Assembly (NCBI GenBank): GCA_038212275.1
Contig: JBBQUR010000015.1
Span: 1-64,000, forward strand
Origin: Planctomycetota bacterium
GTDB lineage: Bacteria > Planctomycetota > B15-G4
Length of the DNA: 64,000 nucleotides
Direction of reading: 5' to 3'
Shown: piece after piece, positions 1 to 64,000 of the stretch
How the letters are laid out: each line of letters begins with the position of its first letter
Position numbering within the stretch: the first letter of the stretch is position 1
Notes under the pieces: model-generated
The model's database searches: none
What the model saw: only the letters and a program-made list of their open reading frames with translations
What the model was told of the DNA's origin: nothing
Translations under genes and position numbers: made by a program

Positions 1-91
1 CCCCTCGGGGGGGGGGGGGGGGGGGGGGGGGCGGGCCTTTCCCTCCCCCCCCCTCTCGGGGGGCGGGGGGCGGGGCGCGCCCCCCCCCCCC
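1..91. other. Poly-G/poly-C low-complexity stretch at the window start, probably a read-end or assembly artefact
   Basis: Run of about 25 G from position 7 plus several C/G homopolymers, unlike the rest of the window. Confidence 0.6.
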
Positions 92-137
92 ACGGCACGT
101 CCCGGCGCGCCTGGCTCCGGGAATCAGGCGAAGTCAC

Positions 138-2150
138 TCAGCGCTGGGCCGCCGCCTCGAAGCCGAAGCTGACCTCGGAGGCCACCGGCTGAGCGAGGCG
201 GACCTCGAAGAGGCCGGGCCCGCGTTCCGAGATCCAGAAGCGGCTGCCCGGATCGCCGTAGAACGTGACGACCGGCAGGTGCATGGCCGTGAGCGCGGCG
301 TCCCGCACGACGACGCGATCGGCGCCGGCCGGAATGGTGCCGGTGCCCCGGACCGACTGCGTCCCCGCAAACTTGAGCGGGTCGGCAGGCGTGGCGGCCG
401 AGGTCGCTTCTGCCACCGGAGAGATCTGCAGCAGCACCTCGACGGCCTCCTGCCCTCCCGTCCACGGCTGCAGCGCCAGGCCCAGCCTTGCGCCGTGCCC
501 CGTGTGACGCAACGCGCTGCCGGGCTGGTAACCGACACCCACCACATCGCCGAGCTGCCATGCGGCGCTCGACGAGTCGACGTGCAGCTTCACGCGTCCG
601 GCGACGGCCACGAAGACGCGATCCGTGCGCTTGAGCTGGGCTTCCGTCCATTGCCGGCGCAGCGAGCGCGCAAGATCGTGATCCTCGGCCTGCGCGGCCG
701 CGTCCGCGAGTGCGAGCAGCTCGGGTTGCACGCCCTCGAGGGCCTCGCCCAGGAGCAGGCCCGGCGCGTCGGTGACGATGCCCACGGGAGCGAGACCATC
801 TCCGTTGCGCGCGCGCCGAACGGCGCCCGGCTGATTCGGATCCAGCGCGACCACGTCGCCGGGAAGCAGACCGGCTTCGGCCGCCTGGAACGAGAGCGCG
901 AGCGAGCCGAGTCCCGAGATCACGCCGCCCGACAGGTTGAGGTTGGGCTGCTTGAGGTCGTCAAGGCGCATGATCTCGCGCAGCCCGACCCGGGACTGCG
1001 CATCCACCGAGCTGGAGAACCACCGGAACCATTCGCCGTCGAGGCTGCCGCGCGGGTCGGACAAGTCCACGTCGCGGTAGAACTCCATGCTGCCGTTGGC
1101 CGCGACACGCATGTTCGTCTTGTCGGTGCCGTCGGCGAGGACGAGACCCGCGAGCGTCTCGAGCGCGCGGCCGGCCGTCACCGTGGCATCAGCGGACACA
1201 CTGCCGTTGAGCGCGCGCAGCGAGTAGCCAGGTCCCACGGTGTCGAGGAAACGAACCACGCCTCCCGTGAACTCCGGCCCTGCCGCGCCCTCGTCGCCCT
1301 TGGCGCCCTTCGGTCCGGTGAGCCCGGCCGGCCCCTGTGCCCCGGCGATTCCCTGGTCACCCTTCGGGCCCGCGACTCCCTGGTCGCCCTTCGCACCGGC
1401 GACACCGGGGTCACCCTTGGGGCCGGCGACGCCAGGGTCACCCTTGGGGCCGGCGGGACCAGCTGTGCCAGCGGCTCCCGTGGCGCCGATCGGACCCTCG
1501 ATGCCTTGCGGGCCCTGCACTCCGACCGGTCCCTCGGGACCAGCCTCGCCGGCGGGACCCTGCGGGCCGATGGCGCCATCAGCACCCGGGGGACCGATGA
1601 GCCCATCGAGCGGCCCGACCCAATGGCCATCCTTGATCAGCGGGACACCCGTCGGCGTGTGCACCTCGGAAGGCGAGAGGATCTGGTTGAAGCTGTACCC
1701 GGCGATGCCAAGCCCCCCGACTTCGGATTCGCTGTAGAGCGTCTTGGACGGCACGTCGCCCGGGGCCTGCCCCGGCTTGGGCTTGGCCAGCGCAGTCACC
1801 GTCGTGGCCAGCAGCACGCTGCCCTCGGACAGGTCGGACGGCAGCGGCTGCGACGTGCCGAGCTCGATGATCGCCTGCCCCTTGTCCACGGGGATGTCGA
1901 GGAACTGGGTCTCCTCGAAAATCAGCTCGCCCTTGGGGTTCTCTCCGACGGCGCGATAGAGACGGCTCTCCAGCTTGAAGAGCTTCCCGCCCTTGTTGGA
2001 GAACGGCGCCATCTTCCCCGACTTGCTGGACTTCACGAGTTGCACCGGAAGACGCAGGGTCGGCACCGTGCCGGGTGGCACCTGCGCCGCTGCCCCGACG
2101 GAGCACGTCAGGCTGAAGGTCATGGCGAGGATGATGGGCGACAGCTTCAT
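138..2150 (-). CDS. Secreted collagen-like fibre protein with a putative C-terminal peptidase G2 / intramolecular-chaperone-like domain
   Basis: ATG at 2150 with GGAG upstream; signal peptide [23 protein letters not shown]; 37 uninterrupted Gly-X-Y triplets (1272-1604); C-terminal [33 protein letters not shown] motifs. Confidence 0.75.
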
Positions 2151-2463
2151 GCGGTTCTCCACGAGTGGCACACACGCTCGGCGCCCCGACGAAGCGGGAA
2201 GCTTCGTAGATTCAGGGGGATCCCGGATGTGCACGCGCGTGAAACCGGAGAGCCGGCCGCAAGCTGCGATTCATGGTGCGCGCCAAGACCCTATCCGATG
2301 GCGACGTCGGGCGGCTACTCCGGCTCCGCGTCCTCGGTCGAGGGTCGGATCAGGCGTAGCGCGGCAAGAGATCGGACGGTGTGCGCCCCCGCGCCGCGAA
2401 ACATATCGACGCCAACGCACACATGCCCGAAACGAGCCTTGCGGTGCGGACGCCGAGGCGTCG

Positions 2464-2715
2464 TCAGGCTGCAGGCTTGCGCGTTCGGAGGCCCTTGTCG
2501 AGCTTGCCCGACTTGATGCACCGCGCGCAGATCTTCACGCGGGCCATGCTGCCCCCGACGAGCGCGCGCACGTTCTGCACGTTCGGCTTGAACTGGCGCT
2601 TGGTGATGCCCGTGGTCTTCAGACCGATACCGCCCTTGGGCTTGGCCAGACCGCGCCGGGAAATGCTGCTGCCCACCCGGGTCTTGCGTCCACAGTACAT
2701 GCACACGCGGCTCAT
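2464..2715 (-). CDS. rpmB: 50S ribosomal protein L28 (PVC-type, two CxxC)
   Basis: MSRVCMYCG..RRGLAKPKGGIGLKTTGITKRQFKPNVQ..KICARCIKSG; GGAG RBS. Confidence 0.95.
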   Translation of the reverse strand: MSRVCMYCGRKTRVGSSISRRGLAKPKGGIGLKTTGITKRQFKPNVQNVRALVGGSMARVKICARCIKSGKLDKGLRTRKPAA

Positions 2716-2754
2716 GGCCCTGACTCCAGCTTTCGGTCGTTGACGAGCCGGGCC

Positions 2755-2782
2755 ATCTTACGGATGGGGCTCTGGCGGGCAA
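2755..2782 (-). promoter_or_regulatory. Putative sigma70-type promoter of rpmB
   Basis: Minus strand TTGCCC-N16-TAAGAT about 40 nt upstream of the rpmB ATG. Confidence 0.5.
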
Positions 2783-2816
2783 GCCCCGTCCCGCGACATC
2801 GATCCGCCTGCGCTGC

Positions 2817-2891
2817 GGCCGGCAGGCCGGTGCGGATCGCAGACCGGCGGGACTCGCTGGAGTCGCGGGCCGGCAGGCCGGTGCGGATCGC
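2817..2891. repeat. Pair of identical 24-bp direct repeats GGCCGGCAGGCCGGTGCGGATCGC
   Basis: Copies at 2817-2840 and 2868-2891 with a 27-nt spacer containing a GACTC/GAGTC hairpin. Confidence 0.8.
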
Positions 2892-2902
2892 GCCGGGAGC
2901 CG

Positions 2903-3979
2903 TCAGGTCTCCAGACCGTCGAAAAGGACCACGGCGAAGCTGCCACCCACGATCACGGGTATCCAGGCGGCCATCACCGGGGACAGGAAGCCGCGCGACC
3001 CGAGGTCGCGCAAGGTGGCGTCCACCACCAGGAAGAGCATGCACAGGAGGATCGAGATGCCGACCCCGAAGAGGTTGTTCCGCGCCTGCCGCTTGAGAAC
3101 GAACGGCAGGCCGAGCAGCACCAGCAGCATGACCGACAGCGGGTAGGTCACGTGGTAGTGGCGCAGCAACCGGTAGCTGGCGGACTGCGGGTAGCGCTCG
3201 CTGCGCTCGAGCACGTCGGCGTACGAGAGGTCGAAGGGCTGCAGGCGCGTGTCGAGCAGGTCCTCGGGCCGCACATCCGTCTCGAAGAAGGGCGCGGGCG
3301 CGGTCAGTGGCTCGCCCTCCGCGACGAGCGGCAGCGTCTCCACGACGCCGTCGAACAGGCGCCATCCGCGTGCCTCGGCGTCGAAGACCGCGTCGTGTCC
3401 GGTGATGCTCACGTTGCGGCCCAGTTCGTCGCGACCGCTCACGTGCAATTCCTCGACCACGCCGGAGTTCACGTCGAAGTTGCGCACGCTCAGCAGGTAG
3501 CCGCGGGCGTCCTTGAGCGTGAGCTTGGGGATGATCCAGGCCTTGCGCCCGTCGGAGATCTGCGCGTCGAGCTTCTTGGCCTCCAGCGCGCAACGCGGCG
3601 CGAGCGACTCCTGCATCCAGATCTGCCCGCCGATGAAGACGGCGGTCAGCACGAGGATCGGCGTCACGATGCGGCGCGCCGAACGGCCGACCATGAGCAT
3701 GGCCATCAGCTCGTTGTGCCGCTGCAGGCGCATCACGGTGAAGAGCGCGGCCATGAGCATCACGAAGGGCGAGACCTGCACCAGGATCGTCGGCAGGCGG
3801 TAGACGTAGAAGCGCGCCACGACCTCGAGAGTCGTGCCGCCCTTGTCCGAGTGCTTGAGCAGGTCGTTCACGCTTCCGAAGAAGCTGATCACGCTGAACA
3901 GGCCCAGGAAGAACACGATGCTCACGAGCCACGAGGACAGATACATCCTGGCGACGTAGCGGTCGAGCCGCGAGATCAT
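2903..3979 (-). CDS. lptG: LPS export ABC transporter permease, LptG-like (YjgP/YjgQ family)
   Basis: MISRLDRYVARMYL; RLQRHNELMAMLMVGRS; three N-terminal and three C-terminal TM helices; LSPVMAAWIP; ATGA overlap with the upstream gene. Confidence 0.85.
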   Translation of the reverse strand: MISRLDRYVARMYLSSWLVSIVFFLGLFSVISFFGSVNDLLKHSDKGGTTLEVVARFYVYRLPTILVQVSPFVMLMAALFTVMRLQRHNELMAMLMVGRSARRIVTPILVLTAVFIGGQIWMQESLAPRCALEAKKLDAQISDGRKAWIIPKLTLKDARGYLLSVRNFDVNSGVVEELHVSGRDELGRNVSITGHDAVFDAEARGWRLFDGVVETLPLVAEGEPLTAPAPFFETDVRPEDLLDTRLQPFDLSYADVLERSERYPQSASYRLLRHYHVTYPLSVMLLVLLGLPFVLKRQARNNLFGVGISILLCMLFLVVDATLRDLGSRGFLSPVMAAWIPVIVGGSFAVVLFDGLET

Positions 3980-5043
3980 CGGCGGAAGACCCGCCAGCAG
4001 AGGAAGAGGCCGACGAACAGCAGGAAGGCATTGCCGGACCACGCGGCAAGCTCCGGCGCCAGCGCGCCGCGCTTCGTCAGCGCGATGGAGATCTCGCGCG
4101 ACGGGTAGTAGACGAAGAGCGCCAGCAGGAAGGCCACGAGGAAGGAGGCCGTGCGGTCGTGGCGCCGGAACATGAGCGCCACCGGCAGGCCGAGGATCAC
4201 GAACAGCAGGCAGGCCGTGGACGACGCGAGCCGCAGTTCCTTCGTCAGGTGCGCCTCCTCGATCGTGAAGCCGTCGATCGGCCCGCGCGCGCGCCGCTCC
4301 CAGGCCAGGAGCTGGGGACTGCTCAGCTGGTTCTCGTTGTAGTCGGCGATGTCCCTCGGCAGCGGGCGGATGATGACTCCCTCGACGGTCGTGAAGTACG
4401 AACCGCGGACCGTCTGCACGTCGTGCAGCGTCACCTCGATCTCCGCGCTCTCCGCGTTCATGCGGATCTCGGCCCGCGCGGCCACCACCTCGCGCTCCAG
4501 CGTGTGGTCCGGGCCGTAATACAGCACCCGCAGGTTGACCGCGCTCTCTCCCTTGAAGCCGTCGGCGGCGATGGTGACGGTGTCGTCCAGTTCCACCGGC
4601 TCGCCGGCGGAGAGCTTGGCGCGCAGCAGTCCCGGGATGTCCACGTCCTTCTGCACACGCTTCTTCGCGACCTCTGCCAGCGGAACGACGTGGTCCACGC
4701 ACAGCAGCAGCAGCAGCGACATCAGCGCACCGAACAGCAGCCCGGGCGTCATGATGTGCAGGGGGTGCACGCCGCTGGCGCGCAGCGTGTCCACCTCGTT
4801 GTCGGCGGCGGCGCGGCCGTAGGTGATCACGACGGCGACCAGCACCGAGAGCGGCAGCAGCAGTTGGATCTGCGGCGCCGCGAAGGCCGGCACCGCGCGG
4901 AGGAACGTCAGCAGCGTCAGGCCGTCGGTGTTGTGCGTCACCGTCGCGCAGAGCACGAGCACCAGGATCGAGACGAGCAGCAGGAGCGTCGTCAGCGTGT
5001 TGCGCACGAGCTCCATGAAGAGGCGCCGCTGGAAGAGCATCAT
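3976..5043 (-). CDS. lptF: LPS export ABC transporter permease, LptF-like (YjgP/YjgQ family)
   Basis: YGRAAADNEVDTLRASGV motif; LAPELAAWSGN; tandem with the LptG-like gene. Confidence 0.85.
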   Translation of the reverse strand: MMLFQRRLFMELVRNTLTTLLLLVSILVLVLCATVTHNTDGLTLLTFLRAVPAFAAPQIQLLLPLSVLVAVVITYGRAAADNEVDTLRASGVHPLHIMTPGLLFGALMSLLLLLCVDHVVPLAEVAKKRVQKDVDIPGLLRAKLSAGEPVELDDTVTIAADGFKGESAVNLRVLYYGPDHTLEREVVAARAEIRMNAESAEIEVTLHDVQTVRGSYFTTVEGVIIRPLPRDIADYNENQLSSPQLLAWERRARGPIDGFTIEEAHLTKELRLASSTACLLFVILGLPVALMFRRHDRTASFLVAFLLALFVYYPSREISIALTKRGALAPELAAWSGNAFLLFVGLFLCWRVFRR

Positions 5044-5597
5044 CGCGGACGGCTCCGGCCGCGTGCCCCGCGCACGCCGGATGCATTCCGGGCGCGGCGA
5101 CCTCGCGCCGTGGCGCGCGTGGCGCGCGTGTCGCGCGGGGCTCGAGCGGCGCGCGTGCCGCGGGCGGCGTGCGGTGGGTGCAGAACGCCGCGCAGGATGG
5201 CGCGGGCGCGGGCGTTCATCGCGGTGCGTCGAGCGGGCGTGTCGTCATTCCAGCCGAGCAGGTGCAGCGTGCCGTGCGCGACGTAGAGCAGCAATTCCTC
5301 CCGCGCATCGGCGCCGCGCGCGGCGGCCTCGCGCCGCGCCGTCTCCGCCGAGACGAGCACCTCGCCGCGCACGCCGTCGGGGCCCGGGTCGTCCGCATAG
5401 GAAAAGGCGATGGCGTCCGTCGCCCAGTCGTGCCCGAGCCAGCGCGCGTTCACGGCGCGGATCGCCTCGTCGTCCAGCACGCTCACGGCGACGCACGGCT
5501 CGCCGGCCCTCTCGCGCTCGAACGCGGCCGCGACGACCGCGCGCACGTCCGCCGCCCGCACGGCCACCCGGCGCTGCCGGTTGTCGACGGGAATCAA
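5040..5597 (-). CDS. ybeY: rRNA maturation RNase YbeY
   Basis: NARWLGHDWATDAIAF, GEVLVS, HGTLHLLGWND; follows phoH; TTG start uncertain. Confidence 0.85.
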   Translation of the reverse strand: MIPVDNRQRRVAVRAADVRAVVAAAFERERAGEPCVAVSVLDDEAIRAVNARWLGHDWATDAIAFSYADDPGPDGVRGEVLVSAETARREAAARGADAREELLLYVAHGTLHLLGWNDDTPARRTAMNARARAILRGVLHPPHAARGTRAARAPRDTRATRATARGRRARNASGVRGARGRSRPR

Positions 5598-6553
5598 CGC
5601 CGGCCCTGGCCGCTGTCCCCGCTTCGGCTGCGCTGCTCGTATGCGTTCACGATCCGCTGCACGAGCGGGTGCCGCACGATGTCCTTCTTCTCCAGGTGCA
5701 CGATCTCGATGCCGGGCACGTTGTCCAGCAGGCCCATCGCATCGGCGAGGCCGCTCTGCTGGTGATCGGGGAGGTCGACCTGCGTGTCGTCGCCGGTGAC
5801 GACCACCTTGCTGCCCTGGCCCATGCGCGTGAGGAACATCTTCATCTGGCCCGGCGTGGTGTTCTGCGCCTCGTCGAGAATGATGAAGGCCTCGTCGAGC
5901 GTGCGGCCGCGCATGTAGGCGAGCGGCGCGATCTCGATCACGTCGGTGTCGATGAAGAACTTCAGCTTGCCCGGCTCGAGGTGCGCCGACAGCGCGTCGT
6001 ACAGCGGGCGCAGATACGGGTTGATCTTGGCGACGAAGTCCCCGGGCAGGAAGCCGAGGTGCTCACCGGCTTCCACCGCGGGACGCACGAGCACGAGCTT
6101 GCGGTAGGTGCCGCGGCGCAGCGCCGTCACCGCCGTGGCCGCGGCGAGAAAGGTCTTGCCGGTGCCGGCCGGGCCGACCGCGAGGGTGACCGTGTTGCGC
6201 TCCATGGCGCGCACGTAGCGCTCCTGCCCCGGCGAGCGCGCACCGACACCCGTCGGCAGCGGACCGCCGCGCGGCTCGACATCGTGCGCCTCGGCCGGGA
6301 CGTGCCCGCTGGCCAGCATGCGTTCCACGGTCTCGGCCTCGAGCTTCCCGGAGCTGCGCAGGTGCGCCAGCAGCGCGCGCACGATGCGCACCGCATCGGA
6401 CACGCCTTCCTCCTCGCCCTCGATGAACACGCGCCCGCGCTTGACCTGCAACGCGACGTCGAAGCGATTGCGGATGGCGCGCGCGTGCGACTCACGCGGC
6501 CCGAGCAAGGCGGTTTCTTCTTCTGCCGAGTGCAGCGGAACGGTCACATCCAT
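5594..6553 (-). CDS. phoH: PhoH family ATPase (PhoH/YbeZ) with N-terminal KH-like region
   Basis: GPAGTGKT Walker A, RPAVEAGEHLGFLPGD, PLAYMRGRTL, DEAQN, DIVRHPLV. Confidence 0.95.
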   Translation of the reverse strand: MDVTVPLHSAEEETALLGPRESHARAIRNRFDVALQVKRGRVFIEGEEEGVSDAVRIVRALLAHLRSSGKLEAETVERMLASGHVPAEAHDVEPRGGPLPTGVGARSPGQERYVRAMERNTVTLAVGPAGTGKTFLAAATAVTALRRGTYRKLVLVRPAVEAGEHLGFLPGDFVAKINPYLRPLYDALSAHLEPGKLKFFIDTDVIEIAPLAYMRGRTLDEAFIILDEAQNTTPGQMKMFLTRMGQGSKVVVTGDDTQVDLPDHQQSGLADAMGLLDNVPGIEIVHLEKKDIVRHPLVQRIVNAYEQRSRSGDSGQGRR

Positions 6554-6626
6554 ACAGCGCGCGCGACTCCGTGACTGGCAAGGCCGGCGCCCGGGCGCGG
6601 CCGTCATCCGGCGAGGACGGGCCCGT

Positions 6627-7484
6627 TCAGGCGAGGATCGCAGTATAGGCAAGCGCGAACGGACCGACCAACAGCAGTGAATCCACGAGATCGAGCAGTC
6701 CGCCGCCCTGCCCGAGGAGGTGCCCGCTGTCCTTCACGGATCGAGCACGCTTCAACAGCGACTCCGACAAGTCGGACACGATGGCCAGCACGCCGATGAC
6801 CGCTCCGTGCAGCGCCGCGGAGAGCAGCCCCCCCGGCAGCACGAGCCCGGGCCGCGCCACGGGCGAGAGCTGCAGGCCATTCAACAGCCACATCGCGACC
6901 AGCGCGGGCACCAGCACCCCGCCGACCGCGCCCTCCACCGTCTTGTTGGGGCTGATCCGCGGGGCGAGCTTGTGCCGTCCGACGGCATGCCCGGCGAAGT
7001 AAGCGCCGATGTCCGAGGACTTGGCGACGAGCACCACGGCCACGGCCCAATGCAGCGCGCCGGCGAGCAGCAACGCCACGAGACAGGCCAGCCCGCCGAC
7101 GTACGGGAGTTGAAACCAGAGGCTGCCCGCAAGCCGGTGCGTCGCCGGCCCGGGTCCCGCCGGCAGCTGCAGCGCGACGAAGACCGACGCCATGATCGAC
7201 GCGCCGATGAGCACGTCGCCCCACAGCACCGCGAGCTGCTCGTCGGGACGGAGCGCGGGCAGCGCGAGGATCGCGATCCACAGCATGCCGAGCAGCCGGC
7301 CGAGCCGCCGACGGCCGCCGCGCGCCGCGCCCATGACCTGCAGCTCGTCGAGCGCTCCGAAGAAGACCAGCGTGCCGAGCGCCGCGCAGAACCAGGCCGG
7401 GCGTCCGGAGCTGCGCTGATCCGCATACCACGCCGCGAGCAGCACGCCCGTCACGACGATGCCCGTGAGGATGCGCTTCAGCAC
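6627..7484 (-). CDS. cdsA: Phosphatidate cytidylyltransferase
   Basis: SDIGAYFAG..KLAPRISPNKTVEG..DLSESLLKR..KDSG..GGLLDLVDS. Confidence 0.93.
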   Translation of the reverse strand: MLKRILTGIVVTGVLLAAWYADQRSSGRPAWFCAALGTLVFFGALDELQVMGAARGGRRRLGRLLGMLWIAILALPALRPDEQLAVLWGDVLIGASIMASVFVALQLPAGPGPATHRLAGSLWFQLPYVGGLACLVALLLAGALHWAVAVVLVAKSSDIGAYFAGHAVGRHKLAPRISPNKTVEGAVGGVLVPALVAMWLLNGLQLSPVARPGLVLPGGLLSAALHGAVIGVLAIVSDLSESLLKRARSVKDSGHLLGQGGGLLDLVDSLLLVGPFALAYTAILA

Positions 7485-7490
7485 GCGCCG

Positions 7491-8281
<791 letters not shown>

Positions 8282-8282
<1 letters not shown>

Positions 8283-9565
8283 CAGCGCGGTTCCCGGAGA
8301 ATCGTGTCCTCGCGGCCCGGGCCGACGGAGAGGATCTCCCACGGCACGCCGACGCGCGAACACAGCTCGTCCACGAAGGCGCGGCAGGCGGGCGGAAGCT
8401 GCCCGAAGTGCCGCATGCCGGAGAGCTTTTCCTTCCAGCCGGGAAAGAGCTCGGTGACCGGGCGTGAGCGCTGCACGAGCGGCGTGTCCGCCGGGTAGTC
8501 CTCGGTGGTGGCGCCGTCCAGCTCGTAGGCGGTGACCATGCCGATCTGCCGCAGGCCGGAGAGCACGTCCAGCTTGGTGATCGCCAGGCCGTGGAAGCCG
8601 CAGAGCTGGCTGGCGTAGCGCGCGGCCGGGACGTCGAACCAGCCGCAGCGGCGCGGACGGCCCGTGGTCGCGCCGAACTCGCTGCCGCCCTCGCGCAGCC
8701 GGTCCGCGGTCTCGTCGTTCAGCTCCGACGGGAACGGCCCCTCGCCGACACGCGTGCAGTAGGCCTTGAGCACGCCGATCTGGTGCCCGATGGCCGATGG
8801 CGGCACGCCCGCGCCGGCCGCGATGCCGAGGCTGTCGGCGTTGCTGCTCGTGACGTAGGGGTAGGTGCCGTGATCGATGTCGAGCATCACGCCCTGCGCG
8901 CCCTCGAAGAAGACGTGCTTGCCGGACGAGAGCGCGTCGCGCAGCAGCGCGCCGGTGTCGGCGACGAGACCGGCCAGAGCGCGGCCGTGCGCGCGCGCCT
9001 CCTCGAACACGTCGTGAAAGCCCAGCGGTTCGCCGCCGTAGACGAGCGTGATGAGCCGGTTGCTGTCCTCGAGGTTGGCGAGCAGCCGCGCGCGCAGGCG
9101 CTCCTCGTCGCACAGGTCCCACATGCGGATGCCGGAGCGATTGGCCTTGTCGGCGTAGGCGGGGCCGATGCCGCGGCCCGTGGTGCCGATGACGAGGCCG
9201 GCCTTGCGCCCCTCGCGCAGCCGGTCGAGCACCTTGTGATACGGCATGACGCAGTGCGCCGCGCCCGAGACGCGCAGGCGCGACGAGAGCTCGAGGCCCT
9301 GGTCCGCGAACTGCTGCATTTCGGCGAGCAGCTGCGCCGGGTCCACCACGAGCCCGTTGCCGATGACGTTCAGCTTGCCCTCGTGCAGCACGCCCGACGG
9401 CAGCAGGTGGAAGACGTGCTTGCGGCCCTCGACGATGACCGTGTGGCCCGCGTTCGCGCCACCCTGGAAGCGCACGACCACGTCCGCGCGATCCGCGATC
9501 AGGTCGATGATCTTGCCCTTGCCTTCATCGCCCCACTGGGCGCCGATCACGCTGGTCGCAGGCAT
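8282..9565 (-). CDS. purA: Adenylosuccinate synthetase
   Basis: GAQWGDEGKGK, GGANAGHT, GTTGRGIGPAY, EGAQG, TTGRPRRCGWFD. Confidence 0.98.
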
Positions 9566-9755
9566 GGTGTGGAGGGCAATCCTGGGCAGAGAGTGGATGG
9601 GGATTCGCGCGGCAGCGGCGGCCGTGGCCCGCTCCCGCTCCGTGCGTGCCGATCCGGAGCAGGCACGCGGCGCAAATCAGATTAAGAGGCGCGCCCCGCC
9701 GCCCGCAAGCGAAGTCCGGAAGGACTCGACCCGGGCAGGCCCCCGGCCTGCGCGC

Positions 9756-11516
9756 TCACCCCGCGGTCGGATCGGTCGGCGGGTCGTGCCAGCGCTCCTT
9801 GGGCACGACGACCGGCTGGCTCGGGTTGGCCATGAAGTGTGGCGACATGATCTGCACGCCGTGCTCGTTGAACTGGTCCTGGATGTTGCGGTGCAGGACG
9901 CCCAGCACCGGGATGCGCTGCTCGGGCACCTCGATGCACGCCGAGAGCCGGTACTCCACGTAGAAGTCCGACAACGCCGTCTGCTGCACGTGCGGCGCCG
10001 GATCCGCGCGCAGGCCGGGCGTCATGGCGGCGGCGTGCAGCAGCATGCCGTGCACCTGTCGCCACGGCGCGTCGTAGCCGATGGTGACCTCCGTGGTGAT
10101 GCGCACGCCGCCCTTGTCGCGGAAGCGCGAAAAATTGAGCGTGGTTCCGCCCATGACCACCGAGTTGGGAATCACCAGTTCTTCGTCGTAGACGGTGCGA
10201 AGGCGCGTGGCCACCAGGCCGATGTTCGTCACGGTGCCTTCGGACCCGCTGATGCGGACGTAGTCGCCAATGCTCACGATGCGAGAATACATGAGCATGA
10301 ACCCGGCCACGATCTGGCCCACCGTCCCCGTGGAACCCAGCGAGAACACCAGTCCCAGGAAAACAGTGATGCCCTTGAAGGCCTCCGTGCCGCTGCCCGG
10401 CAGGTACGGGTAGGTGAGCACCAGGCCGAAGACCCACAGCGCGAAACTCACGATCCGGCGCGTGGGCCTCGCCACCTCCCGATCGATCCAGCCGATCGAG
10501 ACGCGCCCTTCGTGCATGGCGTTGAAGAACGAATTGGCGCCGCGCACGGCGAATCGCGTGGCGGTCAGGATGAGAGCGGCCACGATGAGGTCGGGAATGG
10601 CCGTCAGCGTCGCATCGAGCGCCCGCAGCACGAGCGCCTTGATCTTGTCGTCGAGCGACTCGCCGATGGGCCGCAGATACGGGAAGCGCAGCAGCGTGAA
10701 CGTGAGCCAGGCCCACAGGCACATCATGGACACGATGAACGCCAGCAGGCGTCCCGCCCGGAGCAGCGCGACGCGCAACCAGTGCGCGCCGTAGCTCGTG
10801 ACATCCGCAGGGCGGCCGGCCAGGCGCTCCGCCTCCCAGGCCGCGTGGCCCTTCAGGCGCCTCGAGAAATTGGCGGACAGCGCACGCAGGCCGAACAATG
10901 CCAGCAGCACCAGCATCAGCGCGACGCCGGCCCACAGGAAGCCGAAGAGGAGCTGGCGCGGCGAGCGCACCTCGAGCGCCTCCTGAAGCGCCTGGTTCAG
11001 GTTGCTCTCGATGAGTGCGAAACTTTCGGCGGCCGCCTGATCTCCCCAGGCGATCAGGTCGCCATCGGCGATCCCGATCACGCCGACGCCGGCCACGAAG
11101 ACGAACGCACCTCCCGGAATGCGGCGCACGTTCACCGGCGTGATCGTCTGTGCGGCGACGAGCTTGTCCAGCAGGGCGGTCGCCGCGTCGGCCCGCTCTG
11201 CCGGCGTGCGCCCGAAGATGCGCATGCGCAGCGGGACGATGTCGCGGTTCTCGTAGCTGAGGATCACCCTGCCGGCATCGTCGGCGGCTCCGATCAGCGA
11301 CTGCACGTCCTCGAAGCTGTTCGGAATCGGCTCCTGCGCGACATCCGGCGCGACATCCTGCCCGGCGTTCTGCCCGGCGTTCTGCACGGGCTCCTGCACG
11401 GCGCCTTGCACGGCATCCTGCGCCGTGACTTGCGAAATCGCGCCGCCGAAGCCGAGCACCGCGAGCAGCAGCACCGCCGCGCGCGTCGAACTCATCCGGC
11501 CGCGATGGCTTGCCAT
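9756..11516 (-). CDS. Mechanosensitive channel, MscS family, with N-terminal periplasmic extension
   Basis: YPYLPGSGTEAFKG, GDYVRISGSEGTV, IPNSVV, IGYDAPWRQVH, FNEHGVQIMSPH. Confidence 0.9.
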   Translation of the reverse strand: MASHRGRMSSTRAAVLLLAVLGFGGAISQVTAQDAVQGAVQEPVQNAGQNAGQDVAPDVAQEPIPNSFEDVQSLIGAADDAGRVILSYENRDIVPLRMRIFGRTPAERADAATALLDKLVAAQTITPVNVRRIPGGAFVFVAGVGVIGIADGDLIAWGDQAAAESFALIESNLNQALQEALEVRSPRQLLFGFLWAGVALMLVLLALFGLRALSANFSRRLKGHAAWEAERLAGRPADVTSYGAHWLRVALLRAGRLLAFIVSMMCLWAWLTFTLLRFPYLRPIGESLDDKIKALVLRALDATLTAIPDLIVAALILTATRFAVRGANSFFNAMHEGRVSIGWIDREVARPTRRIVSFALWVFGLVLTYPYLPGSGTEAFKGITVFLGLVFSLGSTGTVGQIVAGFMLMYSRIVSIGDYVRISGSEGTVTNIGLVATRLRTVYDEELVIPNSVVMGGTTLNFSRFRDKGGVRITTEVTIGYDAPWRQVHGMLLHAAAMTPGLRADPAPHVQQTALSDFYVEYRLSACIEVPEQRIPVLGVLHRNIQDQFNEHGVQIMSPHFMANPSQPVVVPKERWHDPPTDPTAG

Positions 11517-11702
11517 TCACTCCTCCACGTTCGCCCGCACCCACGCGCTCGCGGGTCCTCTCTGCCCGCCCTCTCCGGAGGGCGCGCGTCAGGAGGCGGA
11601 AGGATAACCGTGGCGGGGCGCCCGCTCACCTGTCCTGAAAGCACCGCAGCCGCGCCCGAGCTTCTGCTCGAGCGCGGCTGCGCGTGCGACGACCGACGAG
11701 GG

Positions 11703-12275
11703 TCAGTTCAGCTCGTCTTCCAGGTAAAGCTTGCCGCCGCCGGCGGCCACTTCGATCGAGAAGCCGGTGTGCGTCCAGAGCCACGCGTTGCTGGAGATCT
11801 CGGACGTGTCTCCCGCGCTGGCCGAGCCGCCCGTCTCGCCGAACTTGAACGACGCGTCCGCGAAAGCCACGCCGTACCAGGTGCCCTGCTCGAGTTTCTC
11901 GAGGGCTTCCGGCGTGTCGATGGTCACGACGCCGTAGTAACCCTTGATGGCGAGGCCCGGCCCAACGGCGAAGCGCGTCAGCCGCACGTAGGTCTGCTTG
12001 CCGGTGAGGTTGTTCTGGATCACGCCGTAGGCGTTGCCAAGGGTCATCAGGCCCGGGTGCAGCGAGAAGCCGCTCATGAACACGTAGCCCGGCGCCGAAG
12101 CGATGAGGGCCTGCGACTCGGGCTCGCGCACGGCCAGCTCGGCGAGGGCTTCATCGCGCACCTTCAGCGTGTAGGCGCGCTGGTCGGCGGGCGTATGGCC
12201 CTCCGGCGACGCGCAGCCGGTGACGAGGAGCAGCGTGGCGAACAGCGGAGCAAGGATGCGTGCATGCATGGACAT
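11703..12275 (-). CDS. Lipoprotein, YSC84/SYLF-like lipid-binding domain
   Basis: Lipobox LLLVTGC; GYVF..GNAYGV..GPGLAIK..GGKLYLEDELN pattern. Confidence 0.65.
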   Translation of the reverse strand: MSMHARILAPLFATLLLVTGCASPEGHTPADQRAYTLKVRDEALAELAVREPESQALIASAPGYVFMSGFSLHPGLMTLGNAYGVIQNNLTGKQTYVRLTRFAVGPGLAIKGYYGVVTIDTPEALEKLEQGTWYGVAFADASFKFGETGGSASAGDTSEISSNAWLWTHTGFSIEVAAGGGKLYLEDELN

Positions 12276-12450
12276 GAGACTCTTGAGGAAGGAAAGTAGC
12301 GGCCGATTCCGGGCATGATTAAAGCAGGGCCGGAACCGCGCGTGCAACCGGGGCCGCATCCTGGCCGGCACCAGCAGCTTTCGGGCCGACGCGGTCCGCA
12401 CGACTCCGTGGCAGGCCCGGCTTGCCGCACTCCACGATCCGGCGACTCAC

Positions 12451-14421
12451 ATGCCACACGATCCACCAGCCCGTTGGCCCGTTTCCCCGCTCCTGCACGA
12501 CGTGACCGGCGCCGCCCGGAAGTCCGCGCGCCGCGCTCCGTGGTGGCGCGTCGTGACCTGCCTGGCCCTCACGCTGGCGGCACTGCCCTCGTGCCGCTCA
12601 CCGCTGGGCGTGGACAACGTCGGCGCCGACAAGGTGCGCGCGCAGCTCGAGGCCAGCGTGCTCACCGGCGACGAGCCGTCCGCCTCCACGCGACAGACGG
12701 TGGCGATGCTCGGTCTGCAGGAAACCTGGGAGGACGACCCGGACGCCGCACTCGTCCAGCTGCGCGAGCTGGCCATGCTGGAGGACGACCGGAACATCTG
12801 GTTCGCGCTCGCCGAACTGCACTTCGTCCGCGCGCGCGACACCGGCCGCCGCAGCGAATACATGGCCTCCACGGTCAGCGCCTGGTGGTACCTGACCAGC
12901 AAGCACCTCGGCAGCCCCGCCGACCCGTTCGACCGTCGCTTCCGACTCGCCGCCGATCTCTACAACCGCAGCCTCGTGCGTGCCCTGCGCGACGAGGAGA
13001 GCACGGACGATTCGATTCGTTTCACGCCCGGCCTCTTCGAACTCCCGGGCGGCTCCATCGAGGTCAGCTCCGACAGGAGTCACATCTCGTGGGACCCCGG
13101 ACTGATCACCCGCGTCGTCCCCGCCGACGACCTCATCGTGCGCGGCTTCGACGTCCGCATCCGCGACTACGGGCTCGGCGCGCCCTTTGTCGGCGTCGGC
13201 GAGAACAAGGATCCTTCGACACCGGAGACCAGGTATCTGCCCGCGCGGCTCAGCATCTCGGGCACGGCCTTCCTGCGCGTGGAAGATCGGCCGGAGTCGT
13301 GGGCCGACGGCACCCTGAAGGCGAGCCTCGAGATCTACGGCGACGACGAGGTCCCGACGGTGGACATCGACGGGCGCACGGTGCCGCTCGAATCGGACCT
13401 CACCGCGTCGCTGGCGTATTCGCTGGAGACCTCGCACGCCTGGGACTTCGAGCTGGCCGGCTTCATGGGCGAGGTGCTCAACTACAAGACCGGCATGTTC
13501 ATGCTGCGGCCGTACGTGCCCGGCAAGATCCCGGTGGTGCTCGTGCACGGCACGGCCAGCAGCCCGGCGCGCTGGGCGCCGATGTTCAACGGACTGCTGG
13601 CGGACCCGGTCGTGCGCTCACGCTGCCAGTTCTGGTTCTTCACCTACAACACGGGCAATCCGGTGGCCTACTCCGGTGCGCTGCTGCGCGAGGCGCTGAA
13701 GGACATCGTGCACGCGCTGGATCCGCAGGGCCTGGACCCGGCGCTGCAGCAGATCGTCGTGATGGGACACAGCCAGGGCGGCCTGCTCACGCGCATGACC
13801 GCGACGACGACGGGCAACGTGATCTGGGACGCACTGACAAAGGTCCCGCTGGCCGACTTCGACCTGGACCCCGAAGCGCGCACGCTCATCGAGCGGACGC
13901 TGTTCTGGGACCGCGTGCCCGAGGTGACCCGCGTGATCTTCCTCGCCACGCCCCACCGCGGCAGCTTCCTCACGACCGGCTGGATCGGAAGCATCGCGGC
14001 GAGCCTCGTCAGCATCCCCAAGCAGCTCGGCGGCACGATCTCCGACTTCGTCACGCGCAACCGCGAGAAGTTCCCGCCTGAACTGCGCGACAAGATCCCG
14101 ACGGCCGTGGACAACATGAAGCCGGACAACCCCTTCCTCATGGCGCTCGCGTCGATCCCGATCGACCCGGCCGTGCGGCGCCACTCCATCATCGCCATCG
14201 AGGAAAATGTCGAGCCGCCGCTCGGCGACGACGGCGTCGTGCAGTACACGAGCGCTCACCTCGACGACTCGGACAGCGAGTTCGTCGTGCGCTCGGGTCA
14301 CTCGTGCCAGGCCAACCCGCTCGTGATCCGCGAGGTGCGCCGCCTGCTGCGCCTGCAGGTGTCCACCTGGGATGCCGAGCGCACCGCGGCCGGCCTCCCG
14401 ATCGTGGGAACGAAGCCCTGA
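12451..14421 (+). CDS. Alpha/beta-hydrolase (lipase/esterase) lipoprotein
   Basis: LAALPSC lipobox; PVVLVHGTASSP, GHSQGG nucleophile elbow, ATPHRGS, DDGVVQY, SGHS. Confidence 0.85.
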   Translation: MPHDPPARWPVSPLLHDVTGAARKSARRAPWWRVVTCLALTLAALPSCRSPLGVDNVGADKVRAQLEASVLTGDEPSASTRQTVAMLGLQETWEDDPDAALVQLRELAMLEDDRNIWFALAELHFVRARDTGRRSEYMASTVSAWWYLTSKHLGSPADPFDRRFRLAADLYNRSLVRALRDEESTDDSIRFTPGLFELPGGSIEVSSDRSHISWDPGLITRVVPADDLIVRGFDVRIRDYGLGAPFVGVGENKDPSTPETRYLPARLSISGTAFLRVEDRPESWADGTLKASLEIYGDDEVPTVDIDGRTVPLESDLTASLAYSLETSHAWDFELAGFMGEVLNYKTGMFMLRPYVPGKIPVVLVHGTASSPARWAPMFNGLLADPVVRSRCQFWFFTYNTGNPVAYSGALLREALKDIVHALDPQGLDPALQQIVVMGHSQGGLLTRMTATTTGNVIWDALTKVPLADFDLDPEARTLIERTLFWDRVPEVTRVIFLATPHRGSFLTTGWIGSIAASLVSIPKQLGGTISDFVTRNREKFPPELRDKIPTAVDNMKPDNPFLMALASIPIDPAVRRHSIIAIEENVEPPLGDDGVVQYTSAHLDDSDSEFVVRSGHSCQANPLVIREVRRLLRLQVSTWDAERTAAGLPIVGTKP

Positions 14422-14489
14422 AGCCCTCAGGCGACAAGGGCTTCTCCGCGCCCGGCGCCGCGCCGCAGGCGCCACGCGCACCCGGCGCG

Positions 14490-15509
14490 ATGCCCCCCGC
14501 AGCCCGGCCGCGCCGGCTCGTGAGCCGGTTGCTGCGCGCGCTCGTCGTCGTGTGCACTCTCCTTCCCGTGTTGGTCTGGGCGCCCGCCGCGATCTGGTTC
14601 GACGGCCCGGCCTCGCGCGCAACAGCTGGCAGTCTGGCCGCGGCGTGGTGCCTGCTCCTGGCCGGCGTGCTCCTTCTCACGAAGCCGTGGTGGCGGAGCC
14701 TGGCCCTCGCCTGGGCGCTCTTCGCGCTGCTGCTGTCGTGGTGGCTCGCCATCCCGCCAAGCAACACGCGCGACTGGGCGCCGGATGTCGCGCAGCTTCC
14801 CGGCGCCGACATCGACGGCAACCGCGTGACGGTGCACGGCGTCCGCAACTTCGAGTACGCGTCGGGCGAGCCCGTCGCCGAACGCTGGGAGACGCGCACC
14901 TACGACCTCGACCATCTCGTCGGCTTCGACCTCTTCATGTCCTACTGGGGCCCGACGCTCATCGCGCACACGATCGCGAGCTGGGAGTTCGACGACGGCC
15001 GCCACCTGGCCATCTCCATCGAGACGCGCAAGGAGGTCGGCGAGGAGTACTCCGCCATCGCCGGCTTCTTCCGGCAGTTCGAGGTCTACTACGTCGTGGC
15101 GGACGAGCGCGACGTCATCGGCGTGCGCGCCGCCGAGCGCGGTGAAACGCTCTACCTCTACCGCCTGCAGATGCCGCCCGGGAAGGCGCGCGAGCTGCTG
15201 CTCAGCTACCTGCGCGAGATCAACCGGCTCACCGAGGAGCCGCGCTGGTACAACGCGCTGACCTTCAACTGCACCACCGCGATCCGCTGGCAGACCAGGC
15301 AGATCGAGGCCGCGCGCCCCTGGGACTGGAAGCTGCTGGTCAACGGCTACCTCGACGAGCTGGGCTACGAGCGCGGCCAGATCAACACGAGCCTGCCCTT
15401 TCCCGAGCTGCGTGCACGCAGCGATGTCACCGAGAAGGCACGCGCGGCCATCGACTCCGACGACTTCTCCACGCGCATCCGCGAAGGTCTTCCCGACCGC
15501 CCGCACTGA
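14490..15509 (+). CDS. DUF4105 (Lnb N-terminal-like) membrane protein
   Basis: Three TM helices, then PSNTRDW, IAHTIASWEF, SIETRKEVGEEYS, YNALTFNCTT; start uncertain. Confidence 0.8.
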   Translation: MPPAARPRRLVSRLLRALVVVCTLLPVLVWAPAAIWFDGPASRATAGSLAAAWCLLLAGVLLLTKPWWRSLALAWALFALLLSWWLAIPPSNTRDWAPDVAQLPGADIDGNRVTVHGVRNFEYASGEPVAERWETRTYDLDHLVGFDLFMSYWGPTLIAHTIASWEFDDGRHLAISIETRKEVGEEYSAIAGFFRQFEVYYVVADERDVIGVRAAERGETLYLYRLQMPPGKARELLLSYLREINRLTEEPRWYNALTFNCTTAIRWQTRQIEAARPWDWKLLVNGYLDELGYERGQINTSLPFPELRARSDVTEKARAAIDSDDFSTRIREGLPDRPH

Positions 15510-15536
15510 ACCGGCGCGACCGAGGCCGCGCGAGGT

Positions 15537-15581
15537 CGCAACGGGCATGCGCGTCGACGCAACGGGCTTGCGCGTCGACGC
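15537..15581. repeat. 21-bp tandem duplication between convergent genes
   Basis: CGCAACGGGC(A/T)TGCGCGTCGA twice. Confidence 0.75.
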
Positions 15582-15599
15582 GGCCTGGCGCGGTTCAGC

Positions 15600-18284
15600 T
15601 CAGCGCGGGGCCTTCGGGGCAGGCGCTCCGTCGCCGATGTATCCGAGCGACTGGAAGGACTGGAGCAATCCCGCATCGCCTCCGGGCAGCGGCGAGGACG
15701 CCAGGTGCTCCCCGGACCATTCGAGCGCGTGCAGCAGCTCCTGCCACAGCGGCCTCGCTGCGTCGCTGTCGGCAGAGAGCGGGACGAGGGCGCCCGGGTC
15801 CGTGCGCAGGTCGAAGTACTGGCGCTCGCCCGGCTGCGGCTCGTCGTCCACGGGCTCGCGCCACAGCAGCAGTCCGTCGGCGCTGCGCACGCGGTGCAGA
15901 TGGCGCCGCAGCGGATCGCTCGTGTCGCCCGGCGCAATGCCCTTGCTCGTCTCGGAGTAGACGGCGCGCTCCGGTGCGTCGAGCGGCGGGCGCACGGAGG
16001 CCGCGTCGAAGGGCGCGTCCAGCCAGCGCAGCACGGAGGCGAAGAGCCCCACGGTGCTCACCGGCGTGGTGATGCGCGTGCCCGACAACGACAGGCCCGG
16101 CAGCCCGCGCGGCCCGGACACGAAGAGCGGCACGTGCAGCGTCTCGTCGAAGAGCGCGCTGCCGTGACCGTACAGGCCGTGCTCGAAGAATTCCTCGCCG
16201 TGATCGGAGGTGAGCACCACGAGCGTGCTGCCGGAGAGCCCCAGCGCCTCGATGCGCTCGAGCAGCGCGCGGAACTGGCTGTCGAACCACGCGACCTCGC
16301 CGGCATAGCGCTGGCGCAGGAAGCGCACGTCCGCCTCGTCGGGCGCGGGCGGCCGACCCTCTTCCCTCGCGAGCTTCATCTCGGCGACCATGCGCTGCTC
16401 CACAGCGTGGAGGTCCAGCCCGCGCAGCGCCTCATCCACGTAGCGATCACGCCAGGCGCCCGGCGCGTTGCACGGCGAGTGCGGGTCGAAGTAGTGCAGG
16501 AAGAGCAGGAATTGCTCGCCGGCGTGATTGGCGAGGAAGGCGCCCGCGAAATCGTTCACCTGGCGCGCGTTGGCGTACGGCACGTGCACGAAGCTGTCGA
16601 AGCCGCGCGCGAAGCCGGCCTGCGGGCGCACGATCTCGCTCGCAACGACGGCGCCCGTCGCGACGCCGGCCGCGCCGGCCAGCTCCGCCAGCGTGGCGAC
16701 ATCGCCGGGGACGACGAGCCGGTCGTGATCCACCGCACCATGCGCCGTGGGCGTCAGGCCGGTGAGCAAGCTCACCGTGGTGGGCTCCGTCCACGGCGCC
16801 GGCGTGAACGCCTGCTGCCAGACGGTGGAGTGCGCCGCGAAGGCATCGAGGTTCGGCGTACGCGACAAGCCGGCGCCGGCCACGACGTCCGCTGCGGGTG
16901 CATGAGTCTGCGCGCCCGTTGCGCCCGTTGCGCCCGGTGCGCCGGTCGCAGCGCTCGCGCCGCGCGCCTCGTCGACCGCGGCGAGCACGCCCAGCGCGTC
17001 GGCGCGCAGCGTCTCCACCTGGATGAGGATCACCGAGGGCCGGCCGCTCGTCGCGCGGCGCACCGGCACCTGCCGTTCGCGCACGAGTCGAGGGTCGGCG
17101 AGACCGACGCGCATCAGCCGCGCCGTGTAGCCGAAGACCCTCATCACGCCGGCCACGAAGTCCGGGTCGTCATGCCGGACCTCCGCAGGCTCCAGCCGCG
17201 GCGTCACGAGCGCACACTCCAGTCGACGACCGGGGCCCGCCTGCGCGCCCAGCGGCAGCGACAGCTCGCGCCAGTGCACACTGTCCACCGGCGTCGAGGC
17301 GATGAGCGCGCCGTCCACGCGCACCTCGATGCTCGCGCTGCTTCCCGGAGGCAGGCGGTCGTCCAGCGCGAACGCGGCACGCAGCACGCTGTCCGGTTCG
17401 AGGTCCACCGTCCACGAGACCGAGGTCTCGCCGGTGAGCGCGACCGCGGGCCGCCCGTCCGCGACGGGGCCGGTGAAAGCCGCGAGCGCCTGCACGGGCG
17501 GCAGCAAGACGTCTTCGTATGTGTCCGGGGCTTCAGCCGAGCGCCGCGTGGCGAAGAGCCGCTGCGGAACGTCGACAGGCGCTGCAGGCACGTCCGGCAG
17601 CAGCCGCTGCTCGACCAGCACGGTGCGGCTCGCCTCGGCCAGCGGCGTGCGCAGCGGCTCCATGTCCACGCGCGGCGAGAGCAGCACCAGGAAGCTGTCC
17701 CCGGGGACGCGGTCCGCGCCGACGTCCGGCGACGAGATCTCGATGCGCAGCGTCCGCGCACCATGCGGCAGCTGCAGTTCCAGGCGGCAGGCCGGGCCTT
17801 CGCGCCACAGAGCGGGATCTGCGCCTTCGAGCGCCGGGCAAGGAAGCGCATCCACCTGCGCGCTGCCGAGCAGCGCCGCCTCGTCGGCGGAGGAGACTGC
17901 GCGCATGGCCTTGACGGTGACGGTGCACGGCGTCGCGTCCGCCGCGGGGCCGTAGGCGAGCCGTGCGACCTCCATCGTGAACCGGCCGGGGCGTGCTTCC
18001 ACGTCCCACTCCAGCGCGGAGCGACGCCGCACGGGAATCGCGATCGCATCGCGGTCGGGGTTGGTGGCCTTGGCGTCATGCAGGACGCTGAGCGCGTCGG
18101 CGCCCTCGAAACCCTGGAGCAGCCGCACGTGAGCGGCGTCGAGCAGCAGGTCGCGCCGCACGTCGCGGAGCAGTTCCGACTGCAGGCCGCGCCACAGCAT
18201 CGTCCCCGTGATGACCACGGCCAGCACGAGCAGCACCGTGCTGGTCACTCGCGCCTTGCGCACATGGGAGTGCGACACCGTCAT
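15600..18284 (-). CDS. Membrane-anchored sulfatase-like (alkaline phosphatase superfamily) protein, Thr-type motif
   Basis: N-terminal TM; ILIQVETLRAD, APWTEPTTVSLLTG, HYFDPH, TSDHGEEFFEHG..GHG, LGYIG tail. Confidence 0.85.
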   Translation of the reverse strand: MTVSHSHVRKARVTSTVLLVLAVVITGTMLWRGLQSELLRDVRRDLLLDAAHVRLLQGFEGADALSVLHDAKATNPDRDAIAIPVRRRSALEWDVEARPGRFTMEVARLAYGPAADATPCTVTVKAMRAVSSADEAALLGSAQVDALPCPALEGADPALWREGPACRLELQLPHGARTLRIEISSPDVGADRVPGDSFLVLLSPRVDMEPLRTPLAEASRTVLVEQRLLPDVPAAPVDVPQRLFATRRSAEAPDTYEDVLLPPVQALAAFTGPVADGRPAVALTGETSVSWTVDLEPDSVLRAAFALDDRLPPGSSASIEVRVDGALIASTPVDSVHWRELSLPLGAQAGPGRRLECALVTPRLEPAEVRHDDPDFVAGVMRVFGYTARLMRVGLADPRLVRERQVPVRRATSGRPSVILIQVETLRADALGVLAAVDEARGASAATGAPGATGATGAQTHAPAADVVAGAGLSRTPNLDAFAAHSTVWQQAFTPAPWTEPTTVSLLTGLTPTAHGAVDHDRLVVPGDVATLAELAGAAGVATGAVVASEIVRPQAGFARGFDSFVHVPYANARQVNDFAGAFLANHAGEQFLLFLHYFDPHSPCNAPGAWRDRYVDEALRGLDLHAVEQRMVAEMKLAREEGRPPAPDEADVRFLRQRYAGEVAWFDSQFRALLERIEALGLSGSTLVVLTSDHGEEFFEHGLYGHGSALFDETLHVPLFVSGPRGLPGLSLSGTRITTPVSTVGLFASVLRWLDAPFDAASVRPPLDAPERAVYSETSKGIAPGDTSDPLRRHLHRVRSADGLLLWREPVDDEPQPGERQYFDLRTDPGALVPLSADSDAARPLWQELLHALEWSGEHLASSPLPGGDAGLLQSFQSLGYIGDGAPAPKAPR

Positions 18285-18330
18285 GACGCCGTCGCCCTCG
18301 GGCCGCGGCAGGCATCACGCACGCGGCGCA

Positions 18331-18789
18331 TCACGGCGTCAGCGTCGCGTCGCTGCGCGCCAGGAGCTCCTGGATGATGGCCTGGTAGATGTCTTCCTCG
18401 AGCAGGACGTCCATCATCGGCTTCAGCCAGCCGACCTCGCCGCCCGTCGCGCCCATCTCGAGGTGCTCGACGAGCGCGAGCATCTCCACATCGAGGTCCG
18501 GCGGGTTCGGCACGACGTGGATGTAGAGGCGCATGCGGCGGCGGCCTTCGTACACCGGATCGAGCGTGAGATTGCCGGCCTCGACGTCCAGCGAGATGCC
18601 GATGCCGCCGAAGTGCTGCACCGCATACCGGCGCACGGCATCGTTCACGATCTCGATGCCCTCGCCGTAGCCCACGTTCTTGAGCGTGTAGGTGCGGAAG
18701 CCGACCGGATCCTCGTGCGAGAACAATCCGCAGCCGGGCAGCGCGGTCACGGCCAGCAGCAGGCAGGCCAGGAGCGGCAGGCGTGACAT
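18331..18789 (-). CDS. Hypothetical lipoprotein
   Basis: MSRLPLLACLLLAVTALPGC lipobox; GGAG upstream; host-like codon usage. Confidence 0.7.
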   Translation of the reverse strand: MSRLPLLACLLLAVTALPGCGLFSHEDPVGFRTYTLKNVGYGEGIEIVNDAVRRYAVQHFGGIGISLDVEAGNLTLDPVYEGRRRMRLYIHVVPNPPDLDVEMLALVEHLEMGATGGEVGWLKPMMDVLLEEDIYQAIIQELLARSDATLTP

Positions 18790-18886
18790 GACGTGCGGAC
18801 TCCGCGGGACGAACGACAGGCGGCCATTGTCGGCCCCGGCGCGCGGCACCTCAAGCGGGCGTTCGTCGCGACATCGGGGGAAGCGT

Positions 18887-21800
18887 TCAGCGCTCCGCGA
18901 GCCGCGCGCGCGCCGCACGCAACGCGTCCAGGCCTGGAATTTCCGAGTCTTTCGCATCGGCAGCGGCCTGGTCACCGGCCTCGCCCGCGCCGGCCTCGCC
19001 CGCGCCGGCGGCGGACGGAGCGGCTGTCTCGCCCTCCCCGCCGGGCGTGTCGTCGGCCGTGTGCTCCACCGCGGCGAACCACGCCTTCATGGCGGCGACG
19101 CGCAACTCGGAGGCCTCATAGGCAGCGTCCCAGTCCGCGGCCGTCTGCTTCGCCGTGCGGCGCTGCAGCCCGTCGAGCACTTCGCGTTCGAGCGCGAGGA
19201 AGCTCCTTGCGCCGCGGTTCCAGCGCGCGCCGTCAAGCGCCTCGTCGAGCTGCGCGATGGCCTCGTCCACGCGGCCGTCCAGCAGTGAGAGCAGCGCCCC
19301 GTCGTGCAGCGCGAGCGCCGCCGCGATCGAGGCCGGCAGCCGCGAGCCGCCGTCGCCGGGGAGCCACGGGCTGGCGCGCATGCCGAAGTCCGCCAGCTCC
19401 GACAGCGCCGCGAGGCGCGTCTTCAGCGCCTCGCCCTGCACCGGCGTGAGCACCGGCGTGAGCGCAGGAAGCGTCGCGCGACCGGTCGGCTGTTCCTCGG
19501 CACGGCTGGCCTGGGTGCGCGCCGCCGCCTCGGCGAGCAGCGTGGCCAGCACCTGCGCTCTGCGCGCATCCCGTGGCGCGTCGGGCGCGGCGCGTAGCGG
19601 CAGGCCGACGAAGCGAAAGCCACCACGCCCGAACGGCAGGTCGGCATCCGGCACGCCGATGCGATTGCCCAGGTGCCCCAGCGCGAGCATGTGTGCCTCG
19701 GCGCCATCGGGCAGGTCGCCGACGAGCATCGCGCGCGGCGACAGCAGCGCATCGTCCCGGCCCAGTGCGACGACGTCGCCGGCCGCGCCTGGAGATCCGG
19801 CAGCCACTGCGGCGCTGTCCGCGCCGCGCGGGCCCGCGTCCTCGCGACGCAGGAAGAGTCGGCCCATGAAGTTTCCGGGCGCGGAGCCGACAGCCACGCG
19901 CAACGGCAGCGCCGGGTAGACCTCGACGCCCAGCGAGAGCCCGAGCATCTCGCCGAGCGGCGCCTCGGCCGGATGCCGCATCAGCACGAGGGCGTGCCCG
20001 CCGTCCGCGACCCAGCGCCAGAGCTGAAGCTGCGTGTCGAGAGCGAGCTCCGCGCCGAGCGCCTCGGGCCGCTCGATGAGCACGACCGCCGCGGAGGCCA
20101 GCGCCGTGGGATCGTCGCCGGGCGTCCAGACCTGCGCAGCGACGACCGCCGGCGCCGCGATGACCGCCACCCTGCGTGCAGAGCTCGTCTCCACCGCGCC
20201 GTCAGCAAGCTGAAGCGTCGCGCGCAACTCCAGCGTGCAGGCCTCGCGCGGCACATGCAGCGTCTGCTCGACGGAGGTCACGCCCGGCGGGAACTCGCGC
20301 AGCGGCACGGCGGACAGCAGGTCGTCCACCGGGTCGTCTTCGCCGCCGACGCGGCGCGCGTCCAGCGCAAGCGCGCCCTGCACCGGGGCACCCGTGTCAT
20401 TCACGACGGCCAGCGTGCAACTCAGCTCCTCACCGCTCAAGACTGACCAGCGCGAGGGCAGCACGACCGCCATGAGCGGGCGCAGCGCGCGCTTCAAGCG
20501 CTCGCGCACGGGCCGCTCCTCGCCCCACGGCGCGAGCACGCCGGCGCTGCTCTCCGTGGACACGGCGCGCCACTGCGTGTAGCAGAGCAGATCCACCGCG
20601 GGGTTGGCGCGCAGCGCTTCGACCATCTCCTCGGCGGCATCGGCCTCGTTGCGGTCGGCCTCGGCGCGCCAGTCGTGGTCGGTCCAGGTCCTGCCGCTGC
20701 GCGCCATGCGCCGCTCGATGGCCGCGCCGAGTTCGAAGAGCGCGCGCTCGTCGCCGGTCAGGCCGCGGCTCTCGAAGCCGGCGACGGCCGCCGCGGAGTC
20801 GACGAGCGTGCCGTAGCCGAACTCCGAGACGAAGACGAGCTGCGGCGCACCCAGCGTCAGCAGGCGGTTGCGATCCTCCAGCGCCAGCGGATACGGCGGG
20901 TATTCGTGCTTGTCGACCATCGGCAGGAGATCCGCAGCGGTTGCTGCGGTCGCAGCGGTCGCGGCAGTCGCGGCGGTCGCGGCGGTCGCGGCGGTCGCAG
21001 CAGTCGCGGCGGTTCGCGTCGCGCGCGGCGGCATCACGCGGCCCTCGCCGAGGAAGCTGCCGCTGTCCTGCAGGATCGGGCGGCTGTCATCCAGCGCCGC
21101 AAGCTGCACGACCAGCGCATCGGCGTGGCGGAAGGCCCGGCCCGAGAGCTCGTTGAGGACGCCCCACAGGATGATCGACGGGTGATGCGCATCGCGCTCG
21201 ACCATCCAGTCGATCTCGTGCAGCAGGCGCGGGAGCAGCGCCGGATCGTCGTTCACCCAGCCGATGGCGGGCTCTTCCAGCACGAGCAGCCCGAGCCGGT
21301 CGCACGCGTCGAGGAAGGCGGGCGGCGCGGGCCGCACGTGAGCCCGCACCAGGTTGAAGCCCGTGTCACGGATGGCTTCCACTTCGGCGACGAGTGCCGC
21401 GTCGGACGGCGTGACGCCGCCGGCGCCGGTGGCGTGCGGCTGCCAGAGTACGCCCTTGAGCACGCGCCGCACCCCGTCGATGAGCAGGTCGCCGTCGCGG
21501 ATCTCCAGCGTGCGCAGGCCGATGCGGCGCGTGAGCAGTTCGCGCGGACCGTCCACGTCCGCGACGCTCAGCCGCACCTCGTGCAGCGCGGGATCCTCCG
21601 GACTCCAGCGCGCCGCGCCGGGCAGCGACACGTGCGCATCGAAGTCGGCGCGACCGCGATCGATCGGCACCCGCAGCGCAAGCTGCTCGACGCCGTCCAC
21701 GGAGACGAGGATGTCCACGGACGTTTCGGCCGCGTGCGCCGGCGACAGCTCCAGCGCGCCGCGCACCGACACCGCGCTGGCGACGTCATCCACGCGCACG

Positions 21801-22570
21801 GAGCCGTCGCGCAGGCGCAGCCGCGGCTCGACGTGCAGTGTCACCGGCCCGAGCAGGCCGCCGACATTTTCGTACCAGCTCTCCTTGGCGTGCGGCGTCG
21901 TCTTCAGCGTCACGCCGTCCACCGGCGTTTCGCCCGGGTCCGTCACGCGCAGCACGAGCCGGTGGCGTCCGGGACCGGCGCGGCCCGTGAGCTCCAGGTC
22001 GAAGGCGTCGTAGCCGCCCTCGTGCGCGCCGAGCTCCGCGCCGTCGAGCCACGCGCGGCAGGCCCAATTCACCTGCCCGAAGTGCAACCAGAGCAGCGCG
22101 CCGTGCGCCTCCGCGGGAATCTCCACGTCGCGCACATAGAAGGCGACGCCGTCGTAGCCGCGCGTGGCAGGGCTTCCCTCCAGCGGCCCGGGCACCGTCA
22201 GCGTCACCGGCTCCGACATCGCGCTCGCCGGGCGCCGCGACGCGGACAGCTCCGTCACCCAGCCGTCCGCGAGGCCGACATCGGCGGGGTCCAGCCACAC
22301 GGTCCACTCGCCGTTCAGCGAAAACTCCAGCCGCCCGGCGGCGCGCAACGTGGCCAACGTGGCCAACGTGGCCAACGTGGCCAACGCGGGCAGCGCGGGC
22401 AGCGCAGGCAGCGCGGATGGCGCGGAGGACGCGGAGGGCGCGGGAGCGACGAAGGCAACGGGCGGTGCGGGTCCGGCAAGCCACGCAGGTGCGGCCGGCG
22501 TCGTGTCGGACGCAGGCGCTCCCGCCAGGGCAGGCGCCGCGCACGGCAGCAACGCGGGCAGAAGCCGCAT
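18887..22570 (-). CDS. Glycoside hydrolase family 2 (beta-galactosidase/glucuronidase-like), secreted
   Basis: FSLNGEW, HEGGYDAF, WSPEDPALH, GFNLVRAH, HPSIILWGVLNE (acid/base), VFVSEFG (nucleophile); start may lie up to 22666. Confidence 0.85.
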   Translation of the reverse strand: MRLLPALLPCAAPALAGAPASDTTPAAPAWLAGPAPPVAFVAPAPSASSAPSALPALPALPALATLATLATLATLRAAGRLEFSLNGEWTVWLDPADVGLADGWVTELSASRRPASAMSEPVTLTVPGPLEGSPATRGYDGVAFYVRDVEIPAEAHGALLWLHFGQVNWACRAWLDGAELGAHEGGYDAFDLELTGRAGPGRHRLVLRVTDPGETPVDGVTLKTTPHAKESWYENVGGLLGPVTLHVEPRLRLRDGSVRVDDVASAVSVRGALELSPAHAAETSVDILVSVDGVEQLALRVPIDRGRADFDAHVSLPGAARWSPEDPALHEVRLSVADVDGPRELLTRRIGLRTLEIRDGDLLIDGVRRVLKGVLWQPHATGAGGVTPSDAALVAEVEAIRDTGFNLVRAHVRPAPPAFLDACDRLGLLVLEEPAIGWVNDDPALLPRLLHEIDWMVERDAHHPSIILWGVLNELSGRAFRHADALVVQLAALDDSRPILQDSGSFLGEGRVMPPRATRTAATAATAATAATAATAATAATAATAADLLPMVDKHEYPPYPLALEDRNRLLTLGAPQLVFVSEFGYGTLVDSAAAVAGFESRGLTGDERALFELGAAIERRMARSGRTWTDHDWRAEADRNEADAAEEMVEALRANPAVDLLCYTQWRAVSTESSAGVLAPWGEERPVRERLKRALRPLMAVVLPSRWSVLSGEELSCTLAVVNDTGAPVQGALALDARRVGGEDDPVDDLLSAVPLREFPPGVTSVEQTLHVPREACTLELRATLQLADGAVETSSARRVAVIAAPAVVAAQVWTPGDDPTALASAAVVLIERPEALGAELALDTQLQLWRWVADGGHALVLMRHPAEAPLGEMLGLSLGVEVYPALPLRVAVGSAPGNFMGRLFLRREDAGPRGADSAAVAAGSPGAAGDVVALGRDDALLSPRAMLVGDLPDGAEAHMLALGHLGNRIGVPDADLPFGRGGFRFVGLPLRAAPDAPRDARRAQVLATLLAEAAARTQASRAEEQPTGRATLPALTPVLTPVQGEALKTRLAALSELADFGMRASPWLPGDGGSRLPASIAAALALHDGALLSLLDGRVDEAIAQLDEALDGARWNRGARSFLALEREVLDGLQRRTAKQTAADWDAAYEASELRVAAMKAWFAAVEHTADDTPGGEGETAAPSAAGAGEAGAGEAGDQAAADAKDSEIPGLDALRAARARLAER
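20933..21013. repeat. In-frame 9-bp microsatellite, 9 copies, encoding (Thr-Ala-Ala)9 inside the GH2 catalytic domain
   Basis: CGC(G/A)GC(G/A)GT units; translated TAATAATAA... Confidence 0.9.
22346..22381. repeat. Four perfect copies of 9-bp CAACGTGGC (LAT repeat) in the GH2 N-terminal linker
   Basis: Read directly from the sequence. Confidence 0.9.
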
Positions 22571-22664
22571 GAGCACTGCGGCAAAGGCGGGCGACACGGC
22601 TATCCTGCGCGGGGTCCGCCTCGCCATCCGGGAAGTCATGCCGATGTCCGCCGCTCGAGACGCC

Positions 22665-25259
22665 ATGAGACTGCGCGCGCCACGATACCGCGCCATCCGT
22701 GCGCGGCGCACGGTGCGGACGACACGCGTCCTGCACCACGCGGCGTGCCGGGCCGCGTGCCTCGTGGCGTGCATGCTTGCGCTGCTGGCCGGATCCGTCG
22801 GCGCGCAGGCGGCGACGGCGCGGGAGGCGCTGTGCCGCGCGCTGGTCACGGAGCCCGCCGGGCTGGCGCGCGTGCGCGAGCCGCTGACCTTCGGCGTGCC
22901 CTTCCAGCAAGGCGTCGTGCACGACGTCGCCGCGCTGCGCTGCTGGCGCGTCACGACCGGCGCCGCGCTGCCGGTGCAGGCGCGCGTGTTGTCGCGCTGG
23001 CCGGATGGCAGCGTGCGCTGGGCGCTCGTCGACACGCAGCTGGCGCTGGAGGCGCGCGGCCGCGTGCAGCTCGCCGTCGGACGCGCCGCGGACCTCGCGC
23101 CCACGCCGGCCACGTGGCAGCTGCCACCCGGCATCGACCTCGCGACCAGCCGCCGCATCGTCCTCGGCGACGGCACGACCGAGTGGCCGCTCATCGAGCG
23201 TGGCGCGCCCGGCACCGTCGGCGGCGATCGCGTGGCCGGACTCGCGCCGCGGCTCGTGGACCGCTTCGGCCACCTCTACGGCGGCGTGCTCGACCTGCGC
23301 TCCGTGCAACTGCTCGAATCAGGGCCGCTGCGCCTCTGCTTCCTGATCCGCGGCGAGCACCGCTCGCTGGACGGCAAGGGCCTGGCCGAAGGCTTCCACA
23401 CCTTTGCCGCGCGCGTCTCCGTGCTGGCCGGCTGCGAGCGCGCGCGCGTGCAATGGACGCTGGAGAACTCGCCGCTCACGGACCCTCCCGGCGCACTGGC
23501 CTTCCGCAGCTACGAACTGCTGCTCGACCCGACCTCGCCCGCCGACACGCAGCGCATGCACTGCGTGCTGCCCGCCGTCGCCCCGCGCATCGCGCGCATC
23601 ACGCCGCCGGACGAGACCTTCCTGCTGCGACAGAACGGCCCGACACCCGACAAGTCCGTACTGCGCCTCGGCGACAAAGAGCAGCAGCTCACCAACGCCG
23701 ACGATCTCTGGGCGGGCGTGCTGCTGCCCGCCGCCGCCGTCGAGGGGCGCGGCGCCGGCGCGCCGGAGGCTGGCATCTCCGGGAGCTTCGTGCATCGCTT
23801 CGATTCCGCGCACAATCATCCGGCGGCCTTTCTTCACGGCGACTCCGGGCCGCTGCGCGTCGCCGTGCTGCCCGAGAGCAAGGGCGCCGAGTTCTGGCTC
23901 GATGACGCGACGCAGAAGACCTTCCGCCTCGACCTCGCGCGGATCGCCGGCGACCTCACGCGCGGCGCCGGCGGTGCGGCGGCGCTCGAGGCCACGGCCG
24001 ACGCGGGCGCCGCGCTCATGGCCCGCGCCGGGGCGCCGGCTCTCGTCGCGCTGGATCCGGGCGACGTCGCGGCCAGCCTCGCGTGGGGTGACACCGGTCT
24101 GATGTACGTGCCCGACGCCGCCTCCACGGCACGCGCCAACCTCGGCATCCCGCCGCAGGCCCCCACCGGCTGGACCGACTGGGGCGAGTGGCATTCGCGC
24201 AACACGCACACCACCGGCTCGCCGCGCAACCTGCTCTCCGTCTACCTGGAGTTCATGCAATCGGGCCGCGCCGAGGCCTTTGCCGCCGGCCAGGCCCGCG
24301 CCTTTCATGCGATGGACCTGCGGCCCTTCCACATCCGCGGCTTCCGCGCGAGCGACTTTCCGCGCGCCAACCTCTACGAGGGCACGCCGCACGTCAACGA
24401 GCAGCCGGCCAATCGCCTCGGCCGCAGCGAGATGTCCGCGCGCTTCCCGGAATACAAGACCGGCCTGCCCCCCGCCGGCCACGGCTACAACGGCTTCGAC
24501 AGCGAGCACATGACGCTGGACGACATCTACGAATGCTGGCTGCTCACCGGCGACTGGGTCGCGCACGACGCGCTGGTCTCCGCGGGCGAGGCGATGCTCA
24601 CGTGGCACACGGTGCAGCCCGGCGGCGATCTGTGGGCCGCGCGCAACATCGGCTGGACGCTGCGCGCCCTCGTGCAGGTCCACCGTGCGACGGGCGAGCG
24701 CCGCTACCTCGACGCCGCCGCGGACATGGTGGCGCGTGCGGACCGCGAGCGCGGCCACGGCGCGGTGAAGTACCTGCGCAAGGGCGCGCCCGATCCGCGC
24801 CACATCGCGGACGCCACCAGCGAGGCGCCCTGGATGGTGGCCATCGCGATCCACGGCCTGTGCGCCTACTGGGCCGAGAGCCACGACCCGGCCGTGCCTC
24901 CGCTGCTCACGGACCTCGTGTCCTTCGTGATGTCGGGTTACCGCGGCGAGGGCTGGTTGCCGGATCTCCCCACGGAAGGCGGAACGGCCGGCGCCCGCCC
25001 GCCCGAGAAGCTCGGCACCTCGCTGTGGATTCCGGGCGCTCTCGGCGCCGCGGCCTTCGTCACCGGCGACCACGACGCGGTGGACCTCACCTATCCCTAC
25101 TACACGTACGTCTCGGCGCAGAGCCAGCACTCCGCGGAGTTCGGCGGCGCGACATGGAGCTGGTGGCAGCCATGGCTCGTCTCGGTGCAGTCGCGTTACG
25201 GCGAGCCGGCCGTGCGCCATCCGTCCAGCTTCAGACTGCCCGCTCAGGCCGGGCGCTGA
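22665..25259 (+). CDS. Secreted YetA / PcRGLX (exo-rhamnogalacturonan lyase)-like protein
   Basis: EPLTFGVPF..LPVQARVLSRWPDGSVRWALVD N-terminal motif; ESGPLR; helical-toroid motifs RNIGWTLRAL..ATGERRYLDAA, PWMVAI; start 22665 or 22773. Confidence 0.6.
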   Translation: MRLRAPRYRAIRARRTVRTTRVLHHAACRAACLVACMLALLAGSVGAQAATAREALCRALVTEPAGLARVREPLTFGVPFQQGVVHDVAALRCWRVTTGAALPVQARVLSRWPDGSVRWALVDTQLALEARGRVQLAVGRAADLAPTPATWQLPPGIDLATSRRIVLGDGTTEWPLIERGAPGTVGGDRVAGLAPRLVDRFGHLYGGVLDLRSVQLLESGPLRLCFLIRGEHRSLDGKGLAEGFHTFAARVSVLAGCERARVQWTLENSPLTDPPGALAFRSYELLLDPTSPADTQRMHCVLPAVAPRIARITPPDETFLLRQNGPTPDKSVLRLGDKEQQLTNADDLWAGVLLPAAAVEGRGAGAPEAGISGSFVHRFDSAHNHPAAFLHGDSGPLRVAVLPESKGAEFWLDDATQKTFRLDLARIAGDLTRGAGGAAALEATADAGAALMARAGAPALVALDPGDVAASLAWGDTGLMYVPDAASTARANLGIPPQAPTGWTDWGEWHSRNTHTTGSPRNLLSVYLEFMQSGRAEAFAAGQARAFHAMDLRPFHIRGFRASDFPRANLYEGTPHVNEQPANRLGRSEMSARFPEYKTGLPPAGHGYNGFDSEHMTLDDIYECWLLTGDWVAHDALVSAGEAMLTWHTVQPGGDLWAARNIGWTLRALVQVHRATGERRYLDAAADMVARADRERGHGAVKYLRKGAPDPRHIADATSEAPWMVAIAIHGLCAYWAESHDPAVPPLLTDLVSFVMSGYRGEGWLPDLPTEGGTAGARPPEKLGTSLWIPGALGAAAFVTGDHDAVDLTYPYYTYVSAQSQHSAEFGGATWSWWQPWLVSVQSRYGEPAVRHPSSFRLPAQAGR

Positions 25260-25319
25260 GGGCCCGCTCCGCGCCGGCAAGGTGGCGTGCCCGCGCGCCG
25301 CGGTGCTAATCTCGCGGCC

Positions 25320-26210
25320 ATGAAAAAGCTGTTCATCGGCTGCGGAATCGTCGTGCTGCTCATCGTGGCGGTGCTGGGCTACATCACCTATCAGGTCTAT
25401 CCGCAGGTGAAGGAGTGGCAGTCGCAGTGGGAGACGGCCTTCACGCAGCTGCAGGCGCTGGAGCGCGAGCACCCCTTTGACGCGCAGGCGCAGCTGGCCG
25501 CGCCGCTGGATGCCCGGCGCTTCGAGGCCTCGCTCGCCTTGCGGGCGGACCTCGCGGACCGCCTCACGCGCGTCGGCGAGACGTTCAAGACCGTCGTCGG
25601 CAAGGACTCCGAGGGCGAGTCGCTCGGCGTCGTGGACCTGCTCCGCGAGATGTTCCGCACGGCGACGCCGCTGCTGCCCGATTTCCAGGCGCGGCTCGCC
25701 GAGCAGCAGATGTCCTGGCCGGAGTTCGCCTTCTACACGCGCCTGCTCTGGGCCTGCCTGTATCGGGTGGACGCCGGTGTCGGCCCGCCCGAGCTGGCGT
25801 CGCTGCGCGGCGCCTACGAGAAGCTCAACCAGAACTACGAGACGCTGCGCGCGGACAACAACGGCGGCAAGGACCTGCCTCCGCTGGAAGACGTCATCGG
25901 CAAATTCCCGCCGTCGCTGCTCAACGAGGCCAGCGCGCTGCTTGCGCGCGAGCTGCCGCTCGTCGAGAAGGGCCTGCAGGTCACCGCGGTGGATCACTTC
26001 TACATGCAGCCGATCGCGCGGCTCGAAGACCTGCAGGGGCTGCAGGCCGCGCAGGAGGACATCGCGCGCCAGCACATGAAGAGTCTTGCCGACGAGGGAG
26101 ACGCCGTCGCCGCGCCCGCCGGTGCGCCGGTGCCGCTGGGCAAGGTGCCCGCGGACGAACTCGACACCGACCCGACGCCGGCCGCGCCCGGCACGCCCGG
26201 CGACAAGTAG
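25320..26210 (+). CDS. Hypothetical membrane-anchored protein
   Basis: MKKLFIGCGIVVLLIVAVLGY anchor; strong codon bias; 6 nt upstream of copA. Confidence 0.75.
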   Translation: MKKLFIGCGIVVLLIVAVLGYITYQVYPQVKEWQSQWETAFTQLQALEREHPFDAQAQLAAPLDARRFEASLALRADLADRLTRVGETFKTVVGKDSEGESLGVVDLLREMFRTATPLLPDFQARLAEQQMSWPEFAFYTRLLWACLYRVDAGVGPPELASLRGAYEKLNQNYETLRADNNGGKDLPPLEDVIGKFPPSLLNEASALLARELPLVEKGLQVTAVDHFYMQPIARLEDLQGLQAAQEDIARQHMKSLADEGDAVAAPAGAPVPLGKVPADELDTDPTPAAPGTPGDK

Positions 26211-26216
26211 CCGGAG

Positions 26217-28781
26217 GTGGGCCGCACGCTCGTCGTCCCCGTGCGCGGCATGACCTGCGGCGGGTGCGCCGCGACCATCGAGCGCGGCCTGAAGACGATG
26301 CCCGGCGTGCGCAGCGCGGCGGTCAGCTTCGCGACGCGCACCGCCACCGTCGACGGCGACGTGGATGAGCCCGCCGTGCTCGCGAAGATCGGCAGCCTCG
26401 GCTACGAGGGCGTGTCCTCCGTCGACGCCGCGGCGGCCGCGGGCCGCGCGCACGCCGAGGGCCGCGACGCGGACGACGGCCGGGCCGTCGCGCGGCGCCG
26501 CGCCTGGCTGGCCGGCGCGCTGTCCGTGCTCTCGCTGCTCGCCGCGACACGCTTCCCCTGGCTCTCGGCCGCGTTCGCGCTGGCGGCGCTGGTCTGGCCG
26601 GGCGGCCGCATCTTCGTGCAGGCGCTGCGACTGCTGGCCGCGCGCCACGCCGCGATGGACAGCCTCATCGCGCTCGGCTCGGCCGCGGCCTTCGGCCTCG
26701 CGACGTGGTTGCAGCTCGTCGCGGACGGCGTGCTCGCGTCGGATGCAGCCGGCGCCGCGCACGGCGCACTCGGCGCGGCCGGGGCCGCTGCGGGTGCGGC
26801 GGGTGCGGCGGATGCTGCCGGCGCCGCGCATGACCATCCGCTCTTTGCGATGGCGGCGCTCATCGTGACCTTCGTGCTCATCGGGCGCGCGCTCGAGGAG
26901 AACGCGCGCCACAAGGCCGCCGCCGCGCTCACGGCGCTGGGCGCGCGGGCGCCGGACGAGGCGCGCCTCCTGGAGGATGGCCTCGAGCGCCGCGTCCCCG
27001 CCTCCGCCGTGCAGGTCGGCGACGTGCTGCTCGTCGGCGCGGGGCAGGCCGTGCCCGCCGACGGCATCGTGCTGGAAGGCCGCTCGGGCTTCGACGAGTC
27101 GCTGCTCACGGGCGAAACCATGCCGCAATTCCGCGTGCCGGGCGATGCGCTGGTCGCGGGCAGCACCAACGTCGGCGGCGCGCTCGTCTCGCTGCGCGCC
27201 ACGGCCGTCGGCAGCGAGGCCACGCTGGCGCGGCTGCTGCGCCTGGTCGCGGAGGCGCAGGGCAGCAAGCCGCCGGTGCAGCGCCTCGCGGACCGCGTGG
27301 CCGGCATCTTCGTGCCGGTCGTGCTTGTCATCGCCGTGGCCGTGTTCGTCTTCGGGGCGGGCGACCTCGGCGCGCGCGCGCTGGCCGCGGTGTCGGTGCT
27401 CGTCGTGGCCTGCCCCTGCGCGCTGGGCCTCGCCACGCCGACGGCCGTGCAGGTGGCGACGGGCCGCGCCGCGCAGCTCGGCCTGCTCGTGCGCGACGCC
27501 GCGGCGCTCGAAGCCTGCGCGCACATCGACACTCTGCTGGTGGACAAGACCGGCACGCTCACGATGGGCGAGCCGCTGGTGGAAGGCGTCGCGCTGCTGG
27601 ACAGCCGCCACGCCGAAGGCGGACGACTCATCGAACGCACGAGCCACACCTGGGCCGCGCTCGTCGGCGCCAGGCTCTCGGCCGCCGCGACGGCGCAGTC
27701 GCCGGACGCAGCGCACGGCGCCAAACGAGCCGCGCTGGCCGACGCGGCGCACGATGCCGAGCGAGCCGCGCTGGCCGACGCGGCGCTCGTCGCGCGAGCG
27801 CTGGCCGCGGCCGCCGCCGTGGAGGTCGCCTCGGGCCACCCGCTCGCCGCCGCGATCCGCGGCGAAGCGCAACGCCTCGACTTGGCGATTCCGGAAGTCG
27901 ACCAGGCCACGCTGCACGCCGCCGGCGGTGGCGTCGCAGGCCGGTTGAAGACGGCGCATGCGTCGGGCGCGTCGGGTGGCGCGCGAGTCGGCGCTGCCAC
28001 CGGCACCGTCGGCGCCCTCGGCGCAGGCGATGCGCGGGCCGCGGACGCCGCACGAGTCGGCGGCACGACGGTCCTCGTCGGGGCGCCGGGGTTTCTCGCG
28101 GAGCGCGGCGTGGACGTGTCGGGCGCTGCGGCGCTCGCGGACCGCTTCCGGCGCCGCGGCTGGACGCTCGCCTTCGTGGCGCTCGACGGGCAGCCGTGCC
28201 TGCTGCTCGGCCTCGCGGACCGCGTGCGCCCCACCAGCCCGCGTGCGGTGCGCGTGCTGGCCGGCCTCGGCGTGCGCTGCGTGATGACCACCGGCGATCA
28301 CGCGGCGGCGGCCTCCGCCATCGGCGCGCTGGCGGGCATCGACGAGATACACGCCGCCGAGACGCCCGCCGGCAAGGCCACGCGCGTGCGCGCGTTGCAG
28401 GCCGACGGCCGCCGCGTCGGCATGGTGGGCGATGGCAGCAACGATGCGCCGGCGCTCGCGGCCGCCGACGTCGGCTTCGCGGTCGGCGGCGCGAGCGACC
28501 TCGCGCGGCTCAGCGCGCCGCTCGTCCTCGTGCGCGGCGACCTGGCGCGCGTCGCGGTCAGCGTGGAGCTCGCGCGCGCGACCATGCGCATCATCCGCCA
28601 GAACCTCGCGCTTGCCTTCGCCTACAACCTCGTCGCGATTCCTGCCGCGGCCACGGGCCGGATGGATCCGCCCTTCGCGGCGGCGGCGATGGCCGCCAGC
28701 TCGCTGCTCGTCGTGGCCAACGCGCTGCGCCTGCGCCATTTCCGCTCGAAGCTGGAAACCGGCTTCGGCCTCGAGAGCTGA
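26217..28781 (+). CDS. copA: Heavy-metal P1B-type ATPase, Cu(I)-type
   Basis: GMTCGGC HMA domain, DESLLTGE, CPCALGLATP, DKTGTLT, SGHP, GDGSND, YN and MAASS TM ligands; GGAG RBS. Confidence 0.88.
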   Translation: MGRTLVVPVRGMTCGGCAATIERGLKTMPGVRSAAVSFATRTATVDGDVDEPAVLAKIGSLGYEGVSSVDAAAAAGRAHAEGRDADDGRAVARRRAWLAGALSVLSLLAATRFPWLSAAFALAALVWPGGRIFVQALRLLAARHAAMDSLIALGSAAAFGLATWLQLVADGVLASDAAGAAHGALGAAGAAAGAAGAADAAGAAHDHPLFAMAALIVTFVLIGRALEENARHKAAAALTALGARAPDEARLLEDGLERRVPASAVQVGDVLLVGAGQAVPADGIVLEGRSGFDESLLTGETMPQFRVPGDALVAGSTNVGGALVSLRATAVGSEATLARLLRLVAEAQGSKPPVQRLADRVAGIFVPVVLVIAVAVFVFGAGDLGARALAAVSVLVVACPCALGLATPTAVQVATGRAAQLGLLVRDAAALEACAHIDTLLVDKTGTLTMGEPLVEGVALLDSRHAEGGRLIERTSHTWAALVGARLSAAATAQSPDAAHGAKRAALADAAHDAERAALADAALVARALAAAAAVEVASGHPLAAAIRGEAQRLDLAIPEVDQATLHAAGGGVAGRLKTAHASGASGGARVGAATGTVGALGAGDARAADAARVGGTTVLVGAPGFLAERGVDVSGAAALADRFRRRGWTLAFVALDGQPCLLLGLADRVRPTSPRAVRVLAGLGVRCVMTTGDHAAAASAIGALAGIDEIHAAETPAGKATRVRALQADGRRVGMVGDGSNDAPALAAADVGFAVGGASDLARLSAPLVLVRGDLARVAVSVELARATMRIIRQNLALAFAYNLVAIPAAATGRMDPPFAAAAMAASSLLVVANALRLRHFRSKLETGFGLES

Positions 28782-28992
28782 CGACTGCGTCACGCGTCGA
28801 TGCTGCGCCGCCGCGCGGATCCGGCGGGCCGCCGCACCGAAGTCCACTACAGCCGGCTCGGGTTCCGGACCGATACGTTCGAGGCAGACGACTTGATCTC
28901 CGTGGTCAGGTCAGCACCACGCGACGTCCCACCTCGCCCCTCGGCGAGTCGCCCGCACGGCCCCCGCGCGGGCGACCGGTCCGGAGCTCTCC

Positions 28993-29964
28993 ATGCGCAT
29001 TCTCGTCGTCGAAGATGAACCCGTCAGCCAGCGCCTGCTCGTCCGCGTGCTCACGAGCATGGGCCACGAGGTCTCCGCTGCGAGTGACGGCGAAGAGGCC
29101 TGGCTCGCGTTCAAGCGGCAGCCGTACCGCGTGGTCGTGACCGACTGGATGATGCCCGGCACCGACGGCCTCGAGCTGACGCGCCGCATCCGCGCCGCGC
29201 GCGCCGGCGGCTACACCTGGATCGTCATGCTGACCGCGATGGACTTCGGCAGCAACTTCCGCCACGCGATGGAAGACGGCGTGGACGACTTCCTCACCAA
29301 GCCGCTGGACCACGAGCTGCTGCGCGTGCGCCTCTCCGTGGCCGAACGCATCCTGAAGCTCGGCGAGCAGGTGGACATGCTGGCCGCCGCGCTCCCCATC
29401 TGCATGCACTGCAAGGCGGTGCGCGACGGCGCGGACAGCTGGAAGCGCGTGGAGGACTTCTTCCACGACGTGGACTTCTCGCACGGCTACTGCCCGGACT
29501 GCTACTACGACCACTCGCTGCTGCCCGAGCTGCAGCGCCACCGCGCGGCCGGCGCGACGCCCTCCCCCGACCTGCACGCGGTGCTCGACCTCCCGGTGCT
29601 CGACGCGCTGCTCGCCTTCGAGGACCACGATTCGCCCGGCCTTTTCGATGATCTCGTCGAGGGCCTCGACGAGGCCTCGCGCCGCCTGCGCGCGGACATC
29701 GTCACCTTCGGCGGCAGCAGCCTCGTGAGCGACGACATGCGCCGCCGCTGCCAGCGCTTCCGCGACCGCTGCATGGACCTCGGCGCCGGCGCGATGGTGC
29801 TGCAGCTCGACCGCCTGCTCTCGCTCTCGCCGCAGGACCAGCTGCAGCAGTACTCGGCCATCGCCGCCGAGGCGCAGGCCACGCTGGACGCGCTCCTCGA
29901 CGCCGTGCACGCGCGGCACGCGGCGCGCAAGCCGGCCACGCCGTCGCCCACCGCGGCGCGCTAG
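28993..29964 (+). CDS. Response regulator: REC + Cys4 (LPICxxC..SHGxCPxC) domain + degenerate HPt-like domain
   Basis: RILVVED..TDWMMPG..LTA..KP; LPICMHCKAVRD..FSHGYCPDC; C-terminal helical LD..L..CQRFRDRCMDLGA. Confidence 0.85.
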   Translation: MRILVVEDEPVSQRLLVRVLTSMGHEVSAASDGEEAWLAFKRQPYRVVVTDWMMPGTDGLELTRRIRAARAGGYTWIVMLTAMDFGSNFRHAMEDGVDDFLTKPLDHELLRVRLSVAERILKLGEQVDMLAAALPICMHCKAVRDGADSWKRVEDFFHDVDFSHGYCPDCYYDHSLLPELQRHRAAGATPSPDLHAVLDLPVLDALLAFEDHDSPGLFDDLVEGLDEASRRLRADIVTFGGSSLVSDDMRRRCQRFRDRCMDLGAGAMVLQLDRLLSLSPQDQLQQYSAIAAEAQATLDALLDAVHARHAARKPATPSPTAAR

Positions 29965-32099
29965 TCCTCCGTCGTCGACGTCTCGCGATCGCCGAAGAGG
30001 AAGAGCAGCGGGCGCTCGGATTCCTTGCGGCCGATCCAGTCCCAGTAGCGCAGCAGGATCTTGTAGACGAGCAGGCCGACCTCGCCCTCGCCGAGCAGCA
30101 GGTAGCGCATCGACTCGGTCATCTGGTCGCGGCCGGTGAGGCCGAGGAAGATGCGCCGCGGGGCCAGCAGCTCGCTCACGTAGGCGATGGTGTTCGCGAT
30201 CGCGATCGCGCCCGAGACGCTGATCACGTAGTTGTCGCCGTCGCGGCAGACGTCGATGGTGAGCGGCGCGAGGAATTCGCTGCGGTTGTCGAGCTGGCCC
30301 ACGCGCAGGAAGGCCACCGGTCCGTTGACGTGGTAGTGCTGGCGCAGCTCGGTGACTTTCTCCGCGCGCGAGCTGGCCGAGACGCCCTTGAGCGGCACCA
30401 GGTTGACGCTCGCCGCCGCAGCGCCTCCCCACAACTCCGCAGCCTTCGTGCTGGCGAAGTGGATCGTGGAGACGCGCAGCTCCGTGGCGCGCGTGTAGCG
30501 GCTCACGCCGCCGACCACCAGGAAGGCGAGAATGAAGAGCGACGCGATGACGACGCCGTCGGGCCGCTCATAGACGTTGTCCACGAGCGCAAAGAGGAAC
30601 ACGCCGGTCACGACCCAGAAGTAACTGCTGTGCAACCGGCCCTGAAGGCGGCTCACCAGCGAGCCGGCCGCACGGGCCTCGCGCCACAGCGCCAGCGACA
30701 CCGCGAAGGCCGCGGAGGTCATGAGCACCAGCACGCCGGTGGCGTAGGCGCCGGCCTGCGCCTCGACATCCGCGCGGAAGGCCAGCGTCACCAGCACGCT
30801 CACGCCGAAGAGCACCAGCACCAGCGGGCGCTGGTGCGCCGTCCAGCGCGGCGCCATGCCGTAGCGCGGCAGGTAGCGCGGCAGCACCGCCAGCAGTCCC
30901 GCCATCGCCGAGGCCCCCGCGAACCAGAGGATCGCGATGGTGGCGCCGTCGTAGACGCTGCCGAAGCCGTGGCCGAGCATCTCGTGCGCGAGCCACGCGA
31001 TGACGCGGCCCGCCGCGGCGCCGTCCGCCGCGTAGGCCGCCGGCGGGACGAGCAGCGTGGTCACGAAGCTGCTGAGCAGGAGCATCACGCTCATGATGAG
31101 CGCGGCGACGAGCAGCATGCGGCGCGTGGAGCGGATGCGGCCGTGCGGCGGGCCCTCGGGCGGGTCGTCGGCGTCGCCCGCGATGTGCGGCATGACCGAC
31201 ACGCCCGTCTCGAAGCCGGACAGTCCCAGCGCGAGCTTGGGGAACAGGAACACGGCCGCGACGAGCAGCATGGTCCAGTCGCCGCTCGCGCGCAGCTCGC
31301 CGTTCCAGTTGGAAATCAGTTCGGGCTGCTGCGCGATCTTCCAGCAGCCCCAGAGCAGCACGAAGAGATTGAGCAGCAGGTAGGGAATGGCGATGGCCGC
31401 GGCGACGCGGATGGCCTCCTTGAATCCCTTCAGGAAGACGGCCGCGAGCAGGCCGAGCAAGAGCAGCGTGAGGCCGATCTGGTGGCCGCCCAGGTATTCG
31501 TGCAGCAGCGGATTTTCCGCCGCGTGCTCAGCCGCGTCCGCCGCCGAGAGCGTCATCGTGATGATGAAGTCCGTCGCCGCGAAGCCCAGCAGCGTCAGCA
31601 CGAAGAGCTTGCCGTACCAGCCCTTGAACAGGGCCTCGAGCATGGCGATCGAGCCCTGCCCCGCGTACGAGCGCCGCGCGACCTGGCCGTACACCGGCAC
31701 GGCGCAGAGCAGCGTCACGACGATGAGCACGCCCGTCGCGATGGGTGCGATCACGCCGGCCGCCAGCAGCGCGATGCCCGGCTGGTAGCCGAGCGTCGAG
31801 AAGTAGTCGACGCCCGTGAGCCAGAGCACGCGATGCCACGGCTGCGTGGAGTGCGCGGCATGCGCCACCGATGCGCCCTGCGCGGCCTTCGACGCCCTGA
31901 CCGGCTTGAGCGGACCGGGCTCGTGCTCGCTGCCCTCTCCGCCGGCAAGCCAGCGGCCGATCGCGGTGCGGGGCGCCGAGGTGCGCGGCACAGGCAGCGG
32001 CGGGATCTCGTAGATCACTTCGCTGCTGCCGGGGCGCGCAGGCACGGCGACAGGGTCGTTGCCGTTGCCGGCGTGCTTCCCGGATCGTCGTCTGGTCAT
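29961..32099 (-). CDS. APC-superfamily amino acid transporter
   Basis: LTGVDYFSTLGYQPG, LGLSGFETGV, about 12 TM helices and a cytoplasmic C-terminal domain; downstream of glnA. Confidence 0.8.
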   Translation of the reverse strand: MTRRRSGKHAGNGNDPVAVPARPGSSEVIYEIPPLPVPRTSAPRTAIGRWLAGGEGSEHEPGPLKPVRASKAAQGASVAHAAHSTQPWHRVLWLTGVDYFSTLGYQPGIALLAAGVIAPIATGVLIVVTLLCAVPVYGQVARRSYAGQGSIAMLEALFKGWYGKLFVLTLLGFAATDFIITMTLSAADAAEHAAENPLLHEYLGGHQIGLTLLLLGLLAAVFLKGFKEAIRVAAAIAIPYLLLNLFVLLWGCWKIAQQPELISNWNGELRASGDWTMLLVAAVFLFPKLALGLSGFETGVSVMPHIAGDADDPPEGPPHGRIRSTRRMLLVAALIMSVMLLLSSFVTTLLVPPAAYAADGAAAGRVIAWLAHEMLGHGFGSVYDGATIAILWFAGASAMAGLLAVLPRYLPRYGMAPRWTAHQRPLVLVLFGVSVLVTLAFRADVEAQAGAYATGVLVLMTSAAFAVSLALWREARAAGSLVSRLQGRLHSSYFWVVTGVFLFALVDNVYERPDGVVIASLFILAFLVVGGVSRYTRATELRVSTIHFASTKAAELWGGAAAASVNLVPLKGVSASSRAEKVTELRQHYHVNGPVAFLRVGQLDNRSEFLAPLTIDVCRDGDNYVISVSGAIAIANTIAYVSELLAPRRIFLGLTGRDQMTESMRYLLLGEGEVGLLVYKILLRYWDWIGRKESERPLLFLFGDRETSTTED

Positions 32100-32269
32100 G
32101 CTGCGTTCCTCTGGCCCGGCCGCACGGGCCGCCGCGGGGTGCGCGCGGGCCGGCCGGGGCGAAGCGGCGGCAGGTGCGCCCGCATGCGGGCCAGCGTCTC
32201 GCCGCGCCACCCGCTGATCGCGGATGGCGCGGCGTCGTCATCAAATCCGTCCGGCGCGAGGCTCGCGCC

Positions 32270-33697
32270 TCACGCGTCGTAGTACATCGCAAACTCGAGC
32301 GGATGCGGCCTGGTCTTCATGATCAGGACCTCATTCTCATACTTGTACTTGAGCCAGGTAGCGATGAGTTCCTGGCTGAACACATCCCCGCGCAGCAGGA
32401 ACTCATGATCCTTCTCGAGCGCGAGCAGCGCGGCCTCGAGGCTCGTCGGCGCATCCACCACCTGCGCCATCTCTTCCGGCGGCAGGTCGTAGATGTTCTT
32501 GTCGAGCGGGTCTCCCGGATCGATGCGCTTCTGGATGCCGTCGAGACACGCCATCGCGATGGCCGAGAACGCGAGGTAGCCGTTGGCCAGCGGATCGGGG
32601 CAGCGGAACTCGAAGCGCTTGCTGCGCGGCTCGCTGCTGAACATCGGGATGCGGATGGCCGCGCTGCGGTTGCGGCTGCTGTAGGCCAGCTTGATGGGCG
32701 CTTCGAAGTGCGGCACCAGGCGGCGGTAGCTGTTCGTGGTCGGATTCGTGAACGCGATGATCGCGTGCGCGTGGCGCAGCAGGCCGCCGATGGCCCAGCG
32801 GCCGGTGTCGGAGAGGCCCGCGTAGCCGCTGCCCGCGAACAGGTTGGTCTTGTTCTTCCAGATCGAGAAGTGCACGTGCATGCCCGAGCCGTTGTCGCCG
32901 AAGATCGGCTTCGGCATGAAGGTGGCCGTCTTGCCGGCGCGGTGCGCGCACTGCCGCACGATGTATTTGAACCACTGCAGCTTGTCGCCCATGACGACGA
33001 GCTTGTCGTACTTCATGTCGATCTCGGCCTGGCCGGCGCACGCCACCTCGTGGTGCTGGCGCTCCATCTCGATGCCGACGCTCTCCATCGTGCGCATCAT
33101 CTCGCCGCGCAGGTCCTGCAGCTGGTCCACCGGCGGCAGCGGCAGGTAGCCGCCCTTGACGCGCGGACGGAAGCCGTGCGGCGCCGCGGTGCCGCCCGAG
33201 TTCCACGGACCTTCCTCGGAGTCGATCGCGTAGAAGGCGCCCTGCGGATTGTTGTCCCAGCGCACCGAATCGAAGATGAAGAATTCGGGCTCGGGGCCGA
33301 CGTACATCGTGTCGCCGATGCCGGTGGAGAGCAGATACTGCTCCGCGCGCCGGGCCACGCCGCGCGGATCGCGCGCGTAGTCCTCCTTGGTGATCGGGTC
33401 GACCACGTTGGCGACCATCGTCATCGTCGGTTCCGCGAAGAACGGATCGACGACCGCCGTGTTCGGGTCGGGGACGACGAGCATGTCGCTCTCGTCGATG
33501 GCCTTCCAGCCGCGGATCGAGCTGCCGTCGAAGCCGTGGCCGTCGGTGAAGCTGGCCTCATTCACCATCGTGCTGGGCAGGGTGAAGTGATTCCACTGGC
33601 CCAGCAGGTCGCAGAAGCGGATGTCGACCGCCCGGATGTTGCCCGCCTTGATCATCGCGAGCACGTCCTTGCCGGTCTTGCCTTCGTTCAGTCCCAC
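32270..33697 (-). CDS. glnA: Glutamine synthetase type I (GSI-beta)
   Basis: FDGSSIRGW, GPEPEFF, HHEVA, FMPKPIFGDNGSGMHVH, RNRSAAIRIP, adenylylation site NIYDLP; AAGGAGG RBS. Confidence 0.98.
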   Translation of the reverse strand: MGLNEGKTGKDVLAMIKAGNIRAVDIRFCDLLGQWNHFTLPSTMVNEASFTDGHGFDGSSIRGWKAIDESDMLVVPDPNTAVVDPFFAEPTMTMVANVVDPITKEDYARDPRGVARRAEQYLLSTGIGDTMYVGPEPEFFIFDSVRWDNNPQGAFYAIDSEEGPWNSGGTAAPHGFRPRVKGGYLPLPPVDQLQDLRGEMMRTMESVGIEMERQHHEVACAGQAEIDMKYDKLVVMGDKLQWFKYIVRQCAHRAGKTATFMPKPIFGDNGSGMHVHFSIWKNKTNLFAGSGYAGLSDTGRWAIGGLLRHAHAIIAFTNPTTNSYRRLVPHFEAPIKLAYSSRNRSAAIRIPMFSSEPRSKRFEFRCPDPLANGYLAFSAIAMACLDGIQKRIDPGDPLDKNIYDLPPEEMAQVVDAPTSLEAALLALEKDHEFLLRGDVFSQELIATWLKYKYENEVLIMKTRPHPLEFAMYYDA

Positions 33698-33715
33698 TCG
33701 GTGCCTCCTTTCGGT

Positions 33716-33823
33716 TGTCGGTGTGTGTGGTGTCGTTGGATGCTGTGTCGTTGGATGCGGTGTTGCTGCATGTGCTGTCGCGAGAAGTGCTGTCGCGAGC
33801 TGTGCTGTCGGAGTCTGCTGTCG
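33716..33823. repeat. 15-nt-period degenerate tandem repeat between the P-II gene and glnA
   Basis: TGT(C/T)G ends at 33720, 33735, 33750, 33765, 33780, 33795, 33810 and then 33823; coding strand reads CGACA-based C/A-rich units. Confidence 0.85.
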
Positions 33824-33857
33824 TCGATCGGAATCGCTGCGTGGCCGGTCGTTTCGC

Positions 33858-34166
33858 TCAGATCGCTTCGGGGCCGGTCTCCCCGGTGCGGAGGCGGATC
33901 ACGTCGTGAAGCTCCCACGTGAAGATGCGCCCGCGCTCGCCGCCGGCCTGCTCGATGGCGGACACGGCCGCCTCGACGAAGCCGTCGTTCACGCCGATCT
34001 CGATGCGGACCATCGGCTCGGGCGAGAGCTCGGAGAAGGCCACGGCGTGCATGTCCGAGACGCCGTGCACCTCGCTGACCGTCATGCGGAAGATCTCGGC
34101 ATCCGCCAGCAGCGCCGTGACCGCCGCAAGGCGCTCGGGTGCAAGGATGGCCTGGATCATGCGCAT
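33858..34166 (-). CDS. Degenerate P-II family nitrogen regulator (GlnB/GlnK-like)
   Basis: MIQAILAP..MTVSEVHG..VRIEIGV..GRIF..VIRLRTGETGPEAI; 102 aa; T-loop shortened. Confidence 0.88.
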   Translation of the reverse strand: MRMIQAILAPERLAAVTALLADAEIFRMTVSEVHGVSDMHAVAFSELSPEPMVRIEIGVNDGFVEAAVSAIEQAGGERGRIFTWELHDVIRLRTGETGPEAI

Positions 34167-34542
34167 GTCGGAACCGCCGCGGGGAGCAAGGACCTGAGGA
34201 GGGCTGCCCGGCGGTCCGCATCCGGGCCTCGCGATCAGAGGTCCGGGGCCGGAATGTAGCGGAGACACGGGGCCGCCCACAATGCCGGCCGCCGCGCATT
34301 CCCGGAGCGCGCGCCGGCGCCCGACGGAATCGCGTGCAGCCGCTGGAGTTGCGCCGGAAGATGGCTACGCTTTGCGGTGCATGGTCCCGTCGCAGGCGGT
34401 GGCGGACATGCACTGCGCGCGTTGCAGCGTGCAGCCGATGGCGGCGGCCGACGAGGCGCCGTGAGGCAGAGTCGAGGTCGAGCTGCGGAGACGGACTCCT
34501 GGCTGCAGGGGTCCGGGCGAAGCCGCTCACAGGGAGGGACTC

Positions 34543-34653
34543 GTGAGATCGGACACCAGAGAGCTGGAGCTGCGCTGGGCCGCAGCAGCGTTCGTGCTGC
34601 TGGGCATCGCCGTCACGCTGACCGTTTTCAACGGACTGGCGCAGACGGGCTGA
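34543..34653 (+). CDS. Small single-TM protein, 36 aa (MRSDTRELELRWAAAAFVLLGIAVTLTVFNGLAQTG)
   Basis: AGGGAGGG SD 4 nt before GTG; one hydrophobic helix; GC3-biased codons; below the ORF-track length cutoff. Confidence 0.55.
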   Translation: MRSDTRELELRWAAAAFVLLGIAVTLTVFNGLAQTG

Positions 34654-34672
34654 ATCGGGCGCCGGGGCCCGC

Positions 34673-36724
34673 CTAGCGCGCGGCCTCGGCGTTCATCTCC
34701 TGATTGCGGACGTGGTCGGTGTAGCTGGCCGGGTTGCTCATGCCCGTCGTGTGGCACCAGCCGGCGACGTGCCCCATCGAGTGGGCGCCGGGAAGCTGGC
34801 AGCGGGCGCGCTCCACCGTGCCGTCGTTGGGGCTGCCCAGGACGAGGTTGGTGAAGAAGCTGCACGCCGAGCCGGAGTTCTGCGTGGTCCAGTAGAAGAC
34901 CTCGCCGCGCGCCCAGCTCGGGATGCCCGCCAGCCACATCGGCGCGCCGCTGGTGGTCATGTCGTTGTTCACGCCGCAGGCGAAGAAACCCAGCGACGCC
35001 AGCGGCGTGCCCTGGTAGGGCGAGGCCAGCGACTGGATGCGCCGCGGCCCGATCGCGTAGTCCAGGCCGCTGTTGTAGTAGGTCAGCAGGTGCAGCGCGG
35101 CGAGGCCGCCCTGGCTGTGCCCGACGAAGCCGAAGGAGTCCTTGCCCGCGCCGGCCGCCGCGAGCAGCTGCGCGAAGGCGTCGTTGCTGCGGTTGGCATT
35201 CGGGTCCAGGAACTCCAGCTTCGGCGATGAGAAGTCCGCCGCCGGCCAGATGGAGCCGTTCGAGCAGTAGCCGTGCGAGAGCATCAGCGCGCGCTGCCAC
35301 GTGAAGTCCAGCAGCACGCTGCTGGTGAAGTCGGTGAGCAGCCCCGGCGACGCGCCGATGGTGACGGCCGGCGCACCGGGCAGCGGCGCGCCCAGCAGCA
35401 TCGCCGGCGTGATCGCGCCCGCGGCCTGCAGGCCCGAGGCCGGCAGCGCATTCGCCGGCAGCGCATTTGAAGGCAGGGACAGCGCCGCCAGCTCATCGAA
35501 GGGCACGTGACTGTCCGGGTCCTGCACGCGCACGCGGCGCAGCTCCAGCGGGCCGCGCGTTCCGGCGCGCGCCAGCCAGCGGCCGTCGAGATGCAGGTGA
35601 AGACTGGTGGTGCCCCACGTCTCCTCCGGCAGGCCGATCGTGGAGAGCCACGCGACAGGCACTGCCGTGCCCTGCGCGTCCGGGCCCCACACTTCGGCGG
35701 AGAGATGCAGGCGTCGCAGCGCCGTCAGCGGCTGCAGCGCGATCTCGATGTCGAGGCGCTGGTCGTCCAGCGGCGCCGCGTTGGCCCAACCACCGAGACG
35801 CACCGCCGGCTCCTCGATCACGAAGGCGTGCTGGACGCTGCGCACGAAGGCCGCCCCGCCCGTTGCTCCGCCTGCCGCGCGGCCCACCGCCCCGCCTGCC
35901 GCGCCGCCTGCTGCTCCGCTCGGTGCGCGGCCGCTCATGACCACGGCCACGCGCGTCGCGCCCGGCGGCAGCGGGCCGATCCACGCGCCAGCCACGCCGT
36001 CGCCGGGCGCGCCATCATCGTGCAGGCCGTCGTCCAGCAGCGGTTGCGTCCAGCGGCCGGCGGCGGACTCGATGCGCGCCTCGCCGAAGCCGTCGGCCCG
36101 CGCGCCCGCCGCGCCCTCCAGCGACGCGACGACGGAGAAGGCGCGGTCCGAGAGCAGCGCGGTCGTGCCGAGGTGACTGCGCAGCACGACGTCGGCGCCG
36201 CCCGCCGTGCGCACGGCGAGCCACGCCGACGACGGAGCATCGCCTGCGGCTGCGCCTGAAGCCGCGGGCGTGCGCACGCGCACGCGCCAGCTCCCCGCGT
36301 CGGCCGCGCCGAGCGCCAGCCCCACCGCGTGGCGCGGGTCGTCGGCGGCCAGTGTCTCGACGACGCGACGCGACCCTGCGTCGGCCGCCCAGCTCGCGGC
36401 GTCGCGCAGCTCGCCGCCCGGTGCGGCCAGCTCCCAGGTCCAGCTCTCCGCGCTCACGCCGAGCAGGCCCAGCGACAGCGGGCCGGCGCGCTCGACGGGC
36501 AGGTCCAGCGCCGCCACCCACTCGCCGCCCGCGCGCTGCCACGACAGCTCGAGCACCGCGCCGGTCGACGCGACCTCCAGCGCCGCAGGCTCGGGCAGCA
36601 CGACGAGCCCCGAGAGGATGTCGCTTGGCGGCGCCGCGAGATGCCGCGCCACCTGCGCGCGCGGGGCCGCAGTCAGCAGCACGAAACATCCAAGGGCGGC
36701 TGCGAGCAAGGTGTGGCGACGCAT
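34673..36724 (-). CDS. Secreted conditioned-medium-factor (CmfA)-like protein with C-terminal alpha/beta-hydrolase
   Basis: Signal peptide; LLDDGLHDDG..GDG; RVQDPDSHVP; HGYCS, GHSQGG, YNSGLD, SPYQGT, WCHTTGM, RNQEMNAEAAR. Confidence 0.7.
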   Translation of the reverse strand: MRRHTLLAAALGCFVLLTAAPRAQVARHLAAPPSDILSGLVVLPEPAALEVASTGAVLELSWQRAGGEWVAALDLPVERAGPLSLGLLGVSAESWTWELAAPGGELRDAASWAADAGSRRVVETLAADDPRHAVGLALGAADAGSWRVRVRTPAASGAAAGDAPSSAWLAVRTAGGADVVLRSHLGTTALLSDRAFSVVASLEGAAGARADGFGEARIESAAGRWTQPLLDDGLHDDGAPGDGVAGAWIGPLPPGATRVAVVMSGRAPSGAAGGAAGGAVGRAAGGATGGAAFVRSVQHAFVIEEPAVRLGGWANAAPLDDQRLDIEIALQPLTALRRLHLSAEVWGPDAQGTAVPVAWLSTIGLPEETWGTTSLHLHLDGRWLARAGTRGPLELRRVRVQDPDSHVPFDELAALSLPSNALPANALPASGLQAAGAITPAMLLGAPLPGAPAVTIGASPGLLTDFTSSVLLDFTWQRALMLSHGYCSNGSIWPAADFSSPKLEFLDPNANRSNDAFAQLLAAAGAGKDSFGFVGHSQGGLAALHLLTYYNSGLDYAIGPRRIQSLASPYQGTPLASLGFFACGVNNDMTTSGAPMWLAGIPSWARGEVFYWTTQNSGSACSFFTNLVLGSPNDGTVERARCQLPGAHSMGHVAGWCHTTGMSNPASYTDHVRNQEMNAEAAR

Positions 36725-36778
36725 GGCAGTCTCCCGAAGCGAGCGGGCTGCCATCCTAATGCGCCTGCGCCGACCGCG

Positions 36779-36844
36779 CCCGCGCCTCTACCCGCGCCCT
36801 CACCCGCGCCCTCACCCGAGCCCGCACCCGAGCCCGCACCCGCG
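36779..36844. repeat. 12-bp tandem repeat, about 5.5 copies, in a divergent intergenic region
   Basis: CCCG(C/A)GCCC(T/G)CA-like units. Confidence 0.85.
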
Positions 36845-36975
36845 GTCGGCGACAGCGCTCCAGCCCGCACAGCGCCCGCGTCTCTGCCCGCGCCCGGCCG
36901 CAAGCTCCGGCGCCCCGTCGGCCGATAGGGGCTGGCCGGACGCCTGCGTCGCCGCTGCGGAAACACGAGCCCACG

Positions 36976-37455
36976 ATGTCCACCTCGAACCGATGCATGC
37001 TCCTGCTCGGCGCCCTCGCGCTGGTCCTCTCGGTGGCCGGCGTGCTCGTGCCCCGCGCCGCGCCCGAGGCCGCGCCGCAGCCGTCCGCGGCACGCAGCGT
37101 CGGGACGCCCTTCGAGCTGCTGCTCTTCGGCACCTCGAATGACAGCGAACGCCTCAAGGGCGGCACGCCACCGCTGCTCGTGCATCGCGTGCCGGCCGGC
37201 GTCGAGCTCCGGCTCACGGACGTGGACGCCACGTCGGGCGGCCTCGTGCTGTGGCGGCGCTCGCAGCAGCGCCTCGTGCAGGTGGGCTTCGTCGTGGACC
37301 GCGCCGCGGTGGGCCTCGGGCAGAGTTCGCGCAGCTACGCGACGGGCATCCGCTTCGAGCCCGGCGACGAACTGCTGATCCAGGCGGCCGGCGGCGACGT
37401 GGAGTGGGCCGCGCTGCGCGGCGTCGTCGTGCCGGTGGCGCCCGCAGGCGAGTAG
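36976..37455 (+). CDS. Hypothetical exported protein
   Basis: Hydrophobic N-terminus; typical codon bias. Confidence 0.6.
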   Translation: MSTSNRCMLLLGALALVLSVAGVLVPRAAPEAAPQPSAARSVGTPFELLLFGTSNDSERLKGGTPPLLVHRVPAGVELRLTDVDATSGGLVLWRRSQQRLVQVGFVVDRAAVGLGQSSRSYATGIRFEPGDELLIQAAGGDVEWAALRGVVVPVAPAGE

Positions 37456-37470
37456 CCGGCGCGCCGCGCG

Positions 37471-39411
37471 CTACGACGGGAAGACGAAGAACTCGAGCAG
37501 CTGCCAGCGCATGTCGTCGCCGGCCATCGCCATGAGCTGCACGAAGCGCGCCTGCACGGGCCCCAGCGCGACGTTCCACGCGTCTGTCTCCGGCGCCAGC
37601 ACGGTGAAGGGGCTCCAGCGCACGCCGTCCATCGAGGTGCGCACGCCGATGCGTTTCGGGTGGCCGAGCCACGGGAAGAACAGGAAGCCGAGGCGTCCGA
37701 TGCTGCGCGCGCCGCCGAGATCCACCGTGAGCATCGGCGGGTCCACCGCATCGAGCGGCCGCTCGAAGGCATTCCAGCCGGTGCGCGGATCGAGGTCGAT
37801 CGCCTTGCCCGCCATCGCCGGCGAGCTGTTGGAGTCCGCGGCCCATTCGCGCGCGGGGTAGCCGGTGTCGTCCAGCAGCGCGATGCGCTGGCCGTCCACG
37901 TCGCGCTCCTCGAAGACGACGCCTGCGCCGGCAAGCTGATCGAACACCGGGCCGATCGAGTGGGCGTCTTCACCGTCACGGAAGACGGCCCACGCGTGAC
38001 GTGAAGCGGCGCGGTAGCGCGCCAGCTGCGACGGGTCGCGCGGCGGCGCGGGCACGATGCGGTCGCCCGAGAGGAAGTTGATCGAGTAGCCCATCCAGTG
38101 CGGGCCGGCGAGGCCCTCAATGCCGTGCTCGTCGAGCAGCGCCATGCAGCGCTCGGGCGTGCCGCCGTGCAGATAGGCCGCAAAGGTTTCGCCCGTGTAC
38201 GCGCCGTCTCCCGTGCCGACGTGCTGCCACAGCGAGTGCAGGTTGGCGACGAGCAGCGCCGCGAACACGCAGGCCGTGAGCGCGCGCACCGCAGCCGTGC
38301 GGCGCTCCCAGCCCCACGCGACGCCCGCGCCGAAAGCGAGCGCCATCGCGGGGTAGAGCACGATCGCGAAGCGCGGCTCGGGATCCGAGCCGAAGCGCGA
38401 GAAGGCCATCGCGCCGGCGTAGTAGATCGGCACGGTGAGCAGCAGCAGTTCGCTGCCCGAACTCGCGCCCGAACTCGCGCCCGGTGCGCGGCGCCTCCCG
38501 AGGCGCAGCAGCTCCGCGAGTCCGCCGCGCTCGCGCCACAGCAGGCACGCGACCGACACCGCGAACAGCGCGGCAATCGCCCAGACCCAGGCCGGCGAGT
38601 CGCTGCCGTCGGACCACGGCGCCTGCATGCCGAGGAGCTGCGGCGGATGGCGCAGGAAGCTGTTGGAGAGCTGGAAGCCCGGGCCGCCGGGCGGGCGGTG
38701 CAGCATGAAGCGGAAGGTCTCGCCGCCGCTGAGCACGTTGCTCACGAGCAGCGGCGCCGCACCGACGAGAAAGCCGCAGCCCGCGACGACGAGCATCCCC
38801 ACGCGGTTCACGAGCTGCCGCCGCGCGATCAGGGAGATGAGCGCCGCGCCGAGGAAGGGAAAGGCCAGCAGATTGAGCCACGTGGCGAGGCCCATGAGAA
38901 CGCCGAGCCACGCCGCGCGGCTGCGGGTCGCGCCGCGCGTGCCGATCGTGTGCGCCAGCAGCAGGATCGCCAGCCCGAGCGCAAGCAGCGACGTGTAGCC
39001 GCCGCGCAGCTTCAGCGACCACTCGCTGAGCATCATCGGCGGCAGCGCGAGGTAGAGCCCCGCCGCGAAGCCGCCCGCCGCGCCGAGCACGCGGCGCGCG
39101 AGCAGATAGCCGAGCGCCACCGTGGCGAGAGCGAAGGCCAGGGCCGTGAGCTTCAGCGCCACCGCGCTCGCGCCGAACAGCGCGACAGGCAGCGCCGCGA
39201 CCCAGGCTTCCAGCGAGCCCATGTAGGGCTGGCCGTAGTAGAAGACGGGGAAGTCGGTCAGCCGCGCGATGTGCAGCGCCATGAGGCCGATCGTGCCCTC
39301 GTCGCCGTCGATGGCGAAGTCGGTGCGCAGGAGGATCGCGAGGCGCCACGCGAAGGCGAGCAGCAGCAGCAGCAGTGCCGAGGCCATCGTGCGTGTGCGG
39401 GAGGTCGTCAT
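37471..39411 (-). CDS. GT-C fold (ArnT/PMT-like) membrane glycosyltransferase with C-terminal discoidin (F5/8)-like domain
   Basis: DGDEGTIGLMA..FYYGQPYMGSLE, multiple TM helices, EPRF; C-terminal AIDLDPRTGW..VDLGG..SMDGVRW..ARFVQL. Confidence 0.75.
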   Translation of the reverse strand: MTTSRTRTMASALLLLLLAFAWRLAILLRTDFAIDGDEGTIGLMALHIARLTDFPVFYYGQPYMGSLEAWVAALPVALFGASAVALKLTALAFALATVALGYLLARRVLGAAGGFAAGLYLALPPMMLSEWSLKLRGGYTSLLALGLAILLLAHTIGTRGATRSRAAWLGVLMGLATWLNLLAFPFLGAALISLIARRQLVNRVGMLVVAGCGFLVGAAPLLVSNVLSGGETFRFMLHRPPGGPGFQLSNSFLRHPPQLLGMQAPWSDGSDSPAWVWAIAALFAVSVACLLWRERGGLAELLRLGRRRAPGASSGASSGSELLLLTVPIYYAGAMAFSRFGSDPEPRFAIVLYPAMALAFGAGVAWGWERRTAAVRALTACVFAALLVANLHSLWQHVGTGDGAYTGETFAAYLHGGTPERCMALLDEHGIEGLAGPHWMGYSINFLSGDRIVPAPPRDPSQLARYRAASRHAWAVFRDGEDAHSIGPVFDQLAGAGVVFEERDVDGQRIALLDDTGYPAREWAADSNSSPAMAGKAIDLDPRTGWNAFERPLDAVDPPMLTVDLGGARSIGRLGFLFFPWLGHPKRIGVRTSMDGVRWSPFTVLAPETDAWNVALGPVQARFVQLMAMAGDDMRWQLLEFFVFPS

Positions 39412-39431
39412 GTCGCGCTCGCCGGCGTGCC

Positions 39432-41312
39432 TCAACGGTCCGCGGCGGGCTGAGCTTGCGGTGGAGCCTCTTGCGGTACCTCTGGCGGAGCGGCGGACGG
39501 AGCGGCGGGCCGGGCCGCGGGCGGCGGCAGCACGTAGCGATCGCCCGCGGCCGCGCCGTCGCCCGCAGCGCGCGCGCTGTCGTGCTGGAGGTAGCCCAGC
39601 GCGCCGAGCTGGCTGCTCAAGGCATCGTCCTTGATCGCGCCGGGCGCTGCGACGCGCCGCGCGACGGCCTCACTGTACGCACGCCGGAAGTCCTGCAGCG
39701 CGGCCGCCGCGTGCGCGTCGGAGAAATCCGGCGACGACGCGGCGTCCCGTTCGAGCCGCTCGCTGCCCAGGTCCTGCCACACGACGCGTTCCTCCGCGCG
39801 CTGCTGCTGGCCGGTGCGCTCCAGCTGCGCCTGCTGCTCGGGCGAGAGTCCGCTGCCGGAATCCAGCCAGTGCCGCTCGCGGAGGAGCTTGAGCGTGCCC
39901 GAGTAGAAGGCGTCGTCGACGTAGGCCGTCAACAGCTTGCGCTTGTCGTCGGGCTGCGCCGGGTCGAGGGCCACGGCGCCCTCCTGGAAGGCGACGAGGC
40001 GCGCCATCACCGCTCGCGGCGCAGCGTCGGCGCGCCCCTGCAGCAGCGACGCGAAGCTCGCGCCGAGCGTGGGCCGCGGCGGCGCGATGTCGAGCAGTTC
40101 GAGCAGCGTCGGGAGCACGTCCGTGTTGGAGACGAGGCCCGGCACGGAGCGGCCTTCGGGCAGTACGCCCGGCCACGCGACGATCAGCGGCACGCGCAGC
40201 ACCTCCTCGCACAGGTTGCGCTTGTGGCCGAGGCCGCCGTGCTCGAAGAACTCGTCGCCGTGGTCCGCCGTGACGATCACCAGCGTGTTCGCCGCCGCGT
40301 CCCCCAGCCCGTCGAGCAGCCGGCCGATCTGCTCGTCGGTCCACGCGATGTCGCCGTCGTAGAGCGCGAGCAGGTGGTCCAGGTCGCGCTGGCTGCAGGT
40401 CTGCGTGCGCCCCATCGGCCGCGCGGGATCGGGGACGCTGATCGCCCGGTTGCGCGGGACATTCGTGCCGTCCAGCGTGCCGCGATAGTCCGGATCGAAG
40501 CGCGTGTCGAAGGGCGCGGGCGGCACGTAGTCGTAGTGCGGGTCGAAGTAGTGCGCGAACACGAACCACGGCTGCCCCGGGCCGGCGTCCGCGCGGATCT
40601 CCTCGAGCGCCGCATCGGTGACGGCCGCAGAGCTGACGTCGCGATGCGAGAGCTCATCGATGCGACGGCCCGCCGCGCCGATGGCGGCGGCGATGCCCTC
40701 GGCGTCTGCCGGCTCTTGCGCCTGCGCCGGGGTCTGCGCTTGGGTCTGCGCCTGCACGTCTGCCTGCACGCCTGCCTGCGTCTGCGCCTTCGTCTGTGCC
40801 TCCACGAGCGCCGCGCGTTCGTTCGCGACGGCCGCGAGCTCCGGGCCGTAGCAGGTCCGGTAGACATCGAAGCCGCGGTCGAAGCCGAAGCTCGCGTCGA
40901 GGTATGGCCCCGACACGAAGCCCGCCGTGCGATAGCCCTGCTGCTTCAGCACGCCCGCAAGCGTCGGCGGTTCCGGGCCGAGACGGCTCTCGTCGATCTC
41001 GACGCCGTGCACGAGCAGCGGCTCGCCGGTCAGCAGCGAGATGTGCGACGGCAGCGTCCATGAGGTCGGCGCCAGCGCTTCCTCGAGCTTGCAGCCGCGC
41101 GCTGCCAGCGCATCGAGGTGCGGGCTTGGCGAAAGCTCCGGCGCGAACTTCGGGCGACCGCCGTAGCAGCCAAGCCTGTCGCGGCGCGTGCTGTCGAGGG
41201 AGATCAGCAGGATGTTCGGCCGGCGCGGCGCCTGGTCGGCCTCGTCCGAGACGCGCGAACAGGCCGCAGCCAGCAGGCAGCACGAGAGGGCGAGGGCGAG
41301 GGAAGCACGCAC
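39432..41312 (-). CDS. Sulfatase-like lipoprotein, Thr-type motif
   Basis: LLAAAC lipobox; PNILLISLDSTRRD, SWTLPSHISLLTG, HYFDPH, TADHGDEFFEHG..GH, LGALGY. Confidence 0.85.
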   Translation of the reverse strand: MRASLALALSCCLLAAACSRVSDEADQAPRRPNILLISLDSTRRDRLGCYGGRPKFAPELSPSPHLDALAARGCKLEEALAPTSWTLPSHISLLTGEPLLVHGVEIDESRLGPEPPTLAGVLKQQGYRTAGFVSGPYLDASFGFDRGFDVYRTCYGPELAAVANERAALVEAQTKAQTQAGVQADVQAQTQAQTPAQAQEPADAEGIAAAIGAAGRRIDELSHRDVSSAAVTDAALEEIRADAGPGQPWFVFAHYFDPHYDYVPPAPFDTRFDPDYRGTLDGTNVPRNRAISVPDPARPMGRTQTCSQRDLDHLLALYDGDIAWTDEQIGRLLDGLGDAAANTLVIVTADHGDEFFEHGGLGHKRNLCEEVLRVPLIVAWPGVLPEGRSVPGLVSNTDVLPTLLELLDIAPPRPTLGASFASLLQGRADAAPRAVMARLVAFQEGAVALDPAQPDDKRKLLTAYVDDAFYSGTLKLLRERHWLDSGSGLSPEQQAQLERTGQQQRAEERVVWQDLGSERLERDAASSPDFSDAHAAAALQDFRRAYSEAVARRVAAPGAIKDDALSSQLGALGYLQHDSARAAGDGAAAGDRYVLPPPAARPAAPSAAPPEVPQEAPPQAQPAADR

Positions 41313-41418
41313 CCCGGAATCCTAACCGCGGCGGATGCGCAGCCGAGGCGGGGGCCTTGAAGGCCTGCCCTTCGCACGTGGGCGCGGTCACTGGGAAGAT
41401 CGCGCCGCAGCCTTCAGC

Positions 41419-43086
41419 TCACGGCAGGCCCGCGGCAGGGTAGGTCTCCTTGAGCGCCAGATAGATGGAGTCGGCCATCGCGTTGCTGACCGTCGTCTGT
41501 TGCGAGCCGATGTCCGCCAGCTCTGCATTCAAGGGCATCGGGAGAGCCACCGAAACAGCCTGGCCGTCCTGCGTGTGCGAAAGGTTGAGGGTGAACGCTG
41601 AAACCCAGCTGCCGCCATTGATCCGGATTTCCTTCGTGTTCGCGGGCCCGTTGTACCGGGCCATGATGACCATCCACGCATCCAGCGAGACGGGCGTCGT
41701 CACGGGGGCGAGGTCCGAGTCGGCCGTCGTCCCGTTGATGTAGGAAGGCAATCGGAACTTGGCGACGCCGCCTGAGTCGCCGCTCAACTCGATCTGAGGT
41801 GCACCAAGGCCGCCGAAAGCCCCGACGAGCGGCCAGTCACCCGCCTCGATGGAGGGCGGGGTCCTGACAAGAACCCAGAGAAACCCCTCGGAAGCCCCAT
41901 AGATGTTCGCAACGTTGTTACCCGCTGGGATGGTGTTGTCGAGCCGGTCGACATTCAGTCCCGTATCCCCGGCAGTCCTCTTGAGAGTCGACAGGCCACC
42001 GAGCAATCCCGTGTGCATCGGCTGCACACCGCCTACCGTCGGGTTGAAATCCCAGGAGAGATACCCGGCCTCCCGGTGCACGGAGTTTCCCGCGCTGGCC
42101 GTTCCAAACCAGATGAATGAGACGCGGACAGGGAAAGCCGGGAAGCCGATGGTGGGCAGGACGTAGACGGTCTCGTCGTGAGGAACGATGCTCGCCCCTG
42201 CCGCGAATCGCATCGTGAGGTCAAGCGCCGAAAGGTCGGCCGGGGCGACGTAGGTAAAGGCACTCACGAGTGGCGCACTCGGCCCCGTCCCGTTCGTCGT
42301 CGTCACGTCGACCGCACCCGCCGCGTGAGCACCGGTGATCCCGGTGATCGTGGTGGCACCCGTGATGAGAAGGGAAGTCAGGTTGACGCCGCCAACGGCC
42401 GCGGAAGTCAATCCGACGGTGCTGCCAACGAACACCGTGACCGAGGACCCTCCATCGACCGACCCGATGCTCGGAACGATCGCCAAGGGTGCGCCCGTGG
42501 AAGTCGGCGCCAGGATGTCCGCCAGCTGGATCGGGTCACTTGTCCCGCCGAGCTTCAGCTTGGCCTTGGTGGGCGCGTCGAGGACGCCCTCGCCGTCGGT
42601 CGTTCCGGTGAGCTTGAAGGCCGCCTTGAATTTCGCGGTGGCAGTGCCTGTCTTCTTGTTCGGCACGAGGCTCATCGTGATCTTGGCAGTCGCCACGACG
42701 AGCGTGGTCTCGATGTCCAGGCCGGCACCGACCGCGGCTTCCTCGAGCTTGCTCTCGATCCAGTCCTGGACTTGGATCGTGCCCTCGGGGCTCAGCTCTG
42801 CTGCAAGCTTCAGACTGAACACGTTCTTGCGGGTGTAGGTGCCCGAAGCGACGACCGTTCCGTCGAACTGCGCCTCCCACGTGGCGTTCGGCAACAGCGT
42901 CACCGTCGCTTCGTAGAGTGCCTCGTCCTTGACCTTGCCGATGCCCTTGGCCGTGCCCGAGGCCGTGGCCTTGAGGCTCATCACGTGGCAGGTCGTGTCA
43001 TCGAGGTCATAGGCCGGCTTGGAGGGTGCCCAGGCAATGGCGCAGAGAGTCGCGAGAAAGACGGCGCTGTACACGCGGGTGCTCAT
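41419..43086 (-). CDS. Secreted mosaic protein with an IPT/TIG domain and a possible LamG/ConA-like C-terminus
   Basis: Signal peptide; PSIGSVDGGSSVTV..GAVDVTTTNG..AFTY IPT signature; GGAG RBS. Confidence 0.65.
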   Translation of the reverse strand: MSTRVYSAVFLATLCAIAWAPSKPAYDLDDTTCHVMSLKATASGTAKGIGKVKDEALYEATVTLLPNATWEAQFDGTVVASGTYTRKNVFSLKLAAELSPEGTIQVQDWIESKLEEAAVGAGLDIETTLVVATAKITMSLVPNKKTGTATAKFKAAFKLTGTTDGEGVLDAPTKAKLKLGGTSDPIQLADILAPTSTGAPLAIVPSIGSVDGGSSVTVFVGSTVGLTSAAVGGVNLTSLLITGATTITGITGAHAAGAVDVTTTNGTGPSAPLVSAFTYVAPADLSALDLTMRFAAGASIVPHDETVYVLPTIGFPAFPVRVSFIWFGTASAGNSVHREAGYLSWDFNPTVGGVQPMHTGLLGGLSTLKRTAGDTGLNVDRLDNTIPAGNNVANIYGASEGFLWVLVRTPPSIEAGDWPLVGAFGGLGAPQIELSGDSGGVAKFRLPSYINGTTADSDLAPVTTPVSLDAWMVIMARYNGPANTKEIRINGGSWVSAFTLNLSHTQDGQAVSVALPMPLNAELADIGSQQTTVSNAMADSIYLALKETYPAAGLP

Positions 43087-43428
43087 GGCAGGTGCTCCAG
43101 TGCCGGGCGGTTGCCCGACGCGGTATCCACCTGATCGTAGTCGTCAGCGCGCGCGGTGGCTTGTCATTTGAGGGCCGATCTGCGGAAGCGCGTCTTCGCG
43201 GCGGACGTGCCCGGCTGCCGGTGCTCGGCCCCGTGTCCACGGAAACGGGGCAAGGTCAGGGGCGCGCGGGGCGCGCACCCGCCCCCCGGCGTGTCACACC
43301 GGCGCGTGGCTCCCGATTCCATCGTGCCGGGCGAGCGGGCGACATTGCGCCTGTTCCCTCGCTGCGGTCGGCGGCGCCACGTGGCGCCGCGACGCAACTG
43401 CTTGCCACACGTCTCGGAGTCGCTCGCC

Positions 43429-44391
43429 ATGCTTCACGCCCTTCGCCACGCCTTGCCGGCCGCCGCCTGCGCGCTGCTGCTCACCTCCGGCGCAACCGCC
43501 GGCAACCTCGTCGTCAACGGCAGCTTCGAGACCGGGCCGGTGGTCAACCAGTTCATCGACCTGCCCGCCGGTTCGACGGCGATCGCCGGCTGGACCGTGG
43601 GCGGCTTCCACATCGACTACGCCGCTTCGACAACGTGGAACGCGTCGGACGGCTCGCACAGCGTCGACCTCGATGGCAGCGTCGCGACCCAACCCCGCAA
43701 CGGCTCGATCTTCCAGTCCTTCGCGACGACGCCCGGCCAGCAGTACAAGGTCACGTTCGACCTGAGCGGCAACACCTCGGGCGCCCCGACCGTGAAGCAG
43801 CTCGAAGTGAGTGCGGGCAACGCCGTGCAGGTCTACTCCTGCGACATCGGCACGATCGTGGCCTACGTGCCGCCGCTGGTGATCGTCTACAAGCCGCAGA
43901 CCTTCCTGTTCACCGCGACCTCCACCATGTCGACGCTCACGTTCAAGAGCCTCACGCAGCTCGGCCCGGCGCTGCCCGGATATGGCGCGGTCATCGACAA
44001 CGTGTGCGTCGAGCCAGCCTCTCCCTGGACCGACCTCGGCTTCGCGCTCGCCGGCGTCGCCGGCCTGCCGCAGCTCGTTGGCACGGGTCCGCTGACTGCG
44101 GGCTCGTCCGGCTCGATCGTGCTGAGCCACGCCGCGCCATCAGCGCCCTCGCTGCTCTTCATCGCGCTCGCCGCGCACCCGACGCCATTCAAGTGCGGCA
44201 CGCTGCTGCCGGTGCCGTGGGTCTCCACCTTCGCGCTCGGCACGAGCCCGGCCGGCGGCATCCCGCTCGGATGGGCCGCGTGGCCCGCGGGCCTCTCGGG
44301 CCTCTCGCTCCACTTCCAGTACGCCGTGAAGGACAACGCCGGCATCTGCGGCGTCTCACTCAGCAACGCGGTGCGCGGCAACGTGCCGTGA
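43429..44391 (+). CDS. Secreted choice-of-anchor C (DUF642-like) protein with conserved C-terminal domain, paralog 1
   Basis: Signal peptide; NLVVNGSFE..GWTV..IDY..SVDLDGS..FDLSGN..YGAVIDNV; CTD from 44026. Confidence 0.85.
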   Translation: MLHALRHALPAAACALLLTSGATAGNLVVNGSFETGPVVNQFIDLPAGSTAIAGWTVGGFHIDYAASTTWNASDGSHSVDLDGSVATQPRNGSIFQSFATTPGQQYKVTFDLSGNTSGAPTVKQLEVSAGNAVQVYSCDIGTIVAYVPPLVIVYKPQTFLFTATSTMSTLTFKSLTQLGPALPGYGAVIDNVCVEPASPWTDLGFALAGVAGLPQLVGTGPLTAGSSGSIVLSHAAPSAPSLLFIALAAHPTPFKCGTLLPVPWVSTFALGTSPAGGIPLGWAAWPAGLSGLSLHFQYAVKDNAGICGVSLSNAVRGNVP

Positions 44392-44462
44392 GGCCGGCCG
44401 CGCCGCTGCTACGTCGCCCCACTCTGCCTCCCGTCCATCACTCGATCAGGGATCTGAGAACC

Positions 44463-45428
44463 ATGACCCGACTCATCTCCCGCGCGCTGACCTCCGCCGC
44501 CTGCGCGCTGCTTCTCGCCTCCGCCGCGTCCGCCGGCAATCTCCTCGTGAACGGCAGCTTCGAGAGCGGGCCGCCCGTGCCCGGCCTCTACGTGAATCTG
44601 CTGGAAGGCTCCACCGCCATCCCCGGCTGGACCGTGGGCGAGCACCAGATCGACTACGTCGGGCCGTCGGCGTGGAACGCCTCGCAGGGACAGTTCAATC
44701 TCGACCTCGACGGCAGCGTGGGCCAGCCGCGCAACGGGTCCATCTACCAGACCTTCGCGACGACGATCGGGCAGCAGTACGTCGTGAGCTTCGACCTGAG
44801 CGGCAACATCTGGGGCCTGCCGCTGGTGAAGCAGGTGGAGGTCAGCGCCGGCAATGCCGTGGAGGTGCACTCGTTCGACATCGGCGCGGTGGTGCCGTTC
44901 GTCACGCCGGGGACGCTGTCCTACACGCACGAGACCCTCGTGTTCGTCGCGGTGTCGACGAGCACGACGCTCACCTTCAAGAGCCTCACGCAGCTCAGCT
45001 CCACCGCGCCCGACCACGGCCCGGTGCTCGACAACGTCGTCGTCGAGGCCGGCACCGCCACGTGGACCGACATCGGATTCGCGCTCGCCGGCGTCGCGGG
45101 CAAGCCGCAGCTCGACGGTACGGGCTCGCTCGTCGCAGGTTCACCCGGTGCGCTCGTGCTGAGCCACGCGGCGCCATCAGCGCCCGCACTGCTCTTCATC
45201 GCGCTCGCCGCGCACCCGACGCCATTCAAGTGCGGCACGCTGCTGCCGGTGCCGTGGGTCGTCTCCTTCGCGCTCACCACGAGCCCGGCCGGCAGCCTCA
45301 CGCTTCCATGGGCCGCGTGGCCCGCAGGCCTCTCGGGCCTCGGCATCTACTACCAGGTCGCCGTGAAGGACAACGCCGGCATCTGCGGCGCATCACTCAG
45401 CAATGCGGTGCGCGGCAAGGTGCCATGA
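44463..45428 (+). CDS. Secreted choice-of-anchor C (DUF642-like) protein with conserved C-terminal domain, paralog 2
   Basis: Colinear with paralog 1; NLLVNGSFE..HGPVLDNV; CTD from 45063. Confidence 0.85.
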   Translation: MTRLISRALTSAACALLLASAASAGNLLVNGSFESGPPVPGLYVNLLEGSTAIPGWTVGEHQIDYVGPSAWNASQGQFNLDLDGSVGQPRNGSIYQTFATTIGQQYVVSFDLSGNIWGLPLVKQVEVSAGNAVEVHSFDIGAVVPFVTPGTLSYTHETLVFVAVSTSTTLTFKSLTQLSSTAPDHGPVLDNVVVEAGTATWTDIGFALAGVAGKPQLDGTGSLVAGSPGALVLSHAAPSAPALLFIALAAHPTPFKCGTLLPVPWVVSFALTTSPAGSLTLPWAAWPAGLSGLGIYYQVAVKDNAGICGASLSNAVRGKVP

Positions 45429-45553
45429 GCCCCGCAAAGTGCTCCGCCCGCTGTGAGTGACGACCGCCCGCGAGAGGGGCGCAGGTCAAACAAGCGCCCC
45501 CCACCGTTCCGCAGCGCCCGCAGGGTGCCCTCCCTTCGGCCGTGAATGCCGGC
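45421..45553. repeat. Composite dispersed repeat; left part matches 54017-54074, right part matches 59605-59665
   Basis: CCCCGCAAAGTGxTCC..GCTGTGAGxGACGACCGCCC shared with the 54 kb copy; CAAGCGCCCCC..CCGCAGCGCCCGCAG..GCCGTGAA shared with the 59.6 kb copy. Confidence 0.75.
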
Positions 45554-45698
45554 CCGCCCGCGAAACGGCGCCACCTGGCAGCGGCAGGGCCGCAGCCGGA
45601 CCGCGCGCGGGCCGATCCGTCGATCCGGGCCCCTTCGGAGGGCGCTCCGGGCCGAGGGCGAGGTCAACTCGGGCGCTGGCCTCTGCTAGCCTGCGGCC

Positions 45699-48599
45699 GT
45701 GATGCGCAAAGGGGCCATGATCGTTGCGGTGCTGCTGGTGATGGTGGCTGCCGCGCTCGTGTTTCTAGGCCGGCCGCAGGATGCGGCGAATGACGACGTG
45801 GCCGTGCTGGCGCCGGTTTGCAGCTCGGTTGTCGAAGCCGCGACCCACGCACCCGATCTCAAGAGCGATGACACGTCGCGGTCGGCGCAGCCGCTGCACG
45901 CGCCGTTCGTCGTCGCGTCGCGCGCGGTCGATGCGCTGAACGCGGTGACAAACGCAGGCTCCGCGCGCGCGACCGCCGACGGCGCCGCACCCGCCTCCGC
46001 GTGGCGCGGTGTCGTCGTCGATGCGGATGGCGCGCCGCTGGCCGGCGCGCGCGTCGGGCGACTGCCGGCGCAAATCACTTTCAACTTCATCGCCGGACCG
46101 AGCGCGACGAACCCGACGCTGTTTGCCGACGCGACGTGGACCGACACCGGCGCCGACGGCTCGTTCGAGCTGCCATGGGCGCGGCCCGACAAGGACAACA
46201 TGCGCTGGGATGTCGTGGTGATCGGCGCCGGCCACGTGCCGCGACTGGTCCAGTGCGAGGACGCGCTGCTCGAGGGCGGCGACCTCGGCACGCTGGCACT
46301 GAGGCGCGGCGCCACTCTCACGGCGCGCCTGCTCGAAGCCGATGACACGCCTGTCGTCGGCGCGACGGTGACCGCCTCGCTGGGTCCATTCGGCGTGCGA
46401 CCCTTCACCGGCGCCCCCCCGCCGCCGCTCGGCCTGAACGAAGCGCTGCTCCAGGTGCGCACGGGAGACGACGGGCGCTTCACGCTCGCCGGGCTGCCGG
46501 GCGCGGACGTGTCGCTGCACATCAAAGCGGTGGGGCACGAGGACCTCGAGCTGCCCGTGCAAACGCTGGCGGCCGAAGGGGCGCTCGATCTGGGCGACCT
46601 GCGCATGTCGCGCGGCGGCCGCGTCTCGGGGCGCGTGCTCGATGTGCTCGGCGCACCCATCGCCGGAGCCGAAGTGCGCGCCAGCATCTCGGGACTCGAG
46701 ACACTGAAACTGTTCGAGCACGGCGTCCACTACGAGCTGGCGTCGGCGCGGTCCGGGATCACCACCGGGATTGACCGGTACAGCCTGCACGAGGCAGCGG
46801 CCTGCGTGACGGCAACCGATGCGGACGGCCGCTTTACGATCGACGGCCTCGTCAAGCCGATGTGCGCGGTGATCGCCGTGGCGCCGGGATACGAGCCGGT
46901 AGCTGCGGGCGAGTTTCCCATCGGCACGAGCGGCATCGAGCTGCGCCTGCAGCGCCTCGGCATGCTGCACGTGCGCATCGTGGACGATGCGGACGGCTCG
47001 CCGCTGGAGGACGCGACGCTGTCTCTCGTGCGCCGCCTCGGCTCCGATGCCAACTCGGAGGACGATCTTGGTGAAGCGATCGTCGTCGAGCGCTCCGGTC
47101 CGGGAGAGTTCATCGCGCACGGCATCTGCGACACGTCCTTCCTCGCGCTCGTGCGGTCGCCGGCGCTCGGCCTCGCCTTCGTGCCGCTGGACGGCCTCCC
47201 GTTCGGCCAGCTCCCTGCCGAGGCCTCGGTCGTGGTGCGCGTGCCGCGTGCGGCCTCGATCGAGGGTCGCGTCGTCACGTCGGCGGGCGAGTCCGTGCCG
47301 AAGGCGCGCGTGACACTCGCGCCCGGTTCGTATGCACAGTGCTTCGGCAAAGTACGCGAGGTCATCCTGCCGGTGGACAGGGAGGGGCGCTTCGCCTCCG
47401 GGCCGCTCCCGGCGGGACGCTGGGTCTTGACCGCCTCCGCGAAAGGACTTCACGTCGAAGCGCTCGACCTCACCCTGGTGCCGGGGCAGTCGGAGAGCGA
47501 TGTGTCGCTGCGCCTCTGCCGCGAGGTCTCGCTGTCCGTGCTGCAGCTCGACGCGGCCGGGCAGCCGGTGGTCGGCGCGCAGTTGAACGTCGTGAATGCT
47601 GCACGCCCCGCGGGTGGTGCCGATGTCCTGGGCTGGCGGAGCACAGACGCCACGGGCCGCGCAGAGTTCAGCGTGCCGGCCGGCGCGCTGCGCCTCGAGC
47701 AACGCAAGCCGCCGCTCGTCGTGGAGCTCGGCGTCCTGGCGGAGGGCGAGCAGCGCGTGTTGACGCTTCAGCAGCCGCGCGCGGCGGTGCTGCAGGGCAC
47801 GGTGCGCGCCGCTGCGTCGCCGGTTGCGGGCGCGGTGGTCTCCTTCACGCACGCCATGGGCCTGGTGCACACGACGACCGACGGCGCCGGGCGTTACCGC
47901 CTCGAGATTCCCGGCGACATGAGCGGCCGGGTGCGCGCGGTGTCGCCGCGCGGCGGCTTCGCGGTGCGGCAACTCGACACGCCGGCCGGCGCGACGCTCG
48001 ACGTGGACCTGGATTTCGGCGACCTCGTCCTGCACGGCACGGTGATCGACGTCGTCACCGGCGAGGGCGTCGCCGGGCTGTCCTTCCTGGTGTCGGGCCC
48101 CTCCGACTCGCCCTTCGTGCCCTCGGTCAAGAGCGACGCCACCGGCCGCTTCACGCTGGAGCATTTCGATGCAGGCACGTGGACCATCGGCGTGCGCGGC
48201 GACGACATCACGACGACCGAGCCCGTGGCTGTCACGTTGCCCGCCGCGCAGGACCTCGTCGTGCGCGTCGTGCGCACCGGCTCGGTGAGCGGCGTCGTGC
48301 GCCAGGCGCAGGGCTTCCCGGCAGCGAGCTTCCACTCGGTCTACCTGCTGGGTGCGGACAGCGCCGAGAACGCGGACCTGAACTGGGCGGCGCCGGGCAG
48401 TGCCGCTGCGCCGGACGGCGCTTTCCGTTTCACGGGCGTCGCGCCCGGCGACTACGTGCTGTGTGTCACGCGCCCGATGCATCGGGGAGGTCCGGGCAGG
48501 GACGTGATCGAGGCGCTGGCCTGGACGCGCGCCACCGTGCACGTGTCGTCGGGCGCCGACACCCAACAGGATCTGGTGCTGCCCGCCGGCATGCCGTGA
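45699..48599 (+). CDS. Membrane-anchored carboxypeptidase-regulatory-like (prealbumin/Ig-fold) repeat protein
   Basis: N-terminal TM; repeated G.V.D..G.P..GA.V and TD.DGRF...GL..G motifs. Confidence 0.8.
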   Translation: MMRKGAMIVAVLLVMVAAALVFLGRPQDAANDDVAVLAPVCSSVVEAATHAPDLKSDDTSRSAQPLHAPFVVASRAVDALNAVTNAGSARATADGAAPASAWRGVVVDADGAPLAGARVGRLPAQITFNFIAGPSATNPTLFADATWTDTGADGSFELPWARPDKDNMRWDVVVIGAGHVPRLVQCEDALLEGGDLGTLALRRGATLTARLLEADDTPVVGATVTASLGPFGVRPFTGAPPPPLGLNEALLQVRTGDDGRFTLAGLPGADVSLHIKAVGHEDLELPVQTLAAEGALDLGDLRMSRGGRVSGRVLDVLGAPIAGAEVRASISGLETLKLFEHGVHYELASARSGITTGIDRYSLHEAAACVTATDADGRFTIDGLVKPMCAVIAVAPGYEPVAAGEFPIGTSGIELRLQRLGMLHVRIVDDADGSPLEDATLSLVRRLGSDANSEDDLGEAIVVERSGPGEFIAHGICDTSFLALVRSPALGLAFVPLDGLPFGQLPAEASVVVRVPRAASIEGRVVTSAGESVPKARVTLAPGSYAQCFGKVREVILPVDREGRFASGPLPAGRWVLTASAKGLHVEALDLTLVPGQSESDVSLRLCREVSLSVLQLDAAGQPVVGAQLNVVNAARPAGGADVLGWRSTDATGRAEFSVPAGALRLEQRKPPLVVELGVLAEGEQRVLTLQQPRAAVLQGTVRAAASPVAGAVVSFTHAMGLVHTTTDGAGRYRLEIPGDMSGRVRAVSPRGGFAVRQLDTPAGATLDVDLDFGDLVLHGTVIDVVTGEGVAGLSFLVSGPSDSPFVPSVKSDATGRFTLEHFDAGTWTIGVRGDDITTTEPVAVTLPAAQDLVVRVVRTGSVSGVVRQAQGFPAASFHSVYLLGADSAENADLNWAAPGSAAAPDGAFRFTGVAPGDYVLCVTRPMHRGGPGRDVIEALAWTRATVHVSSGADTQQDLVLPAGMP

Positions 48600-48600
48600 C

Positions 48601-48678
48601 GCTGCGCGGTTTGCGCCGGTATGCCTGAGGCTGCGCGGTGTGCGTCGGCATGCCTGAGGCTGCGCGCGGTGCGCCGGC
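48601..48678. repeat. 29-bp tandem repeat, about 2.7 copies, between convergent genes
   Basis: GCTGCGCGGT(T/G)TGCG(C/T)CGG(T/C)ATGCCTGAG units. Confidence 0.8.
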
Positions 48679-48700
48679 TCAGCGCGCGCTCAAGGCCACT

Positions 48701-50026
48701 TCAGCGAGCCGCCAGCCACGCGCGCCACGCGGCGGCGAATGTCCTGTTGGAGTTCGGCGGCGCACTGTCGGGCCCGTCGGCGAAGTCCGGGCCGCCGCCG
48801 TACAGCCAGCGCAAGGCCTTGTCGAAGCCGGCAAGCTGCGCCTGCCTGGCGGGCGCCTGCTCATCCGCGGCGAACACATCGAGACACCGACCCACGAAGG
48901 GTTTCGCGCCGGCGGCGAGTCCCTGCATCAGCATCAGGGCGTCACTCGCATTCAGTCGCCGGCACTCATCAAAGGTGGGAGCAAGGTCGCGGCCCAGCTC
49001 CTCGAAGGCCTCGGCATCGAAGGCCGCCGTCCGCGTGCAGTCTTCCTCGTGATGCTCTCGCTCGCGATGCGCGGGAATGTGGACGGCGATCCAGCGCATC
49101 GAGGCAGCGTCATCGTCGCGGTAGACGGCGACGACCGCGAAGCCGGTGCACGGGTCGCCCCCGTTGAAGTTGACGGTCAGCAGGCGCGCGCGCTCCGCGC
49201 CGTCGAGGGCGCCGCGGCGCGCCAGTTCCGAGCGCGCGACCTCGGGCCCCACCGACTTCGGGAAGCGAGTCGTCAGCGCCGCCAGCAGCAGCGTGCCTTC
49301 CTCGACGTGCCCGGTGCGCAGCAGCAGCAGACCGTAGCGCGCGAAGAGCAGGTCCTCGCCGGCGATGCCGCCGCGCTCCGGCTCCGAGATCACCGAGGCG
49401 TCCAGGGCGGCCTCGTGCAGGAGCGCCAGCGCGCCGCCGAAATCTCCGCGCCGCTCCGCGAGCTCGGACTTGCGCTGGAAGACCACCACGGTGTTCTCCG
49501 CCGTGCACCAGATGCACGCATCGGCGCCCCAGGTGTCCACGTCGTCGAGAATGCGCTGCGCCTCGTCGAAGCGCCCGAGGAGGTCGAGCAGCACGTAGCG
49601 ATCCATCTGCGACGACACGCTCTGGGTGGCGCCGGTCTCCGGCAGGCCTTGGTCGCCGACACTTTCGAGCAGTTCCTGTGCGGCTGCCTGCAGCGCCGGC
49701 CACTGCGGCGCGGCGCGCGGATCACCGCCGAAGCGCTGCGGATACAGAGCGAGCCGCGCCGCGAGCACCGAGCCGGGATCAGGCGCACAGAATTTGCGGC
49801 TCGCGCCGAAGCACTCGCGCATCTGCACGAGCAGACCCTGGAGTTCGAGGAACTCCTGTTCGACGGCGCCGTCCGGGTTTGTCGCCGCAACGTGCGGGTC
49901 GCCTGCGGCCGAGGCGTCCTGCCCCTGAATCGCCTCGGTGGCTCCGCGCGGTGGGTCCTGTGCCAACGCAGCGCGCGAGCCGCAGACGAGCATCACCACC
50001 GCGAGGGCCCCGAGCGCCGGCTTCAT
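48701..50026 (-). CDS. Secreted helical (TPR-like) hypothetical protein, paralog B
   Basis: Signal peptide; QMDRYVLLDLLGRFDEAQ, GADACIWC, ARYGLLL; ATGA-coupled to paralog A. Confidence 0.75.
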   Translation of the reverse strand: MKPALGALAVVMLVCGSRAALAQDPPRGATEAIQGQDASAAGDPHVAATNPDGAVEQEFLELQGLLVQMRECFGASRKFCAPDPGSVLAARLALYPQRFGGDPRAAPQWPALQAAAQELLESVGDQGLPETGATQSVSSQMDRYVLLDLLGRFDEAQRILDDVDTWGADACIWCTAENTVVVFQRKSELAERRGDFGGALALLHEAALDASVISEPERGGIAGEDLLFARYGLLLLRTGHVEEGTLLLAALTTRFPKSVGPEVARSELARRGALDGAERARLLTVNFNGGDPCTGFAVVAVYRDDDAASMRWIAVHIPAHREREHHEEDCTRTAAFDAEAFEELGRDLAPTFDECRRLNASDALMLMQGLAAGAKPFVGRCLDVFAADEQAPARQAQLAGFDKALRWLYGGGPDFADGPDSAPPNSNRTFAAAWRAWLAAR

Positions 50027-51273
50027 CGCGCCGCCAGCCATGCGCGCCACTCACCGGCGAACTGCGCACCGTCACCTTCGTTCAGCGAGCGAGACAGGCT
50101 CGGCCCGCCGCCATGCACCCAGCGCAGCACTGCGTCGATCGGACCGGTGGTCGCGAGGGAGGTCTCTCCGCCACTCACCTGCGCGAGGAGCGGCTCGACG
50201 TACGGCGCCGCACCACCGCGCAGGCCCTGCGCGAGCCGCAACGCGGGGCCGACCATCCACGGTCGCTGCTCGTTGCCGAGCAGATTCGTTTCGAGTGCCG
50301 GCCGGAGCTGCTCGAATCCTTCCGGGTCGAAGGTCGCGGTGTGCGAACCCCACTCGTCTCCGGTGTTGGGCAGGCGCGCTGCGAGGATCTGCAGCCAGCC
50401 GGGGCGGGCCGCGTCGGTCAGCACGAGGGCGGCGGTCATCCGGCAGTAACCGCCCCACTCGAGGATCACGACGTCGAGTGCGGGCTGCGCCTCGTCGACC
50501 GCCACGCCGCGCCGCGCGAGTTCGGCCTGCGCGAGCTCGGCACCGATGCTGCCTGGGTAGACGCGTACCACGAAACGGAGCACGCCCTCGCCCTCGGTGC
50601 CGTGGCCGGTGCTGCACAGCAGCAGGCCGTAGCGGGCGTGCATCAGGTGCGCGCTCGGATGCTGGCCGCCGCCGATCACGGCATCCGGCAACTCGAAGCA
50701 GGCCTCCTGCTGCCAGCGCAGCGCGCCCGCGAGGTCTCCGGCGCGCTCGCAGGCCTCCGAGCGGCGCTGATACACGACGAAGCCGTTGTCGGCGGTGCAG
50801 GTGTGGCAGCCGTCCGCGCCGAAGACGCGCACGTTCTCGAGGATCGCCTGCGCCTCATCCGCGCGACCGACAAGGTCGAGCAGTACGGAGCGGTCCATCT
50901 GGCGCGCCACGTCGTAGTCGCTGAGCGGCGCACGCGTGGCCGGGTTGTCGAGGCGGTCGAGGAGTGCCTGCGCCGCGGCGGCCAGCGCCGGCCACTGCGG
51001 CTCGAGCCGCGGATCGGTGCCGAAGCGCCACCGGAACACGGCGAGCCGCACGGCAATATCGGAGCACGGATTGGGCGCGCACCATTTGCGCGAACGCCCG
51101 AAGGACTCGGGGACCTGGGCGAGCAATGCCTGGAGTGCGCGCAACTCACGCGCGATGGCGGCATCGGCAACGGGCGCCGCCGGCGGCGCTGCGTCCTGTG
51201 CGGCGTGCGCGCTGATCGACAGCGCGGCCGCCGCCAGCACGACTCCACGAAGCCCGGTCATCAGAGTCATCAT
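50023..51273 (-). CDS. Secreted helical (TPR-like) hypothetical protein, paralog A
   Basis: Signal peptide ..AHAAQD; QMDRSVLLDLVGRADEAQ, GADGCHTC, ARYGLLL, WRAWLAAR end shared with paralog B. Confidence 0.75.
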   Translation of the reverse strand: MMTLMTGLRGVVLAAAALSISAHAAQDAAPPAAPVADAAIARELRALQALLAQVPESFGRSRKWCAPNPCSDIAVRLAVFRWRFGTDPRLEPQWPALAAAAQALLDRLDNPATRAPLSDYDVARQMDRSVLLDLVGRADEAQAILENVRVFGADGCHTCTADNGFVVYQRRSEACERAGDLAGALRWQQEACFELPDAVIGGGQHPSAHLMHARYGLLLCSTGHGTEGEGVLRFVVRVYPGSIGAELAQAELARRGVAVDEAQPALDVVILEWGGYCRMTAALVLTDAARPGWLQILAARLPNTGDEWGSHTATFDPEGFEQLRPALETNLLGNEQRPWMVGPALRLAQGLRGGAAPYVEPLLAQVSGGETSLATTGPIDAVLRWVHGGGPSLSRSLNEGDGAQFAGEWRAWLAAR

Positions 51274-51530
51274 TGCGGGTGCCCTTGCTGCGCCGCTGCG
51301 CGTGTTCCCGGAGTGCCCGGGCCAGGAAGTGCCCGCGGCCGGGCGGGAGGTTACCGGAGGCTCCCGTGTTCGCGCTGTCCAGCCACTCGTGCCACGCCTG
51401 CGCGAAGGCGTCGAACGCATCGAGGACTCGATCGCATGCGGGCCGCCCGCGCCGTAGGATCCGCAGGCCCGGTGAAGTAGTGTTCCGCGATCGGCCGATC
51501 GCGCGGTCTGTGCGGCTCGGGGAAATCACC

Positions 51531-52220
51531 ATGCGTCACCGCTTCCTGCCGCCGCTGGGTCCGGCGCTCATGCTGGCCGCGCTGCTGCTCCCCGGTTGCA
51601 TCGGTCTGCGGACTTACGGCGAGGACCGCGTGCGCGACCTCTCCGACGTGATCGACGTGCGCTACGGCACGGGCTTTGGGCTCGGTGCCAGCGTGCAACT
51701 TGGCCCCGCGTTCTCGACCGGCCTCGGCTGCTCGCCGGAGTGGTACACGCGGGAGTGGTTCGGCCGGAAGTCGGTGGAGGTGGACGACGGCCTCTTCGCC
51801 GGCGGGCTCCTCGTCAGCTACGACGGCGACTATGTCCGGCGCAGAGGCGAGAGCGCCTGGGTGCGCAGGGGGGACTCGACGACCGGCTCCTTCAGCGTGC
51901 TCATCTTCACGATAAATACCGGCCGCGGCGGCCCCTTCGCCGGCGACGCCGCCTGGTTCGAAGAGCCCGCAGGCAGTCCGCCCCTCTTCACCGCCATGCG
52001 CATGGGCGGCACCGTCTACCTGCCCGGCGTGAACGGCGGCCTGTACTGGAACATCGGCGAGACACTCGACTTCTTCTGCGGCCTCGTCACCTACGATCCG
52101 ATGCACGACGACGGCTACCCCAAGTTCTTCACGCCCGGCGCACCTGCGCCCGTATTGGCGCCCGCATCGATCCCGGACTCGGCGTCGTTGTCGGACTCGG
52201 CCCCGCCGTCGTCGCCGTGA
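51531..52220 (+). CDS. Hypothetical lipoprotein
   Basis: LAALLLPGC lipobox; YGEDRVRDLSD..GETLDFFCGLVTYDPMHDD. Confidence 0.7.
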   Translation: MRHRFLPPLGPALMLAALLLPGCIGLRTYGEDRVRDLSDVIDVRYGTGFGLGASVQLGPAFSTGLGCSPEWYTREWFGRKSVEVDDGLFAGGLLVSYDGDYVRRRGESAWVRRGDSTTGSFSVLIFTINTGRGGPFAGDAAWFEEPAGSPPLFTAMRMGGTVYLPGVNGGLYWNIGETLDFFCGLVTYDPMHDDGYPKFFTPGAPAPVLAPASIPDSASLSDSAPPSSP

Positions 52221-52372
52221 GCGGCTGCGGCTGAGACGCGACCGCGTGCGTCGCGGCCAGTGGTTGCAACGGCCGTGCAGCGAATGCCTGAAAGGTTCAT
52301 CCCTTCGTCGGCGATCGCGCACGAGTGCTCTGAAGCCAGGCGATGCGGTGCGCGCTCTCGCCTCTCGCGCGG

Positions 52373-52860
52373 ACGCAGGAAGATCCGAAGGCCGCCGCAG
52401 ATCAGGTCGTGCACTGGATCGTCGAGCGCCAGAATGCGGACGGGAGTTACGCGCCGAGCTCGCCGACATGTGCCGCGTGCTCGACCTGCTCGGCCGCTGT
52501 CCGCGCCGCTACACGGAGCTCGACGGTCCGTTCTTCCGCCGCGCGGCGAAGCGCGTTGCCGAGGCGGCCGCTCGCACGGACGGCAAGCCCTCCACCGACG
52601 CGACGTCTGCCGCCATGTCCGGCGCGCCTCCCGACGCGCTCGGTCTCGCCGCGATGCTTTCGCCCGCTTTCCAGCAGCCGCGCGATGCCGCGCGCGCGCG
52701 CCTGCGCGCGCAGTCGCCCGACGGCGATTACGACCGATGGTTCGCGCTGCGCTCGTTCCCCGACGACACCGCCCCGCTGCCGACGGGCTCGGCCGCAACG
52801 GCTGCCGCACCGGCCATCGACTCGGCGCGCGCCGTCGTGATGCCGGTGCGGGCCGGGTAG
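52373..52860 (+). pseudogene. Frameshifted fragment with a prenyltransferase/squalene-cyclase QW-like repeat
   Basis: AADQVVHWIVERQNADGSY in one frame continues after an apparent 1-nt shift near 52458 as LADMCRVLDLLGRCPRRY; no credible start. Confidence 0.5.
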
Positions 52861-52871
52861 CATTGCAGCAG

Positions 52872-52906
52872 ATTCAGCATTCAGCGTTCAGCGTTCAGCA
52901 TTCAGC
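52872..52906. repeat. Heptamer tandem repeat (A/G)TTCAGC x5
   Basis: Read directly from the sequence, upstream of the esterase gene. Confidence 0.85.
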
Positions 52907-52950
52907 GATCGGCCTTCGCCGGCCACTGGCGTCACACGCATCGGGACCTC

Positions 52951-54003
52951 ATGCCGAAACCCGCAACGACCCGCCGCCGCCGGCTCCACGTCCACGTTCC
53001 CGCTGGGCAGGGAAGCGTGGTGCTGCGCACCGATGCCGATTGGGAGCGCGACCTGCAGCCCGTCTCCGTTTCCGCGGACGGCAACACCTCGACCTTCCAG
53101 CTCGAGAGCCCGCGGCCGTTCGTGTACCTCAAGCCCTGCCTGAGGACCGCGACCGGCGCGTTGCGCTGGGCGGTCGGGCCCAACCTGCTCGCGCTCATGA
53201 CCTTCACCGCGGAAGCCCACGTCCACCCGTATTTCGACGGCAGCGAGAAGGGGTCGTTCTCGGAGCTGGTCGAGCTCGACAGCAGGATCCTCGGCCGCAA
53301 GCATCGGCTGCGCGTCTACCTGCCGCCGGGCTACCGCGAGAACCCGCTGCGAAAATACCCGGTGTTCTACATGCACGACGGCAAGAACCTGTTCTTCCCG
53401 GCTGAGGCCTTCATGGGCCGTGACTGGCAGGTCGACGACAGCCTGCAGATGCTCGACTCGATGAGCGCGATCGATCGCGTGCTGATCGTGGGTGTCCACT
53501 CCGGCGACCGCAACAGCGAGTACACGAAACCCGGATACGAAGCCTACGCCCGCTCGATCGTCGAGGAAGTGCGGCCCGTCGTTGCCGCGAAGCTGCGCGT
53601 GCACGACAGCCCCCGCGAGACCGGCGTGATCGGCTCGTCGCTCGGCGGTGTCGCCGCTTTCTACATGGCGTGGCAATACCCGCAGGTCTTCGGCTTTGCG
53701 GCCTGCATGTCGAGCACCTTCTCGTACCAGGACGACCTGATCGAGCGCGTGCTCTCCGAGCCCAGGTCCACGTCGAAGTTCTATCTCGACAGCGGCTGGC
53801 CGAACGACAACTACGAGGTCACGCTCGCGATGGCGATGGCGCTTTCCGAGCGTGGCTACAAGGTGCGCGAGGACTTCCTGCACCTTGCGTTCCCCGGCGA
53901 GCAGCATGACGAACGCGCCTGGAGCCGCCGGCTGCACCTGCCGTTCCAGCTCGCGATGGGCCGCCCCGTCGTCGGGCAGCGGCGCAGCAAGCGGAAAGCC
54001 TGA
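52951..54003 (+). CDS. Putative esterase (Fes/IroE-like alpha/beta-hydrolase)
   Basis: RVYLPPGY..YPVFYMHDGKNLF, GSSLGG, HDERAW. Confidence 0.88.
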   Translation: MPKPATTRRRRLHVHVPAGQGSVVLRTDADWERDLQPVSVSADGNTSTFQLESPRPFVYLKPCLRTATGALRWAVGPNLLALMTFTAEAHVHPYFDGSEKGSFSELVELDSRILGRKHRLRVYLPPGYRENPLRKYPVFYMHDGKNLFFPAEAFMGRDWQVDDSLQMLDSMSAIDRVLIVGVHSGDRNSEYTKPGYEAYARSIVEEVRPVVAAKLRVHDSPRETGVIGSSLGGVAAFYMAWQYPQVFGFAACMSSTFSYQDDLIERVLSEPRSTSKFYLDSGWPNDNYEVTLAMAMALSERGYKVREDFLHLAFPGEQHDERAWSRRLHLPFQLAMGRPVVGQRRSKRKA

Positions 54004-54016
54004 CGATGCCGCGGAC

Positions 54017-54074
54017 TGACGTGACCCCCGCAAAGTGGTCCACGCGCTGTGAGAGACGACCGCCCCCGACAGGG
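54017..54074. repeat. Isolated IS-end-like repeat (TG-initiated, IS3-family-like), no transposase
   Basis: TGACGTGACCCCCGCAAAGTGGTCCAC; similar copy at 45421. Confidence 0.5.
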
Positions 54075-54123
54075 CAAGGCGTCCCTCGTGAAGAAGCGCA
54101 CGCAGCCCGCGCGCCACCAGGCG

Positions 54124-55830
54124 CTACGGCTTCAGCGCGATCACCAGCGCATTGCTCAGGCCGATCGGCTCGCTGCCCGCATAGCCGGTGATGACGAACT
54201 GCGCGTAGAAGTTCGCCGGGCCGCCGCCGCCCGGGAAGCTCGGAATCAACAAGTTGCCTGTGGGCAACGGGGGGAAGGTGAGCAGCACCGAGCCCGCGAG
54301 CTTGGGCACGAGCGTGCCGCCCTTGAACGACGTGAGGCCAAGGCCCGCCGAGAGAAGCAGGAAAGGGTGGCCGCCGAATGGCACGCCGGTCAGCTCGAAG
54401 TCGGCCTTGCTGCCACTCTGGAGCTGGCCGCCGTAGACCGAGAAGGTCGCGAGGTGCGGGCCCTGGAAGCCGAGGTTGGCTTGATAGGTGAGCTGGCCGA
54501 TGCACTCCGCGCCGCCGGCGTTGCTCGCGATCGCATCGCCGTCGGGGAGGCCAACGAGCAGGTCGGGCCAGCCGTCGTCGTTCACGTCGAGGCCGCCGTC
54601 GAAGCTTGCGTGCTGGCTCACGCCGGAGCCGGTGAAGAAGTCGTGCTGCTTCACGAGGCTGCCGTCACCGCCGTCGAAGACGCGCACGAAGCCGCCGCCC
54701 GAGGGCACGCCCGCTTCCGTGCCGCCGATCGCCACGTCCGGAAGGCCGTCCTTGTCGATGTCGCCGGCCTTGCAGAGCCACGTGCCGAAGCGCTCGCCCG
54801 CGTTGACCCCGGGGTAGACGCGCACGAGGGTTCCCGCGGCGCCTTCGTAGAGGTATGCGGCGCCGACGCCGGAGCCGGATGCGCCGTCGCCCGGCGCGCC
54901 CACCAGGAGTTCGCGCACGCCGTCGCCGTCGGTGTCGCCCACGGCACAGAGGGCCGTGCCCAGGCTCTGGAAGTCCTGGCCGAACTCCTTGTAGAGCACG
55001 GCGTGCGTGCTGCCGTTGTAGACGGTCACGCTGCCCGCAGCCTCGTTGAAGATGAGGAACGGAAAGAGCTGCAGGAAGTCTTCCGCCGGCGCGCCGATCG
55101 CGTACTCGCTGCGGCCGTCGCCGGTGAGGTCTCCGAGCAGCGCCACCGACCAGCCGAAGAGGTCGCCGTCCTTCAGGCCCTCGTGGTGCATGAGGAGCGT
55201 GCCGGTTGCACCGTTGTAGAGGTTCGCGTAGCCCTCGTTGTTGGTCGTGCCGGTCTTGTCCCAGTGCGGCGCGCCGATGAGGATGTCCGGGATGCCGTCG
55301 CCGGTCACGTCGGCGTTGCTCGCGATCGAGTCGCCGAAGCGCGCGCTCGTCGAGCTGCCCTGAAACGTGCGCAGCACGGCGCCGGTCGAGCCGTTGTAGA
55401 GCGTGACGCGGCCGGCGTCCGTCAGGATCTGGAAGCCGGAGGGCACGTCGGCGCGCGGCGCGCTCACGAGCAGGTCGGGCACCGAATCCCCATTGATCAG
55501 CCCGGCCACGGCCACGACCTGTCCGTAGGTGCTGCCCGCGCTGTCCCCGTGAAACTGCTTGAGCAGGATGTGCGGCGCGCTGCCATTGATGAGGTACGCC
55601 GAGCCGTTGGAGGCATCCTGCGGCGCGCCGATGAACATCTCGGCGTGGCCGTCGCCGTTCACGTCGGGCACCAGCGCGACCGACTCGCCCCAGTGGTCGC
55701 CCGCGCTGACGAAGCCGCCGCCGAGGCCGTACCAGGTCTGGTCCTGCGCGGTGGCCGCGGGTGCTGCCGCCAGCAGGAGTTCGATCGCCGTGCAGCAAAG
55801 CAGAAACGCATGGGAGGCAGAGTTCTTCAT
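54124..55830 (-). CDS. Secreted FG-GAP (integrin-alpha-like) seven-blade beta-propeller with conserved C-terminal domain
   Basis: Seven Dx(N/T/D)xDG..(G/S)AP-like repeats (DVNGDG, LINGDS, DVTGDG, DLTGDG, DTDGDG, DIDKDG, DVNDDG); ends FKGGTL..YAQF..LSNALVIALKP. Confidence 0.88.
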   Translation of the reverse strand: MKNSASHAFLLCCTAIELLLAAAPAATAQDQTWYGLGGGFVSAGDHWGESVALVPDVNGDGHAEMFIGAPQDASNGSAYLINGSAPHILLKQFHGDSAGSTYGQVVAVAGLINGDSVPDLLVSAPRADVPSGFQILTDAGRVTLYNGSTGAVLRTFQGSSTSARFGDSIASNADVTGDGIPDILIGAPHWDKTGTTNNEGYANLYNGATGTLLMHHEGLKDGDLFGWSVALLGDLTGDGRSEYAIGAPAEDFLQLFPFLIFNEAAGSVTVYNGSTHAVLYKEFGQDFQSLGTALCAVGDTDGDGVRELLVGAPGDGASGSGVGAAYLYEGAAGTLVRVYPGVNAGERFGTWLCKAGDIDKDGLPDVAIGGTEAGVPSGGGFVRVFDGGDGSLVKQHDFFTGSGVSQHASFDGGLDVNDDGWPDLLVGLPDGDAIASNAGGAECIGQLTYQANLGFQGPHLATFSVYGGQLQSGSKADFELTGVPFGGHPFLLLSAGLGLTSFKGGTLVPKLAGSVLLTFPPLPTGNLLIPSFPGGGGPANFYAQFVITGYAGSEPIGLSNALVIALKP

Positions 55831-56120
55831 GGCTGGCGTCGACCAAGGGGAAGGAAGGGAAACCGGAAGCATCCGGCCTTCGACCCAGAGCCGGAATCCG
55901 CGCGGGCCGTTACACCGCTCCCCGCATCGGAGCGTCGGACCGGCGCCCGCACGGCACGGCCCCAGCAGCCGCCGCGTCCCGCCGCGCCTCGCACCGGCCC
56001 CGCACCAGCGCCGCACCAGCGCCGCACCGGCCCCGCACCGCAGCAGCCTCCGACCGACGGGTCGCGTTCCCGGATAGAGTGCGTCGCGAAGCATCGTTCG
56101 GGCCATGGATCCAGCCAGTG

Positions 56121-57302
56121 ATGATCAAGCGCGTCCTTCCGACGTCCCTTCTGCCGCTCCTGCTCTGCGGCCTCGCGGCTCAGGTCCCTGCGCAGATCGC
56201 GGCGTGGCCCGCCGGCCCCGGCGTCGAGATCGGCCACGAGGGTCTGCCCGGCGGCCTGCCAGCGGCCTTCGAGAGCAGCGGCATCGCGTGGCATCCGGGG
56301 CGCAACAGCCTGCTGGTCGCGAGCGACTCGGGCCTGATCGCCGAGCTGCCGGCGGGCGGCGGCGCGCCGACGGTCTGGTCGCTGCCGGGCGACCTCGAAG
56401 GCCTCACGATCAAGGACCCGGCGAGCAACCTCGTCTACGTCGGCGTCGAGAGCCCCGACAGCATCGTGGAGTTCAACCTGGCGACGGGCTCGACCACGGG
56501 CAACTCGTGGAACCTCACCACGTGGATGACCGGCCCCAGCAACGAGGGCCTCGAGGCGCTCGCGTACGTGAACGGCGAGTTCTGGGCCGGGCTGCAACTC
56601 AACGGCAACATCTTCCGCTTCAAGCTGATGCCCGGCGGCGTGGTGCAGTTCCTCGGGAGCATGCCCAGTCACCTGGGGCGCGCGGATCTCGCGGGCCTCG
56701 AATGGGATCCGTGCACCGGCGTGGTCTACGCGCTGCACGACACGGCCAACGTCCTCGTGGAGTACGACAGCAACGGCACGTTCCTGCGCGAGTACGCCGC
56801 GACCGGCACCGACCAGGAGGGCGTCGCATTGCAGCACGGCTCGCCGACCGCCGCCGCGACGATCTGGTTCGCGCAGGACACGGGCGAGGTCACCCGCTAC
56901 GAGGGCTACCCCGTCACGCCGTGCCCGCCCGGGACGTGGACCGACCTCGGCGGTGGCACGACGGGCAGCGCCGGCGCGCCGCACCTTGCAGGCAGCGGGC
57001 CGCTGCAGGGCGGCTGGAGCTTCGCGCTCGACCTCGCGTCGGCGCCGCCCGGCGCGCCGATGCTCGCGGCGCTGTCGTTCGCGTCCAATCCCATCGCGGC
57101 GTTCGGCGGCACCTTCCACGCGCTGCCCATCGCGAGCCAGTTCATCCTCGCAGCCGACGGCGGCGGCGGATTTCATATCGCATCGACCTGGCCGGCCGGC
57201 GTGCCGTCCGGCACGACTTTCTGGTTCCAATTCATCGTGAAGGACACGGCGCACACGCCGCAGCTCACGCTGAGCAACGGCCTGCGCGCGACGGCGCCGT
57301 GA
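56121..57302 (+). CDS. Secreted YjiK/SdiA-regulated-like beta-propeller with conserved C-terminal domain
   Basis: ESSGIAW, DLEGLT, NEGLEALA, DLAGLEWD, QEGVAL blades; CTD WTDLG..FQFIVKD..LSNGLRATAP from 56937. Confidence 0.78.
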   Translation: MIKRVLPTSLLPLLLCGLAAQVPAQIAAWPAGPGVEIGHEGLPGGLPAAFESSGIAWHPGRNSLLVASDSGLIAELPAGGGAPTVWSLPGDLEGLTIKDPASNLVYVGVESPDSIVEFNLATGSTTGNSWNLTTWMTGPSNEGLEALAYVNGEFWAGLQLNGNIFRFKLMPGGVVQFLGSMPSHLGRADLAGLEWDPCTGVVYALHDTANVLVEYDSNGTFLREYAATGTDQEGVALQHGSPTAAATIWFAQDTGEVTRYEGYPVTPCPPGTWTDLGGGTTGSAGAPHLAGSGPLQGGWSFALDLASAPPGAPMLAALSFASNPIAAFGGTFHALPIASQFILAADGGGGFHIASTWPAGVPSGTTFWFQFIVKDTAHTPQLTLSNGLRATAP

Positions 57303-57562
57303 GCGGCCGGCGCGGCGCGTGAGCCAGGCTCGCGCGAACGCCCAATCGCTCTTCACCGTGCGGTGGTCGTTCAGGACTCGCGCGTGGTGGAGACGGGCTC
57401 GGCGAGTATCGGCGGAGCCACTATTCATGAATGTCGGCAACGGGAGCCGGGCGCGGGCGCAGTGGCTTGTGCGTCCTCCCCGTCCCGACCGCGGAAGCCG
57501 GCCTGACTTCGCTGAGATCCCCGCCCGCGGCACGATCGCTGCCCGCAACTCCGCCCGGCAAG

Positions 57563-58513
57563 TGTCCAAACCGGGCACATGGGTGACAGAAACGTCCGGG
57601 CACATGGGTGACACATCAGGCTGTTCGGCAGGAGGGCCTGCCGATGCCGTAGTTGGAGTCACGTGTGGACGATCGATTGAAGTTCATGAAGGAGTACGGT
57701 TCTGGGCGCTGGCCGGTGGCCGAGCTCGCGCGCCGACACGGGATCAGCCGCAAGACGGCGCATGAGTTCATCGCTCGCTTCAAGGAGCGTGGCGCCGAGT
57801 GTCTGTGCGATCTGTCGCGAGCGCGGCATGCACAGGATCACCAGGTCACGCGACACGTCGAGCAACGGATCGTCGCGGCCGCACGCCAGTGGGGCTGTTG
57901 GGGGCAGCGCAAACTAGGCGCAATTCTCAAGCGCCGCGCGCCCGATATCGATTGGCCCGCGAAGAGCACGGTGGGAGACACCTTGAAGCGCCATGGGCTC
58001 GTGACGCCTCGGCATCTGCACCGGCCGACTGCGGCCTCATCCCGCACCCGGCTCGCGCCGGCCAGCGAGCCCAATGACCTGTGGTCGACCGACTTCTAAG
58101 GCTGGTGCCTGAGCGGCGCGCGCGAGCGCCTGGAGCCGTTCACGCTGGGCGACACCTGCAGTCGCTACGCCCTGGCGTGCACGCTCGTCAGCTCGATTCA
58201 CACGGAAACGGTGTGGCCGATCTTTGCGCATTGCTTCCGCGAGTACGGTCTGCCGCGGCGCATTCGCAGCGACAATGGGCCGCCTTTCGGCAGTGGCGGG
58301 CTTGCCGGCCTCTCGGGCCCGAGCGTGCGCTGGCTGCGCCTGGAATCCGCCCGGAGCGCATTCAGCCCGGCAAGCCGCAGCAAAACGGAGCGATCGAGCG
58401 CTTCAATCACGTGCGTCCACACGAGGCGCTCGGTGATCGCACGCCGGCGGAGGTGTACACGCCGTCACCGCGGCGCTTTCCCAGGAAGCTGCCGGAGTTT
58501 CATGACGGCCCGC
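57563..58513 (+). mobile_element. Decayed IS481-family element (left end plus disrupted transposase)
   Basis: TGT terminus at 57563; 18-bp direct repeats CCGGGCACATGGGTGACA at 57571 and 57596; HTH GISRKTAH; DDE motifs WSTDF / SDNG / IERF; right end missing. Confidence 0.85.
57644..58513 (+). pseudogene. IS481 transposase pseudogene
   Basis: ATG-CCG-TAG (usual MPW start) with stop at 57650; TAA at 58097; frameshift near 58342; apparent internal deletion between IERF and NHVRPHEAL. Confidence 0.85.
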
Positions 58514-59215
58514 AACGGCGCGGAGACGGCGACGTGGCCCGACGGCGGCACGACGCCCTTCAAGGGCGAGAAGGGCACGACCTGGGAAGGCGGCTTCCGC
58601 GTGCCGATGCTCGTGCGCTGGCCGGGCGTCATCAAGCCGGGCACGATCATCAACGACATCTTCTCGCAGGAGGACTGGCTGCCCACGCTGCTCGCGGCGG
58701 CGGGCGAGCCCGACATCGTGGAGAAGTGCAAGCAGGGCTACGCGGCCAACGGCAGGGACTTCAAGGTCCACCTCGACGGCTACAACTTCCTGCCTTACTT
58801 CAAGGGCGAGGTCGCCAAGGGCCCGCGCGAGGAGATCTTCTACTTCGGGCAGGGCGGCGATCTGAACGCCGTGCGCTGGAACGACTGGAAGGTGTCCTTC
58901 GCCGTCGAGAACGGCAACATCGCCACCGCGACGCGCGACGTGCCGGGCTGGCCGGAGATCGTCAATCTCCGCGCCGACCCGTATGAGAAGGCGCCGCACG
59001 AGTCGGGCATGTACATCCGCTGGTACGCCGACAACATCTGGCTCTTCGTGCCGGTACAGACCAAGCTCAAGGCTTTCCTGCTCACGCTGCCGGAGTTTCC
59101 CTTCCAGCAGGGCAGCAGCCTGAACGCGGCGGGCATCAACTACAACTCGCTGAAGGCGATGCAGGCCATGAAGCGCCTGAACGAATTGGAGACGCTGCCC
59201 GCTCCAGGCAACTGA
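58514..59215 (+). pseudogene. C-terminal half of an arylsulfatase, 5'-truncated
   Basis: NGAE..PFKGEKGTTWEGGFRVPMLVRWPG..DWLPTL..LDGYN..NLRADPYE; no N-terminal CxPxR region; abuts the IS481 relic. Confidence 0.85.
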
Positions 59216-59475
59216 GCGGAACTCGCCACTGTCGGCGCCGAAACTCTCACGCCGCCCGGGAGCGCGCCGATCGCGATTTCTCCGACCTGCAAGCACATCG
59301 ACCTGAAGGAGCAGGATGGCGGCATCGAGGTGCTCCTCGGAACTGTCGCCGTGACCAGCAGCACGGTGCAGAACAGGAGCCTCCCGCCCGCCGTGCAGCC
59401 CGCCCGACTCCCCACGGCACGACACGCACCGCCGTCACGCGACTCCTCAGACCTTCCCCCGATGTGAACCCTCCC

Positions 59476-59658
59476 ATGGCGTTCCGCCGGTTGCCGAAGG
59501 TTCTTTCGTCCTTGTCCGTGGCCCTCGCCTGCGCGGCGCCGCTCGTCGCGCAGGGCACGCCCACGCTCGACTGGGTCGCTGCAGGCCACGGAGCATTGGG
59601 AATGCAAGCGCCCCCACCCTGCCGCAGCGCCCGCAGCGTGTCCCGCCTTCTGCCGTGA
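59476..59658 (+). pseudogene. Truncated 5' fragment of a secreted-protein gene
   Basis: Good signal peptide MAFRRLPKVLSSLSVALACAAPLVAQ, then about 16 aa before running into the dispersed repeat at 59605. Confidence 0.4.
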
Positions 59659-59666
59659 AGGCCGCT

Positions 59667-62387
59667 TCAGGAGCGCCGCAGCAGGAAGAGCAGAGGCGAT
59701 CCGTCGCCGTCCTTTGCTTCGGCGTCGAGCGTGATGCTCTGCGTGGAGCTCTCGTAGCCGGGAGCTTCCACCGTGACGGTGAGCGGCTCGCCGGCCGGCA
59801 CCTCGAGGCTGGCGATGATGGACCGCGTGGCTTGCGGGACGAGGCGTTGCGTCATGGCGAGGGCCATGGCCGAGGGGTTGCCGTCCAGGCGAGCCTCCGC
59901 GCGAAGGCCGCGCGCGGCATCGAGGACGGTCGCGTGTGCATCGCAGTCCAGTGGCCAGACCAGCCCCTGCGCCATGAGTGACTCCAGAAGCGGACCCCAC
60001 TCCTCCATGCTGCTGCCGGCGGGCGGCGTGCTGACGGAGGGGGCTGCGCCCAGCACCAGCGCCATCACGCGCAGCGTGCCGCGATCCGCGAGCACCAGCT
60101 CGACGGTGCCGCGCGGCTCGGTGCGCAGATCCAGCGGGAAGGATTGCGGCTCGCTGAGAAAGTCGCGGCGCACCTCCACGGTGAGTTGCTCTGCGGGCAG
60201 GCCCACGGCCAGCGCTTCTCCGCGCTCGTCGGTGCCGAGCTGCGTGGTGTGCGCGTTCTGTCCCCAGGCGACCTTGAGCGGTGGGCCTCCCGCATTCCGG
60301 AAGGACAGGTGTGCGCTGAGCGGCTCGCGCCGCGCGTTGACGACGCGGAGCCGGACCTGGCGCGCGGCGCTGAAGCGGATGTCGAGGACGTGCTCGCCGG
60401 CTTCAAAGGCCTGCAGCGGTGCGGACCACGGCGCGTAGCCGGCGGCGTCGGCATTCACCTGCATCGCGCCGGGCTGCAGGCCGGTGATGCGCCACGCGCC
60501 GTCCGCACTCTCGAAGTCGTGGCTCTCGCCGATCATGCCCCCGCCGCCCACCGGGATCATCGTCGTCACGTCGAAGGCCGTGACCGGGCGGCCGGTGAGT
60601 GCGTCCGTCGCGCGTCCCAGCAGTGTGACGCCGCTGGTCGCATCCGGGTCCAGCACGAGCAGCAGGTCCTGCGTGCCCGACGGCGCGGTGAGCATGGCGA
60701 TCAGGCCGCTCTCGCGCGGGTGCGTCGCCGTGACCTTGAAGTTGCCCGCGTAGAGCTGGTCGAAGCGGAAGCGGCCGTCCTCGCCGGTGCTGGCGCTGTT
60801 CAGCGATTCGACTCGTGATTCCCAGGTGGGCACCGGAAAGCGGGCGCCGGGGCCGAGGTCCACGAGGCGGTCGCCTTCGATCTCCACCAGAGCGCCGCGC
60901 ACCGGCGCGCCACTCAGGTCCACGACCTGGCCGGCGAGGGTGCGCTCGGGATCCAGCGCCAGTTCCAGAGGCATGTTGGCGGTCTCGGCGATGACGACGG
61001 GCTGGCGCACGAACACGGCATGACCCTCTGCGGTGACCACCACTTCCGCGTTGCCATCCGCGTGCAGGCCCGTGAACGTGAAGCGTCCCTGATCGTCGGC
61101 GAAATCCGTGCTGGTCAATGTCGAGCGGGTGTTCGGGTCGGACGTGACCAGCGTGACCGTGGCTTCGGCGATGGGCGCACCGTCGGCCGCGGCGCGGACG
61201 TGACCGCTCAGCGTGGCGCCCGAGTCGAGTCGGACGACGAGGTCGGGATCGCCGGGCGCGTGCCGGCCGCGCCAGGCGAGGAAGCCGGGCGCCGACACGC
61301 TGACCTCGTAGACCTCGTCGCAGCAGTGGTCGCGCCGGAAGCTGCCGTCGGCGCCGGTGCGCGCCGGGCCTCCGAACTCCGCGAGCCGGCGGTAGACATC
61401 GGGTGCCGCGGTGACCTGCGACGGCGCCGCCTCGCCGGGGAGGCTGAACCCGATGGCTGCCCTTGGCACCGGCGCACCGCCGGGATCAAGGACCACGCCG
61501 CGGATCTCGCGCGCGGGCGAGAGCACCACGGTCAGCGGCGGCTCGACGGGTGCGCCGCCCGCGAGCGCGCCGATGCGCGCGCCCTCGGGAAGCGTGCCGA
61601 CGAGCTGCTCGCGCAGCGCGTAGCCCGGCGCCGACGCCGTGATCACGAAGGGCGGCCCGATGCGCGCGAGCACGAACTCGCCGGCGGCATTGGCGGTGGT
61701 GGTGCGGTCCGGCTCGTAGCTTTTCTCGAAGTTCAGCGTGGCGGCGTCGGTGGTGGCGCCCACCAGCGCGCCGGCGATCGGCTGTCCGTGCGTGTCCACG
61801 ACGCGGCCCGAGAGCGCGCCGCCGCTGCCCACGGCGAGGTCGAGCGTCGTCTCGGTGCCGGGTTGCAGTGGCAGTTCGACCTCGCTCCTGCCGCGCACCG
61901 TGTCGGGGCCGACGCCGGCGCGCAACTGATCCAGCGTGCAGGCCCCGGTGAACACGAGGCGGTAGCGGCCGTCGGCGCCGGTGAGCGCCTGGCTCGCGGC
62001 TTCATCGAGAGGCGCCTTGATGCGCGCGCCGCCGCTGGAGACCAGCGCTACCACGGAGACGTCCGATGCCGGCGAGCCGTCGGTCAGGCGCGTGATGCGA
62101 CCGGTGAGCACGGCGGAGGGCGCGAGAGTTTCCGACGAACCGAGGGTCGCGACGGCGGCCTGCCATGCCTCGCCGCTCAACGAACTGGCGGCATCCTCCG
62201 GCAAGCGTGCACGCGGCGCGGCGTCGAAGCGCGGTGCGCTGTCGGCACTGCTGCTCGGCGCCGCGATCGCAGCGGCGTTGCGGAGCCCGTCCTCGCGCGG
62301 GTCCTCGCGCTGCACCAGCCAGATGCCGACCCCCAGCACGACGAGTGCCGCTGCAAAGATCCAGACCGGCCGTGAACGCTGCGCCAT
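59667..62387 (-). CDS. Membrane-anchored carboxypeptidase-regulatory-like repeat protein
   Basis: N-terminal TM WIFAAALVVLGVGIWLV; repeated SGRVVD..GQPIAGALV and TG.DGRF motifs; start 62387 or 62423. Confidence 0.8.
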   Translation of the reverse strand: MAQRSRPVWIFAAALVVLGVGIWLVQREDPREDGLRNAAAIAAPSSSADSAPRFDAAPRARLPEDAASSLSGEAWQAAVATLGSSETLAPSAVLTGRITRLTDGSPASDVSVVALVSSGGARIKAPLDEAASQALTGADGRYRLVFTGACTLDQLRAGVGPDTVRGRSEVELPLQPGTETTLDLAVGSGGALSGRVVDTHGQPIAGALVGATTDAATLNFEKSYEPDRTTTANAAGEFVLARIGPPFVITASAPGYALREQLVGTLPEGARIGALAGGAPVEPPLTVVLSPAREIRGVVLDPGGAPVPRAAIGFSLPGEAAPSQVTAAPDVYRRLAEFGGPARTGADGSFRRDHCCDEVYEVSVSAPGFLAWRGRHAPGDPDLVVRLDSGATLSGHVRAAADGAPIAEATVTLVTSDPNTRSTLTSTDFADDQGRFTFTGLHADGNAEVVVTAEGHAVFVRQPVVIAETANMPLELALDPERTLAGQVVDLSGAPVRGALVEIEGDRLVDLGPGARFPVPTWESRVESLNSASTGEDGRFRFDQLYAGNFKVTATHPRESGLIAMLTAPSGTQDLLLVLDPDATSGVTLLGRATDALTGRPVTAFDVTTMIPVGGGGMIGESHDFESADGAWRITGLQPGAMQVNADAAGYAPWSAPLQAFEAGEHVLDIRFSAARQVRLRVVNARREPLSAHLSFRNAGGPPLKVAWGQNAHTTQLGTDERGEALAVGLPAEQLTVEVRRDFLSEPQSFPLDLRTEPRGTVELVLADRGTLRVMALVLGAAPSVSTPPAGSSMEEWGPLLESLMAQGLVWPLDCDAHATVLDAARGLRAEARLDGNPSAMALAMTQRLVPQATRSIIASLEVPAGEPLTVTVEAPGYESSTQSITLDAEAKDGDGSPLLFLLRRS

Positions 62388-62459
62388 GACCCGAACTCCC
62401 GCGCGAGAGACGGACGGAATCATGCCGCACGGGCCGCGCCCGTGTCAGGCCCGCCCCGC

Positions 62460-64000
62460 TCACGGCCCGGGCGCGACGTACAGCGTCACGTCGCGCGTTT
62501 CACCGGGCGCGAGTGACACCACCTGCGCCGCGAGGCCCAGGCCATCGAGGGCCGCCGCGGTGTTGCAGCTTTGCCTGTCACCGGTGGAGAACACGGCCAC
62601 TCGGTACTGGCCCGGCGGCAGATTGCCAGATGACAGCCATCCCGCGAACCGAGGAAAGTGCCGTACCACTCGTACGTCGTCGCCGGGAGGCGGGTTGAGG
62701 CCCCAGGCGACCGTGGAGGCTTCGGCAGTTTGCCCGTTGGGGCCAAGCACGGTGATGCGCATGCAGGCTGCAGGCGGCAACGCGATGCGCAGCCCGCTCA
62801 CGACCTGACCCGCGGCAACCGTCACGGGTACGGGCTCCAGCGGGAAGTGCCCGGGCGCGCTCACCAACCAGCGGAAGGTGCCCGCGCCCACGCGTGGCAC
62901 CACGAAGAGACCCTGAGCGTCGGTCCTCACCGCATCGGCACCCGAGAGACTCACCTGCGCGCCCGGCAGGGGCTCTCCGGAGAGCGCATCGAGCACCAGG
63001 CCCTCCACGCGCCCGCTGCCGAGCTGCAGCACCAGCAGGATGTCCGCATCGGGCACGAGATCGACTCGCCCGACCTCGCTCGCTGCGCCGCCGTCCAGCA
63101 GCGCCCGCACCACGATCAGGCCCATTTCGTCGAGCGTGAGCCGCGCCTCGCCCTGCGCGTCGGTGACCGGCAGCCTGCCGGCCTGCTTGACGGACGGGAG
63201 GACACCGGTCCGCTGGCTATTGTCATCGAGGTGCGCCCAGTGAATGCGCGCACCCGCCACGGGCTGGGCTCCGTCCAGCACGCGCACGCGGAGCCGCGGT
63301 GGTGGCGGCACCACGAGCCGCACGCTGCTGACCTCTCCCGCCACGACATCCACCGGACAGCGCGTACCCCTGGGTCCGCGCAGAACCCAGCCACCGGGCA
63401 TGAGCCCGGTCGCGCGGAAGCAGCAGCCGGCATCCAGATTCACGTCGACTCCGGGCAGTCTCCGGGAACTCTTGAGGGGGTCGTCGAACGCCCGCTCCAC
63501 CAGCCTGACGGTCCAGTCGTGGAGCAGTGGCGAACAACTGCCGTCGACATCGACGATGCAGCCTTCGACAGCGCCGGTGCGCTGCACCGTGAGCACCACG
63601 TCGGCGCGGGATTCACCTGCCGCGAGAGTCAGCTCGGTTTCCTCGGCCTCGGCCAGCTCGTCGCCACTCGGTGTGATGCCCCACTCCCCTGCGCCAAGGC
63701 CGCGGGCGGCGAACGCACCCGCCGCGTCCGTGACAGCTTCGTGCACGATGGCGTGGTCGGGGTGCATGCCCTCCAACTGGAAGCGCAGTCTCACTTGCGG
63801 CATGCCTGCACCTCGCTCGTCCACGACGCGGCCCTGCACGCGCGCCTCGGGCGCCAGCACGACGTGCACGTGCGGGGGCAACACCGCCGACGACGATGTG
63901 TCACGCGCGGAACATCCCTGGAGCTCGACAGCCTGCTGCTCGGACACGAGCAGTTCCAGATTGATGCATCGCGTCGCGAAGCCCGGCGCCTCCACGCACA
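62460..64000 (-). CDS. Carboxypeptidase-regulatory-like repeat protein, partial (5' end beyond the window)
   Basis: QGRVVDERG, TDAAGAF, EGLVLDALSGEPLPGAQV motifs; frame runs to the window edge. Confidence 0.75.
   Translation of the reverse strand, partial: CVEAPGFATRCINLELLVSEQQAVELQGCSARDTSSSAVLPPHVHVVLAPEARVQGRVVDERGAGMPQVRLRFQLEGMHPDHAIVHEAVTDAAGAFAARGLGAGEWGITPSGDELAEAEETELTLAAGESRADVVLTVQRTGAVEGCIVDVDGSCSPLLHDWTVRLVERAFDDPLKSSRRLPGVDVNLDAGCCFRATGLMPGGWVLRGPRGTRCPVDVVAGEVSSVRLVVPPPPRLRVRVLDGAQPVAGARIHWAHLDDNSQRTGVLPSVKQAGRLPVTDAQGEARLTLDEMGLIVVRALLDGGAASEVGRVDLVPDADILLVLQLGSGRVEGLVLDALSGEPLPGAQVSLSGADAVRTDAQGLFVVPRVGAGTFRWLVSAPGHFPLEPVPVTVAAGQVVSGLRIALPPAACMRITVLGPNGQTAEASTVAWGLNPPPGDDVRVVRHFPRFAGWLSSGNLPPGQYRVAVFSTGDRQSCNTAAALDGLGLAAQVVSLAPGETRDVTLYVAPGP

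Follow-up and report, generated by a model that had tools for sequence, protein, structure and literature searches.

An Ig-Like C-Terminal Domain on Exported Proteins of Planctomycetota Is a Candidate Docking Module of the Cell Envelope

Introduction

In Bacteroidota, the C-terminal domain (CTD) of T9SS cargo (Por_Secre_tail, PF18962/TIGR04183; type B, TIGR04131) is a terminal beta-sandwich of roughly 80–120 aa that is carried by many unrelated signal-peptide proteins, and a genome can encode anything from dozens to over 100 of them. The type I dockerin (PF00404), a duplicated calcium-binding helical motif of ~60 aa, is also an appended, usually terminal, and position-tolerant module. Tails of the PEP-CTERM/exosortase kind, among them IPTL-CTERM and VPDSG-CTERM, combine a short motif, a TM helix, and a basic tail, and they are processed by a sorting enzyme. 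Finally, SLH and OmpA-like domains are folded modules that keep exported proteins on an envelope polymer non-covalently.

Here, we analyzed a 64,000-nucleotide stretch of a Planctomycetota genome (hereafter the window; contig JBBQUR010000015.1 of assembly GCA_038212275.1), in which four exported proteins end in one shared domain, referred to below simply as the CTD. This domain resembles the T9SS CTD in that it is a beta-sandwich with which many proteins terminate that are otherwise unrelated and have signal peptides; however, it occurs in a different phylum, shows no sequence match, is not strictly C-terminal, and is also found on an inner-membrane enzyme. Like dockerin, it is an appended and position-tolerant module, but it is a 120-aa all-beta sandwich without a PF00404 match, and we know of no cohesin-like receptor for it. 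Although the choice-of-anchor C passenger of two of our proteins bears PEP-CTERM-type tails in other lineages, the planctomycete CTD is folded, largely uncharged, and without a TM helix, and no exosortase was found in the genome. To the SLH and OmpA-like domains, it has no sequence relationship. Planctomycetota are important marine polymer degraders, but the positioning of exoproteins in the unusual envelope of these bacteria is poorly understood; the CTD offers a concrete handle on this question.

Four Exported Proteins of the Window Share a C-Terminal Domain

The four proteins (P1–P4) and their CTDs are located in the window as follows.

43429-44388, plus strand: P1, signal peptide, choice-of-anchor C (DUF642) region, and CTD; stop codon at 44389-44391
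44026-44388, plus strand: CTD of P1 (alignment; genome profile, E 3.4e-36; AlphaFold model)
44463-45425, plus strand: P2, a paralogue of P1, with signal peptide, choice-of-anchor C region, and CTD
45063-45425, plus strand: CTD of P2 (81% identity to the P1 CTD; genome profile, E 8.1e-37)
54127-55830, minus strand: P3, signal peptide, FG-GAP propeller, and divergent CTD
54127-54486, minus strand: CTD of P3 (genome profile, E 1.1e-13, profile positions 13-117)
56121-57299, plus strand: P4, signal peptide, SdiA-regulated/phytase-like propeller-like region, and CTD
56937-57299, plus strand: CTD of P4 (41% identity to the P1 CTD; genome profile, E 1.8e-31)

The ~120-residue C-termini of the four proteins could be aligned with 18 invariant columns. 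Conserved positions include the FKGG hairpin, Gln98, Asp103, and Ser113-Asn114 (P1 numbering). The P3 CTD was the least similar to that of P1 (27% identity) and represents a divergent subtype, which begins with ANLGF and ends with LSNALVIALKP, and of which similar copies occur elsewhere in the genome. The passengers of P1 and P2 were identified as choice_anch_C (TIGR04362) over the full model (1–157), with scores of 132.9 and 140 bits, respectively, against a curated cut-off of 120, and both also matched DUF642 (P1: E 1.9e-17). A weak CBM_4_9 match was observed at residues 25–122 of P1, which is the passenger and lies outside the CTD. The passenger of P3 matched FG-GAP above the Pfam cut-off in 7 stretches (128.1 bits, E 8.7e-38). 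The P4 passenger matched SdiA-regulated (PF06977) weakly, at 25.6 bits (cut-off 21) and only over profile positions 23–73 of 249, and it matched Phytase-like at 24.7 bits, below the cut-off of 27.6. Judged by eye from the translations, each of the four proteins has a signal-peptide-like N-terminus. The first-pass annotation had described these four genes as encoding signal-peptide proteins with a common ~120-aa C-terminal domain, most divergent in the FG-GAP protein, and both the alignment and the genome profile agree with that description.

The CTD Is an Uncatalogued Domain with a Predicted Ig-Like Fold

The AlphaFold model of the P1 CTD was all-beta with a pLDDT of 97.4, which predicts a self-contained Ig-like beta-sandwich. 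The domain has neither a TM helix nor a basic tail, and it is poor in charged residues (6.9% vs. 14.9% in the passengers) and in Arg (0.8% vs. 3.9%), consistent with the earlier view that it is not a PEP-CTERM-like tail. No conserved linker or cleavage motif was found upstream of the CTD.

Pfam and NCBIfam gave no family on the last 120 residues of P1–P4 at E ≤ 1, and in particular no named CBM or Ig family in Pfam covers these CTDs, a match that would have pointed away from a sorting role. A profile search of PDB sequences with the CTD returned 0 matches at E ≤ 10, and a Foldseek search of the PDB with the CTD model returned nothing at E ≤ 1e-3. VIA-align recovered generic Ig/macroglobulin-like folds (best Z 8.3–8.7), which are uninformative on CTD function, together with a weak fold likeness to beta-domains that dextranases and pectate lyases carry at the N-terminus (Z ~7). 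T9SS CTD, cohesin, and SLH chains were absent from the fold matches listed (50 in each VIA list), and HBP35 (5y1a; E 2.4e-2, TMq 0.36) was the only T9SS-cargo entry among the Foldseek matches listed. The CTD is thus absent from Pfam and NCBIfam, an uncatalogued domain, and the portions of the full-text literature that were available contained no description of it.

The CTD Is Highly Amplified and Nearly Always Terminal

A profile was seeded on the four CTDs and iterated over the six-frame ORFs of the whole 4.65-Mb genome. It scored P2, P1, P4, and P3 at 8e-37, 3e-36, 2e-31, and 1e-13, partly by construction; the same profile also retrieved 142 further ORFs, which indicated that the similarity of the CTDs is not due to chance. 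At a threshold of 38 bits or more, 140 ORFs were obtained, each with exactly one CTD copy, and from this number we estimate that about one gene product in thirty is a CTD carrier. The amplification is therefore far above the handful of copies that would have spoken against a general tag. Tandem CTD arrays were absent from this genome. One carrier of 214 aa was nearly stand-alone, consisting of a signal peptide, a Gly-rich spacer, and the CTD.

In 134 of the 140 copies (96%), the CTD lay within 12 residues of the stop, and this was also true of the protein end in all of the best 150 public representatives. The remaining 6 copies were N-terminal or internal, including one internal copy. Thus, the terminal position proposed in the first-pass annotation is the rule in this genome, but not a strict one.

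The CTD Is Shuffled among Unrelated Exported Passengers

We scanned 118 CTD ORFs with Pfam to define the passenger families. FG-GAP-type repeats were found in 27 and no Pfam family in 51; the other passengers included Kelch, GSDH, beta-helix, sulfatases, S8/M10/M12 peptidases, LTD with a nuclease, CHRD, an MtrC-like cytochrome, and CCP_MauG. A cytoplasmic passenger, which would have argued against an extracytoplasmic role, was not seen among the 118 ORFs. The CTD of P1, a DUF642 protein, was 60% identical to the CTDs of two FG-GAP proteins. The CTD is therefore shuffled between unrelated passengers.

Signal peptides were called by a home-made heuristic. When any start codon was allowed, they were predicted in 116/134 CTD ORFs compared with 856/1533 controls; with a single GC3-picked start, a procedure that often landed on internal Met codons, the corresponding fractions were 69/134 and 381/1533. 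Among 116 public representatives with called starts, 94 had a signal peptide.

The CTD Interchanges with Known Anchors and Tolerates Other Positions

We examined homologues of the choice-of-anchor C passenger for their tails. Of the nearest 120, 16 carried the CTD, and Pfam matches in the same set comprised 23 PEP-CTERM, 2 VPDSG-CTERM, 2 IPTL-CTERM, 3 OmpA, 3 CARDB, and 1 dockerin. These results showed that the CTD interchanges with known sorting and anchoring tails on the same passenger.

A second exchange was observed in an exported MBL hydrolase family: of 120 homologues, 84 have a CTD-type domain immediately behind the signal peptide. Full-length copies scored ~84–138 bits, and one of the proteins is named for Engelhardtia mirabilis. 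Among the 36 homologues without a CTD-type domain, 15 carried Dockerin_1 in the same slot, such that dockerin and the CTD replace each other in orthologous enzymes. The CTD is thus position-tolerant, with a conserved N-terminal use in this family. Moreover, its "final" Pro was kept in 59 of 76 N-terminal copies, which argues that this residue is structural and not part of a free-C-terminus signal.

The CTD also occurs on a polytopic PMT_2 (GT-C) enzyme of the inner membrane, behind a Gly-Ala tether of ~45 residues, and this fusion was kept in 7 of 8 homologues. From the topology of the family, the CTD tail of this enzyme is presumably periplasmic. A polytopic inner-membrane enzyme cannot be secreted cargo; therefore, a C-terminal export signal fits this fusion poorly. 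Another PMT_2 enzyme, encoded inside the window, has a discoidin binding module (F5_F8_type_C) at its end.

Distribution of the CTD

Public databases contained 17,293 cluster representatives (at 50% identity) that match the CTD. It was present in all 42 genomes examined from the class and in 38 of 201 genomes sampled across the phylum, whereas a second phylum yielded no carrier among 101 genomes. A search for related loci with a single CTD returned five loci, all but one of which were from MAGs labeled "Planctomycetota bacterium" (3) or "uncultured Phycisphaeraceae bacterium" (1). The fifth, a Verrucomicrobia record, was rejected; its 24-residue match was spurious, and that genome had 0 CTD matches.

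Exosortase was found in 15 of 38 CTD-positive genomes and in 72 of 163 CTD-negative genomes, and a complementary distribution of the two was therefore rejected. For dockerin, every one of the 14 dockerin-rich genomes (at least 10 matches) was CTD-negative, and 1–3 dockerin matches were present in 13 of 38 CTD-positive genomes. The resulting comparison (14/163 CTD-negative vs. 0/38 CTD-positive genomes) did not reach significance, and related genomes cannot be counted as independent; hence, complementarity between the CTD and dockerin is only suggestive. Both distribution tests are neutral for the reading that we prefer below.

Search for Associated Machinery

Exosortase (TIGR04178) was not found in this genome, while the control matched in 3 archaea. 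PF07589 (PEP-CTERM), SprA (TIGR04189), and PF18962 likewise had no match in the whole genome, and for these three models the control genomes were also silent. Dockerin (PF00404) was absent from P1–P4 and, at E ≤ 1e-4, from the genome. We then clustered the 677 non-overlapping ORFs located within 5 kb of CTD genes. The only large family consisted of Ser/Thr kinases with TPR tails (36 paralogues, 19 of them within 5 kb), and a sulfatase cluster of 5 was also seen; no candidate for a translocon, peptidase, barrel, or sortase-like protein was present among these clustered neighbors, and no accessory gene recurred beside the CTD genes. Two exported genes lie between the CTD genes of the window (48704-50050 and 51528-52217). 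They were rejected as general machinery, as single-protein queries with their products were unmatched in 3 distant CTD-positive genomes; the products were unmatched in 2 CTD-negative genomes as well.

Discussion

We propose, with about an even chance of being right, that the CTD is a non-covalent, position-tolerant docking module that retains exported proteins in the cell envelope. The passengers would leave the cytoplasm by the Sec pathway, and the CTD would then attach them to a common envelope receptor, for which a protein, a glycan of the envelope, and further copies of the CTD are all conceivable. Its mode of action would compare with that of a dockerin or an SLH domain rather than with that of a cleaved export signal. 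We infer that the CTD binds something and that its partner is located in the envelope and reachable from the periplasmic side. Some observations count against the docking proposal. Terminal placement in 96% of the copies is tighter than would be required of a position-free module and still fits a C-terminal signal, and one passenger, the MtrC-like cytochrome, should face the cell exterior.

An alternative is that the CTD works as in T9SS, that is, as a C-terminal signal read by an outer-membrane translocon, followed by cleavage of the signal and either release of the cargo or its covalent attachment to the cell surface. The 134 copies at the extreme C-terminus agree with it; copy number, beta-sandwich fold, and the variety of passengers are reminiscent of T9SS cargo sets; and choice-of-anchor passengers elsewhere bear processed sorting signals. 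We nevertheless consider this mechanism unlikely, given the N-terminal domain in 84/120 MBL hydrolase homologues, the fusion to a polytopic inner-membrane GT-C enzyme in 7/8 homologues, and the one internal copy; furthermore, a conserved upstream linker or cleavage motif, matches to T9SS CTD models, and a recurrent translocon-like neighbor were all lacking. The secretion or surface-attachment tag suggested in the first-pass annotation is thus divided by the results: the lineage restriction, the single copy per protein, the ~140 unrelated exported passengers, and the anchor swaps sustain a tag, whereas its role as a secretion signal is weakened, and a C-terminal export signal for an outer-membrane translocon is a poor fit to the N-terminal MBL copies, the GT-C copies, and the Pro retained at N-terminal positions.

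A beta-sandwich appended to hydrolases, sulfatases, and peptidases could also be a CBM- or adhesin-like domain that binds an external polymer or surface rather than the cell's own envelope, and the lectin-like modules of GT-C enzymes here (e.g., F5_F8_type_C) and the faint resemblance to dextranase and pectate lyase beta-domains (Z ~7) point in that direction. This seems distinctly improbable to us, since most passengers are not carbohydrate-active (27/118 are FG-GAP-type and 51/118 have no family), an external substrate is out of reach for a copy tethered to the inner membrane, the domain swaps with the cell-anchoring devices dockerin, PEP-CTERM, and OmpA, and it has no Pfam CBM match; in our judgment, one copy per protein on ~140 proteins of a genome would also be unusual for a CBM. 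Alternatively, the CTDs might bind each other and knit their carriers into a surface or periplasmic layer. The low charge (6.9% vs. 14.9%; Arg, 0.8% vs. 3.9%) would suit protein–protein packing, and both the nearly stand-alone 214-aa protein and the ~140 proteins with the same handle would fit such a self-associating coat, to which we assign a small probability. The generic Ig/macroglobulin-like fold is what a plain structural spacer or stabilizing cap without a targeting role would show; however, a domain that is present exactly once per protein, is nearly always terminal, is never in tandem in this genome, is shuffled among unrelated passengers, and alternates with bona fide anchors makes this last explanation very improbable.

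Beyond the docking proposal, a bolder reading is possible but doubtful: the CTD may be the address label of a Planctomycetota sorting or scaffolding system, in which an envelope receptor or translocon recognizes the folded beta-sandwich anywhere in the chain. If so, enzymes, propeller adhesins, cytochromes, and a membrane glycosyltransferase would be organized by one system, a planctomycetal counterpart of cohesin–dockerin or T9SS with its own machinery.

The CTD marks a set of proteins with a common destination, and it could be used as bait for the receptor. A family model in Pfam/NCBIfam would better annotate thousands of "hypothetical" proteins. At least one protein with the CTD bears the name of a cultured species, Engelhardtia mirabilis, which makes the idea testable at the bench.

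The Shared Domain of the Four Window Proteins

Translation of the four genes below and alignment of the last ~120 residues of their products bore out the first-pass annotation, which had described four signal-peptide proteins ending in a common domain (CTD).

43429-44388, + strand: P1, choice-of-anchor C protein (NCBIfam full-length model, 132.9 bits versus a cut-off of 120), also matching DUF642 (Pfam)
44463-45425, + strand: P2, choice-of-anchor C protein (NCBIfam full-length model, 140 bits versus a cut-off of 120), also matching DUF642 (Pfam)
54127-55830, - strand: P3, FG-GAP propeller of seven stretches (Pfam, E = 8.7e-38)
56121-57299, + strand: P4, with SdiA-regulated and Phytase-like matches that are weak and partial only (Pfam)

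All four N-termini were signal-peptide-like. The CTD alignment contained 18 invariant columns, and identity to the P1 copy was 81% in P2, 41% in P4, and 27% in P3. When the proposed check against Pfam and NCBIfam was run, no model matched the CTD part of P1-P4 at E ≤ 1, and PDB sequences searched with the CTD profile gave 0 matches at E ≤ 10.

The AlphaFold model of the CTD, built with an alignment of 94 copies (A2), was all-beta (pLDDT 97.4, pTM 0.89). Foldseek against the PDB returned nothing at E ≤ 1e-3, and an exhaustive structural aligner paired the model with generic Ig-like and macroglobulin (MG) domains, with top Z scores of 8.3 (LILRB4) and 8.7 (A2ML1), a range that the aligner itself gives as common among unrelated beta-sandwiches. 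The fold is predicted to be Ig-like and, since only generic Ig/MG domains were matched, it is uninformative on function. Charged residues made up 6.9% of the CTD compared with 14.9% of the passengers, and Arg 0.8% compared with 3.9%, although the genome is GC-rich. In the region preceding the CTD, neither a linker nor a cleavage motif was conserved.

Copies and Passengers in the Genome

A CTD profile seeded on the four copies was iterated over the stop-to-stop ORFs of the genome (4.65 Mb in 40 contigs, ~70% GC, 91% complete). This genome-wide count, also suggested in the annotation, gave 146 matching ORFs, 140 of them at 38 bits or more, and in 134 of these 140 the CTD ended no more than 12 residues from the stop codon. 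Among the 131 ORFs with at least 40 bits, it ended 2-3 residues short of the stop in 109, and its final residue was Pro in 87. The copies were spread across contigs without clustering. A near stand-alone copy (G000:C2:80518-81462, + strand, 214 aa) consists of a signal peptide, a Gly/Pro-rich spacer of ~70 residues, and the CTD.

A Pfam scan of 118 CTD-bearing ORFs (E ≤ 1e-5) revealed FG-GAP-type repeats on 27, no Pfam family on 51, and no typically cytoplasmic family on any. Further passengers were Kelch, GSDH, DUF7948 with SBBP, beta-helix, sulfatase, peptidase S8/M10/M12, CHRD, LTD with endonuclease/phosphatase, DUF642, Phytase-like, BNR/sortilin, PD40, and Laminin_B; an MtrC-like multihaem cytochrome and a di-haem cytochrome c peroxidase occurred once each. 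The domain has been shuffled among passengers: the DUF642-borne CTD of P1 is 60% identical to the CTDs of two FG-GAP proteins. Scored by a crude in-house heuristic, a signal-peptide-like start was found in 116/134 CTD ORFs versus 856/1533 controls when any start codon was allowed, and in 69/134 versus 381/1533 at a single GC3-picked start, the picker often taking internal Met codons. The heuristic was also positive for 94 of 116 public CTD representatives that had called starts and a length of 250 aa or more.

Non-terminal Copies and a Membrane Enzyme Fusion

The CTD was not terminal in 6 of the 140 copies, the clearest being that of an exported metallo-beta-lactamase-fold (MBL) hydrolase (L047:4427-5716), where it directly follows the signal peptide. 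The N-terminal domain was kept in 84 of the 120 best public homologues, one of them named for the cultured Engelhardtia mirabilis, and its full-length copies scored ~84-138 bits, the range of C-terminal copies. At the position that closes the C-terminal copies, 59 of the 76 N-terminal ones likewise have Pro; thus, this Pro is a structural feature of the domain and not a free-C-terminus signal. In the 36 homologues lacking the domain, its slot was occupied by Dockerin_1 in 15 and empty in others. Many of the hydrolases with an N-terminal copy (P0164-P0240) carry a Cys-Cys pair before the opening Trp of the domain (...CCDPWTDLG...), past the signal-peptide cleavage region.

Two adjoining giant proteins (L035, G000:C4:144058-155152, both - strand, 1301 and 1771 aa from stop to stop) have the CTD near the N-terminus and, after it, GSDH, TIG, and Kelch domains; the longer one also has a Malectin domain. 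The sole internal copy (L006:4-1662, + strand; G000:C28:566-2224), scoring 138 bits, lies between a signal peptide with a TSP_C-like domain and a C-terminal region of 173 residues.

The CTD also occurs on a PMT_2 (GT-C) glycosyltransferase, a polytopic membrane protein in which it follows a soluble domain and a Gly-Ala run of ~45 residues; the fusion was kept in seven of eight public homologues (40-60% identity), the eighth being a 453-aa fragment. In GT-C enzymes the C-terminal soluble part lies on the periplasmic side. Since the carrier is an inner-membrane enzyme, this copy cannot be secreted cargo. In a parallel arrangement, a second PMT_2 enzyme (window 37474-39669, - strand) has an F5/8 type C (discoidin) binding module at its C-terminus, which suggests that PMT_2 enzymes bear binding modules at this position.

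Exchange with Known Anchors and Distribution

The CTD was present on 16 of the 120 proteins most similar to the choice-of-anchor C passenger; in the same set, Pfam assigned PEP-CTERM to 23, OmpA to 3, CARDB to 3, VPDSG-CTERM to 2, IPTL-CTERM to 2, and dockerin to 1. With Dockerin_1 in the slot of the domain in MBL hydrolases, there are thus two unrelated passenger families in which the CTD alternates with established anchoring devices.

In a database of 1.84 billion cluster representatives, A2 picked out 17,293 at E ≤ 1e-3, of which 7,505 reached E ≤ 1e-10; each of the best 150 of the 17,293 had at most 12 residues after the CTD, and 125 of them had Pro last. CTD-bearing public records were titled Planctomycetota MAGs, and the nearest ESM-Atlas clusters were unnamed and mostly Planctomycetota. 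The CTD was present in 42/42 genomes of the host's class (a single order), many with at least ~106 matches and one family with only 6-14. It was found in 38/201 genomes of a phylum-wide sample, all-or-none among sampled genomes in the families broken out (f1, f2, f7, f9, f16, f23, and negative families), and in 0/101 genomes of a second phylum, that of a record titled Verrucomicrobia. The literature, judged from listings and abstract openings, yielded no description of the CTD, and the parts seen of the Saltatorellota preprint describing E. mirabilis (10.1101/817700) lacked the terms "C-terminal", "signal peptide", and "FG-GAP".

Candidate Machinery and Neighbors

No exosortase/archaeosortase domain was detected in the genome, with the positive control matched; PEP-CTERM, the T9SS CTD, and SprA had no match either, but control genomes were equally silent. 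A complementary distribution of exosortase and the CTD was rejected, exosortase being as common in CTD-positive (15/38) as in CTD-negative genomes (72/163) of the phylum sample. All 14 genomes with at least 10 dockerin matches were CTD-negative, and 13 CTD-positive genomes had 1-3, which is at most suggestive of complementary distributions.

When the 677 non-overlapping ORFs lying no more than 5 kb from a CTD gene were clustered, only Ser/Thr kinase-TPR proteins and sulfatases recurred. The kinases with long TPR tails (e.g., L005:3581-6820, - strand) number 36 paralogues genome-wide, 19 of them within 5 kb of CTD genes; they may hint at regulation but are not machinery. Searches of three distant CTD-positive genomes detected no homologue of two exported genes of no known family (48704-50050 and 51528-52217) between the window's CTD genes. 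Adjoining paralogous exported proteins without a Pfam family are encoded at 48704-50050 and 50026-51525 (both - strand); the former, as a single-protein query, had no match in five other Planctomycetota genomes.

Docking or Export

We concluded that the CTD family is genuine, abundant, and uncatalogued, and that it serves exported Planctomycetota proteins as a common handle. The first-pass annotation had proposed a secretion or surface-attachment tag read by outer-membrane machinery. The tag idea stands, given ~140 exported carriers with unrelated passengers; the secretion-signal half was weakened, and docking is favored. A cleaved T9SS-like export signal would suit the 96% of copies that are terminal, but it is unlikely in view of the six non-terminal copies with the conserved N-terminal MBL family, the Pro kept there, and the conserved inner-membrane GT-C fusion.

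The best-supported reading, to which we give about an even chance, is that the CTD docks or retains proteins non-covalently and tolerates different positions in the chain. Exported proteins would be held by it through a putative receptor. Given the GT-C fusion, this receptor should be accessible from the periplasm, but the MtrC-like passenger would point to the outer face. Docking by an appended module recalls dockerins, and retention recalls SLH/OmpA-type anchors, although the CTD belongs to none of these families. That the CTD binds external substrates is less likely than an export signal, self-association into a coat is improbable, and a plain spacer is very improbable.

Other Features of the Window

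Just 3' of P4, at 57653-59212 (+ strand), a transposase with HTH domains followed by an rve integrase core continues, within one ORF region, into sulfatase fragments (matching Sulfatase, SGSH_C, and Sulfatase_C), which looks like an IS element inserted in a sulfatase gene. Three CarboxypepD_reg repeat proteins of ~950 aa (45690-48596, +; 59670-62444, -; 62463-64000, -) each have one N-terminal hydrophobic anchor, and one of their genes begins 270 bp past P2 on the same strand. A collagen triple-helix repeat protein (E = 9e-17) is encoded at 141-2270 (- strand).
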